From Convolutriloba macropyga (lineage: Eukaryota): DNA of 64,000 nt. Below, piece by piece: positions 1-64,000 of the stretch. A model generated the notes under the pieces. It saw only the letters and a list, made by a program, of their open reading frames with translations, was not told the DNA's origin and did no database searches. Numbering within the stretch: the first letter of the stretch is position 1; each line of letters opens with the position of its first letter. The stretch is from assembly GCF_964194025.1 (NCBI RefSeq), contig NC_134472.1, positions 76,632,001 through 76,696,000 on the forward strand, read 5' to 3'. A program made the translations under genes and the position numbers.

Positions 1-1100
1 GAGGCAATATTTAAGCTGCCAGGGGTGTAAAATGGTGTAAGAGTGAGGGGGTACTTGTTCAGACGGGGTAAAACGAGGTAAGAGTTGAGCTGCCAAGGGG
101 GTAAAGTGGTGTTTGAGTTGGGGGGGGGGGTTAAAGTGTTCAGAGGGGGTAAAATGATGTAAGAGTTGGAATGCCAAGGGGCTTAAATGGTGTAAGAGTG
201 AGGGCGTATTGTTTCAGAGAGTAAACTGAGGTAAGATCTGGTCTGCCAAGGGTGTAAAATGGTGTAAGAGTGAGGGGGTAAATTGTTCAGAGTGGTAAAA
301 TGAATTAAGAGATGAGCTGCCAAGGGTGGTAAAGTGGCGTACGATTGAGGGGGTAATTTGTAAAGAGGAGGTAAAATGAGGTAAGGTTTGAGCTGCCAAG
401 GGGGTAAAATGAGGTTTGAATTAGGGGTTATTTGTTCTGAGGGGGTAAAATGATGTAAGAGTGAGGGGGTGATTTCTTGAGAGGGGTCAATTCAAGTTTT
501 ATTCATATATATATATACCGCAAGAGATGGACACGCTCTGATGGACTGGAGGTTAGGGAGAACAAGCTGAGGGTACAGCGGTTGTGGGTTGTCTTCAAGT
601 ATGGGGGCAAAAACAATGTAAGATTGAGGGGGTAAAATGATGTAAGAGTGAGGGGGTGATTTCTTGAGAGGGGTCAATTCAAGTTTTATTCATATATATA
701 TACCGCAAGAGATGGACACGCTCTGATGGTCTGGAGGTTAGGGAGAACAAGCTGAGGGTACAGCGGTTGTGGGTTGTCTTCAAGTATGGGGGCAAAAACA
801 ATGTAAGATTGAGGGGGTAAAATGATGTATAAATTGAGCTGTCAAGGGGGGTAAAATGGTGTAGAGTGAGGGGTTAATTTGTTCAGAGGAGGGTAAAAGG
901 ATGCAGGAGTGGGACTGCATTGGGAAGATTTTTTAGGAAAATGCAGCTCAAAAGTTTTTTTGGGCTGCATTAGGCTTCCAACAGGGGGTAAAATGGTGTA
1001 AGAGTGAGGGGGTAAAATACAAGTTAACCCCCCACTCTTACATATTTTCTTTCGGTCTGTCAAGGGGGTAAAATGATGTAAGAGTTCGGAGGTAATGAAG
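1..1100. repeat. G-rich degenerate minisatellite (core GGGGTAAAATGRTGTAAGAGTGAG), including a ~186-bp internal direct duplication (~441-810)
   Basis: The core motif recurs every ~30-60 bp; the block gaggggtcaattcaagttttattcat...caagtatgggggcaaaaacaatgtaagatt occurs twice in tandem. The short minus-strand ORFs here are by-products of the repeat. Confidence 0.85.
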
Positions 1101-3040
1101 AAATTACCCCCGAACTCTTACATCGTTTTCCCCCTTGACAGACCAAAAAGAGGTAAGAGTGGGTGTTAATTTGTACTTTACCCCCTCAATCTTGCACCGT
1201 TTTACCCCTGTTGGAAGCCTAAGTCAGCCGAAAAAAACGTAAGAGTTTTGAGCTGCATATTCCTAAAAAGTCCTCCCATTGCAGCGCCACTCTTACATCA
1301 TTTTGGCATTAAAATTCGACCCGGGTTGTCTGGTAAGATAGTCGATCATCTCTATTAGATGCCATAGGCAACATTTTAATTAGATATTGCATCTAATGGT
1401 TTGATCTAATTAGATCTTATATCCGATTACTTTCATGTAGTTTTATTAGGTTTTTTAAATCCAATTGCCATCATCCAAACGTTCTACCTCTTCGTTTTTC
1501 TTATAAAAAATTTTAAATAGAAAAAATTGTTTTTTACACAGCTAGAATAATTATTACATGTATATTGTGAACTTGATACCATGAAAGTACCAGTATGAAA
1601 ATGATGTAAGAGTTGGAATGCCAAGGGGCTTAAATGGTGTAAGAGTGAGGGCGTATTGTTTCAGAGAGTAAACTGAGGTAAGATCTGGTCTGCCAAGGGT
1701 GTAAAATGGTGTAAGAGTGAGGGGGTAAATTGTTCAGAGTGGTAAAATGAATTAAGAGATGAGCTGCCAAGGGTGGTAAAGTGGCGTACGATTGAGGGGG
1801 TAATTTGTAAAGAGGAGGTAAAATGAGGTAAGGTTTGAGCTGCCAAGGGGGTAAAATGAGGTTTGAATTGGGGGTTATTTGTTCTGAGGGGGTAAAATGA
1901 TGTAAGAGTGAGGGGGTGATTTCTTGAGAGGGGTCAATTCAAGTTTTATTCATATATATACCGCAAGAGATGGACACGCTCTGATGGTCTGGAGTTTAGG
2001 GAGAACAAGCTGAGGGTACAGCGGTTGTGGGTTGTCTTCAAGTATGGGGGCAAAAACAATGTAAGATTGAGGGGGTAAAATGATGTAAGAGTGAGGGGGT
2101 GATTTCTTGAGAGGGGTCAATTCAAGTTTTATTCATATATATATACCGCAAGAGATGGACACGCTCTGATGGTCTGGAGGTTAGGGAGAACAAGCTGAGG
2201 GTACAGCGGTTGTGGGTTGTCTTCAAGTATGGGGGCAAAAACAATGTAAGATTGAGGGGGTAAAATGATGTATAAATTGAGCTGTCAAGGGGGGTAAAAT
2301 GGTGTAGAGTGAGGGGTTAATTTGTTCAGAGGAGGGTAAAAGGATGCAGGAGTGGGACTGCATTGGGAAGATTTTTTAGGAAAATGCAGCTCAAAAGTTT
2401 TTTTGGGCTGCATTAGGCTTCCAACAGGGGGTAAAATGGTGTAAGAGTGAGGGGGTAAAATACAAGTTAACCCCCCACTCTTACATATTTTCTTTCGGTC
2501 TGTCAAGGGGGTAAAATGATGTAAGAGTTCGGAGGTAATGAAGAAATTACCCCCGAACTCTTACATCGTTTTCCCCCTTGACAGACCAAAAAGAGGTAAG
2601 AGTGGGTGTTAATTTGTACTTTACCCCCTCAATCTTGCACCGTTTTACCCCTGTTGGAAGCCTAAGTCAGCCGAAAAAAACGTAAGAGTTTTGAGCTGCA
2701 TATTCCTAAAAAGTCCTCCCATTGCAGCGCCACTCTTACATCATTTTGGCATTAAAATTCGACCCGGGTTGTCTGGTAAGATAGTCGATCATCTCTATTA
2801 GATGCCATAGGCAACATTTTAATTAGATATTGCATCTAATGGTTTGATCTAATTAGATCTTATATCCGATTACTTTCATGTAGTTTTATTAGGTTTTTTA
2901 AATCCAATTGCCATCATCCAAACGTTCTACCTCTTCGTTTTTCTTATAAAAAATTTTAAATAGAAAAAATTGTTTTTTACACAGCTAGAATAATTATTAC
3001 ATGTATATTGTGAACTTGATACCATGAAAGTACCAGTATG
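151..3040. repeat. Near-identical tandem duplication, ~1.44-kb unit (151-1597 and 1598-3040)
   Basis: Identical ORF pairs 214/1661 and 842/2285; both units end ...aaagtaccagtatg; the differences are a few (TA)n length changes and substitutions. Confidence 0.95.
895..1304. repeat. Long imperfect palindrome (foldback), ~200-bp arms, centre ~1097-1102; second copy 2338-2747
   Basis: ggtctgtcaagggggtaaaatgatgtaagagttcggaggtaat-gaagaa-attacccccgaactcttacatcgttttcccccttgacagacc; the pairing extends through taggcttccaacagggg/cccctgttggaagccta and tgcagctcaaaa/ttttgagctgca. Confidence 0.9.
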
Positions 3041-6000
3041 AATCTACCTAAAATTGTATTGAACTCACCAGTAAAATTTAACAAGAAGACAAAAAGTTAA
3101 AAAAAGGTGCGTTTTCGTGAAAAACAAATCGAGTTTTTTTTTTAAATAATAGTGATAATTATTTGAGTTTTCATTCATTGTAATGAAAACATAGCTATTG
3201 GTTGCCTCCGAGTACGAAATTTAAGAAAAGTTCATAGTCTACGATAATTCCTATAGTGTTTTTAAAATGTCTAGCCTAAATGAGCAGAAAATTTATCTCA
3301 AACCACTTATTAAATCAATCTGTCTCTGCTTGAAATTGTAATTAGCCAAAAAACTGCTCTGGAAATACTGAATGTCCACTAATTTAATTACATTTTTATA
3401 CTTTCATTTGCGGAAATTGAGACTAACAGTGTTTTTGGAAAATCTTTGTTTTTGGAAAATCTTTTTTCCTTATAATTGCATAAATTAACTACAAAGTTTT
3501 TGTTAAAATTTTGTTTCTTCTCCAACTTTTTTAAACCAAGAAGTAAGCGACTGCCGGCTGCTTAGAAAATAAATGTTGGAAGCTGGCTAGAGTGGAAAAA
3601 AGAAGAGCTCGGAGAAAATTTTTGAGTTAAATATTTTTTGTTCTGCTCAAATCATTTGTTTAATTGATGAAAAAAAACGAAAAAAAATTGGATTTTGGCG
3701 ACAAAATATGCTACTTTATAGGATGTGATGTATATTTTCTTGATATTGCAAGTGAACATTTAATTCAAAATGTACTATTGCTAAGAAGACAAAAAAGTAT
3801 TCAATGCAGTTTTAAGATCTACCATTTGCAAGAAAACTGCGAACCATAGTATACTCTTCTATATAGGTATTTTTAAAAAAATGATTTTTCGTCTCCATCT
3901 TTTTGCCATTCGATATTCCCACAATTATGTGTCACATTACCATTGCCTTTAAGTGGTTTCTTTACCGGTACCTTCTTAAATGGAACAAATTTAATAGAAA
4001 AAAATTAGAAAAACAATTTCCTAAAAGCCGTATAAAAAATGTGAAAGTGTTTTCTCTAACTCCTTTAATCTAACGCATCGACTCAGATTTTTTCGGAAGA
4101 TTTTGCTTTGGAATTTTTTACGTTCAGTAAGAATTCCAATTACTACGAACATGCGTCACACATCAACATCTGTTACCAATTAAACCCAAAATTGAAAAAC
4201 GTCACAATAGCAAAATGTAATATGATTATCACTTTTTCTTACAGAGCAAAAAATGGCTTATATTTTAGTATGTGTTTAAAGTAAATCTTTTCCAGATCCA
4301 GACACAAGCTATTATTAATGTCTAAATGGAGACTTTGGCGACAAGTAATTTTTTTCTAGCTGATTGTTTTCCTATGCATTCTTATCCTATTTTAATATTA
4401 TTTAAAAACTAATACAATTCACAACGAAACAATTTGGATCAACTCACTCGGCTCCTTTCGAACTTTGATCACATTGGTTAAATTTTATTATCAAAGAAAC
4501 GCTTGAAATTGCTAAAAAGTGTCAATAAAGAAAGTTTCATAGGCGAGTTTTACTTTTCATTACACAAACATTTGATATTTTTTTATTTCAAAAAAATTTT
4601 TATTTTTTTTTTCAAATTTTGCGCAGATTTTAAATTTTCAATGGTTGTAAATCATTGCAAAGTTGTTACCAAAAATAGGGGGATAGCACTTTCAATGGTC
4701 ATAAAGACATTGAATTTATTTGTTTTCAAAATCTTCGTGTATTTTTAAACATTTCTTCATTTTGTTTTTCCATTTGTCAATTTGTAAATTATCTTCAATA
4801 ATGACAGGTCCCAAAAACATTAATCAAATATTTTTCTATTGATTCGTTTTCATGTTTAAACTAATGGTTCTGAACTTTGAAACTAATTTTCGGATGAAAA
4901 CTTTGTGTTTTTAAAACTGGTCAATAATTGTGGTTCGTTTTGGTGTGTTTTCACATAGTCCATTTAATAACAGTTCCGATTGACGTTTAAATGAATCCCA
5001 ATTAACCATATGTATTCTTTTCGGCTAGTTAGTTATGATTTAATGGTCTCCAAATCGTATTTTCGTAATTTGTGAATTTTAGAATTTCGCCTGTATTTGT
5101 TTTCCCATTTTGTAGTGTTGCTATTTCTTAGTCCCACTAACATAAGGTCCAATTGGCTTCCTCCTAAGGAGTACTATGTGAAGCAATTTAAAGCTTTGAA
5201 GTTAAACTACAATGTTTTGTGACTTTTGAATTTTTTGTGCATCAAAATATTAATGTTTTTTTGTACTTTGCTTTTTTGTCCTTTTTTGTTGACCTCTTAG
5301 CTAGTCGCATTAAGGACAGGAATGTTTTAATGTATGTTTTTTCTCGCAGTCTTATTAATGACATGTCTCATCGGCCCTCTGATGCGGCTTTATTTAATTT
5401 TTTTGGTGGTTTTTGACTCAAATACCAATCATTTTTTATGCGAACATGGGAACTTCTTATCTCTTCTTCATTAGGCAGATATTTATGTCTAAATTTTAGG
5501 TAGAAGCAGAGGTCATATTTGAGTCATCATTTCAAAACAAAGAATCTAAAAATATGAGAAGCAAATTACAAACTCATGAAAATCAGTTAAATGAAATCTT
5601 GACGAAACATTATTTTTTGTTAGCTAATCAATTAATTTGTCATTTCTTGAAATTCATTCAAAAAATCACAACTCTTTTCATATGTGCAATATTTTAGAGT
5701 TTTAAACAGGAAAATAATGTACTTAATTCAAGTCACGTCGATATTTTACAAAGTCTAAGTGTACTAATATATATTTTTTCCTTTTATAGAATAATTAAAC
5801 GTTTGCTTATCAACAGTTTTCAGATGTTGGTAAACATGATCAAAAAGAAATCAAGGCAAAAAAACTAGCTCTAAACGCTCAATCAAGTAAAATAAATTTT
5901 GTGTTGCCGAGTTTTTGTTGTTTTGGTATTTCAGTAAAACTTCTTTCTTATAATATTTTTTATCTTTATAAAACCAATTGGCTAAAACCTTGATAATCAG

Positions 6001-6609
6001 TTTTCTTTCGAAGTCCAGTCAACAAATAATCTTGACATTAAAATCTGACCTAAAAAGTTGGCCAAATACATCGCATTTTGCCTTTTTCATTTCCCCGTAA
6101 AAAATTTTGAGGGTTTTTATTAATATTCAATTTAGCTCTCTATTCAACAAGAAATCTATATTCGATAATTTTTTCACATTTGTCGGTTTACTTTGTGCTC
6201 TGCCACGTTTTTTTTAAAAACAATTTGGTTAAATTTAAAGAATAGTTCTCACATAAACTCTAATCGAGAACGACGATCATTTTACTTTCTAACTATAGAT
6301 TGAGAAAATGACAAAAATTTGACATTTTTGTTCAATATGGCTGTTTTCTTTTATTTATCAAAGCACTTTTACTTTTTCTCAATCTGCAATCCCATGAAAT
6401 CTTTTTTTGGATTGAAATAGAATCACATTCTAAATCTATAGGAAAAACCTAAAATAATCAATGCAATTTTGAGATAATTTTCAAAATTTTGTTCCTCTTT
6501 TTTCCGAGAGCTGCTTTATGATGATTCCTTTTGTTCACTATTTGTTTAGTTCACACAATTTTTAAAGGTTAGAAATTTTTCAATTTAATATAGATGCACA
6601 GTAAACCAA

Positions 6610-6962
6610 GAGAACTAATTGACGTTTACTTTTCTTAATATAAGTCTTTTCGCGTTTTTCGTACAAAATTTTGTCAGAAAATATCAAATAAATGGGCAAA
6701 AATGAAGATTGTTATTGAAACAAATTGTAGTTATTGTATTACGAAGATCCAGAATTTTGTTTAAAATGTCTCCTCAGACCATGTTCCCACTCCACGCTTG
6801 TCGAGACTTTTCTCCAGTAATTTCAAAAAGAGAAATAATTGACGTCTACTGTTCTTGATAAGTCTTTTCGTGTGTTTCGTACATTTTGTCATAAAATTTC
6901 ATATAAATGGGCAAAAAGATGCTTTTAATTGAAACAAATTGTAATTATTGTATTACGAAGAC
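6610..6962. repeat. Diverged direct repeat, period ~222 bp
   Basis: taattgacgt(t/c)tact...aagtcttttcg...aaatgggcaaaaa...attgaaacaaattgta...tattgtattacgaaga occurs at ~6615 and ~6837. Confidence 0.75.
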
Positions 6963-8107
6963 AAAAAATCTTTCAAATATTTCTTTGCGAACAATTTTAA
7001 TGCGAGAAGAGTGTTTTGAGAAAGCATCAAACAAATAAATAATGAGTAGCACTTCCATTTCACAAGTTTCTGGATCCTGTCTCGAACATATCAGTTATAT
7101 ATGCTAGAGCAACATATGTGTATTTGGACCAAGAGTATAGAGTGTAGCAGCCTGTTACGAATAGTTTTGACGGCAGTGTACCAAAGTTTCTATAAAAAAA
7201 GATAGCTGTAATACTAAAAAAAAGGAAAACAAGCCATTTTTGCTCCATAAATTTAACATATATGAAATGAACGAAATAGCTTTTAATGTGGTGTAATTTA
7301 GACCATTTGCTGCTCCGAAACCAAGGCAGATATCTGCATCATGTTCATCTTATGGTATTCTATATTAATTTTTTTTTCAGAAAAAATGTTGAAAAGTTGA
7401 AATTATTTTCACTGAAGTTTTTACTTACGAAAAATCAATATCAATCATGTCTGCCTTTTGATATCATTTAACTGAAAGGTAGTAAAAACGTTCAATATTT
7501 TGGAAGTTTTAGCTGATAACCTTAACTATAGAACTCAACTAAAGTACCTTTTTCTCTTGTAGATTGTAAATGTAAAAAAATTTTAGTCGAAAGAACTAGC
7601 CTTCGCGTTTTTTTTTATAGAAATATTAATGAAAATGGGAGGCCTGACGATTTTCTGTTCACCAGTTTGGATGTAGTTGCATCAGAGCATCAACTATCTT
7701 TTCATCCTGTACAGAAACTTTATCTTGCAGCAGTAGCTGTTTACGAGCTATTGTAGATTGAGTTAATCATAAATTAGAAAATTTTGTAGAATGGTAATTC
7801 AACAGGTAAGTTTTATCTGTCTGATTTTTGCTCCTTTCAAAAACCAAATAGGATATTGAACTAAATTTTCGTCAAAAAACAAAGGTTATTGGTCTTTTCA
7901 GTCTGAGAATAGCCTTACAATGCAATTGAGCCCAAAATATCTCTGAAACTCAGTTGGTTTCTGCCTCGAAGACAAGCCGTCAATCCTTATTTTCGGATAA
8001 ATTAAAGTGCGCTGTTGACCAAAGATACATCAACCCTCATTGACAAAAAGGTAATTGGACAAATTTATTATCTGTAACATTGTCCTTTTTTTATCTGAGA
8101 GGATGAA

Positions 8108-11100
8108 TTGATAACAAGGTGACCTCACTTTAATTAAACTTTCTTTCCTCCTTGAACAGACACACTGCGTTGGAAGTCTTTTGTAAAGAGATTTTAAAAC
8201 CAATCAGAAGAAAGAATCAGTTTTAAACTCAAAATAAATTGACATCTTGGAGAACGCTGGCGTTCCTCCAAAAAAGTTTTTATTTACCATACAAAACAAA
8301 AAAGGTTTTTTGTCACCTATTTTATAAAAAACCGGAATTATTTCAATTGTGGAATTATTTAGTTGAAGCTTTTACAAAACAACTAATTCCACTCATTTTT
8401 GTTGAATTTGTGTTTTTAAGCCATTCAGTATTCAATATCCATTCCTGATGCTAACAACATAAAGCTGAGCAATTTATTGAACAAAGATTTGATAACCTTT
8501 CTAAAGACTGAATACACTTGCAAAAGTAATTTTAGTTAAAGGATATTGCAATTGTGTTTTTGATCACGCTTGTCTTTTTTTAAGTCTGTTCCAGATCTTA
8601 ATTTGATGAAGCTCCGGGTATTTCTTTAATTGATGGTTTCCTGCAGATTAAACCTTTTAAAGGAGCAATCATAATTTCTGAGGGATGCATTTTTGCACAT
8701 CGAATTTCCACCGTTCATCCAGCCATTTCATTGCAATAGTGATGTCCTTTAAATTTTTTCATTTCGACACTCGGCAGCTTGATCTAAAAAGTTGCCTTCA
8801 TTTTTGAGGTCCTTTCTGGCCGAATTGGACGCAACTTGAAACAAAAGACTAAAAATTTCTATGTGCTACAAAATTGTACCAAAACGATAATCAGCTCATA
8901 TATCTGATGTTTGTTAAGATTACAATTAAAAGGCAAGATGACTGAATTGTTGCTGAAAATTTTGGAAAACGCGAAAAATTGATCAAAATGAGCTTTTAAC
9001 GATATTGCGCCATTTCTTGTCTTTTTCTGCCTTCTGTCATTAATACGTTATAACACCAAACTTTGTTGGCAAATAACTAATCCCTTTTCAAGTGCTATAA
9101 GAATGACATCAGTCGTTTTAAATGCACGGTTCCCTATTTCAATAAAAAAAGTTTATATCCCAATGGCACTACTTTCCGTCCTTAGACCCCTTTACAAAAC
9201 TGGAAAATTTCATTTTTGTCTCAATTTCAGACTCTGAGGGATTTATAATTTGCAATACAACACACATTGGTATGCAGTGCTCTCGAAGGGTCAAAATTTG
9301 TGTTAAAATGTGCTTTTGTTTTACACTTTGTAAAACCCTGAATTCAGTTTCCTCCGATTGATAACACAGTGACCTCACTTTAATTAAACTTTCTTTCCTC
9401 CTTGAACAGACACACTGCATTGGAAGTCTTTCTTAAAGAGATCTTAAAATCATCCAGCAAAAAGAATCAGTTTTAAACTTAAAATAAATTGACAACTTGG
9501 AGAACCATGGCGTTGCTCTATAAAAGTTTACATTTACCATACAAAACAAATAATGTTTTTTGTCACCTATTTTAAAAACTACCGAAATTATTTCAATTGT
9601 GGAATTATTTAGTTGAATCTTTTACAGAACAACTCATTCCACTCATTTTTGTTGAATTTGTGTTTTTAAGCCATTCAGTATTCAAAATACATTCCTGATG
9701 CTAACATAATAAAGCCGAGCAATTTATTGAACAAAGATTTGATACCCTTTCTAAAGACTGAATGCACTTGCATAAGTAATTTTAGTTAAATGATTTTGCC
9801 ATTATGTTTTTGTTAACGCTTGTCTTTTTTAAGTCTGTTCCAGATCTTTCCAGATCTTAATTTGATGAAGCTCCGGGTATTTCTTTAATTGATGGTTTCC
9901 TGCAGATTAAACCTTTTAAAGGAGCATTCATAATTTCTGAGGGATGCATTTTTGCACATCGAACTTCCACCGTTCATCCAGCCATTTCATTGCAATAGTG
10001 ATGTGCTTTAAATTATTTCATTTCGACACTCGGCAGCTTGATCTAAAACGTGTCTTCATTTTTGAGGTCCTTTCTGGCCGAATTGGACGCAACTTGAAAC
10101 AAAAGATTAAAAATTTCTATGTGCTACAAAATTGTACCAAAACGATAATCAGCTCAAATATCTGATGTTTGTTAAGATTACAATTAAAAGGCAAGATGAC
10201 TGAATTGTTGCTGAACATTTTGGAAAACGCGAAAAATTGATCAAAATGAGCTTTTAACGATATTGCGCCTGTTCTTGTCTTTTTCTGCCTTCTGTCATTA
10301 ATACCTTATAACACCAAACTTTGCTGGCAACTAACTAATCCCTTTTCAAGTGCTATAAGATTATCAGTCGTTTCAAACGCACGGTTTCTTATTTCAATAA
10401 AAAAAATTTTACATCCCAATGGCACAAACTTCTGTCTTTAGACCCCTTTAAAAAACTGGAATTTTTCTTTTTTATCTCAGTTTCAGACTTCGAGGGATTT
10501 ATAATTTGCAATACAACACACATTGGTATGCAAAGCTCTCGAAGGTTAAAAATTTGTGTTAAAAATGTGCATTTGATTTACACTTTGTAAAACCGTCAAT
10601 TCAGTTTCCTCCGATTGATAACACGGTGACCTCACTTTAATTAAACTTTCTTTCCTCCTTGAACAAACACACTGCGTTGGAAGTCTTTTTTAAAGAGATT
10701 TTAAAATCATCCAGAAAAAAGAATCAGTTTTAAACTTAAAATAAATTGACAACTTGGAGAACGCTGGCGTTCCTCTAAAAAAATTTACTTTTACCTTACA
10801 AAACAAATAATGTTTTTTGTCACCTATTTTAAAAACTACCGAAATTATTTCAATTGTGGAATTATTTAGTTGAATCTTTTACAGAACAACTCATTCCACT
10901 AATTTGGTTGAATTTGTGTTTTCAAGCCCTTCAGTATTCAAAATACATTCCTGATGTTAACTTCATAAAGATGAGCATTTTATTGATCAAAGATTTGATA
11001 CCCTTTCTAAAGACTGAATACACTTGCATAAGCAATTTTAGTTAAATGATATTGCAATTATTTGTTTGATCACTCTTGTCTTTTTTAAAAAATATTTTAT

Positions 11101-11878
11101 CCTTTAAACTTTCCATATCTTAATTTGAAGCTCCGGGTTTTTCTTTAATTGATGGTTTCCTGCAGATTAACCCTTTTAAAGGAGCATTCATAATTTCTGA
11201 AGGATGCATTTTTGTACATCGGAATTTCCACCGTTCATCAAGCCATTTCATTGCAGTAGTGATGTCTTTTCAATTATTTCACTTCGACACTCGGCAGCTT
11301 GATCTAAAACGTTGCCTTCATTTTTGAGTTCCTTTTTGGCCGAATTGGACGCAACCTGAAACAACACTAAAAATTTCTATGTGCTACAAAATTGTACCAA
11401 AACGATAATCAGCTCATATATCTGATGTTTGTTAAGATTAAAATTAAAAGGCAAGTAGATGACTGAATTGTGGCTGAAAATTTTGGAAAAAGCGATAAAT
11501 TGATTAAAATGAGCTTTTAACGATATTGCGCCTGTTCTTGTCTTTTTCTGCCTTCCGTCATTAATACGTTATAACACCAAACTTTGTTGGGAAATAACTA
11601 ATCCCTTTTCAAGTGCTATAAGAATGACATCGGTCGTTTTAAATGCACGGTTTTTTATTTCAATACAAAAACGGTTACATCCCAATGACACTAACTTCTG
11701 TCTTTAGACCCCTTTACAAAACTGGAATTTTTCTTTTTATCTCAATTTCAGACTCTGAGGGATTTATAATTTGCAATACAACACACATTGGTATGCAGTG
11801 CTCTCGAAGGGTCAAAATTTGTGTTAAAATGTGCATTTGATTTACACTTTGTAAAACCCTGAATTCAGTTTCCTCCGA
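8108..11878. repeat. Three-copy tandem repeat, ~1.25-kb diverged units (8108, 9358, 10615)
   Basis: gtgacctcactttaattaaactttctttcctccttgaaca recurs at ~8119, ~9369 and ~10626; homologous ORF fragments 9169-9420 and 11714-11935. Confidence 0.93.
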
Positions 11879-14800
11879 TCGATGCTTCGATTTGATTGAA
11901 TCGGCAAAAAAAAATTTCCCCTGTGAAACATGCATTTTTGCAGTTAGAACAGTGTCCTACAGGTAGCATTGAGAACCAAAGGTTAATATGAACTAAAAGC
12001 TAGCAGAAAAGATCCCATCATATCTTTAAATAACGAACGCATGCAACTTTGTTGATTGTACACTTTGCCATTGTGACCACACATCAATGGCTCCGAGAAG
12101 AAAAGATTTAGAAGGAATTTTCCTGGTTCTAGAAATATTTCTATTACATTTCTTTCATTTTCCAAACAGAACCAGAATTTGCATGCTCAAGCATTCATCT
12201 CTAATTCAATCTCAGCACATGTAATTGCGATTTTTGTAAAATTCTAATTCTCAACAAATAATGCTCAATTTTAGTTATAACTACTACAACCACTACTAAC
12301 TAGTACTAGAAGATTACGTGTTCTATTAGAGAACATACATAATGGCATCATAAATAGATTCAGTCGTAATTAGCTCACTTAATTGATCTAAGCCGCAAAT
12401 GTGAGCGCAAAAATGCACTTTGAATGGTACTGGTCTGGTCAAGTCGAGTTAATACGTGTGTACATATAATTTAACAATACACGTTGTTGTAACATTTGGT
12501 ACGCCATCTATCTAAGCATTAGAAGCCACCCCCCCCCCCCCCCCCTTATTCCCCCCTTGTGACGCAAGCTAAAATCAGTTCTCATTTAAAATTATCGATT
12601 AAATTCTTTGCTCTTATGTCGACGCAAAATGACGCCAAATAAAATGAACGCACTTGTGTATGTAGGTTGTCTGGGAGTAACAAAATATTTTGAGGAAATG
12701 TCGGGATCAATAATTTCGAACAGTCTAATACAAGTCAGTCTTCTTTAGAACCAAATGATGACTTTTCGGCCAAAATAGTTTTCTACCTCCAATTAAACGT
12801 CCAGTTAACCCAACTCTGCCACAAACCCAATGCTTTATAAGAACCAGAAACTACCTAAAATAAAGCCAGAACCTTAGCCTAATTTCAAATTTAGCAACCC
12901 TAAACAATTTTTTCGACTACTTAGGTAATGAACTTTGCTAGTCGAATTTTGCCTAAACGCATTATTTTCAATTTTTCGAGGAACCGTTTGCTATTTAGCA
13001 TCTTGTGCAGCACTGGTTCTTCCTGATTTTACGTAAAGTTCAAAAGCACTTGCAAGAGGTGAAAGCATCAAGACCCTGTTAAAAAAGCTGATACTTGGAC
13101 TGGCATTTAATTTTGTTTTGTTAATTGAGGTCACAAATTTTTTGAAGAATTCGAAAAATTGAAAAAAACTTTGCAAGATTTTTGAAAAAAGATCTTGCAG
13201 ATTTTTTGAAATACTAAATTTCGTGTAGAGCCTGCAACATTAATTTCGTCTCACAATTTTACCTTGCAAGATGCAACTTGCAAGACGAACTTTTGTTGTC
13301 AGCACGAGAAGTACCTATTGTACAAAAAGTAGAATTTTTGGGAGATGCAAACAGATCAGCTAGGAAAAGCAGGTGTGCGGGGAATGAAGTTAAAAACCCA
13401 TACTTATTTATATTGTAGTTGATAACTATTTTGAAATTTTAAGAAATGACGCTTCACCAAATGAGGAAGAGATAGAAAACTTCGAAAATTTCACATAATG
13501 TTCGTAAATAATTGATACAAGACTTCGAAACGCTTTGAACGCAAACCCCTATTTGAACAACGCAATTCCGCTTTAGAAGGCCGATGAGACCTGCCATCAA
13601 TGAGACTACGGGAAAAGACAAACAACAAAAACAAATAACAAAAACAAACATTACGACCAAAATTTATTGTCTATTTAATTCACAAACACTTTGTAAAAAA
13701 GTCAAAATACATTCAGGTAAAACCCTAAGGAAAAAAATTACAATTTTACTAGAAAGGATAAGGGACGTGACCGAAATGAGATCAGGCAACAAGCCTACTA
13801 CAAAAACCCAAGGGCAAAAATCAAAATCACGTTTATTTTAGGATACAATTAATTTCGATCTGCAAACATTAAATCGATCTGCAATCAATTGAAATTAGAA
13901 ATAAGCTCCATTTTACCCCCATCAGAAGCAAATTCAACTATATTTTGCAAGAAAACGGCGTCTAAGCCTTTACAACAGTAAACATTTTTCTGAAAACATT
14001 CAATATTTTCAATAGAACTACTTTACAAGCCAATGGAAATCACCAATAATCTAATTGTGTGACACAAAAAAACCTCAAAAAAGGTCAAGAATCTAAAAAC
14101 AACAAAAATATTACGCTAAATTGATGAATCAGAGTCATAAAACAGTTAATAAAAACAATTAGCCACTATTAAGATCGCTTTCATTTCACTAGAAAGAAGA
14201 ATCGACTTGTAAATGAGATCATGCTACAATTTGACAGGAAAAATTGGTAAGTTAAAAAGTTAACTTTTGAAAGAAATATTTTCAAAGTCATAATAAACCT
14301 GAGCCTTCAATTAAAAGAACTGGTTAGGTTTTATTGTAACTTCTTATTAAGCTAGTTAAACCTGCCTGTATAGAATCTAAATCATTACTACAAAAACACG
14401 ACAACTAAACTACAGGCGAAACTCAAAATTTCAAACAATTAAAGAAGTGTTAAAGCCATCCGCTATTAACTGAAAATTTCCCGTGAGTCCCATTTGGACA
14501 CCAATGGGATCTCTTGCAGTAAAAGGACGTCAAAAAATTTAGGAATGACTCAAACAAAAAAGTCGAAAATATAACAAAAAACCAAAAATTTTTTGTAAAC
14601 AGTGTAAAAGCAAAAAAAAAAACAGCTGAAAAACAGGAACAAAACAAATTTAAATTGTGTTCCCCAGAAATGGTATGCCACTCCTCATTAATGAGGTTGA
14701 GTTACAAATGGCCAAAAGATTAACAAAAAATTTCAAAAAGTTCTAAAATTCGTTAATAATTTTTTAAAACAACTGATTCACATTTGCGATCAACAGAAAT

Positions 14801-15529
14801 CATAAATATGTTAACTTTCAGCTCAATAAGAAGCAATTGAGAGTTTTCAGAATAGGCCATACGATTGCAGAAAGAACGCCAATTACAGGCAAAAAACAAT
14901 TAAAGTTTTCGAGAATTAAATTTTTCGAGGCGTAAGCCGTTAGAACCATAAGCTAATCACTGAAAGTTTTAAATATGTTGAATTGTGCATTATTCAGTGC
15001 AAATCAGACTTCTCAGTATTGTGATTATAAGACAAACAAAAGTGAACCACAAATTCAGCCAAAACTCAAAAACCCGTCGAATCAAAGTCATGAAACTAAT
15101 GCCAAAAACATTAAAGATTAAATTTTACATCATTGGCAAAAGTTGTGGCTTATCTTTGCTTAGACTAAGCTTAAAATAGAGAGAAATAAAAAGTGGAAAA
15201 TTTTGATAAATTCACCAATTTTTTCCTGAAACAATTTTCGCAGTCATAAGAGCCATTAGGTATCAACTGAAAGCATTTTATAGGTTCTTATACAAATTAG
15301 GGAAACCCATTGGAATCTCGATTAGTGACACTAAGTAATAGAACTGTAAAAAGAATTAAAATTGCGAGTATAAATACATTCAATTACAGTTTATAAAAAA
15401 ACTTTTTCGAGGCCATCAAAAACATTAGCTTTTCTCGAAAAGATAACACATGTTTACTGGGCCCAATTTACACGCAAATAAGCTCTGTCAATAATTGAGC
15501 TGGATATGAAACGATTCTGGACGGGAACT

Positions 15530-15911
15530 AACATAAACCGACTAACGTCGGATGAATTGCTGTCGAACAACAGGTGGAGCAGTTTAATTTACAGGGGAGT
15601 GAAGCATAGAAATGTTCTATATGTGAGAAGACTTCTCAGGGGATCAAACTACTGACCCCTAGGTTGCCAGTCTGAGATCCTACTTAGCTACAACGGCTTT
15701 GCTTTCCATACGCTCACAATCGCTCATAGCAACAAATTTGATCTCAGAGCAAGAGCACATTAAAACACTAAAATTTGAAGAACAAGTGTGAAAAAGTCAA
15801 GAGACAAAAAAATGCTCCACAACAAAAGCGCAAAAACACTCAAGTAGAAATTGTGCATAAAAAGTCCAGGGAGTTTACAAAACTTGCTTAAAACTTCGTT
15901 TGAGAGCAATT
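15530..15911 (-). mobile_element. Helentron-type non-autonomous element (HINE), complete copy A, carrying an internal tRNA-derived cassette
   Basis: On the minus strand: 5' subTIR AATTGCTCTCAAACGAAGTTT; 3' subTIR (plus aattgctgtcgaacaa 15555-15570); stem-loop CCGAC-taac-GTCGG (15538-15551); T-rich flanks. This is the DINE-1/HINE architecture. Confidence 0.7.
15632..15697 (-). other. tRNA-derived Pol III cassette (degenerate; not a functional tRNA)
   Basis: Minus strand GCCGTTG-TAGCTAAGTAGG...GACTGGCAACCT...GTAGTTTGATCCCC: A-box starting at +8 and a degenerate B-box; no proper acceptor stem. Confidence 0.55.
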
Positions 15912-15919
15912 AAAAAGGA

Positions 15920-16190
15920 GATTGCCAGAAATTAGGCTTCGTAGATCTGCAGTCTCAAAAAAGATAGTAGAAGAAACAGACCAAAAAAGAAACAGCAATC
16001 AGAGTGACACGCATTCACTTGACCTTATCTCTTTGAATTAAAGTGAAGAAAAGTAAATCACGGGAGTGAACAAAAATCATGCTCCACTGAGAGCTAAAAA
16101 TGTCACGCACGCAATTCAGTTGAAATAGCATGAATGAGTCAACAAAAAGATTTAAGTGACTCTGACGTCATAAGGTCGTAACAAAAATGC
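15920..16190. repeat. Dispersed repeat, second copy at ~21015-21435
   Basis: Shared blocks gatctgcagtc..., aatcagagtga(c/g)acgca(t/c)tcacttgaccttatctct and gtcacgcacgcaattcagtt. Confidence 0.75.
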
Positions 16191-19100
16191 TGAACGACAT
16201 CTTGCTAAAATAAGTGACATTATTTTCTTCAGAACCATTGAATTGTATCAAAAGGGTAACCATTAACCCAATTTCAAGCCTTAAAAAGTTTTAATGGCCA
16301 AAAGATCGATAAACTAGGAACATGACAATACTTTCAGAAAGCTTGAAAAATTTCAAATTTTATCAAAAAACCGCGCAAATTCTCCAAAATTAAAATCTAA
16401 AAACCATTACAATGCTCCTAGCAACTATGCAGGAAATTACTTTCAAACCCTAGAGGAGGTTACCTCCCTGATGAGGCAATAAGAACTGAACAAAAGCCAA
16501 ATAATTTCAAAGGACTTGAATTGCAACTTTTATCGAAAAATTGTTAAAATTCGAAATGCTGAAATCAATTCTATGGCCACTAAAAACTATGCAATAACCT
16601 ATTATCAAACGCTAGCGGATGTTGCATAGCCCCGGAGGCTGAAAAACTCAAAAAGGAAGACAAAAATTTCAAAAAGCTTGAAAAAAATTGCAAAAATTAT
16701 CATTTTTCGTGTTTGTTTGCAGACCCCGAAAATATAGCTCATAAATTGGTAAAAAGTAATCACAACTTGAAAAAGACCTTGGTATATTGTACTGTTATTA
16801 ATAATGAAAGTTATTGTACTGTTCCGATTTGAGCACACAAACATTTTGGTCGAAAACAGGGAATCTCAACTTCTTACTCGAATCTGTCAAAGAATTGCAT
16901 CTTTTCATTTTTTTATAACGAGCCAGGATTGTTCAGTTTGCTTAATAAAACGCTTCATTAAATCATCACTTATAACAACAGCGCAATTCAACGCTCTATT
17001 AACAACCTAACAGCATGAAAATAATGGCCTTAATAGCACAATGGCAACTAGCATGACATTTTGAGCGTTCACTCTTCTTTCCTCTCCTTATTGAGAAATT
17101 TCATCAAAACCCATTTTTTCACGTAACCCAATTATTCACATGCTTTTGTTCATCACGTGCTCTTTAATTCCATTTCTTCGCTTTCCACTGAGTGACGCCA
17201 TGATGAAAAGTGTTACATGAACTGTGAGAGCATTATTCCTCTATACTCTATATACTTTTTCAGTCTTGAGGGGAACAAAGAATGCCATTAAAATAACACC
17301 TCTTTTGTACATTCTAACACAAAGGACAATTTGTATGCTAAGCACACCATAAATCAAAGCTGTAAAGTCTACTGCCGTATTATTATTTTGTATCTTCAGA
17401 CCTATTTATGCAAAGTAGGCTATCCTTTCATCCCCCCCCCCCACCCCCTCTCCCCATTTCACATTATTTCTCACCCCTATTGACAAAATTCCGCTTTTTG
17501 CCTTCAAAGAATAGCTGCAGCGGTTGATTACTTTGTATTTAATAAACATAGACAGCTTTTTATTACGCGCACCGTTTGGAGGACTTAAACACCTTTTCAA
17601 TTACTTGATAAAAGCTCAAAGTGACGCGAGGCTAGACACTTAAACAACAGAGTAAGCAGTAACAGACAAATCAATAAACAAAGAAATGAGATTAACTCTT
17701 CTACAAATTCTATACCAGGGTAGTCACAAAATGACTAAACCAACTCGATACAGTCATACGGGAATAAAAGGTTGCAGGAAAATACAATTTTTCCTTTAAA
17801 ATCACTGCCGTAGATTTCTACTTCAAAAAGTTTGGAACTCTTTCCTTTTCCCAGGCTGTGGACAGAAAGCTTAAAAACTTCAACGTAAAGCTAACAATCA
17901 ATGTATACGTGCAGAACGCTACTAGGTGAAAGCAGCTTTCCAAGAAAGCGAAATGATTCAAAGCATATTTTGAAAAAGGAAATTTACGAGAATAGCTGAG
18001 ATTAAGTCAACTTCAAGATAATTTTATCATATAAAATTGTATTAATGTTTGAAAACTTTGATGGAAGTTGACTCACAAAACCCTCAAAGTTTTCGACAAT
18101 AATTTTGTATTTTCTGATTGGCGATTAGAGATACCTTTCGTCTGTGTTTCACATTAAAAAGCCAATATTTTTTTTTCACGCAGAAGTCATTTTTAAGACA
18201 AAATTAAAAAAAACTTGTTGCTTTGATTATTTTACACCAGCAATTCGAATCTCAGGTATGCGCCAAAAATGAACCACTGTTTTGTTTATAAAATTTGAGT
18301 TTGCTACTTGTTTTGCATAAGCCTGGCAGTGAGGGGCTGCAGAATCCGCTTGATGTCGATCAAGTTTCTTCCTGCAATTTTCCCGTTACAGCTTTCAGGA
18401 AATCAGGCTGCATTTTTCAACTACCAAAGCATATGTGAGCTGTAAAAACTCCCAATACGTAAAAATATCAAAATCCTACAGCCATGAAATTAGCAACTCA
18501 ATTATTTCATTAATTCAAAATAAACTCAGGGGCAGTTTTGAAACAAAATGGAGTTTCGAGCTTTCAAATGGTCGCAAAATACTGAGCGCAAACTAAAAAA
18601 AAGATCAATAAAGTGACGCTATTGCTTTCAAGACCTTCAATTTATCCCAACCCGAAAAACAAAATAGCCAAAACAAGAGCCTCCATTCGTCATAGCTACT
18701 GAGATTAAGTCAACTTCAAGGTTATTTATGATTGTCACGGTAATTATGTCCATCACATCCAACACAAAGCATCCACACATAAAAATACAAGAAGGCTTTT
18801 CCATGACACATATGAAAAACTTGTCAGAACAAAGACGTGTATCCATTTTATTAATATCAATTAATATTATTTTATTTTTTTCATGGACAACAACAGGGCC
18901 AAAAAATTAACATTAAAATTAAGCAGAGAAGCTTATTTAACTAAAACCAAAAAATCTGAACTTTTGCTGTCCTCTCCTCGTTTCATTGTTAAACTGGCAA
19001 AACTAACTATCGTTTCAAAACCATATGAATGAGGAAAAGAAAAGGGCCCAATTTAGCGACATTTTAAGTTAAAATTGATAGCTCGTCTCCAAAAAAAGCA

Positions 19101-21439
19101 ATTTTGGCAATTTTATAAACCAATTTGTAGTATAGGAACAGATAAAAATCAATTGGATAATAAAAGTTTGTTCCAAAACGTAAGCAATTTGATAAGAATC
19201 AATATCATCAAAAAAGTGTGTTCGAAAACATAGAGGTACACAAGAGGCCAAAAAATATACATTGAGAAACGCCTCATAACCATTTCGTGGAATAATTTTC
19301 TTGGGAACAAAACTAAGTGGAGAGAACCGGACATATGAACACATTCAAAACGAAAAATTGGAACTTGTTTTAACAACAAATAAATATCATTTCAGCGTCC
19401 TAAAAACTATCTATGCAAACATCGATGAGGCCGCATCATAATTTATCTTTATTGCTCGTGTTCAACATTTTAATGTCCAACTTAAAACATACGCAAGTTA
19501 TCGAGCAAAAAAAATTGGATGATAATTTAAAAATTTAAAAAAACATAGCCGACAGATTGCACGGCAATAGCACGGATTGCACGAAGGAGACTGCTGAGAC
19601 ACCTTAGTTAACTAAATCCCCCGACCATAGCTATAACTATTTCAAATTATCCTTAACTTCAAATCAAATTTCAGTCACTTATAAATTTTAATCTAGTCTG
19701 ATAGTTATCAAGGTTGAGTTTACTTTCCGAATAAAAAATTTGATAAAATTGCACAAGTAATTATCTTGAATGAGGTAGGTCATGTGCTATAAAATTCATA
19801 CGGAGCTAAAATTTGACGTAAAAACCTATACAGAAAGCAGTAACAAATGACTTCACGCACACAAATGTAGTTACAGAGTGGTAGAAGTCAGAGAAAAAGT
19901 GACTTTGTCAGCACTTCTTGGCGCGTGAAAAAATGGTCGCAAGAAAAAGGGAAGACGACAAATTAAAAAACATAGCGGGACAAGTCCTGACGTACAATTC
20001 AAAGAATTTTCATTGACTAAACAGACAACTAGACCTAGAACGGAATATGAGAGAATTGGGAAATCCATTTCTAAAAAACATTAAGTAAAAATAAAACAGA
20101 AAATCAATGTCAAAATTCCGCATGTGAATAAAAAAACCACTGGCGAGAAATCGAAATTTGGTTCAACCAAAAAAACTAGGCCTAGAATGAACTATGAATG
20201 GATTTTAATCATTTAGAAAAAAGATCCGATCCAAAAAATCGAAAAAAAGTACAAATCAACGTGAAATTGCCTCATGTGAACAAAAAACCATTTCATGTTT
20301 CGGCGCACATGTCAGAAAGCACATAATATCCTCGATTCATTGCACTAAGGGAGGTATTAAAAAATCAAACAAATGATCATTAATAACTCACTGCAACTGT
20401 TCGAAAAAAAATGAAGTTCAATAAAAAACATTAGCTACAAACTGAAAACATCCAACGTATCAATTTTTTATGCATGAGAAGGCCGACTAAATCTGATATA
20501 AGTGACGAAAATTTCACATAAAACCAGTGTCAAAGTCAGAAAAATCTTTAGCTATCCACTGAAACTTTGAAGAGGCCTAATTGTATCTCACTAGAAAGGA
20601 CCTGCCATTATTGAGATTAAGTGCAAAGACAACAGAAAAAACGGGCAAAATTGAAAAAATTCAGTAATGCTTTATAGAAACATAAAAGTTTCAACTGAAA
20701 ATTTTAAATAGGTTCAGTTATCTCCTAATTAAAAAAACCAATGGGGACCTGCCATTAGAGACAAAGTGAAAAGATAATAAATACGCGCACAACGCAAAGC
20801 TTTTCGAAAACTAAGAATTAAGTAATAAAAAAACATTAGCTGCCCATTGAGGGTTTCAGAGGTGCAACTAACAACAATTAGAACACGTTTATCACCTTTA
20901 ATAGCATTTGCAAAAAAAAACAAGAGAAAACAAGTAAATTGAGGCAGGTGGAAAATATCAAAAAATTAAAATTGTTCAAATATAACTGTCTAATTGCAGT
21001 TTAAAGCCTAGCTGGCAGAATGCCGGAAAATATTCGCAATAGCTTTGTCGATCTGCAGTCGCAAACTGATAGTAAAAGAAATAGACCAAAAAAGAAAATA
21101 CTTTCTATTAAAAGCTGTGAAGTTAGATTTTGATTAAGATTCTGTACAACTTAATGCTGCTTCTATTAGCTAATCTCCAATAACCTTCAATCAGAGTGAG
21201 ACGCACTCACTTGACCTTATCTCTGAGTTAAAGTAAATTCAATTTCAGAGTGAGGAAGTCACTTTTGAGAGTGAGTTAAGTCATGTGTGATCAAAAACTC
21301 AATCATGCGTAATAACAAAAAAAACTCGCTCCACTAAGAGTGAAAAATGACGTCACGCACGCAATTCAGTTAAAATAAAAAGAACGAACAAAAAGCGGCT
21401 TTGAAGTGATTGTGAAATCATATGGTCGTAAGAAAAATC

Positions 21440-21848
21440 TTGACGGCTTCAAATCATGGACCTCCCAGATAGCAGTCACTTTTAACCACCAGGCTACGAC
21501 CACATTGTTAGTCAACCGCTAACAATCACTTTTAAATTAGCAACAAACTTCATTTCAGTATGAGAGCAATTGAAATCACTGAAAATGATGAAGCAAAGCT
21601 CGAAGAAGTCACTTGACAAGTCACAGTATGTTCTAGAATTGGCGGGTCTTTCCCATAATAGCCCCCATAAAAATATAGCCCCCCATTATGGTATATCTAC
21701 CATGACGGGGGGCTATAGGTTATCTGATCACTAATCTGGGGGGGGGGGGGGCTATAATGGGAAAGACCCAAATCGGCCAAGCAAAAATTTTGCATAAAAA
21801 GACCAACACGTTTACAATAATTGCCCCAAACTTCGTTCGAGAGCAATT
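21440..21848 (-). mobile_element. HINE copy B (5' part) with tRNA-derived cassette at ~21443-21503, interrupted by a MITE
   Basis: 5' end (plus) aattgccccaaacttcgttcgagagcaatt; cassette GTGGTCG-TAGCCTGGTGG...GACTGCTA...GATTTGAAGCC; the spacer resembles copies A and C (tagcaacaaa, gagcaattga). Confidence 0.6.
21644..21769. mobile_element. Small palindromic MITE
   Basis: TIRs gggtctttcccataatagcccc / ggggctataatgggaaagaccc; possible degenerate 8-bp TSD gaattggc/aaatcggc. Confidence 0.75.
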
Positions 21849-22539
21849 AAAAACGTGTGATCTTAAAAAAAGAGTTCCCCAATACAATCCAAATCCTTTG
21901 GATAGCAAAAAAGCTCACTGTTCACGGCTATTCATACGTTTAAATCATTAAATGCCATCAAAAATTTAACTAAGTTTCAAAATTGTGTTTTAAACAAAAC
22001 GGAAAGTGTATGCTGAGAGTATGTACTAAATCTCTCGCGGTACGAGTCATTTCCTTAGTAACATCGATCAAATAGTAGCTTTTCTTTCTCTTGTTACGAA
22101 CAACTCAACTGACCTCATCAACTATATGACTCAAGTGAACTAAAACTTGCTAAACAATCTGACAAGCAAACAAATTTGGGGAGGAGATCGATAAATGCCT
22201 TGCTCAGCGTACGTAGATACACCTCATTCAGAAAAAAATGTGTTCAATTTAACCCTGACAACACAGCTCATTTATCTCAACTATCTCACAAAATTAATCT
22301 AAAACTCCCCGATCGATAAATGCTCAAGTAATACTTGAGCTCAAACTAATTTTGATCAGAATGATCAACTGTGAGGCCAATTCAAAAGAATAAATCCTCC
22401 GACATTTCATGAGATACTCTCTTCTCAATCTGGAATGAACAAATTTTACCACCTGTGAATCTTTAAATACAGTCTATGAATCACATTATGCCAAACATTG
22501 AAAACTGAGCGTTTTTCCACGATATTTCCAGAAACGCTT

Positions 22540-22770
22540 AAGATTATTTGTCATTAAGATATCCTAATGTCGAACATAAAACCTGTACCCCCGACCATAT
22601 AACCTTGAAAAAATAGTCTGGCCCTTGGAATGCCTTAAATATTCAGGCATGGTATAAATTGTAACTCACATTAACACCCAAAATACTCAACCCTTGTTTA
22701 ACTAACTATTCAAAAATGCCATTTATTTGAACGTGATCAAGTGGTACATTAATTGCACTTGAACTCTTTG
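22540..22770 (-). mobile_element. Degraded non-LTR retrotransposon ORF2 C-terminal fragment
   Basis: The minus strand reads ...HVQINGIFE*LVKQGLSILGVNVSYNL..., resembling the post-RT 'I.G..I..V...K.LGV....L' segment of LINEs. Confidence 0.35.
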
Positions 22771-23464
22771 ATTCAAGACAGTGTCATTTAACATAACTTA
22801 GATCATTCAAAAACAAATTTTAAATAAAGCAAATGGGTTATCAAAACTGATTACCAATCGAGCTAAAAAAACTGGCCACGCATATTGATCTCATCGCTGG
22901 ATGAGCTAGACAGCTAAGAATCGTTTGTCCAAAAACTGGAACGGGTTTTAAAATTTTGACAGCGTTGAGTCATCATAGTCATATGATTCGAAAAATAACA
23001 TAACCTTTGCGAAAACCTTTGAAAAAATTCTAGTTCCACTTATATTTACCAGTTCGATTAATTTTCCAGGCTATTTTACCTAAAAGGCACATAATCTTGC
23101 AAATAATTACAACGAGAAATACTTTGTACCTTTATCCGAAACAATGCGCATAAAAAACATAAAGCAAGGATAACTGTATCCTAATACAGGTCACCCCCTT
23201 TCATCAGTACGTATTTTTTCAATATCAGTTTCATTAAAATGCTGCATTAGTTTCATTAAAAACATGTACACGCTAAACGCTCAAATAATTCAACTCAAGC
23301 AAGACGACCTTTAAAAAATAGAGAAAGCAGAGACAAAATAAAGCTTAGTATATTTATCATCATTTCGCTATTGAGTCGTAATCGAGCATTCCAACAAAAA
23401 GGGAAGCATGATAAATCCATTCTATACAGAACACGTTCTCAGTCAATAGAGACAAAAGGAACAA

Positions 23465-23830
23465 CTAATAACTACTACTACCACCACCACCACCTCTCAC
23501 TACTTATACTGTTTCTATTCAGCACACACGTAATGTAGATCGATGGCGCTCATTTGAACGCAACATACATACATACATACATATATGAACACAGAAAGGC
23601 ATTGCTCCATAGCCATAGTAGTAATAGTACAATTAGGAGCATTGAAAAGCAAGCCTGTGCTATTATAGCGATTCCATTCCCTTCCCAGGCAAGCATCTAT
23701 TTTGCCTTTTATGGAAATTGGGAGCCTTCTATTTATTGCCAAAGAGAAGCTATACATAGATAGATAGATAAAGAGAATTCAGAGGATACAGATAGATAGA
23801 TAGATGGAAATAGAAAGCTATGGAGATAGA
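23465..23830. repeat. Microsatellite cluster (ACT/ACC)n, (CATA)n, (GATA)n
   Basis: Seen directly. Confidence 0.85.
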
Positions 23831-25989
23831 TCACACTGAGAGCAATGCCTCCTACTACTCCTCGGCCGCCGAATTGGCCAAATGGGCTGCTTAGCCGACA
23901 AAAATTAATAATTAAATAGCCGATAACTGATAATAAGGGAGAAATCAGAGTATAACTAAAACTATAAGCGGACAATGCAATAAATTTGGAAGTTTTTTTT
24001 GCCAGGTTTCTTAAAGAACTAGCGTAAAAAAGGTCCATTCTCTAAATTGGTTTCTCCTTGTTCACCTTTCGTCTCTTGTCGGTTAAACCCACTGTCGGCT
24101 AGTTGTCCCATTCAATTCGACTCTTCTGCTTCTGTACTCGTAGCAGTGTGATGAAAACGTGTTTGTTCACTCCTGGGACAAAAGAGGGGGGAACAGAAGA
24201 CCACATCTTTCCAACTAATGAATAATTAAGAGCCCCTTTGCTTCACGACTTATTTCTAAGCAAGATAAAAAGTCTCTAACAGCATAATTGAAAACTTAAT
24301 TGCTTGCAACCAATTAAATTACCAACTGATGAAACTTAACAAACAAATAGTTTTTTCTGTGATAATTTAACTTTATCTTCAACTGGTCTCCCAAATTTTG
24401 TCCTTTCTTCTGCTTGTGTTACTAAATTTCAATAATTGAAAAAGTTTATCGCATCACGTTTTTTTTGTTAAATTTTTTCAATCATTAATCACCAAAGCGT
24501 GAACGCTAGTGAATACCATGTCCTAAAATATTGCTAACTGGTGTTTCGGTTGAATGAAACCCTGGGAAGAATATCATTTGCCCACTTTTCCCTATTTGCA
24601 TCCTGTCATTTCCCCATTTGAAGGCCTTCTTTTTCCTAAAACAGCCTTTTTGGGATGTAATTTGAACTGTGCATTCAATTCCCTCAGTGTCAATGAATAC
24701 CAAATTTCCCCATGCGAGAGAAGGATACGTCACTCAACTCAAATTCCAAAAGAGGACAAAACAACTTTGAACAAAAAAACTGCTAATCGAAAATGGTACA
24801 AGGAAATAAAATGGCATAGTGATTCACAAATTGCTAAGCAGCAGTCATTTACGTCATAAAACTCTATTTGGTGGATAGTTTAACTTTCAACATTTAGCCA
24901 CAAAAGTTTCAACTTCAGGCACAGCTCAAAAAAACCTCTCAATGCAGTGAAACAGGTCTTCTCATATACAAAACCACAATTTGTTGGAAATGTAGTTTCA
25001 TGATGTAAACAAAATTATGACGTAATCACTGCATGTTATAGTCCACTACTACGGTGACTACTACCGCAACTCAGAGGCTTTTAGGCTGTAGCACTACTAA
25101 GCTGCGCGATAGGTTTGTATTGGAAAAAAACCAGCAACCGTTTTCACGTCGTTGCTGCGTTGATAAAGAAAACTTATCTTTGCCGAATAGCATAATTACC
25201 TCTCAAATCTCTATCAATAAACAATATTTGAAAATTCAACTTCCTCAAAAAATTACAAAACATACACGTACTCTACACGTGTTAAAAACTGGCTGACATG
25301 TGAGCCAACTTAACACAAAAATTGCACGGTTCGGTTACCTGCGCTCTAGCAATGTTCTTACACCCCTCATCCAAAATATCACCCTTTTTCATCAAGCAGA
25401 GGATAGAATAGCTTTTGACAAAAAAAACTTATGCCACTCTTCGTAGTTCAAAATTAAGAGCAGTTAGCCTCCATTAGAAAACAAGAATCTGCCTTCAAAT
25501 GCCGTGTTATAATTAATAGACCACCATCCAGATTTGAAGCGAAAAAAATGAGACATTTTTGCGCACTTTTCACTTGACATGAGTACAGATTAGGCGCTTA
25601 AGTATGACGGTATAGCGCGTCTCAAAACGCACGTATTCTGCTAAGCAGCATATTTAAGGACCTTTCAAACATATTAGGATAGGAGTGCTGTTAAGCACTT
25701 TGCAAAAGAGCAACTGATATTTAATATAATTACACCTGCTGAAAAATTAGTTTCTTAGCAACTTTTTTTGGAATGTGGTAATTGAAAATAAGAATCTATA
25801 AGAAAACTCAACAAAAAGAAGCCCTGGAGAGAGATACAGCTCTGTTTGATTTCTCCAATTTCAGTCTGTTAGTAGCTTTTGAATATATTCTGTTTTGACT
25901 TCCTGTTTCATGGGAAGACAAAATGTTCAACTAGTTCTCTTGATTAGTTAATTTTGAAAAACCGATGTATTCAACTTACAGAGTTGTGA

Positions 25990-26284
25990 GGGAAAGCAAG
26001 AAAAAGAAACAAGAAAGCGAGCGAGAGAGATAAGGGAATACATAGAGAAAGATACAAGGACGGAGAGAGAGAGGGGGGAGAGATACGGAAAGAAGAAGAG
26101 AAAAAAGATAGAGAGAAGCAAACACACATACACACAGAGAGTAAAAGAGAGACAGCGAGAGAAAGAGAGAGATCGAAAGAGAAACAAAGAAAAAAAGAAC
26201 ACAAAAGCGAGAGGAAAGAAAGGCCAAAGAAAGAAAGAAAGAATATATAAGATAGATAGAGAGAGATACGGAAAGAAAAGAAAG

Positions 26285-26323
<39 letters not shown>

Positions 26324-26385
26324 TAGAGAGGGGAAAGAAAGAGTGAGAGGAAGAGAGCAAAACGAAAAAAGAAACATTTTGTGAA
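25990..26385. repeat. GA-rich low-complexity / (GA)n microsatellite tract
   Basis: Purine-only runs; this explains the three overlapping F/L/S-rich minus-strand ORFs. Confidence 0.92.
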
Positions 26386-26630
26386 AAAAGATTGCCAAAA
26401 AACTCGCTTCCGAGGAAAACCCATCTGTTTTTTTTTTAGGAAAAACCACCGTACAAAATATTGAAATTAAAAAAAACCAAAGAGACCAAGAGACTAGAAT
26501 GAAGGTGCCATTTTTTATCCCACAAACGCACACACAGGAACCTGAACTGCCTACTGTTGCAAGAAATGCTCCCGAACGGCAGGCGTCATAGTGGAGATTA
26601 GAAATTTTCATGGTTGCAAAAGAAAACTTA

Positions 26631-26918
26631 CCCAACACGGGCTCCAACCCAAGACACTCAGACGAGCAGTCCTCCATCTTACCAACTGTGCAATAACCGC
26701 TACAAACCACCGTTTCTCACACGCTCTTCTACGTTATCAATAAACATATTTCAGATTCAGAGCAATTGAGATGACGCAAAAACCAAAAACTAAAGCGTGA
26801 AAACCTTACTTGAAAGCGAAGATTGTTCATGAGAAGCGCAGAATCTGTAAAGCTAAGATTTTGCAAAATACACGCGTTCGCTAACAATAATAGCTTCAAA
26901 CCTCGTTCGAGAGCAATT
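26631..26918 (-). mobile_element. HINE copy C (5' part) with tRNA-Ser(GCT)-like cassette at 26631-26700
   Basis: 5' end (plus) aatagcttcaaacctcgttcgagagcaatt; cassette GCGGTTA-TTGCACAGTTGG-TAAG...GGAC-TGCTC-GTCT...GGGTTGGAGCCC. Confidence 0.62.
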
Positions 26919-26974
26919 AAAATGATGTGGTACTCAGGAGAGTAAATCCTTCCTCTGAGCGAGCATACTTTCAA

Positions 26975-27040
26975 GCCCTCATAGCCTCGTGCTGACTTCA
27001 CCGGACTGTCTTTTGTCCCGGGTTCGGTTCTCACCCATCT
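26975..27040 (+). other. Degenerate tRNA-like A/B-box cassette (possible SINE head)
   Basis: gccctca-TAGCCTCGTG...cccgGGTTCGGTTCT with tRNA-like spacing. Confidence 0.35.
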
Positions 27041-27355
27041 ACTTCAAGCCTTTTAGCTCATTGACATCTCGATATGTTTGCTTAACCAAGTTGCACAAAG
27101 CCGCTCTTAAATTTGTGACTCGAGAGGCCCCTTATACATACAAAAATTTTGTTCCATTTTAGAGCTCGCCCGTTTAATATATAGGATATCGTAGAAAAGT
27201 AGTACAAATGAGATTAGCTTCTAAAATTGTGAAAGAGACCTATTTGGATCATGCTAAACTCAACAAATCAAGGACGTTAACGACAGTCGAGAAGCCAAAA
27301 ATGCTCAAGCCAAAATATTGCAAGAATAACTTCAATAACTGCTTCGCAAGTAAAA

Positions 27356-27783
27356 ACATAACCGACTAAGGTCGGGCGAATTGCTCTCAAACGACCTGCG
27401 AGCGGTTGGCTTTGTCAGTAGCTAGCCACGGGGGGGGGGGGAGGGGGTGCACCGGGGCTGATAGGGGGCAACACTAGGTTGGGGGGGCGCAACAGCGCGG
27501 TGGGGGGTGGAGGCAATAGTGGGGGTGGGTGAGGGGGGGGGGGGGTCTCAACCTCTAAGAACCGCCCTTCACACCATAAGTATAAGTCTCCAAAACAGTT
27601 TGAGCTGAAACAGAGCGGAAAGGCTCTAAGAGCACTTAATGCCCGCTGGGCGCTACCTGTTTATCCCGTTTTTGTGGACGGAAAATTCAAAAGCGTCAGA
27701 CGAAAATTTGGTCAAGCGAAAAATCGCATAAAAAAGACCGACAGGACTAATATAATTGCTACAAACTTCGTTTGAGAGCAATT
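27356..27783 (-). mobile_element. HINE copy D, complete, G-rich interior, no tRNA cassette
   Basis: Stem-loop ccgactaaggtcgg (27362-27375); subTIR aattgctctcaaacga (27379-27394) and its exact complement tcgtttgagagcaatt (27768-27783) with adjacent inverted copy aattgctacaaac. Confidence 0.75.
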
Positions 27784-27840
27784 AGTAAAAAAGAAAGCCT
27801 TGATAATTGTTGCAATAAAAATTTAGGAAGTGTAATGGAT

Positions 27841-28160
27841 CGGATCTAGGAAATAAACCCCCGCCTGTTTATAATGGGAAATAAACCCCCAATAAAAAAC
27901 ACCCCCAAGGAAAAACCCATGTAATCATTGAAAGATGAGATTCAAATGAAAACCATCAATGCAAAAACTTAAACACGCATGCCTAAAAAAATTCACGTGA
28001 TTTTCACGTTCTGCGTTACATATTCAAGCTTTAACTTAATAAATTATGCATTTCAGTGTCAGCAATTGGATATGATTCCGTCAGTTTTTTTTAAAGAGCG
28101 GGTTTTTCCTATCTAAATTTGGGCGTTTTTTTTTCCGTGAGGGGTTTTCTCCGAAACCGG
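27841..28160. mobile_element. Probable MITE with degenerate TIRs and aaacccc sub-repeats
   Basis: cggatctaggaaataaacccc ... ggggttttctccgaaaccg. Confidence 0.45.
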
Positions 28161-30715
28161 ATAGATGTTCATTATTGCTTCCAGTAAACTTGCCTTGGAC
28201 AATTAAGAAGGCAGAAAAAGTACTTCACCTTCCTACTTTTGAGTTCATTCAGAACATCCTGAAGTAGACTGGAAAACCAGCGAAAAATCAGCGGAATTGA
28301 CAACTGTGAAATTATACTATTTTGGTTTTGAGTCATCATGGCACCACAATTTGACAATCACCTGAAAATCCGCCGATTCCGAACTATCCAAAACCAGCCT
28401 TAAGATTCATAAGAGAGAATCTGAACTCAAACCTAATTGATTTACCAATGCAGAGTTGTGACTCTATCTTTTTTAAACGCAAATTTCGTGAAAACGCTAC
28501 CTGGCTAATTCCTTTTCCACATTACTTAGCTTAAAAAGAATGTGAATAAAAGTGTAGAATTCAAGAAATGAAACCCACAATCAAAATTTCGTGATGATCA
28601 TCAAAAAAGAGCGAGTGCCAAAAGCGCATCATGGTAGAGCTAAAGGAAATTGAAGGACCACAAAATAAATCACTCAAAGAAAATTAAAGCGCCTGAAGAC
28701 AGTGCCGAGTCTTACAGAAGTAACACTTCAACAGTTACGCAAAACTAACCTTTATAGAACCCAGGTTTACCAAATTTTTTTTATCATAAACGATTCCCTT
28801 CATATATAACGTCGCCTTCATTAGCTGAGCTATTATGTCACATGATATTAGCGATTAAAATAACTTCTTTCAGAGATGAATATTGCTTGCACAATTTTTA
28901 TGGTTATCAAATAATTGTTTTCTGTCATCTCTACAGTTCATGACCTCAAGTTTTTCCGTGTTTGACTCGGCACTGGTGCAAGTAAGGTACTCAATTTAAA
29001 CTACCTCAACATTTAATTCACAATTTGAACCAATATTTTTAATTAAGAAAAGCGTTGCTTTTCAGGCTAATATGAATTCAATTGAGGACCTTGAAAATTT
29101 AAGAGGTAGATGGCGAAATATATCATTTGTAAAATATAAATTCTTCAATACTTTCAAAAAGAACAGAACAGAAAATTTAGACATAGCTTTGCCACAGAAA
29201 TCTAAGACTCGAAATTTACAACATCATATGGAAAAAAGATTGCCTTCAAAAAAAGAATTAGGTACACTGAGACAGGACATATAAAGTTAGCATTTCAACA
29301 AACTGATTCGAATTTACTCATTCGAAGCAAACTGAATCCAGTTATTGATAGGAGAAATTTGGTCATCACTGTTTGATTGCTTGAACAAATCGGGAAAAAA
29401 TAACGCGAAACTCACGACAAAAATTAATTAGTGAGATCGAATTCAAAATGGCAAATTGAATTCTAGAAATTTAAGAAAATACAAATTAGAGCTTCATGAT
29501 TTAATTCAATAATAACATGATACAATAATGCTCTTTTAAGCTCAGCATGAAATATTCAATTGGCGCATGTGCTTCAAATATTAGCATTTGATATTAGATT
29601 TCAGTGAGCTGAGTAAGAGCCATTGTAATAATAAATTTGAGAGATGAATTAGATAGATAGATAGACCACAGTACAACAAACATAAATTGGTCTACATAGT
29701 AAAAGTTATGACTCATAATCACACACACACACACACGCTACACTTTAAGGAATCGCAATTTAAGGAAAGAGAATTTGGCGAAATTGATCAAAATTTAGGC
29801 AATGAAAAATATAAATTTGAATAGGCCATATGTTAGCATATGCCCTGAACTTGAAATGAAATTATACTGCTCACATACACATCTTGAGAGAAATATTTAA
29901 ACTGAGCAAAATTAGAAGAACGCTCAATCAATTATTGAACAGAAAGATAAATTTGAGCAAATAAATTGAGCAAAATGCCCGCTACCACAAATAATAAAAT
30001 TTGAAAGAAACTTGATAAGCTTTCTGAGGAATGTAGGAGACATAACAAAAAAGAAACAAGAGGTCAAAAGCTTCATCACATGAAACTTAAAAATGAACAG
30101 CTTCATCTCAATATTTAAAACATTTTCAAAGTTGACACTATAATTATGACACTATAAATTAGCTCAAAAAATTAACAACTGTTCATTTTTTTTTTGCTTA
30201 TGGAGATAGAAAAAAAAGCGTTTGATAGAAGATTTATAATCTGCTTTGGCGTTTTATGCCAAAATCAAAAGAAATCAAATAAATTGCTCGATTTTGGAAG
30301 TTAGCACGTCATAGTCACAATACATGGTAGTCAAATATTAGATAGAACATTTCGTTGGATAATTTGTAACTCTCTCTGTTTGTAAGTTTTGTCAAATTTG
30401 TATTCTAAATTTGTATCTCATCATCTAATCTTGTAACCTGCCGCTAAAGATCGTTGCCTTCCGAATTTACCGACGAAACTGAACTGTCCAGTTTGGAGAC
30501 TTTTCGTCAATTCAGAAGACAAAGAAATACTTGTAAAGACAATTGATTGCAACTGCAGTGTTAGAGGTCAACATTGTCCCACGCAACAGCTTTCGACTCT
30601 TCGATCCTTATTTATGAAGTCAAGATCCAATCCATTAAATAATCCATATCTTATAACAGCTTCTTTTTTATCGTCTCTATTCCAATAACTCGAATAAAAC
30701 AGCCCAGTACATTCT

Positions 30716-30915
30716 TCAATACTGAAGTTGAGCATTGGATGCAGGTCCGTTAGCTCCACTGGCGGAGGCATTCCTTCCACCCATGGTGGACATTAGGTGG
30801 AGTCCATTCGGTGCTGCTGGTGGGTTGGCAGGCACTGCTCCCCCTGCCCCATTTGCACTATTCTGTGACGACTGCTGGTCAACCACCGATCCAGATCCAT
30901 TCAATGTTCCATTGG
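30716..30915 (-). CDS. RBMS1: RBMS-like terminal coding exon
   Basis: Acceptor tgtcttttaag|CC; phase matches; ends ...ASNAQLQY*. Confidence 0.78.
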
Positions 30916-33900
30916 CTTAAAAGACACAAAAAGACTGCTAATAGAAAACATTGTAATGAAAAGTTTTTTCCAGGCAATTTTTCCAGCACAGGTTCTGCTT
31001 TAAGAACTTCAGTACATATTCTAATGATCTGAGACACTGCTATTATCGTTTCAGTCCGAGTGCAAAATAGCGTTCTAAACATCAATGCAGAAGAATGACT
31101 CGAAAGCACGTATGGACTGTGCGTCATATCATTCATAAAAACCAATTTACTCGATTTCTTTCTAAAACAATTTGGTCCCAGACAGGCAAAAAGGTAAATG
31201 TAAGAGAATTTGCCAATTTGTTAACAAAAGCTATACTGAGTAAAAAATCGTTACCAAAAATTTCAGTAACCTCGGCTAAAAGTTTACAGTTTTTAAAGTA
31301 AGAATTTAACAGGGCTTGGCAGTTGAAATAATTGAAATCGGAATAAACAAAATCAACCATAAGGCAGTAGTAAGGAAAAAATTTATCTCCAGTCATTGAG
31401 TCAACATGAAGAGCAAATAAAGCAAATTTTCAATAACAATTTTTGAAAAAAAACATTCAAATAAGAGTAAATTTGCATAATCGGTGAAACAATATTGACA
31501 ACTTTTTGCGGTCAATAAAAAACAAAAAACTCGACTTTCTCGTGTTTTCAATTCTATAGCTAGCTCAGCTTGAAATACGTCAAATTTTAATTGAGTTGGA
31601 ACAACAAGTAGAATCGATATGAACCGTATAATGCATTAATTGCAATTCCTCTGATCTATTCAAAGGTAACAGCTATCCTCCTTTTTTATAAAAAAAGGAC
31701 CGTCAATCACTTTCAAATTTTGATCCTTTACCTCCTTTACTCAAAGACTTGTGGACAACTAACCAGATCATGGAGATCTTCTACTAAAATCTGCCAAAAT
31801 ATAAAATCACGAAAAATTAATTTCATTTAGTTGCATAAAAACAAGGATTAATCAATTTCCAAATTTTGATCCTACGCCTTCACCCCCTCAATGCGAACAA
31901 ACACGCATGCACCCCACGACGCATATACACATATCGTAAACGCACGCATACTCACGCATATAAATTGGTAATTATATTAACTATAGCGTACAAATTTAAT
32001 CTTGGTTTTGATCAACGTCCATAAACAATTAAATCCATCCTTCAAAGTCCAATGATAACAATTGCTAAACACAACTTTACCACGCAACGCCAATTTTCCA
32101 CTTTTCTGCATTAAACACGCAGAGGTTAAACTGAATTCTTCCATTTGGATATTTTGTAGCTCCCTGCTGATGGATGAGGACAAAAACTAATAAGAATTAA
32201 GTGAAGTCCCCACTCATTGGGTGACATTTAAACAAGGAAGGGCTCCTCTCATAAAGTGAGTCCGATGTGACTTGAGGTTAGTGAGTTCTTGAACNNNNNN
32301 NNNNNNNNNNNNNNNNNNNNNNNNNNNNNNNNNNNNNNNNNNNNNNNNNNNNNNNNNNNNNNNNNNNNNNNNNNNNNNNNNNNNNNNNNNNNNNNNNNNN
32401 NNNNNNNNNNNNNNNNNNNNNNNNNNNNNNNNNNNNNNNNNNNNNNNNNNNTGAATGGAGTTAAATGTATTTGCATGACTGAATCTGCACAGAAGTTCCA
32501 AAATGATCAACGCTCGTTTTTTTTCTTAAGGTGAGCAAAAATTTAAAATTTGACTAAAAGATCGATTCAGTTTTTAACAACTTTTTCATTGATACCACAT
32601 TTAATTCTTCTCAAAAGATATCGATCGGCCACAGTCGTCTTGGCCAAAAACTTTGCTATTATCGAGTTGCATTCGAAATTAAATTTGGAATAAAAAAAAT
32701 TATCAATCTGTCAAAGAGGACTCAATTTGACATGTAGCTTTCTTGAATAGCAGGCACTTATCAATCTCTGTCTTATTTATCTTTCCCAGCCCCAATTTCA
32801 AGGATGATACTTCATGCAAGTTTTCACTAAAAACGTTTGGAGTGATCGGTCTGGTTTGAGCACCAACATCGCCAAATCAGACAGCAATAAAAATCTCAAC
32901 TCGTCAAAAAAATCCTATTCTGTTACATATATAAAGGGAGCAGAGATTGAAAAAGGGAGCAGAGATAAATAAGCGACTGACATTGAACGAACTATTTTGA
33001 GTTTTAAGAGAAACCTCTTTGATTGAAAATCTCTATTAAAAGCAAACCTTGTGATGCGAGTGCAGCTGCGTAGGCGGCAACTGCATTCTGCGGTACACCG
33101 GCAGCCCCGTTCTGCTGCTGAAGAGCGGCCCAATAGTGCTGGCTATTTCCATTGGCAGCCGAAGAAAAATTAATCCTGAAACAAACCACCGATGTTGAAA
33201 AACCTCACTTTATATCGGCCTTCAAATTGGATGTTTGAAGTTCCCTTCAAGGTCAACATAACAAAAACTTCATGTTAAAAGCGCAAAAAGTCTTTTTATC
33301 TTTAAATTAATTTTCGCATTGCCTTAAAGTCAAAGTCAATCATGATGCGGCTCTTTCCCGTTAGAGAAACCCACGAAAATATAGTCCTCCAGTATGCCAT
33401 TTGAGGTACATAGGTTCTAGCCCTATTCAGCTGGAGGGGGGGGGGCGTCTATATAGGGCAAGCGCCTAAAACTTCTTTTTGTTCAAAAGAATCTCGCAAC
33501 TACTAACTGTCCGTTGAATCCATTTGAGCTAGCACTCCCACTGAGACCGAATCCTCCGTTCGCCCCTTTCAAGTGATGCTGCAACTCATCCACCGCACTG
33601 GGTGGTGTATTACCTGAGTGGAATCCGTTCTGGGCTACACCACTCTGGGGATTGTCGAGGGGAGACGAGGCCCCGTTGAGCATTGCAGCCTGTACAGCAG
33701 ACATTCCACTGTTCTGCTGAGGATAGAAAATTCCAGCACCTGATCCCCGATTGTTCGTTGAAGCGCCATTCATACTTGCAGCCTGTATCAAACATTATAT
33801 GTTGAACTACTCGGATTTGAAATGCAGGTTTTGTGGTGAGAAACTGACTGGTTTAGTAATTTTTGGACTACCCATAAAGATTAGATATCAGAAAGTTGTG

Positions 33901-36671
33901 AAATAGCCCCAACTGAAGATAAAATTTAATAAGAAGGGGAGCTGCGCAATGGCGAACCAGTTGCATTTAGTTCCCAACAGAACAAAATTTCAGTCTTTAG
34001 TTTTTCTCGCGTGAAATTTGCTTCGGTATGGAATTGTGTCAACTTAGATAGAAACGAATAAAAAATATATCAGCGATTCGGTAATTGTTATTTGGCTTTC
34101 GGTTATTGTCAAATAATTAGTAGTCCCTTAGTTTAATTTGCAACTAAGTACATATAAAATCTAATCAATAACCGTTAGAAAATCTTCGACGAGAGTTGGT
34201 ACGAGGTGTCATAATCATGTTTCTGATTCAAAAACTACATTCTGGGCAAAATACTGCATTACAATTTGGTAATGAGCAACTGACTGAGTAGAGTAGAGTA
34301 GAGTAACTATACTAGCCTGTGAATTAGGATGATGTCTCTGTTGTTGTTGTTGTTGAGGATTGAACTGCAGGTGTCCCATTGAGTGGGAGAGATTGCTGAT
34401 CAACTGCTGCGCATTAGACTGTTGATGTTGCTGCTGGTACAACCCAGTCAGGTCTACCCCAGTACCGCCATTCAAGCCTAAATTCATCACACCAATTGCT
34501 ATGCACAGCAACGCTCTATCTGAGTCATCTCAACATACAGTATAGTACTAAAAAGCTAGCTACGACAAAAAAAAGCTCTAAAACAAATAAATCAACTGTA
34601 AGTTCCAATGCTTGTCTAGTCACGCGACTTGCCTTCAGCGTTTTAACGTTTTCATGAGGTTTGTATAGATTTCAGTTAGATTTCTAATTGCATCTGAGTT
34701 CTGATGCTAGTATTTACTGTCTAGTCATTATCAAGGTATGCTGCACCAAACTTAATTATTTTTTTCTGTGAGACTGGATTGATATGAAGGTTTTGTTGTT
34801 TAGCAGTCGAAGCGAAGGCTTCTTTAATGATTTACCTTCCCAATTACTTCTACATGAACACATCTAGTCTTAAAGTATACTCTAAATTTACTTGAGTTCA
34901 ACATTTTTTATTAGAGTAAGGAGGAACTAACTATTGGCAAGTGAGCTTTGATGGCTGGGTGCCCCCTGTTGATTAGTAGGACCACCCGCCCCTTGATGGT
35001 GGTGGTGATGATGCGCGTTGGACACATTCTGAGCTAAGGACGCAATGGTAGTGTTGTTAGGCTGGGAAGCACTGTGTGCGTTGGAAGCTAAAGCATTCAA
35101 ATGAAAAGTAATAAAAAGCGGTCATAAAGATTCAACACGAGATCGAAACTAGCGGTCATACATAAAACGAGACCGAGTTAATTGCGAATTCTCAGCTGAA
35201 ATAAAGAGCTAATTAAGCCTTTAGAGGACAAAATTTTGACTTTGCACTGACCTTCTGAAAAGTGGTTGTGACTGGCTGAGTTTATAAGGAAAGAGGGGGC
35301 GGAGCTGCTGGGACTATGTCCAATTGCACTATTGGCAGCAGAGCCAGCCGCACCCGATGACACTGAAACACTACCGCCCAGCTGCCCCAGTGCGGCTGAG
35401 TGGTTCTGGAAATACGGCGCGCCTCCAAGAGTTGCAGCCGCGGCTAAGGGATTGGCAGAGAGCAGGGAACCAGGGCCAGAAGCAGAGTTAGCGGGTGGCA
35501 CACCACCGAACGCCGCCGGGTTAGAGAGCAATAAATTATAGTAATTCAAGGCGCCCGTCGACGCCAGAGGATTGAGTCCGAAGGGAGCGCTGGATGCTGG
35601 CGACCAGGGAACTCCAGCGGGTGAATTTCCATTTACCGAGGGGTGGGCATTGGATGCTGGGCCATTAAAGCCCTTAGGGAAATTGGCATAGTAAGGTGTA
35701 TAGGCACTTTGATGATTGGAATAATATGAGTTGTGATGATTATGTTGATGATACGCATCATAGTGGTCATATGGTCCACCAGCGTACATTGGCTTTCTCC
35801 GTTTACCGGCATCGGCAAACTTGCAAAGAAGTTTGCAGTCTGGGTAGCCTTCTAGAGGTTTATTGTGAACCTGTGCAATCACTTTCTCGCACATTTCCTG
35901 AGTTTCCATCCTCACAAAACCCACCTTCTTAGTATTACCAGATTGATCACGTAAAATTCGGGTTGACACGACAGTTCCTAATTTCTGAAACACTTCTTCC
36001 AGCTTTTTCTCATCAAATCCTTTTGGCAAGTTTGAGATGTAAATATTGGTCAGATCTTGCTCCTGTTGTCGCGCCATTTGTGCGGGTATTCCCTCCTTTT
36101 GTAACTCAATCACAGCGCGCTTCGCTTCCTCTTCAGAAGAGAAATCGACGAAACCATATCCTTTACATACGAAACTTTGCTTATGCATAATAGCTTTGGT
36201 CGACACTATTTGTCCAAACCGTTTACACAAGTCATGCAATTTTCGATCATTAAAGTCAGAGGCCAGTCCACGGATGTACAGATTAGTTTTGCTTAGCTTT
36301 TCTCCCGAATGGTCGTCGCCATTTAATGCAATATCGTCCTGGTCTTCATCGTCTTCGGGGCTCATGAAAGAATCACTATTCATGCTCTCACCAACAGCAG
36401 AATCATCAACCGTTTTGTTTACAGGTTCGTCTTTCATTTCAATCGCTCCATCAGCTTCGTCATTTTCATCTTTTGCCACCTCATCCCCGTTTTTAGCTTC
36501 AATTCCATTCATTTCATACTTGGCGTGATTTTCAACTTCTAATTCGTTCTTAGATTCGACATCCGCACCTTCTAGGCTTTCTCCAATTTTCGACAAACTA
36601 TCTTCTGATGTATTAGCTTCATCTTTGATAACAACTTCCGATTTTTTAGCCTCCGAATTTTCTACAACCAT
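30716..36671 (-). CDS. RBMS1: RBMS/MSSP-family (shep/sup-26-like) RNA-binding protein: 2 RRMs plus low-complexity C-terminus; join(36671-35252, 35087-34932, 34477-34317, 33782-33508, 33175-33048, 30915-30716), 2340 nt, ~779 aa
   Basis: SKTNLYIRGL...IVSTKAI...CKGYGFVDF...AQMARQQEQDLTNIYISNLP...VSTRILRD...VGFVRME...LLCKFAD matches the RBMS signature. Splice phases (1,1,0,2,1) join in frame to TGA at 30716-30718. The symbol is family-level; orthology to a particular vertebrate paralogue is not implied. Confidence 0.93.
32295..32451. other. Assembly gap (157 N) in the last RBMS-like intron
   Basis: Run of N. Confidence 1.
33048..33175 (-). CDS. RBMS1: RBMS-like coding exon 5
   Basis: Acceptor tgtttcag|G, donor CAAG|GTTTGC; reads INFSSAANGNSQHYWAALQQQ...ASQ. 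Confidence 0.82.
33508..33782 (-). CDS. RBMS1: RBMS-like coding exon 4
   Basis: Acceptor tttgatacag|GCT, donor CA|GTTAGT; lies within ORF 33483-33791. Confidence 0.85.
34317..34477 (-). CDS. RBMS1: RBMS-like coding exon 3 (Q-rich)
   Basis: Acceptor aatttag|GC; reads LNGGTGVDLTGLYQQQ...PNSQ; donor is probably CAG|GCTAGT (alternatively a GT 9 nt further on). Confidence 0.78.
34932..35087 (-). CDS. RBMS1: RBMS-like coding exon 2 (contains HHHHHH)
   Basis: Acceptor atgctttag|CT, donor AATA|GTTAGT; reads ASNAHSASQPNN...AHHHHHHQGAGG...LAN. Confidence 0.8.
35252..36671 (-). CDS. RBMS1: RBMS-like coding exon 1 (acidic N-terminus, RRM1, RRM2, start of low-complexity region)
   Basis: 497-aa ORF 35178-36671; donor GAAG|GTCAGT at 35251. 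Confidence 0.95.
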
Positions 36672-36881
36672 GCTTGCATTAAATGAACTTCAATTAATCA
36701 GAATCTATTGAAATTGCAAATTATTGGATATTACTGGATTAACTCAAATAATACGTTGCAGGGTTAATGATTAATTGGTTTTTTGCGAGCAGACGAGACA
36801 GCTAAATATGAGGTGAATAAATAGGATAGCGATATTATACTTGCAGTAGCGTAATATATGCGTATGAGTACCAGAATAATA

Positions 36882-37119
36882 CTGAAAAAAAATTAAACAT
36901 TAAATTAAAAAATGGCAGAATAAAAATGAAATCGATACGGCAGCCACACTACTTCCGCTCTATATTAAATTTATAACTGATATTCTAATAGTTGGCATTT
37001 TATGGTTAAATAATTCTTCTTCATTTCATTAAACCAATTGAAGGAATTGTTGTTACACTGCGAGATATTTATATAAATTAAAGGCAAGCCTCAAAAACGT
37101 ATATGCTCACATAACTTAC
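36882..37119 (-). other. Probable 5'-UTR intron of the RBMS-like gene (non-coding first exon ending at 37120)
   Basis: Donor TTT|GTAAGT at 37119; acceptor aattttttttcag| at 36882. Confidence 0.55.
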
Positions 37120-37862
37120 AAACTTTCTCAAAAATTAAACTAACACACTTAGGAAACCGCGAAGCAGCAACTATCAAAAGACAGCTAGCTGGTCGAGTGT
37201 GCTCAAGGAGGAAATAATTCACCCAATTTATTGCAAAGAAAAAAAACAAAAAAGAACAAACGCTCGCTCCCAGAAGTAAGAAGCAAGCTCTAGCTGTAGT
37301 TCAGGTGATCTCAATAAAAATAAATTGTTCTTCATCTTTGTATCTCCATTCCGCGTTTTTGGTTCGAAGGGGCTAAAATAACGGGATGTCATAACAAGGC
37401 AGTGGTCAACAAACTACATAGCCAATTATGTACCCAAGGTAGAGTGTATTGACGAATGCAAGATCGATTTTTTTTTGTTTTTCAAAAAAATTAGTTTCAT
37501 GCTATGAAATGTTGGGCAGTTCCTCGCAACCTAATCCAGTGCCTTAAAATCTGGAAAAACATGACTCTGCAAACTTTATGAAAGAACAGGAGACGAAACA
37601 CGACCAATCTTGTAATAAAATTTGTTGTATACATTTACTGCTCCTGAGACAGCAAATGCTGCCGGTCTGAAAGCAAGTGTAAAAACAAGAGAATATACAA
37701 CTTGAACTATATGAAGATCAAACAATCTAGACAAATTCACCCAATGGACGGAGCAGTGAGCCCCCACTAGGAAACACCACAGCAGCGTATTTAAATTTAC
37801 TATAAGTACACCCGTTGTGATAATTGTTGTGATAAACTTATTAAATAGTTTCATATGCTGAA

Positions 37863-40800
37863 ATGGCAAGTGAGGATAACTTGAGGACAAACCCTACCGA
37901 AGAGAAAATTAGAACGAACTCTATCAGTCGACCCGGAGGGAAGAACTACTATCTCTCAATTACAGAGCTTGTGGAGGCTGATGACGACAGGCTCAGGGTG
38001 CTCACGGACGAACTAACCAAGGAATGGCTCATTTGGCTTTTAAAGGACACTGTGGCCCATCTTCGCGAAGCCAAGTCAACCTCATTTATTTAAAATGAAA
38101 TCAACGATAGTCTAACTAAAATAAAGAGTGATCATAGTGCAATTAAAGATATACCGATCCACGCCGAAGCAGTACTTATCCCCCAGTACCAAACGATGAT
38201 TTTGAATATCAACTGAAAATCATCGGGGTGCCTGAAAACATTATCAAGTTCCCAAAATAAAAAAGTTAAAGGAAAAAAGATGACGTGGAACACATTATTT
38301 CAAAATTAGGCAAAAAGTAAGAAATGGCTGACAATAGGAGGCTTGGCAAATACAATGCTGAAAAGTCACGTCCCATCCTGTCCAAACTAAATGGGAGAAA
38401 AGAATATGTCTACTTCATATAATTAAGCAAATTTTATCGCAGCAACGGCATTTTCATCGTTCCTGAGCATTCATCCTCAGACAAAGCCATTGAAAAACGA
38501 ATTTTGTCCAAACGTTTTGAACTAAATCAAGAAGGTATTGACCTCTCCCGTCTTTCAATCTCAAGCTATACCAGGACATGTGGACTGGCTAATTGAGCGT
38601 GGTACTTGGTTAAAATGCAAAATTAGAAGTTAAATTGTTAAGTAGATTAAGGTGAAGAAAAGTTGGTTTATATAGATTAAGATTTAATAGAGTGGTTAGC
38701 TATGATGGTAAGTTTGGTGTTCAATGAATGAATTTAATCCTCGCTTTGGTCGGTACCCAATATCGGTTCTATCATCGTGGTAAATTAACCAAGTTAACAA
38801 AGATATCTGAGTTTCGTTGATTTCGCTCGAAGCCCGAGCTTTGTCTAAGTTTAGAAGCCTTAGATTTAACGATTGAAGCTTTTCCTTTTTGTTGTTGCTG
38901 TGCTGTTATCTGTATTTCTACATACCTCCAGCGTCGTCGCGGTACTCGATTGAAACATCAACCATTGCAAATTGTTTTAGCCAATACATCAATCTTTTTC
39001 TTCTTTTGCTTATTCTAGAGGTATAGCAAATTATTCCTACTATTTTCTTGGTGACTACAATTTTCCGGGAATTGATTGGACAACCTTAACTGCTAAATGC
39101 GCTGTCGAACGACAATTTCTTGATATCGTCAATGACTGTGGTCTAAACCAGTTCTTTAACCTGCCAACACACAGTCGCGGCAACAATTTAGATCTCGTTT
39201 TGTCCACAGTAGACACTCTCTCCTATGCGGTTTTAGATGCCTCTTTTACTGACCACAAAGTTATTTGCTTTCAAGTGGCGTTACATAGTCGCAGCACTTC
39301 TACAATGGTCTATGCTTAATCGTCTTTCAATGCACTCAATTTCAACACAGAACTGACACGATTTTATTGGTTTTTGTTTTCTGATCCGTCGCTTCACCTT
39401 GACTATTATCAATCTTGGTACAATTACTTTTATTCGGCTCTGTCAAAATCTTTGAAAGTTAAGCGCAAAAAACGACTTGACTTGCCATTTTTTTTCTTCT
39501 CATACAATGCATCTATTGTACAAACGTGACACAGTTACCAGAAAACCATCAAAAGCGTTCTCTACTAAATTAAACTTTCAGAGGCTAAAACTGAGGGAAG
39601 ACATTGATACTTCAATTGAACTGGACAAATTCTCCTTGGTTTAACAGATCAACCTGAAAAATACGAAGCATTGTTATCGATTGCTGCGGTCACTGAAATC
39701 AAATTCGAAGTATCCTGCCTCGATGTTTTTCAGCAGCATCAAAGCTGTTACCAGCTTTGAGAAAGCTCAGCTTTTTAAAACGTTTTTCAGTTTGGTTTTC
39801 AAAGCCGGTTCACGCCTTTTACTCAAACTCCAAGCGGATGGTAGCATCCACTTGGAAGTTTTCTCTTTCACAATTGACGACGTGTACATTTTGCTAAGCA
39901 GAATTCCCGACAATTCATCAATGGGCATGGACGAAATTCGGTCTTTTGTACTGGAAGCTTGTGCTCAACAATTGTCACCATTGGTCTTCGAGTTTTTTTG
40001 CGGATCACTAAAACTCAGCAGTGGCCTTCTCAATGGAAAACATCAACCATTACTCCGCTTCACAAATCTGGGTCAACATACGATGTGACAAACTACAGAC
40101 CTATCAGCATCCTAACTAAATTGTCAATTGTTTTTGAGCGTTTAATATTCAACTTAATTTACTCAAGAGTCTGTTCCAAAATAAAACGTGAACAGCACGG
40201 GTTGATGAAACATCGTATCACGGTCACTCAACTCATTTCATTCTTGGACAAAGTTTATGCTGCTAAAGATACAACTCAAGATTGCTTTACTGTATATTTT
40301 GATGTGAAAAAAGCTTTTGACTCAGTTTCGCACGGGTTACTGTTACATAAACTATCTTCATTTGGTTTTGATCACAATCTCCTAATGCTCTTTCAATCAT
40401 ATCTCACTGATCGAAAGCAAGTTGTTAAAGTTGAGGGATGTTTTTCAAGTGAAGCAGTGGTGACGTCAGGAGTTCCTCAAGGTAGCGTGCTGGTTCCACT
40501 TATCTTTATCATTATTTTTAACGATGTTACAGACTCAATACAACATTCTGAATATTTTCTTTATTGCGATGACCTTAAATTGTTTTCTGTTTCTTCAATC
40601 CACAAAATTTGAAATGATATAGACAGCTTATCCACCTGGTCAATTTTAAACGAGTTGAAGTTTCATCCGGACAAGTGTAAAATTTTGTCTTTTAGTCAGC
40701 GCTACAACAATTCTGAGCTCTCTTTGAATGGGTCGCGCTTGAAACAAGTGGATTCAATTGTAGATTTGGGCATCACTGTGAACAGTTTATTGTGTTGGGA

Positions 40801-41529
40801 TAAGCATGTCGAGCTCAGCATTGCAAAGGCTACAAAACTTTCAAAAATTTTTGAAAGCGTAGTGTTCCAATCGGAGTTTATGTTTCTAGAAGAAAACTTT
40901 TATATAAATCGATGGTGTCGTCTATTTTGGAGTACGGTTCGCGTGCGTGGTATCCTTCAATTTTGGCACTGCGAAAGTTGGAAAAGTTTCAACACCGCTG
41001 TCTCAAATGAGTTCTGAATTGTAATAAGTCTTACCTTGTAAGTTTGAAAGTCTTGGACATCTTGCCCGTTTCTTTTCATTTAATAAGAACAGACCTACTC
41101 TTTCTATGGAAATTACTAAATGGTTTTTTGATTCAAATCTTAATGTAATTTTTTTCAACTCGACATCAAGAAACCATCACTTTGGACATTTTTAAATTTC
41201 AAAAAAAGGAAATTTAGGACAGATGGGAAGTTTTCGAATCGATCTCAACGTGCCGCAAATCATCTGATGCGAATGAAGATTATCGACTTTGACATGCCTA
41301 AATGTTAGTTTACGTATGCAATTGACCAGTCTTTACGCACTCGAATTGAATACTTTGACCTGGAAAACTCATGTCCTTTTTATATGAAATGCTGTTGCAC
41401 TTTTTGCAGAACATAGCCCTAATTTAATCACCTTTTGATCTGTAAAAGTTGTTTTCAGCATTCTTTGTACGCTTTTACATTCTTCCGTATCAAGGAATTG
41501 AGTCTTTTACTACTACCACTACTACTAAT
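37863..41529 (+). mobile_element. Degraded CR1/L2-group LINE (ORF1, APE endonuclease, RT, microsatellite tail)
   Basis: ORF1 remnants LKIIGVPE...RLGKYNAEKSRPIL; APE remnants FYIPP, LGDYNFPGIDW, PTHSRGNNLDLVLS, TDHKVI; RT NYRPISIL, YFDVKKAFDSVSH, SGVPQGSVL, LYCDDLKL; (TAC)n tail at 41508-41529; many stops and frameshifts. Confidence 0.92.
38880..41415 (+). pseudogene. LINE ORF2 (endonuclease-reverse transcriptase) pseudogene; longest fragment 39959-40612
   Basis: Frameshifted fragments 39681-40088, 39959-40612 and 40655-41017 carry consecutive RT motifs. Confidence 0.92.
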
Positions 41530-41807
41530 CAGAGATCTATTTTCCTTTCTAACACATATCAACCTTGTGTCAGTCATAAATCAGGTAATAAATAAAGTTT
41601 TAAACTAAATCTTTAACCTTGAAACCCAAGTTTTTTTTGTAAACCTTTTTTTAAATACGTGTGAAACTCACACTGACCCCCTCCTAACAAGAACAGAGTG
41701 CACCACTCTCTCAATTTCAAAAAAAATTTCATTCATAGATCTTGTTATATGAACCTTTTACTATACAAAACCTTTGTATATTCATATGGAAAGTTTAATT
41801 ATCAGTT

Positions 41808-42690
41808 TTAGTTCTTCATAATTTTTTCTGCCTCTTCAAGTCCAAATATGTACGCTTCCCGTGCCGTATCATTTGTCAGAAATTGATAAGCCCGGTTGAT
41901 GGTATTGAAGAATTCTTTGTCTCCACTATTATCAGTGTGAGTCAACAGGCTCCTTTTGTGGTAGTGATTCTTGATCTGATCTTTTGAAGCAGAACTTTTT
42001 ACCAACAAAATATCGTATAGCGTTGCAGGTCGGTTCATAATATTTTTGTTCCGAATTTCGGATAAACATTTCTCTGTGGCCTTTTTTTTGGCTTTTTCGT
42101 TTCTAAGAGTACTCTTTTGTCGATCAATGAGAGCATCTTTTTTCGGCATTCGTTGGCCAAATATTAGTTGTAGTGTTCCAGCTGCTCAAGCTCTCGCCTC
42201 AATGGATTATTCATTTTCTCCATATTTTCGATGGTTTTAACCTTCGTAGCAGCTTTTACTTTCAAATTGGCCCACTCTTGCTTCAATACCTCGATGGATT
42301 GCTCCTGTTCAGCATTTCTGGCTGATGCTGCTTTAAATTATCTCGTAACGCCTCACACTGGGCACTCCATTTGACCAAGACTTCTTTTGTTTCCTCTTTG
42401 GTCTTCTTGCTATTGTTATCCATTTCCTGTTGAAGCTCGACGAGGTCTTTTTGAAATTAAGAGTTAGTAGTCTTCAACTTTTCTAACTGCAAGCACTGGT
42501 TTTGCTGTTCCACTTCAGTCTGCAGAGCACGCGACCGAGTATTGGCCTGTGTCATATGTTCTGACGCATATACTTTCCGGGTCCATGACAGACAAGAATC
42601 TACTCCGTACACTCCCAGGGAAATCTCGGAAATAACTTTCCACAATTCTGGCATGCAGCACACATATTCACCAATCTCTGGAATCTAGTT
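41808..42690 (-). pseudogene. Coiled-coil protein with C-terminal DnaJ (J) domain, degraded and intronless
   Basis: TLYDILLVKSSASKDQIKNHYHKRSLLTHTDNSGDKEFFNTINRAYQFLTNDTAREAY is a J-domain with HPD changed to HTD; upstream broken frames read as an E/Q/K-rich coiled coil. Confidence 0.8.
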
Positions 42691-42724
42691 ACACGCTATA
42701 TTGGAAAAAGAACCCTTTTTGCTT

Positions 42725-43020
42725 CTAAAGTTTCTCGATATTTTCAACCTTGAGCTCAATATTTTTCATTTTTCTCCTTTCTTTTTTTGGTCTCGAACTC
42801 GAGACGTTCCCATTTTTTTTGGTCTCGAACTCAAGACAATTTTTTGTGGTCTTGAACTCAAGAGATTGCCCTTCTTCTGTTTTTTTTCTGTCTTGAACTC
42901 AAGAATACTTTTTTGTTCTAGTACTAGAGACGTTTCTTCCTTTTTGAACTTGAACTCAAGACAACTCATTTTTCTTTTTCTTTTTTTTTCTTTTTTTTTA
43001 GTCTCGAACTTGAGACGTTT
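42725..43020. repeat. Array of ~7-8 imperfect 16-bp palindromes GTCTCGAACTCGAGAC separated by T-rich spacers
   Basis: Copies near 42790, 42822, 42849, 42890, 42916, 42948 and 43001. Confidence 0.85.
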
Positions 43021-44815
43021 CTTTCTTTTTTAAACAACTGTCTCTATTAAGGTCTCTTTTTCTTCAATCATTTTCTTTTGTTTTCGGCGTTCATTTATTA
43101 GTTTGTGTAATTGATTAAACATACGTGTTCCCGTTATTGGGTCAAGATTCCGCAATAGTTGTTGCCAAGACGCTCAATTAATAACTAATACTAGGTAAAT
43201 GAACAATTTAGGAAAATTTTTCACAAATTGAAAAATGAGGTAGACTGTTAAGACTGACACAGAATTGTCCTTCTTTTTTAACCAAATGTTTAAGCTTTCG
43301 GTTCTTAAATTCCAAAAAAATTGTTATTTCGTTTGTTTTTAAAATTCTTGTTTGAACTAGTCGTTCCAATGAATAAAATTTTCATGACTGTATTTTCAAT
43401 CCGAATCTTGGAATGCTTCCCAACTGATAGTTCCTTAACAATTATGGCGAATTATTCGAGCAATTTGATCAATTTTACATCTGATGTGGAGAAAAGGCTG
43501 CGATGCTGGTTTTCATCACTTACATTTAAGTTACTATTCATCGACATTTGATATATCTCACGATTAAATTTCTTCAGCGTTTCTCCATATTGTTGAAAGC
43601 TGGCGTCTTCTAATTTGACAACGTTTGGGTAAAGCGGGTTCCATGCAGCGATTATATAATTATGATACAATATTTTTGTATTAGGGTCCATATATCTAAT
43701 AGAAAAAAAATCTGACCCTCTACTAACACAGGAACTTCTTCTGTGCAAAAATGAATTTTAGTTTATGTTGCTACCATCATGGCACATTTCTGAACATATT
43801 ACACAGATCCTGCTCTTTCAACGCGAGTTCCTTTCTAGAAGAGCATTACTGATGGACTAACAATTTTTTTTGATAATTCAATCATTGTCTGAATTCTCTG
43901 TCGTTGAATCTCGCATCGGAGCGTTCGAATTTTCATAAAAAGTCTCCCTCTCTTTGAGATGTTCGAAATAAAAGGTGTCAACAACGCATGAAAGAAACAA
44001 TTACATGATTATTTTAAGATTACCAGCTTTCAGTTCTGAACTTCCTTCGGAGTAGATAACACTTGGAACTCCGGTTGTTTTCACATGCTGTCCACTTAAA
44101 CTAATTGCTTTTTCCTCTGAGATTTCTAAAGCGAAATCTTAATCTTTGTTTTTGTGTAAAATTTTTTGCTGATAAAAGTGGTCTTGTTGTTACCAAAAAA
44201 TTTTGCAGGGTCCTCCCTAGTAAAGTGTTTGATCGTTTGACATGTTTGATTACCTTGATTTTCGAAAACATAGTTTACTAAGTCGTCTTCAAAATGTGTG
44301 GTTCTGATAAAAAACAGTTTTCGGGAAACCTAGGGGATCCTAAAAATTTAATAGGTTTCTTTGTAGCAGCATCCACTAAAATGTTCCGATGAAATTTTTT
44401 GCATTGATTACCAATTTTCCAATAAATTCTTTCTCCTGTTGGTGAAACCCACTCTACAGGCTCTGCATACATAGCGCCATCGCGCTTTTTTTTGCCATGA
44501 AGCTTTGACTATGCTCTTCGACATAAGTGGTTTCGCTGACCTGTCGTAAAATTGTTTCAGTTACCGACCTGTTGACTTTAAATGTCCTATCTCCAAAACC
44601 TGGTATGGTTTTTTTGGAGATAGGACCTTTAAATTTTGCCAATACCTGGCAATATTTTTGTTCTGCCAAATGTTCCTACAAACTCCCCAATTTAAAGGGT
44701 TTATTGATTTTAGTAGTCTTGATTTTTCTGTGAGAAAAACAACGTCGTCATATACTTTGCTTTTTTAAAGTGCCGGCACTATATATGACGCTTCAAACAT
44801 TCAAAATATTAGTTT

Positions 44816-45015
44816 NNNNNNNNNNNNNNNNNNNNNNNNNNNNNNNNNNNNNNNNNNNNNNNNNNNNNNNNNNNNNNNNNNNNNNNNNNNNNNNNNNNNN
44901 NNNNNNNNNNNNNNNNNNNNNNNNNNNNNNNNNNNNNNNNNNNNNNNNNNNNNNNNNNNNNNNNNNNNNNNNNNNNNNNNNNNNNNNNNNNNNNNNNNNN
45001 NNNNNNNNNNNNNNN
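44816..45015. other. Assembly gap (200 N)
   Basis: Run of N. Confidence 1.
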
Positions 45016-45159
45016 GAGCATCATTACCAGGTTTTAGGAAAAAAAATATATAAAGCGGGAAAACGTAACCTAAGCTAATAACCTAGCTAATACTATATCT
45101 AATGCTATAGCTAATACTACAGTTATGGTTAAACTATAAAACTAGATCACCCCATCCAA

Positions 45160-45757
45160 TTCTTAATTTGCCATCAATATTTTCACCTTTAAACACGTCA
45201 ATAACAAAAAAATATGTGGGTTTTTTTTCCGAACATCCTTACCGATTCTAATAAAATCTCTATAACTGAGTTTCTCCTTCATTATTAATGTCCATGGTAA
45301 AATTGTTTTCAAGTACCTTACTTCTTTGTTTGAATAATATGAATAGATTACAGTTTTATCTAACTTTTTGCCTAATAGTAGAAAATAAGTTCTGACTAAG
45401 ATAGAATATGTTACAATTATTACGTCTTCCTCTACAGAAATACCGTTTTTTTATAGGTAATTTAGGAGAAAAATTATCAAATATCGTTAGATTCTATTGT
45501 GTTTTATCTAGATCTTCTGGTTTAACCAAGTTATTCATATCTAATATGAATAGAGTCTTTGCACCAACGTTGGCAATATACTCATATTGAGCTCCAGTTG
45601 GACCTATTATATATAAATTGTCAATATCTAAATTGTTTGAGATGAGGTTCTTCAATAGATATGGCCACATTCACTTGGACCTGATATCATACATCTAAAA
45701 ATAAGTGGTACTGGTGGTTTTAAGAGTTTGTTTGAGATAGGATATAAATTATGACAT
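45160..45757 (-). pseudogene. A32/FtsK-like packaging ATPase type 1, copy a
   Basis: PPVPLIFRCMISGPSECG (Walker A region), IFDN (Walker B position), YFCRGRRNNCNIFYLSQN, VR.NCNLFILFKQ; paralogous to 47440-47985. Confidence 0.8.
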
Positions 45758-45771
45758 CTGTGGGTCATTGT

Positions 45772-46370
45772 CTAGCCGCTTCTGCCGCTTCTGTTTCTCT
45801 TTAGTATTAACTTAAAGCCTATTCCATATATAATCTTCTCTAAATCTTTTATAAATCCAAATAGATTTTTTATTTTAATCATCAAATACTTATGACTTAT
45901 TATTGCACCTCGATAATCACTTTTTAATTGACTATTTCTTTCTCTTTGATCATCTCTAACAAAACAGCTTTCACATTTATCGTCAGTGCTTGTTAGTAAT
46001 TTATACATTAAAAGATTGGGATGAAAATGATCTATATATTTGATAGTTTTACCAATAAAAATTTTTTGGTATAAGAGAACTAATAATACCATTCTACCAT
46101 AGTTTATTTATCTAACAATGGCATCATTAGTTATTGCCCCACCAGCATTCTTTGAAACCATAAACTCTATCTATAAATGAGAGTGATATTTGTTTATATG
46201 ATTTTATTCTCTACTAATTAAAATATTAATATTATTATTTACTGTTTTCATTGTTGCTAGAATATTTGGTTCATAACTTATTATCTTGGCATTGCTTATG
46301 TCATTGTTATACATATATTGTTTTTCTAAGTCAAAGTCGAATTTTGTAGTATAAATATTCAGCTTTATTT
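45772..46370 (-). pseudogene. Polinton-type major capsid protein, N-terminal half
   Basis: NNNINILISRE...IEF.V...GKTIKYIDHFHPNLLMYKLLTS...IKIKNLFGFIKDLEKIIYGIGFKLILKRN; the 'LFGF..D..KII.G..L.L.RN' motif is typical of Polinton/adintovirus MCP; truncated at ~45772. Confidence 0.75.
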
Positions 46371-46519
46371 TAGTTATTGTAATAGCTATAGTTATACCTG
46401 AGTCTATAGATAAAGGTGTAACCATAACTATAGCTAAGACTATGGCTAAGACAATAACAATAGCTATAACTATGGTTAAAGCAGTAACTATATCTATTGC
46501 TCTGGTGACAGACAACCTA

Positions 46520-47268
46520 ATCATACATGAACAAAAAATATACATAAAGCTTTAATTGAAACTAACGACTAGCATTTTTCCAACTTTAGAATGGTGAAGT
46601 CAACACAAAGATTTAACTTAATACGCGCCTATGCTTAATACAGTAAAATTGGGGTTAATTAGCATATCAGTTTGTAATTCGGTGTTTAATGTGAACAGAA
46701 GGGACAATCAATTTTTATATAGAGTAGATAATGAATTAAATGTAAATTCTACTTGTAAAGTTTCACTTGATTGTGACGTAATTATTTTTATAGTACCTGG
46801 AGCAGATGGATCAGCTGAAAAAGCAGAAATAATAAAAAAGAAACTGAGGGTAATGTTATAATTCAAGGAGATAAAAATACAATGAAATGTATGATGGAAA
46901 TAAAACGAGGTGCAATTAGTTTTGATGTAGACAACTCAAAAGCATCATTACCAGGATTTAGGAAAAAGTTATATAAAGAGGGAAAATGTACAATTCAAAA
47001 ACTTTTTGATAATATGGGTTTTAATACTATTAACATTCACTGTAAAGTGGCATCTGGCGTTAGTGATAATAGTAATGATAAGACAAACTATATTCTTTAA
47101 ACCTAATGGGGCCACCGGGTTACATGATAAACAATATACCTACTAATATGTAAGATTAAATTTTAACTAAAGAAGGAATAGAATATGTAGCGTTTCATAT
47201 TAGAGATGAGCAAGAAAGACAAACTGACTTTAATGGCGATGTATTGAGATTTAATTACATCTGACGTA
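46520..47268 (+). pseudogene. Polinton-type minor capsid (penton-like) protein
   Basis: GLISISVCNSVFNV...NTINIHCKVASGV.DN...PPGYMIN..PTN...IEYVAFHIRDEQERQTDFNGDVL.F.LHL; a second fragment lies at 45016-45066. Confidence 0.78.
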
Positions 47269-47439
47269 GTCAGCTGGTGGAAGTCCCCTCTAGTTTAAGT
47301 AGTAGCTAATGCTATAGCTAATACTATAGCTTAAACTATAGCTAATACCAAAGCTAATACTCTAGCTAATACTATAGCTAATGCTATAGCTAATACTACA
47401 GTTATGGTTCAACTATAAAACTACATCAACCCTTCCAAT

Positions 47440-48228
47440 TCTTAATTTGCCATCAATATTTTCACCTTTAAACACATCAATAATAATAAAAATATGTGGG
47501 TTTTTTCCGAACATCCTTACCCATTCTAATAAAATCTCTATAACTGAGTTCTCCTTCATTAATAATGTCATGGTAAATTGTTTCAAGTACCTTACCTCTT
47601 TGTTTGAATAATATGAATAGATTACAGTTTTCTCTAACTTTTTGACTATAAGTCGAAAATATGTTACAATTTTTACGCCTTCCTCTACAGAAATACCGAT
47701 TCATTATAGGTAATTTAGGAGAAATATCATCAAACATCGTTAGATTCTATTGTGTTTTATCTAGATCTTCCGGTTTAACCAACTCATTCATAGCTAATAT
47801 GAATAGAATCTTTGCACCACCTTTGGACCGATTATATATAAATTGTCAATATCTATATTGTTTAGGAAGAGGTTCTTCAATAGATATGGCCACCTTCATT
47901 TGGACCTGATATCATACATCTAAAAATGTGTGGTACTTGTGGTTTTAAAATTTTGTTTCAGATAAGATATAAATTATGACATCTGTGGGTCTTTGTCTAG
48001 CCACTTCATGAGCTCGATGATCCGCGAAGTAGTTTTGCTGATCAAATATGTTATATGTGAAGGAGCTCCGCTCGTCGATGGGTCTCCAAACAGCCACTTC
48101 GAGGTTGGGGAAGCAAGGGCGGAGCCCCTTCCCTGATTTTCTGTGACATTTATGATAATATCTAGGAAAACTACGAAGCAGGTTGTTGAACCACGAGCGG
48201 AGCCCCCTTCTCTGACTGTCCATGACAT
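47440..48228 (-). pseudogene. A32/FtsK-like packaging ATPase type 1, copy b (possible N-terminal extension 47974-48228)
   Basis: FRCMISGPNEGG; MFDD (Walker B); YFCRGRRKNCN; KVRENCNLFILFKQ (ORF 47477-47737). Confidence 0.82.
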
Positions 48229-48261
48229 TATTTTTATATTTAACTATACATCTTCGTAATA

Positions 48262-48685
48262 CTAAATGATTTAATGCATATTAAATACAAAATCCTATAC
48301 TCGTTAGATAAATCATGTATAAACAAAAAGCTCTTCAGTTAGTCTCACTATCTTGCTGTATAATATCATCGGAACCTATAATAGTATAATTTTGTAAAAA
48401 ATATTGGTGGTTTTTCTCTGATCTGCCTATCAAAATAATAAATTCCTCCTAAACTATCTTTTGATAAAACTAAAACGACTAAAACGCAAAGTGTGCGCTC
48501 AGTTGGATTTAAATAACAATTATATTATGATCTATATTCTTAATGGATTTTGGCTCTTCATCTCGCATTATTACTTCTATTGGATTTATACTTATCTGTT
48601 CTCATTTGTTCAGTAGTTTAATATTACTCATAGCTTGATTCTCAGTAGTATATTTGAAAAAACTTCTTCAAAAGTTAAAACATTC
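48262..48685 (-). pseudogene. Adenain-like (C5) cysteine protease remnant, missing from the ORF track
   Basis: Manual translation across frameshifts: MSNIKL...VIMRDE...NPTE/THF..VVL...GIYYFD...KPP...IQQDSETN*RAFCLYMIYL, matching adenain THW...YFDSFG..PP...Q...CG.FCL, with the catalytic Cys position now TGA (~48335). Confidence 0.72.
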
Positions 48686-48813
48686 AATTTTAATTATAAA
48701 AATGTCTCGTTTTAAAATTATTTTTTTTTCAATTCTAGTTCTTGTGAGTATAATATTTCCAAAAATCGTCCTATAATAAGTATAAGGTTTTCAGAAATAC
48801 CTTTGGGGGGTTG

Positions 48814-50261
48814 ATGGAAAATTAATTAAAACAGTTCAAGACTGAAGAGTCGATTTTACATGCTTCTTTTTATGTTTCTATGGGATTGGGAAAAACATAT
48901 TTTGTGAAGAGGAATTTAGAGTAAAATGCGAGTGAAGATCCACGAAGCGGCATCGCCGATAAAGATAAAAACGCCTTGGGTCTTGTTACCCAAACTTCAA
49001 CTGAAGATAAAGATTCTCGAAACGCTTTTGCCGATAAAGATAAAAAACAACTACACCCAAAGATGGGGATCCACAAAACGGCTTCCCCGATCAGGGAACC
49101 TCCTTTGCAGATAAAGATAAATATAAAACTACAACTACAACAAAAATTAAAACCTATATCAAAGTTGATACTAATTTATTTTGTAAGGATGCGGATGGAT
49201 ATAGTATTGGTGATATTGATGATTTATTAACAGGTGATACAGAACAATTTGAAGATAAATTTTTCGTTTTAGATGATATGGGTAACAAGTTAAAGAAAAG
49301 GGATAACACAATTCTTCACAATTGGTATAACTGAAAATATAAAGTTGGTTGTAATGTGTCATAAATCTGCTCAGAAAGACAATATGGATAAGGCTAATAC
49401 AGATACTGTTCATAATACTTGTTACAATGATCAGGCAATCTTAAATAATAATAAAGTTGCCTTTCAATGTAAACATGACTTTCATGAAATATGAAAAGGA
49501 TATGGATATGATATGACAAAATTTTTTCAAAAAGAAGAAACATATATTGTAGTAGATAACGATAGGTAAAAATTATGATTCAGAAGTGGTTAGTTTTAAT
49601 GTAAAAATTTCAAAAGGTTAATTTTACTATAAAAGAAGATGAATGAGATAAATAAATAATATTTTTGAGAATCAGTTGATTGAAAACAGATGAAGACAAA
49701 GAATTCATTGGTAAATATAATTATAAGTTCTACATAGTAGAGTATTTGAAGTTTAAAGGTATTACTCCAAAATTTATTGAAATTAATAAATTGTATGAAT
49801 TTTTTCATACTACCACAGTAAATGACTCCTTGTGGTGGTTTATATTTTATATATTCTCTGGTGATCGGGAAGAGAAAGAAATAGAGCAATTAGCTAATAA
49901 ACTGGTGTAGTTTGTGATCGAGTTGCTAGAAATGCTCGTGGTTGGAGTGAAGAGAAAATTGGGGATAAAAATTTAGCTCAAGTGAAAGATCACCTGATCA
50001 GCAAGATAAAAAATGAATAAAAGATCCGGCTAAAAATGAGGAAACTGAGTATAAACAAGTTATTTAAAATAATGAAGTTGATACTAGTACTACCGCTAGT
50101 CAGACACCATCTGTGGATGATGCTAAACCACGCAGTTACAATCAAAGTTATCAATTTGAAGAATGTACAGATAAAAGAAATGGACTATTAAGGAAAAAAT
50201 TCTTTATTAACTTTTTTGAATGGTTAAAGAAATTTTTTTGCAAAGTAGTAAGTAAAAATAT
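48814..50261 (+). pseudogene. Second, distinct P-loop ATPase (A32-like) with C-terminal extension, copy a
   Basis: HASFYVSMGLGKTYFVK (Walker A), FFVLDDMG (Walker B), QFFTIG.TENIKLVVMCHK; many stops. Confidence 0.7.
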
Positions 50262-50481
50262 TCTATATTCTTAATGGTCTCTTCATCTCGCAATATTACT
50301 TCTATTGGTTTTATACTTATCTGTTCTCATTTGTTCAGTAGTTTATTATTACTCAAAGCTTGATTCTCAGTAGTATATGTGAAAAAAACTTTTTTTTTCA
50401 ATTCTAGTTCTTGTGAGTATAATATTTCCAAAATCGTACTATAATAAGTAAAAGGTCTTCAAAAATTACTTTGGGGGGTTG

Positions 50482-51931
50482 ATGGAAAATTAATTAAAAC
50501 AGTTCAAGACTGAAGAGTCGATTTTACATGCTTCTTTTTATGTTTCTATGGGATTGGGAAAAACATATTTTGTGAAGAGGAATTTAGAGTAAAATCCGAG
50601 TGAAGATCCACGAAGCGGCATCGCCGATAAAGATAGAAACGCCTTGGGTCTTGTTACCCAAACTTCAACTGAAGATAAAGATTCTCGAAACGCTTTTGCC
50701 GATAAAGATAAAAAACAACTACACCCAAAGATGGGGATCCACAAAACGGCTTCCCCGATCAGGGAACCTCCTTTGCAGATAAACACAAATATAAAACTAC
50801 AATTACAACAAAAATTAAAACCTATATCAAAGTTGATATTAATTTATTTTGTAAGGATGTGGATGGATATAGTATTGGTGATATTGATGATTTATTAACA
50901 GGTGATACAGAACAATTTGAAGATAAATTTTTCGTTTCAGATGATATGGGTAACAAGTTAAAGAAAAGGGATAACACAATTCTTCACAATTGATATAACC
51001 GAAAATATAAAGCTGGTTGTAATGTGTCATAAATCTGCTCAGAAAGACAATATGGATAAGGCTAATACAGATACTGTTTATAATACTTGTTACAATGATC
51101 AGGCAATCTTAAATAATAATAAAGTTGCCTTTCAATGTAAACATGACTTTCATGAAATATGAAAAGGATATGGATATGATATGACAAAATTTTTTCAAAA
51201 AGAAGAAACATATATTGTAGTAGATAAAGATAGGTAAAAAATTATGATTCAGAAGTGGTTAGTTTTAATGTAAAAATTTCAAAAGCTTAATTTAACTATA
51301 AAAGATGATGAACGAGATAAATAAATAATATTTTTGAGAATCAGTTGATTGAAAACAGATGAAGACAAAGAATTCATTGGTAAATATAATTATAAGTTCT
51401 ACATAGTAGAGTATTTGAAGTTTAAAGGTATTACTCCAAAATTTATTGAAATTAATAAATTGTATGAATTTTTTCATACTACCACAGTAAATGACTCCTT
51501 GTGGTGGTTTATATTTTATATATTGTCTGGTGATCGGGAAGAGAAAGAAATAGAGCAATTAGCTAATACAACTGGTGTAGTTTGTGATCGAGTTGCTAGG
51601 AATGCTCGTGGTTGGAGTGAAGAGGAAATTGGGGATAAAAATTTAGCTCAAGTGAAAGATCACCTGATCAGCAAGATAAAAAATGAATAAAAGGTCGGGC
51701 TAAAGATGGGGAAACTGAGTATAAACAAGTTATTTAAAATAATGAAGTTGATACTAGTACTACCGCTAGTCAGACACCATCTGTGGATGATGCTAAACCA
51801 CCCAGTTACAATCAAAGTTATCAATTTGAAGAATGTACAGATAAAAGAAATGGACTATTAAGGAAAAAATTCTTTATTAACATTTTTGAATGGTTAAAGA
51901 AATTTTTTTGCAAAGCAGTAAGTAAAAATAT
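50482..51931 (+). pseudogene. Second ATPase, copy b (tandem duplication 48532-50261 / 50262-51931)
   Basis: Near-identical ORF pairs 48976/50644 and 49680/51349, offset ~1668; the copies share inactivating lesions. Confidence 0.72.
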
Positions 51932-52804
51932 AAATCCAAAAATTGTTCGTACATAGATTGACAAATATAAAAAAGATAGTTAAAGTAAATACTAAATTGA
52001 TTTTAATAGATAAAAGAAAAAAAATTAAACACTCTTGCCTATTCAAAACTAGGAGGTTTAATAGAACAAAGACAACATGTAAATAAATAATTGAAATTGT
52101 GTCCCATTATTAAATGTAGAAATGTTTAGATTTTGATAAAGAGTTGAAAAATTATTTTACACTAAAGGGGCATCATAATGGTTTCCATATGATCTTAATA
52201 ACAGAGGGTAATGGATGTAATTATAAACAGTATAGCAGTGTTTACGTTGAGATTATTTGTTATAATAAAAAGACTATTCATAAAACTCCGCCTGTAGCTT
52301 TCCAAGCGACTTTAATAAACAGGAGCCCTATCACGGCACTCATTAACAAGTGATAAAATCAAACATCAAAGCTGTTTGGGATGTGCAAGCCACTGACTGA
52401 GTCCGTTAACAGATCAAGCAACCATAAGCAGATTAGTGAAGGGGCCTCTGGCCTTGGTGGTACCCCAACCTACCTCACAGATGGTAAAAAATGTATTAAG
52501 TTTTATATCACTAAAGCTATACTATTAACTGATAAAAACAAAAGTGCTTGAACACAATGTTCAGCAGAAATCATTACCTGTAAAAACTGTCTTTCTCTCA
52601 TTTCTAGAGGTAATAATACAACTCAGGTTAAATAGATCTATATATGCTGCTTGTGCAAGGTTTATAAGCATATATTTTACTTTAGATTTAAAGCACAAAA
52701 ATGCATATTATGTGTTTTTTTTTACAGAGATATAGATTTGCTTATACTTGAAACCAGTTCAGAGACTATGCTCTCAAATATAATATAAAATTATTAACTC
52801 TACC

Positions 52805-53219
52805 CAAGTAGTGGGGAAATTTTGCCCTGTGCGTCAGAGCGAGATCTTTTACAACAACATCATTTTTAGCTATGACCCTGATTTTAACTAAAGTTAGAGC
52901 CTTAACTCAAGTTAGAGCCTTAGTCTTAACTCGAGTTAAAGCCTCAGTCTTTTTACACTAATTCGAGTTAAAACCTTAACCCGAGTCAGAATTTTCACTT
53001 CGAAGCATCTAAGATTTTTTTAAAATTGAGTAATGACTTAAAATAAAATTTTTAATTTGGTGGTCAGCTGAGCTGTAAATGAAAATCAAAAATATGTTGA
53101 GGCGAGTAGTAAATCAAAATCAAAACTTTTGGCGGTGGGCTGAAGGCCTGACTTTGCGCAAAATGAAAATTTTGAAAAAACCCTAATTCTGCGCACAGGG
53201 CACTTTTTTCCGCTGCTTG
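52805..53219. mobile_element. MITE with ~31-bp imperfect TIRs and internal gagttaRagcctt repeats
   Basis: caagtagtggggaaattttgccctgtgcg / cgcacagggcacttttttccgctgcttg; flanks ctctacc / ctctact resemble a TSD. Confidence 0.72.
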
Positions 53220-53495
53220 CTCTACTGTGTCTCAATGTGTTGCTTTCTTGAGCTTTTTCGATCGCTACGGCAAAACATCGAAAAATGATACGGTCAAGGT
53301 TTTTTTAAATGTTCATGCTGTTGTTAAGTTGAGATCACATGCAGCTCTGCTGGAAAAGAACTGAACTTCATATGAGAAATAAAAACTGAACAACTTTCGA
53401 TGTTGAGATCAAGTTGTTTACATGTCTTTGTTCTATTAGACCTTCTCATCAGGGAGTTTTTTTTTGGATTTGACTTAGAAGGCCAAAATTTTCAG

Positions 53496-53703
53496 GTTAA
53501 CTTTGTCATTCTCCTTTGACATTGTTCCTGGGTCATCTTACGAGTGGACTGTCACCTCAGCCAGTCAGGGATCGAACCCACTCCAGAGAAACTACACCTT
53601 CTTCAGCACCAATCCACCCATCACTCCAATTCCATTGGTTCAAGCTGCATCCACTCTGGAGACATACAACACTTTTGTCCTCACAATTGGGAGTGAACTC
53701 TTC
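53496..53703 (+). CDS. Candidate exon encoding a fibronectin type III-like segment
   Basis: Acceptor aattttcag|, donor TTC|GTAAGT; open frame LTLSFSFDIVPGSSYEWTVTSASQG...STNPP fits the FN3 '(L/I).PG..Y...V' motif; GC content is above the flanks. Confidence 0.6.
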
Positions 53704-53979
53704 GTAAGTTGGAAACATTTCATCTGTTTTTCCTGTTTGCGTAAAAATGGAAAACAGACAATATTTAGTGAAAAACAATAGTTTGACTAGTCCAGAGTGT
53801 ATTGGTGCATTTAGACTGGCCCAGTACTGATCTTGACTGGCAGTTCAGTCCGGGTACTCATAGCCATTTGATAGGTTAAATAACCATCGGGGTAGCGATA
53901 GCATTCTGGACGTAGATCATTAGCAACCCACTACAGTGCTGACAGCAGCAACAGTAACACAAATTTTGGGCTAAGACGA

Positions 53980-54994
53980 CCCAGGTTTTGGTCCAGACCC
54001 AAATTGAGCTATGATCAGACCCAATCGACCGCACATCCCTGTGTTCCAAGACCGAAATTACAGGGTCTGGAAAGCGGTTCGAGCGCACAATAGTCTGGAC
54101 CATGGTCTGATTTCGGTCTGATCAGAGGTCAATTCGGTCTGGAAGGTCTGATCACAGTCTTTATAGTCTAGACCATGGTCTCGGTTTGGTCTGATCAGAG
54201 GTCAATTCGGTTTGGAAGGCCTGATTTCGAGTGCATTATTTTTTCAATTTTTTTTGTTTTTTTTTATTGAGGGATGTTGGCTCTGTCAAAAGGCAACAAA
54301 AAAGCAGCGTTCCGATCAGAGACTCATCTAAAGTAAGATGACTCTGATCAGAAACAAGGAGTCCAGCTGATAGCAAATGCCGGTCCCCTCAAGAGGAAAT
54401 TTTGATTAACTGAAGACCACGACGTTTCTTGTGGAAAGCTGTCTAAGTTCATCCATTGAGTCACAAATATGAACTAAGGAGTATGGTAAACAAATTTTTT
54501 TTCTCAACAGTTAGGTTTCGTTTTCATTAGCAATATTTTCATAATTGGCTTTTCCTTAGATGATTTTAGTTGTGCAAACACCAGTTTTTATGAAATAACA
54601 TATTATAGCAAAATTAAGGGATTTGTTCATAATTAAAATCTTTCTCTGATCAGACTTTTTTGAGCGCACTTGTGTCTGATCATAGTCTGATTAAGGTATG
54701 GGCATAGGTCTGAAATTGAGTCTGGACCATGGTCTGAAGATGGCCTGATCATAGTCTGTTTATAGTCTGGACAATGGTCTGAATTTGGGTCTGATCATAA
54801 GCGCACTATAGTCTGGACAGTTGTCTGGGTTCGGTCTGATCAAAGGACATTTTGGTCTGGAAAGTCTGATCAGAGATCATTTTGGTCTGGAAGGTCTGGT
54901 CAGAGGTAAATTCGGTCTGGAAAGTCTGATCAGAGGTCATTTCAGTCTGCATAGTCTGATCATAGCTCAATTTGGGTCTGGACCTAAACCTGGG
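53980..54994. mobile_element. CMC/EnSpm-like non-autonomous element with ~30-bp subterminal repeats (GTCTGATCAGA); 2-bp TSD GA
   Basis: ga|cccaggttttggtccagacccaaattgagct ... agctcaatttgggtctggacctaaacctggg|ga. Confidence 0.8.
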
Positions 54995-55970
54995 GACTCA
55001 AATCAAAAAATTTGAGACGAGCCATTCCTTTGAAACTGGGTCTATGGATTTACAACATCTTCACAAATATATTTAGGCAACTCATTTTCAGAATTTTTTT
55101 TTCACTTTATCTTGCCCTTTTGTTTTTCAAGCTCCCAAGATGAAATAAAACTTTGCAAGGTCTTCTCTCACAACTGTTTGGATATTTGAATTCTGATAAA
55201 AGCTAGATTGAGACTTTATTGGTTTTCACTTGCTGTTTTGTTACAGTTCAACGGATTTGAATTGCATTGGAGAATTAATTCTCTTCTTTACAAGAAAAGC
55301 TTGTTTACAATGTCTTTTTAATCACATTTTTTATCACAATTAGAAGCAATTTTTTTTATCACAATTATAAGCATTTTTATCACACTGGAGTAATGAAAGA
55401 AGAGGAAAGAGAGTTTTTCTGATAATTTGTTTTTTTTTCAAATTCAATGATATGTGAGAAAAGCTTCATAACTTTCGGTTAAGAGAAAACGTATTCGATG
55501 GCATTGACGTACGTTACAGAAATAAAAGCGGCCGTTCAGATTTTGTCGATTTCGCTAGTTACCTGTTTTGTCACCTGATGATGACTTTCCTCAAAACTGA
55601 CAGTTCTCATTGAATAGCTACCGAGGCTTAACTCAATTTTTTAAACAATTTTCTGCTTATAAAGCAGTTTTGACGGCTCTAATATCACTTGATTTTGTGG
55701 GTGTGAGCTGTTTCTTTGTCATCTGGTTTCTTGTCCCCAAAAAAATGTGAGTTTTTTTTACAAAAACGTTTAAGCAGAAAATAGTTCTTGAATTCAGTTT
55801 CTAGATTTTGTTTATCGTGTTTTGCTGAAATTAGGAAGATCTAATTTTAAATCTTTTTTCTGCTTTTCTTTTGTTCATCTTCACTTACTGAGTCTCTTTA
55901 AACACAAGTCTCATCGATTCTCTGTTTAGGCATAACAGTATTATTTCTTGTAAATTAGTTTGTTATTGTT

Positions 55971-56290
55971 TAGTTGCTCTTAGATGAAGTTTGCAGCAAT
56001 TATATTAGTTCTGTTGGACTCTTTTCTGCATTTTTCGCTTGACAGTTTTACGTCTGACTCATTTGATTTTTCGTCTGCAAAAACGGGATAAACAGGTAGC
56101 ACAAAGTGGGTATTAAGTTCTCTTAGAGCCTTTCAACCCACTAGTGTCCAAATATGCTCTTCACAGCAACTGTTTTGGAGACTTCTACTTTTGGTGTGAA
56201 GTGCGGTTCTTAGAGGTTGATCCCACCATATCAGCTACTCCACCCTTAATTCAGCCCCAGCCCAATCCGCAGACCTGCACATCGTTCAGG
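55971..56290 (+). mobile_element. HINE copy E (same subfamily as 27356-27783, opposite strand)
   Basis: tagttgctcttagatgaagtttgcagcaattatattagt...aaaacgggataaacaggtagc...actgttttggagactt...gcggttcttagaggttga matches the reverse complement of ~27548-27785. Confidence 0.72.
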
Positions 56291-56914
56291 CCGTAAGTGC
56301 CGGGTGGTTTCAAATAACCCCTCTCAGCGTCAATTCCCCCTTTTTCGTGTTCTCTGTGTGTTTTTGTCTGAAGTTGGCTAAGTTTGCTTTGGGTTGTCAG
56401 ATATGTTTTAAGTCTCTAAAAAATTATTTTTGGTTTATGCTTCCAGGATATGCTTTGTAAAATGTATACAAAGTATAACCTGGAGGCTGCTCTCACCACA
56501 GGTTGCTCTTCTAATGGAGCTCACAGTCAAGTCTTCATCATTAAAACGCAGAGGTCTACCCCAAAATTTCCGCCTTAGTAAAATTGGCTCGAAAATTAGA
56601 TACATACCATAAACGAAATTAGGAGACATCCTTTGTATCTTACTTTTCGCAAAAGGGGTTCCGCCAATTTTGCGCAATAAAAGAACATTCGGAACGAAAG
56701 GTAGGTTACAAGTCTTGTAGCACGTTTCCGCTCAATTTCCGCTCTATTAGTAGCGCGCATTTTGAGCATGCAATAAGCACTTTAATAAAGATTTAATTAA
56801 AACTTTCAAAGCTTTAAAGTGCTTTGCATACATGCAACCACAGAAACTGATTTTTTTCCGAAAAATCCCTCACACATCAAAGGCTTTGTGTATCAATTTG
56901 GGACTGGCCGATTT

Positions 56915-57045
56915 TAATAAGTAGTAATAAATAGTACTAATGAGTAGTAATAAGTAGTAATAAAGTACTGTAGGAAGTAATAAAATAGTAACAAAGTACT
57001 ACTAATAGTAATAAGCTGGTCTTAATTAAATAAGTAGTAATTAAG
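56915..57045. repeat. (AGTAGTAATA)n-like microsatellite, possibly the tail of a truncated minus-strand LINE (57050-57330)
   Basis: The repeat is seen directly; the LINE link rests only on tail similarity to 41508-41529 and a YRFFVRNV-like motif. Confidence 0.6.
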
Positions 57046-60016
57046 TTAGGCTTAATTGCGGATTATATGCGAAATCGAGCTACATTGCGTACGAAAAATC
57101 GATACATAAATGGAGCAGATGCGTGATAGGTTACAAACTGACATAAATGGAGCAGTTTGTACTTGTATTTCGAGGCTAGGATTAGAACACTTTTGCGAAC
57201 ACGAGTTGCTATTTTCCCTTCCATTTTGCCGGTTTCTGCTACAGTAGCTATTTTCCACAATATTGTTCCAATTTCAATGTATTAACATAGTAAAAACGAA
57301 CACGAGATACACGCATCGGGCTTATCTGCCCGTGACGATTTGGGTATACCTCTGTGTCGTAATGATTTTAAATGGGGCTCACAGTCGTCAAGTCTTCATA
57401 ACCCCTCTTTTAAATGCAATTCAATATTTTCACTGCTGAACGTTTACTCTGAAGCTGAATGTTTTCTTTTTGCAAGTTATGACATCAGGATCAAATGTCA
57501 GCTTCAAATTCTTGCATTAATGTATATTGTTTCCTCCATTTCTCACGATTATTGGAGCTGCTTCATTAGTCCGGCAAAGAAATTGATGGCCACTGTTAAA
57601 GTAACTATTTTTTCACTTTTTTCAACTTTAATTTCTTCAATTATTTTAGGTCCAATTCATTTTGTTTTAAGGCATTTTTAAACTTTAGGTCTACAAAGTT
57701 TTTGAGTTTTTTATTCTTGCAGTCAATGGGCTATGATTTGGTAAATTGTGTTCGCCTATCTTCATATAAGTATTTACTCTTCCAAAATTGTGCTTTTGAG
57801 CATTTTGACGGTCATCTCTTTTTTCTTTTACAAATCTCTTTCACATCTGGTCCCTCATACTAGGTCTTAAGATAAATATTGGTTTTTTCTCTAAACCTGA
57901 AGGCCAAAAAAGAACTGTGTTTTTTTAAAGAATTCTTTCAAAGGCAAGAAAGCGTCGGAATGTTTGCTTTCTTCAGCATTTTTGGTTTCATGAGCATGAA
58001 ATGCTCGGTATGTTTTATTTTGCAAAACTTTGATATATTTGATTGAAATAACAAAAAAGCGGCAGTGTAAGTGTCTTTTTCTGATTTTCTGCTAGGCTCA
58101 GTTCGGGGGACTCTGTCGCCCAGAAGATCGATCAAATAAAAAAACCAAAGGTTTTGAATTGGTGAAGCAAGTGTTTCTTTGTTACTCTGCTATTTCCCCT
58201 CTTCCAGTCTTGTATGCGGTTGCAAATTAGGTTGCCTTTAAACAAGTTAATTCACAATGGGGCTCGTAATATCAATTCTAGATGTATTGAAAACAAATGT
58301 AAGAAAATTTCTTGCACATCAATGGAAAGGACAAACTTAAGACAATTTATAACAGTAACCAAATTAATAATAAAAACAATATCAGCGCTTCATTTACAAA
58401 AGAAACTAAATTGAAAACGCTTGCCATATCCCAACTGTCCTTGCAATTACAAACTTTCAGAGTTCAATCCCACTTTCAATCTCTTCTCTGCTTTTCGCAG
58501 TATCTTTTAAAGTTCAATCACACTATACCAAGTGCTTTCTCTCGCTTCTGCGAAAATCTTTCCTGTGTCCAAACTTCTGATTTCACCCAAAATTCTCCAA
58601 ATTCGGCCAAGTCTGCAGAAATCTCTCAGTGAAACTTCAATTTATACTGAACCAATACGCTCTTATCTTAAGCAAACTTTAATCTCTTAAGAAAAGGTTG
58701 CAACTTACACTTGAAATCTGTCATATTCTGTAGGATGTCTTTGTTTGCTATGCAAACAAATCAATATCCAATTATGCTCTGTCATTCAACCACTACCAAC
58801 CATTTTTCATATTTCCCCTTATCTTAAGTAAACAAACTTGGTAAACTTATGTAAACAAACCCACTACGCTTTCTCTCATATATGCACTTGACATTTCAAT
58901 CAGTGTTTGCTTAGAAAACATTGAACGTTGCTCTAAAAAAATATGTTATTCCTCTATTTCCGCTACCAAATGAACTAATTGCAATCAACCTCTGTTGAAA
59001 ATCATGTGTTGATTAAATAAATAAACTCAACCATAAACCAAAGAGCAATTGTAATTTGCAATTTTGAAACCATTTCATGCAATTGCATTTAATTATACAT
59101 GCCGGAGAGACCAATTTTCTTAAAAACCTAAAAACTTGACATCTACGGGTCATCCAAAGATTATGCGTCCGAAATGAGGGGTAAAATTGATAAAAATAAT
59201 TTAGGTCATGGAAAGTACTCTCATAGTTAAAATTTCATGGCCTAACTCCCACTAGAACACGAGCAATGACTGCGCACACTTTTCATCCCGGAGAAATTTC
59301 CATAATTTCAAACTTAATAACTCGCGAAGTAGTTGCCAAAGGCTCTTCGGGTAAACTTTTTTAGTAGATATAGGGTGCCAGCAGCCGTTGCGAATCGTTT
59401 ACAATTTGAATATTTTTAAAAAGTCTTGTCGACCAAAATCCGATCAATGCGAATTCGAGAAAAGTGACCATGGTGGGTATATTTTGTCACTAACTGTCCT
59501 GGGTTATCTTTTTTTTCCAAATCAAACTCATTTGGGGGCCAGAAATTCGTATTTTTCGGTTTTCGTCTTTCGTGTCTTCCCGCAGCACAGGCGTGCGCTC
59601 GTTTCGTGCAGTTTGGTGTGGGGTCGAGTCTGACATTAAATTCGGTTCTGCGAACCCAAATTAGTCTATCCACAATTTTTTGGTCAATCCTACTTCAACT
59701 TTTCGAAAAAATACTAATTCATTTTAGGTGGTAACTATCTTCCTGTGTAATTACCAATAATCTCAAATATAGCCATTTTACATCGTAAACCCTTCCCAAG
59801 ATCATGCAAAACCCTTATTCATACGTGCATAAAATTACGACTGATTAACCCTATTGTTTCTGACACAAACAGTCATACTTCACAGTAAAATCCCCAAAAA
59901 CCTTCAAATCACACTACTTCTGTTGTTATTAACTGGAGGGTGGGTGGTCGGATTGGCCTGAAAAATAGACACGCAATAGAGTACCATTGGGGTGCCTACC
60001 ATCATTGATTGGTTAT

Positions 60017-61300
60017 CAACCAATAACTCCTTCCCATCCGGGGGGGGGGGTCGGACAAGTTCTGTACCAACGGTATTGTGAAAAGCTAATAAATTGCCTT
60101 TTTTATTTCAGAATGCAAATAATTTTATCCCACAATTTTCTAAACCATTTCCATGATCACCCAATACATTTATGCGCAAGCACATGCTCGTACGACTGGT
60201 TTATACAGTTATTTCATCCAAAAACTATCAAATTTTTTTTCAAAATGTCAAAAACCTTCGAAAAACAACATTTCCTGTGCTAATAACCCAGATCGAAAAC
60301 GCGTAACCGGCCGCGCATACCTATTATATATGAACCCTCATTAAGAGAACCAGCCCACAAAATTTCAGAGCCCAATGATGACTATAACTTAGAGTTGAGG
60401 GTTACCAGGTTTGGGAGTGTCCATTATTTTGCAAATTCGAAATAGCACTTTTATTCAATTCAATTTGAAATTCCAATTTTGTTCAAAGTATCTAGCTCAC
60501 TTCAAATGTTCGCTCTCTAGTTTTCTTCTAAAATTAAATCACTCATTTCGACTTTGACCTGATGCACAAATAAAATTATGCTAAGTAAATGAAATATATC
60601 GACAGCTCAGTATGCTTTTGTTTATTAACTTGTTTCTTTAAGATATATCACACAACTCCCCAACCAATAACTCCTTCCCATCCTAGGGGGGTCGGACAGG
60701 TTCTGTACCCACGGTATTGTGAAAAGCTGATAAATTGCCTTTTTTATTTCAGAATGCAAATAAATTTATCCCACAATTTTCTAAACCATTTCCATGATCA
60801 CCTAATACATTTATGCGCAAGCACATGCTCGTACGACTGGTTTATACAGTTATTTCATCCAAAAACTATCAAATTTTTATTCAAAATATCAAAAACCTTC
60901 GAAAAACAACATTTTCTGTGCTAATAACCCAGATCGAAAACGCGTAACCGGCCGCGCATATTATTATATATGAACATTCATTAAGAGAACCAGCCCACAA
61001 AATTTCAGAGCCCAATGATGTCTATAATTTAGAGTTGAGGGTTACCAGGTTTGGGAGTGTCCATTATTTTGCAAATTCGAAATAGCACTTTTATTCACTT
61101 CAATTTGAAATTCCAATTTTGTTCAAAGTATCTAGCTCACTTCAAATGTTCGCTCTCTAGTTTTCTTCTAAAATTAAATCACTCATTTCGACTTTGACCT
61201 GATGCACAAATACATTTATGCTAAGTAAATGAAATATATCGACAGCTCAGTATGCTTTTGTTAATTAACTTGTTTCTTTAAGATATATCACACAACTCCC
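60017..61300. repeat. Tandem duplication, ~640-bp unit (60017-60660, 60661-61300)
   Basis: Both units start caaccaataactccttcccatcc and end gatatatcacacaactccc. Confidence 0.93.
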
Positions 61301-61699
61301 CTCGAGATGTCTGTTTATGAAGTAGCCAAATTTTAAGATAGCGTTCTTATCTCATATTTTCACACGCGTGTCGAGGAAAATTTCTTTTAGAGATATGAGC
61401 AAACTTTAGAATATTCTTCTTGCCATGGTTGACAAAACTAGTGGAGTAAGTTTTTTATGACCGTTTTTTATAATAAAAAAATCTAATATTCTTGCCCGGC
61501 ATCGATAGGGATTGAGTTAATAAGTTCATACTCAAGGAGTTTTGGTATAATGCGAAAACAGGAAAAACTTCATTTCCTTTGAATTGAAACCGGATGTACG
61601 GACGTACCGTTTTAAACTGAACATACCGATGATTTCCTACATTTCGGATACCGTCAACAATTTCTGAAATAGGTTTGTTTTCAAAATTTGATCCCTACT

Positions 61700-62309
61700 G
61701 GGGTCGAGATGTCAGCGCCGTTTCAGCTCATCTTTTTGTAAGAAATTTGCTGAATGCGCTGAAATTATGTAAGACAAGCGCTGAATGCGCTGAAATGCGC
61801 TGAAATTTCGAAAAGGTTGCTGAAACTTTAAAATTTCAGCGCACCTTTAGCGCATTTCTTACAAAACTTTAGTGCATTTTCATTTCATTTCTGACATAAC
61901 TTTCAGTACCTTTTCAGCGCTTTTCTTACAAAGTTTGAGCGCATCTTCAGCGCATTTCTTACATGATTTCAGCGCATTTTCAGCACATTTCTTACATAAT
62001 CTCAGCGTTTTTCATATCAAACGTTTTATTACCATAAAATCAAATTAAATGGGAAGCATTTCAGCTCTCAATAGAGCAGTGGATTAGTTGATAGATGAGA
62101 CACAATGATCGGGGTTTGAACCACGGAGCGAAAGAAAAGAGCTGAATTTTTTGAAATTTCAGCGGATTTCAGCGTATTTCCTACAAAGTGTCAGCACTTT
62201 TCAGCGCATTTCAGCGCATTATAATGTAAGGTTTTACGCTGAATTTTTTGAAAATTGAGCGCATTTCAGCGAATTTCTTTCATAATTTCTGGAAAATTTC
62301 TCGAACCGG
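61700..62309. mobile_element. Foldback-like MITE built from GCTGAAAT/ATTTCAGCGC repeats, with an internal tRNA-like cassette (62065-62130)
   Basis: Ends gggtcgaga / tctcgaaccg; repeats in both orientations; TAGAGCAGTGG (62072) and GGTTTGAACC (62113). Confidence 0.6.
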
Positions 62310-62611
62310 TTAGCAGTCCGTAAGTCGCTTATCTTCTTCATGGTTGAAATATGCCTGCTTTACCATATCAAATCTTTCAAACATTTCGTGGCTTTTTGTC
62401 ATATTTTTTTTCTAACGGATGCTTATTTCCATTTGGCCGCTTTGTGGATTACAGAATAGTGTGCCGCTCAACTTAATCAAAATTAGGCTCGCTGAAGGAG
62501 ACTGACTTCTGATAACTGTCAAACCATCTGCTCTTTGGTATGCAAAAAATATTAATACATCAACACATCATATTACCGGTTGCATAAGTAATATTTTATC
62601 AATTTCTACAG

Positions 62612-62785
62612 AGCGAAGGTTCCACACAGGCAGTTCAATTCAAATGGGCTCAGGAGAGAAGGGTGGATGGATACAACATCACTGACAAAACACTGGGCAG
62701 ACATATGAGTCACGTGATTGCTGATTCAGGGTGGAGTTTGCACAATTCTCTTCGACTGACAGCCGGTAGAAAGTACATATATGAG
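62612..62785 (+). CDS. Exon encoding most of a fibronectin type III domain
   Basis: Acceptor atttctacag|, donor GAG|GTAAGA, phase 0-0, 58 codons: SEGSTQAVQFKWAQERRVDGYNITDKTLGRHMSHVIADSGWSLHNSLRLTAGRKYIYE (FN3 W...GY.I...L..G..Y pattern). Confidence 0.72.
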
Positions 62786-62844
62786 GTAAGATTTTATGAA
62801 AAGAAAAAAAGAGAGACAAAGCAACGTGAAGCAACCCGTACTTA

Positions 62845-63514
62845 CCCAGGTTGAGGTCCAGACCCAAATTGGTTTTTTATGATCAGACCCAGCCGAGCGC
62901 ACACCCGTGTGCTCCCAGACCGAAATTACAGGGTCTGGACGGAATTTTGAGCGCGCTACAGTGTGTACGATGGCCTGGAGATGGTCTGATTAGAGGCCAT
63001 TTTGGTCTGAAAAGTCTGGACCATGGTCAGGAGATGGTCTGATCAGAGGTCAATTTGGTCTGAAAAGTCTAATCAGAGTCGACTTCGAGCGCAATTGGGT
63101 CTGATCATAACCTCTTCGAGCGCACTTCAGTCTGATCATAGCTGGTTTCGAGCGCACTTCAGTCTGATCATAAATGGCTGCAAGCGCAACTGGGTCTGAC
63201 CATAAATTTTTCGAGCGCAACTGGGTCTGATCGTAACCTCTTCGAGCGCATTTGAGTCTCATCATAGTCTGAATAAGGTCTGGGCAATAGTGTGAATTTG
63301 AGTTTGGACCATGTTCTAAAGATGGTCTGATCAGAACACCTTCGGTCTGAAAAGTCTGATCAGAGAGCTCTTGTGTCTGGAAAGTCTGATCAGAGGTAAC
63401 TTGGGTCTGCAAAGTCTGATCAGGGTGAATTTCCGTCTGGAAAGTCTGATCAGAGATAATTTCGGTCTGGAAAGTCTGATCAGACGAAAATTTGGGTCTG
63501 AATCTCAACGTGGG
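62845..63514. mobile_element. Second copy of the CMC/EnSpm-like element; 2-bp TSD TA
   Basis: ta|cccaggttgaggtccagacccaaatt ... aatttgggtctgaatctcaacgtggg|ta; same 30-bp repeats as 53980-54994. Confidence 0.8.
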
Positions 63515-63593
63515 TACCACCAAGTCATTTTTTTAACGGACAAAAAAAATTGCAAAAATTACAAAAGTATTTGCTGTGAATTTGAGTAAAAAG

Positions 63594-63997
63594 TGTAAGG
63601 TTCGCGCTCAATGCGGTAAAGGCGGTGAAAAATATTTCTCAGCGCTACCAGCAGAATGCGGTTACAAAATTGTCACCACTAAAATTGCAAACCATACAAA
63701 TATTCCCCGCTAATATCAAAGATTCTCTTAATTTCACAGGAAATATCGATGAAGTAAGTAACAGATGGCGCAGTGGAATAACAAGTTGGTCACATGCAGG
63801 AGGTGAGTGGTTCGAACCCTTCTACGGCAAGTTCTATTCTGTAAAAAATCCGGTGAATGCCGTGAAAAAACATTTTTCACCGCTAAAAACCTCAAATCTT
63901 ACAAAAATTCACCGCTTTCACCGCATTCAACGCTTAAAGATGCGGGCGCTTACCGTTAAAAAATTTTTTTCCGCCGCTATTTTCCGCCAATCTTACA
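63594..63997. mobile_element. MITE (TGTAAGRTT ends, GCGGT/ACCGC sub-repeats) with central tRNA-like cassette (63759-63828)
   Basis: tgtaaggtt / aatcttaca; consensus-like A-box TGGCGCAGTGG (63766) and B-box GGTTCGAACCC (63809). Confidence 0.62.
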
Positions 63998-64000
63998 TTT

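Follow-up and report, generated by a model that had tools for sequence, protein, structure and literature searches.

Vertebrate Mavericks are described with one ATPase, a separate protease gene and a median of 8 copies per genome in the accessible part of Barreat and Katzourakis (2021, PMC8097293). A Maverick paper states that particles of animal Polintons have not been observed. The membrane-active accessory proteins named for adintoviruses are PLA2X, GasderminX and Cupiennin, and the available portion of Starrett et al. (2021, PMC8502044) names no membrane-anchored ATPase among them. Some coral, hydrozoan and bivalve A32 genes lie outside the main Maverick groups in the accessible text of a preprint on Polintoviricetes (bioRxiv 10.64898/2026.06.19.733378).

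The locus described here, from Convolutriloba macropyga, belongs to a Polinton family with two unlike ATPases. In the explanation that we modestly favour, the family encodes an A32-like ATPase fused to a predicted protease (ATPase1) and a second ATPase with a predicted membrane helix (ATPase2, or TM-ATPase), the latter likely a membrane-anchored DNA pump or tether, and the locus itself is a broken right half of such an element.

Layout and decay of the window copy

The window is the whole stretch of DNA analysed, 64 kb in length. Within it, tblastn and self-blast mark 45016..51931 as the decayed, rearranged right half of an old Polinton/Maverick copy. The tblastn queries are natural open frames of another family copy (L056/L057), and together with self-blast they recover the gene order given by the first-pass annotation. 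Stops or frameshifts break every gene of this copy. Its features are as follows.

45017..45067, plus strand: duplicated mCP fragment, 88% identical to 46941-46990 (self-blast)
45068-45782: block holding the extra ATPase1, an 85% copy of 47347-48007 (self-blast)
45137..45726, minus strand: extra broken copy of ATPase1 (canonical A32-like); tblastn 47-50% identity, E 7e-30, in two frames
45778..46338, minus strand: MCP (double jelly-roll), residues 2-187 of 414, remainder absent; tblastn 58%, E 1e-49
46540..47252, plus strand: putative mCP (penton) in four frameshifted pieces; tblastn 38-72%
47437..47951, minus strand: C-terminal half of the protease-ATPase fusion, coding for the ATPase1 domain, which is A32-like with a Gln sensor; tblastn in four pieces, E 1e-27
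47952..48259, minus strand: protease/ATPase1 linker; natural frame in the C9 duplicate
48260..48655, minus strand: broken N-terminal half of the fusion, coding for a putative cysteine protease domain of Ulp1/adenain type; tblastn 34%, E 3e-13
48700..50020, plus strand: ATPase2 (TM-ATPase), broken, ends approximate; six-frame reading, with tblastn matches in three pieces over 48778-49566
50262..51931, no strand assigned: tandem duplicate of 48531-50261 (protease start and ATPase2), 93.9% identity (self-blast)
50470-51597: second ATPase2 copy (tblastn)
52484..52637, plus strand: remnant of a small Cys-rich (zinc-finger-like) gene downstream of ATPase2; DNA match to L094:7767-7915, the site of a family ZnF protein match
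52805..53219, no strand assigned: decayed right terminus, in which an inner AGTAGTGGG stretch pairs with the end (~53217) to give a fold-back

Only the N-terminal 45% of the MCP is present, and for this reason the copy is not the full virion module for which it had been taken. ATPase1 at 47437..47951 is broken, with a frameshift in the Walker A region. ATPase2 is recognizable from a hydrophobic N-terminal remnant, a degenerate Walker A, the insert, an LDDMG Walker B and an MCHK sensor. The module does lie between 45016 and 51931 as first annotated, but the element runs on past 51931 to ~53217. The fold-back at the right terminus has a z of -2.23, with 2 of 100 shuffles as good, and the layout with the inner AGTAGTGGG stretch recurs in three other loci (L089, L090 and L095).

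The window piece has been duplicated segmentally together with its flank (C9, 86-88% identical) and also internally; the C9 duplicate is without the tandem repeat at 50262..51931. The piece borders a run of N. Positions 42000-44815 match none of the loci compared, and tblastn finds neither pPolB nor an integrase anywhere in the window. This copy is a fossil of the ordinary kind and does nothing.

The Polinton frame of the family

Other copies supply the genes that the window copy is missing. A family pPolB matches PF03175 (E 4e-22), an rve integrase is found at E 7e-06 with 26.6 bits, under the curated cut-off of 32.6, and the double jelly-roll MCP matches PF21738 (E 1e-24, 87.7 bits against a cut-off of 27). 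Among eight copies examined, four have AGTAGT TIRs with a 6-bp target duplication, one has TIRs with no matching duplication and three are unresolved. Remnants of these features also occur nearer to the window: its older subfamily includes L029/L030/L089, L093 and L095/L096, and contains pPolB remnants (L030, L096), integrase remnants that are 63-74% identical and a TIR that is 79% identical over ~400 nt. A lineage devoid of pPolB and integrase, at which the first reading had hinted, is rejected; the absence is limited to the window copy. The pPolB, integrase, TIRs and 6-bp duplications in other copies therefore indicate that the frame is that of an ordinary Polinton, carrying unusual genes. 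The family is huge, with 2,909 and 4,852 first-look candidates in the genome.

Two of the virion genes are assigned more cautiously. The putative mCP scores 0.98 in the ESM Atlas to an unnamed cluster that is 62% viral, with Preplasmiviricota commonest, and it matches no Pfam family and no PDB sequence. The protease sequence of the family contains a His67/Asp83/Gln107/Cys114 pattern; in Pfam it reaches only C48 at E 0.09 and does not match Peptidase_C5, and a phage collection returned no match to it. The identity of this putative Ulp1/adenain-type protease rests on motifs. The model of the protease-ATPase1 fusion has a pLDDT of 36.8, too poor for a fold search. Searches of PDB sequences with the family proteins gave repeat-driven or chance matches only, or none.

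A protease-ATPase frame and a second ATPase

The putative protease and ATPase1 share one reading frame in the family. Two ATPases do flank the protease in the order first noted, but the protease is not a separate gene, being one gene with ATPase1. The fusion is a feature that the earlier annotation overlooked. The C9 duplicate has a natural frame of 120 aa leading from the C-terminal helix of the protease into the ATPase1 leader. Nine of the 16 distinct protease-bearing natural frames continue into Walker A and the other seven stop short. Both motifs are present in 64 of the 120 database relatives listed, and 31 of the 120 extend through GRH; these counts come from a search restricted to 265-844 aa, a range that favours fusions. 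Among the best 150 ATPase1 matches, 89 sit in frames of at least 460 aa.

ATPase1 matches Pox_A32 in eight of 27 family members (best E 5e-05), compares with the ATPase2 profile at an hhalign probability of 97% and keeps the canonical Gln sensor. The ATPase2 family protein matches Pox_A32 at E 7e-07. The core of its model has a pLDDT of ~80-92, and the best fold match is STIV2 B204 (Z 14.5, rmsd 3.0, 168 aligned), followed by VirB4 (Z 13.9), HerA (13.2), FtsK (12.3) and TcpA (12.3), with mavirus, an adintovirus FtsK-like protein and adenovirus IVa2 also matched. As modelled, ATPase2 has an A32/FtsK-HerA fold. Pfam, profile and fold matches together bear out the original description of a Polinton-type module for virion morphogenesis that includes two unlike ATPases of the A32 class.

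The Walker A Lys, Walker B Asp-Asp, GRH and a downstream Arg of ATPase2 are invariant or nearly so. In A32/FtsK-HerA ATPases, the sensor residue that follows the GRH strand is expected to be Gln. Both canonical ATPases have it, whereas ATPase2 has His in 22 of 22 sequences, and it is therefore filed as A32-like rather than as a canonical packaging ATPase. Walker A and Walker B are 74-134 residues apart, the interval being filled with repeats. This insert and the Gln-to-His change could mean that the motor activity of ATPase2 is changed or lowered.

A hydropathy scan shows a hydrophobic 19-mer of at least 2.29 upstream of Walker A in 20 of 22 ATPase2 sequences. With the predicted helix, it is the basis for predicting an N-terminal membrane helix, although the segment could instead be a cleaved signal. 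This hydrophobic anchor had also escaped the earlier annotation. In the main family of this genome, ATPase2 has in addition a helical region at its C-terminus, part of which is mildly hydrophobic.

Substitution patterns show purifying selection on ATPase2. Measured against a single reference and in copies with open frames only, 19 of 24 copies have dS >0.1, and in these the dN/dS of its core is 0.29-0.34, similar to the protease and ATPase1 (0.20-0.35 in five copies for the latter); the five closest copies give 0.70.

Nested or adjacent elements, or an assembly error, might have brought the two ATPases together, and the window piece is indeed rearranged and abuts unsequenced bases. This explanation has a negligible probability and is refuted by the back-to-back layout of ATPase2 and protease in 19 of 20 loci and by its occurrence within individual elements that have TIRs and target duplications at their ends. 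A recent duplication of ATPase1 within the lineage is likewise rejected, since identity between the two is 22% and ATPase2 clusters with outside sequences. In the tree, ATPase2 forms one group with support of 90/92, which is below the tool's strong mark and involves only eight outside rows.

The two-ATPase layout is not peculiar to this host. It recurs in an unrelated Polinton contig, L073, which carries an MCP-like gene, a canonical A32 (E 7e-13) that is unfused and directly behind the capsid gene, a TM-ATPase (E 2e-07) and pPolB (E 5e-16). The TM-ATPase of L073 is 28% identical to family ATPase2 over 218 aa (E 2e-18), and the capsid proteins and first ATPases of the two have no blastp match at E 1. 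A Cys-rich ORF is paired with ATPase2 in both lineages, the two ORFs matching weakly (32% over 56 aa, E 0.004). The clade is also found in a bivalve gene model. The outside gene context for TM-ATPase comes from one contig, L073, which is the one relative found in the metagenome contigs searched; viral contigs gave no relative beyond one weak partial match (L108, 23%, E 9e-6). In the large protein searches the matches listed are mostly close family relatives, with 35, 262 and 183 lower-ranked matches beyond those listed.

No description of two or second ATPases in Polintons, of a protease-ATPase fusion or of a transmembrane ATPase was found in the openly accessible literature, general and host-lineage reports included. 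The second ATPase, with its predicted membrane anchor, is apparently undescribed.

Possible roles of the two ATPases and known systems

The fusion is likely produced as a precursor, from which the protease would release both domains by cutting the low-complexity linker. Freed ATPase1 would then be the usual capsid-filling motor. Such a fusion would couple packaging to maturation, an arrangement for which no description was found. By analogy with FtsK/TcpA-type translocases, which are anchored in membranes, ATPase2 probably works as an accessory ring motor and takes hold of the linear genome at a membrane of the host. It might, for example, move genomes or link assembly to the membrane of the nucleus or ER. 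A broader proposal, which we regard as improbable, is that animal Polintons have in common an undescribed accessory gene, itself mobile, whose product is a membrane-anchored motor of the FtsK/HerA type that drives the viral genome through a host membrane. If true, Polintons could leave the nucleus or pass between cells without a capsid. This might be part of the reason why copies number in the thousands in this genome, where the packaging ATPase would also be produced as a precursor fused to the protease.

Other assignments of roles have been weighed against a DNA pump or tether. ATPase2 may be an old packaging-ATPase paralogue that now serves another purpose than moving DNA; examples would be the remodelling of membranes, exit, or interference with the host or competing elements. 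Its behaviour as a mobile accessory gene, with a Cys-rich ORF in both lineages, and the extra C-terminal helical region in the main family are consistent with this fairly unlikely explanation; its nearest folds are DNA translocases, though VirB4, EccC and Zot, which are not such DNA pumps, are also listed.

It is unlikely that ATPase2 is instead a regulatory or anchoring partner of ATPase1, either a mixed-ring subunit or a membrane loader for the packaging motor, that does no DNA pumping itself. The altered sensor and long repeat insert would suit a partner, as would the canonical ATPase that always accompanies ATPase2 in the capsid-coding elements seen. Against this, sequences that share only 20-45% identity retain its catalytic motifs. 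The partner ATPases of the two lineages show hardly any resemblance (probability 44%), an awkward point for specific binding. In L015, moreover, an ATPase2-like gene lies near pPolB remnants with no capsid match in that 10 kb.

ATPase2 could also be the true packaging motor of a particle with an inner membrane, with the protease-fused ATPase1 repurposed. STIV is an inner-membrane virus and its packaging ATPase is the best fold match, and Pox_A32 scores better for ATPase2 than for ATPase1. This is very improbable in view of ATPase1, which retains the canonical sensor and is at least as conserved, and of L073, where an unfused canonical A32 accompanies ATPase2.

A membrane-anchored pump or tether is the role that we prefer, and Polintons with unrelated capsids would then share a second motor, conserved and predicted to be anchored in a membrane. 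For the step by which animal Polintons exit the nucleus and spread, the TM-ATPase offers a single protein to test. In addition, A32 trees used for virus classification may mix two paralogous clades.

The fold of ATPase2 is that of STIV B204, HerA, FtsK, TcpA, VirB4 and Zot (Z 11-14.5), but it is only 10-18% identical to the FtsK/HerA translocases, which are prokaryotic systems, and the fold likeness does not show function. The adintovirus FtsK-like protein that it matches is from a Drosophila-associated virus. Adintoviruses have the same core of PolB, integrase, adenain, FtsK-type ATPase, hexon and penton (Starrett et al. 2021, PMC8502044, accessible part), of which adenain and penton are putative in the family. 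The text labels of Suppl. Fig. S2 show FtsK once per panel, where the family has two ATPases, although the maps drawn there may include a second one. Polintoviricetes groups 1 and 2 share the module of MCP, mCP (putative in the family) and A32-like ATPase, and group 1 also pPolB, RVE and the protease, the last again putative in the family; unlike the family, neither has a second ATPase mentioned in the accessible text (bioRxiv 10.64898/2026.06.19.733378). Animal Mavericks/Polintons, as covered in the available part of PMC8097293, have in common with the family pPolB, rve integrase, an ATPase, a major capsid gene, TIRs with (AGT)2//(ACT)2 ends, 6-bp target duplications and the degradation of most copies; their protease and minor capsid genes have putative counterparts in the family. 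Unlike the vertebrate elements in that part of the paper, the family combines two ATPases and a protease-ATPase fusion with thousands of candidate copies.

A decayed Polinton copy in the window

The stretch at 45016-51931 is AT-rich (GC 28-33%) and contains no open frame longer than 115 aa. Natural proteins from another family copy were aligned onto the region to map its genes, which include a canonical A32-like ATPase (ATPase1) and a second A32/FtsK-HerA-type ATPase with a predicted N-terminal membrane helix (ATPase2).

Features of the window element (capsid, protease and ATPase genes by alignment of family proteins)
45137-45726, minus strand: ATPase1, extra copy
45778-46338, minus strand: major capsid protein, first 187 of 414 residues
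46540-47252, plus strand: putative minor capsid (penton) protein
47437-47951, minus strand: ATPase1
48260-48655, minus strand: putative protease
from about 48700, plus strand: ATPase2
50470-51597: second ATPase2
52484-52637: zinc-finger-like remnant, beyond the end assigned earlier
further right: subterminal stretch
near 53217: decayed element end

This map agrees with the gene order in the first-pass annotation, which had described a full virion module at 45016-51931. The genes are there in that order, but stops or frameshifts break every one and the major capsid gene is truncated. The element also does not end at 51931, as had been proposed, but continues to the decayed end near 53217. Over its final 410 bases it forms a fold-back (z -2.23; equalled in 2 of 100 shuffles). 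Left of the run of Ns at 44816-45015, no match to the family copies compared was found.

Internal duplication accounts for the repeated genes: 50262-51931 repeats the block 48531-50261 at 93.9% identity, 45068-45782 and 47347-48007 are 85% copies, and a stretch of the minor capsid gene recurs at 45017-45067 with 88% identity. Within the element, tandem repeats of 12 nt, resembling AGCTAATACTAT, flank the minor capsid gene (45061-45137, 46408-46484 and 47292-47416). A duplicate on another contig, C9, covers 45789-55998 at 86-93% identity without the tandem repeat; because the match includes flanking DNA, it is a segmental duplication rather than a second insertion. The fossil in the window belongs to an already known kind of element.

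Elsewhere in the window are a 503-aa open frame carrying a pair of RNA-recognition motifs (35178-36689, minus strand; RRM_1, E 2e-28), either a host gene or a retrocopy, and a retroelement remnant with a broken reverse transcriptase (39645-41017, plus strand; RVT_1, E 8e-24). A unit of ~1.26 kb occurs three times in tandem at ~8100-11900, and short G-rich repeats lie in a nested 1.45-kb duplication at 1-2750.

The family and its older subfamily

This is a very large family, part of which is young. Searches of the 1.18-Gb genome returned 2,909 first-look candidates for ATPase2 and 4,852 for ATPase1, which are not copy numbers; the 150 scored for each were all 83-100% and 94-100% identical, respectively. 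The first-pass annotation had suggested looking for copies with terminal inverted repeats (TIRs), 6-bp target duplications, pPolB and an rve integrase, and such copies exist. Among eight examined for ends, four end in AGTAGT-type termini, show 6-bp target duplications and span 15-18.6 kb, one has TIRs with no matching duplication, and three have no resolved ends. Family pPolB matches PF03175 (E 4e-22) and carries an endonuclease VII domain, the integrase matches rve (E 7e-06, short of the curated threshold), and the major capsid matches PF21738, a double jelly-roll family (E 1e-24). Polymerase, integrase, ends, capsid and ATPase are thus those of a Polinton. Broken frames that by eye look like a retroviral or errantivirus-type envelope lie a few kb from one copy (locus L025, 874-2590).

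Sequence comparison places the window copy in an older, rarer subfamily, with 59 DNA matches in the genome, 21 matches to its ATPase2 tail, and an ATPase2 only 26-46% identical to that of the main family. One subfamily copy has TIRs 79% identical and ~17.7 kb apart. The subfamily also has pPolB and integrase remnants, so the absence of these genes reflects loss in the window copy only. The earlier interpretation stands as to a Polinton-type module with two unlike ATPases, but not as to the hint of a lineage lacking pPolB and integrase.

Two ATPases and a putative fused protease

The putative protease and ATPase1 share a single frame of ~480-510 aa with an Asn/Asp-rich linker. Nine of 16 distinct protease-bearing natural frames extend into Walker A and seven end before it. 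Among 120 database relatives listed, from a search restricted to proteins of 265-844 aa, 64 contain both motifs and 31 extend as far as GRH. Frames of at least 460 aa contain 89 of the 150 best ATPase1 matches (of 4,852 candidates), about a dozen of which, by eye, have a stop within the match. Within the window's subfamily, one natural frame of the C9 duplicate connects the final helix of the protease with the leader of ATPase1 (one copy among 14 loci scanned). The protease assignment comes from a His67-Asp83-Gln107-Cys114 pattern together with a weak match to Ulp1 (E 0.09), with no Peptidase_C5 match in the domain search; Polinton protease is described as Ulp1-family in the part of PMC11161782 consulted.

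In 19 of 20 loci, some of them neighbours or duplicates of one another, ATPase2 and the protease lie back to back. ATPase2 is 22% identical to ATPase1. The two unlike ATPases beside the protease are thus real features of the family, and an artefact is hardly credible. Pairwise dN/dS against one reference, for open frames only, is 0.29-0.34 for the ATPase2 core across the 19 copies (of 24) whose dS exceeds 0.1, and 0.70 for the five closest; values are 0.34-0.44 for protease (15 copies), 0.20-0.35 for ATPase1 (5) and 0.16-0.29 for capsid (2). These values indicate that ATPase2 is maintained by selection together with ATPase1. That it serves as a regulatory partner of ATPase1 is doubtful.

The hydrophobic N-terminal helix of ATPase2 (19-residue hydropathy up to 3.0) is followed by Walker A, an insert of repeats that varies in length, Walker B (LDDMG), GRH, a sensor strand reading MCHK and a helical tail. 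The protein matches Pox_A32 (E 7e-07). Its predicted model (mean pLDDT 65; core about 80-92) best matches STIV B204 (Z 14.5, rmsd 3.0, 168 aligned), then VirB4, HerA, FtsK, TcpA and Zot; matches in BFVD are viral packaging ATPases. ATPase2 is quite improbable as the true packaging motor. From the fold, conserved catalytic motifs and predicted anchor, we infer a motor role: ATPase2 would act as a membrane-anchored ring on the linear genome at a host membrane, while ATPase1 would be the usual capsid-filling motor, released from its precursor by the fused protease. We give this combined reading moderate confidence; a job for ATPase2 unrelated to DNA is unlikely, if a little less so than the regulatory role.

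Short repeats coding DQ, NQ, DN and DK runs occur in many copies, in both the ATPase2 insert and the protease-ATPase1 linker (for example L006, L055 and L056). Their length differs greatly among copies, yet long frames often remain open. The main-family ATPase2 (L056, 6556-7143) has an extra, possibly membrane-active C-terminal region of ~200 aa that outside homologues lack; two long helices are predicted in it, of which one is mildly hydrophobic. Beside the window-element duplicate on C9, locus L015 (361-9689) holds an inverted pair of pPolB-like remnants, recognized by eye; the piece tested has no Pfam match. Each is accompanied by a Cys-rich ORF and by an ATPase2-like gene that is divergent (hhalign 99.3%), and L015's 10 kb contain no capsid match. 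It is possibly a different or capsid-less element carrying the ATPase type with the predicted membrane anchor (TM-ATPase).

Relatives of ATPase2 and described Polintons

The database protein P0265, 38% identical to ATPase2, led to 21 matches, mostly from short contigs (ENA, JGI and Logan), along with a gene model labelled Mactra antiquata by NCBI, in two chromosomal copies. A hydrophobic stretch precedes Walker A in 20 of 22 clade sequences, the other two lacking their N-terminus, and all 22 carry His at the position that is Gln in both canonical ATPases. The only outside locus with gene context, L073 (9.1 kb), encodes in order a putative major capsid (Capsid_N, E 0.002, weak), a canonical A32 ATPase (E 7e-13), four small genes, a Cys-rich gene, a TM-ATPase (E 2e-07) and, in convergent orientation, pPolB (E 5e-16). 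Its TM-ATPase matches family ATPase2 (28% over 218 aa, E 2e-18), whereas its capsid protein and first ATPase have no blastp match to the family's at E 1, the latter reaching an hhalign probability of 44% with ATPase1. A 29-row tree, which has only eight outside rows and contains one long branch, separates the 21 TM-ATPases from the rest (90/92). This pattern speaks against an origin of ATPase2 as a local duplicate of ATPase1; the TM-ATPase looks like an accessory gene common to distant Polintons.

Mavericks in acoels are already in print as repeat counts, at 4.5% of one published genome (PMC6451197, consulted in part). No mention of a second ATPase or a protease-ATPase fusion was found in the portions consulted of PMC8502044, PMC11131425, bioRxiv 10.64898/2026.06.19.733378 and 10.64898/2026.10.13.758929, and full-text literature searches gave no description, although figure maps, supplements, Repbase or GenBank annotations could still hold one. 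The element type is known, and what appears new is the second ATPase with its predicted membrane anchor and the protease-ATPase fusion. Mavericks/Polintons in PMC8097293, as far as consulted, have one ATPase and a separate protease, whereas the present family has two ATPases and a protease fused to ATPase1.
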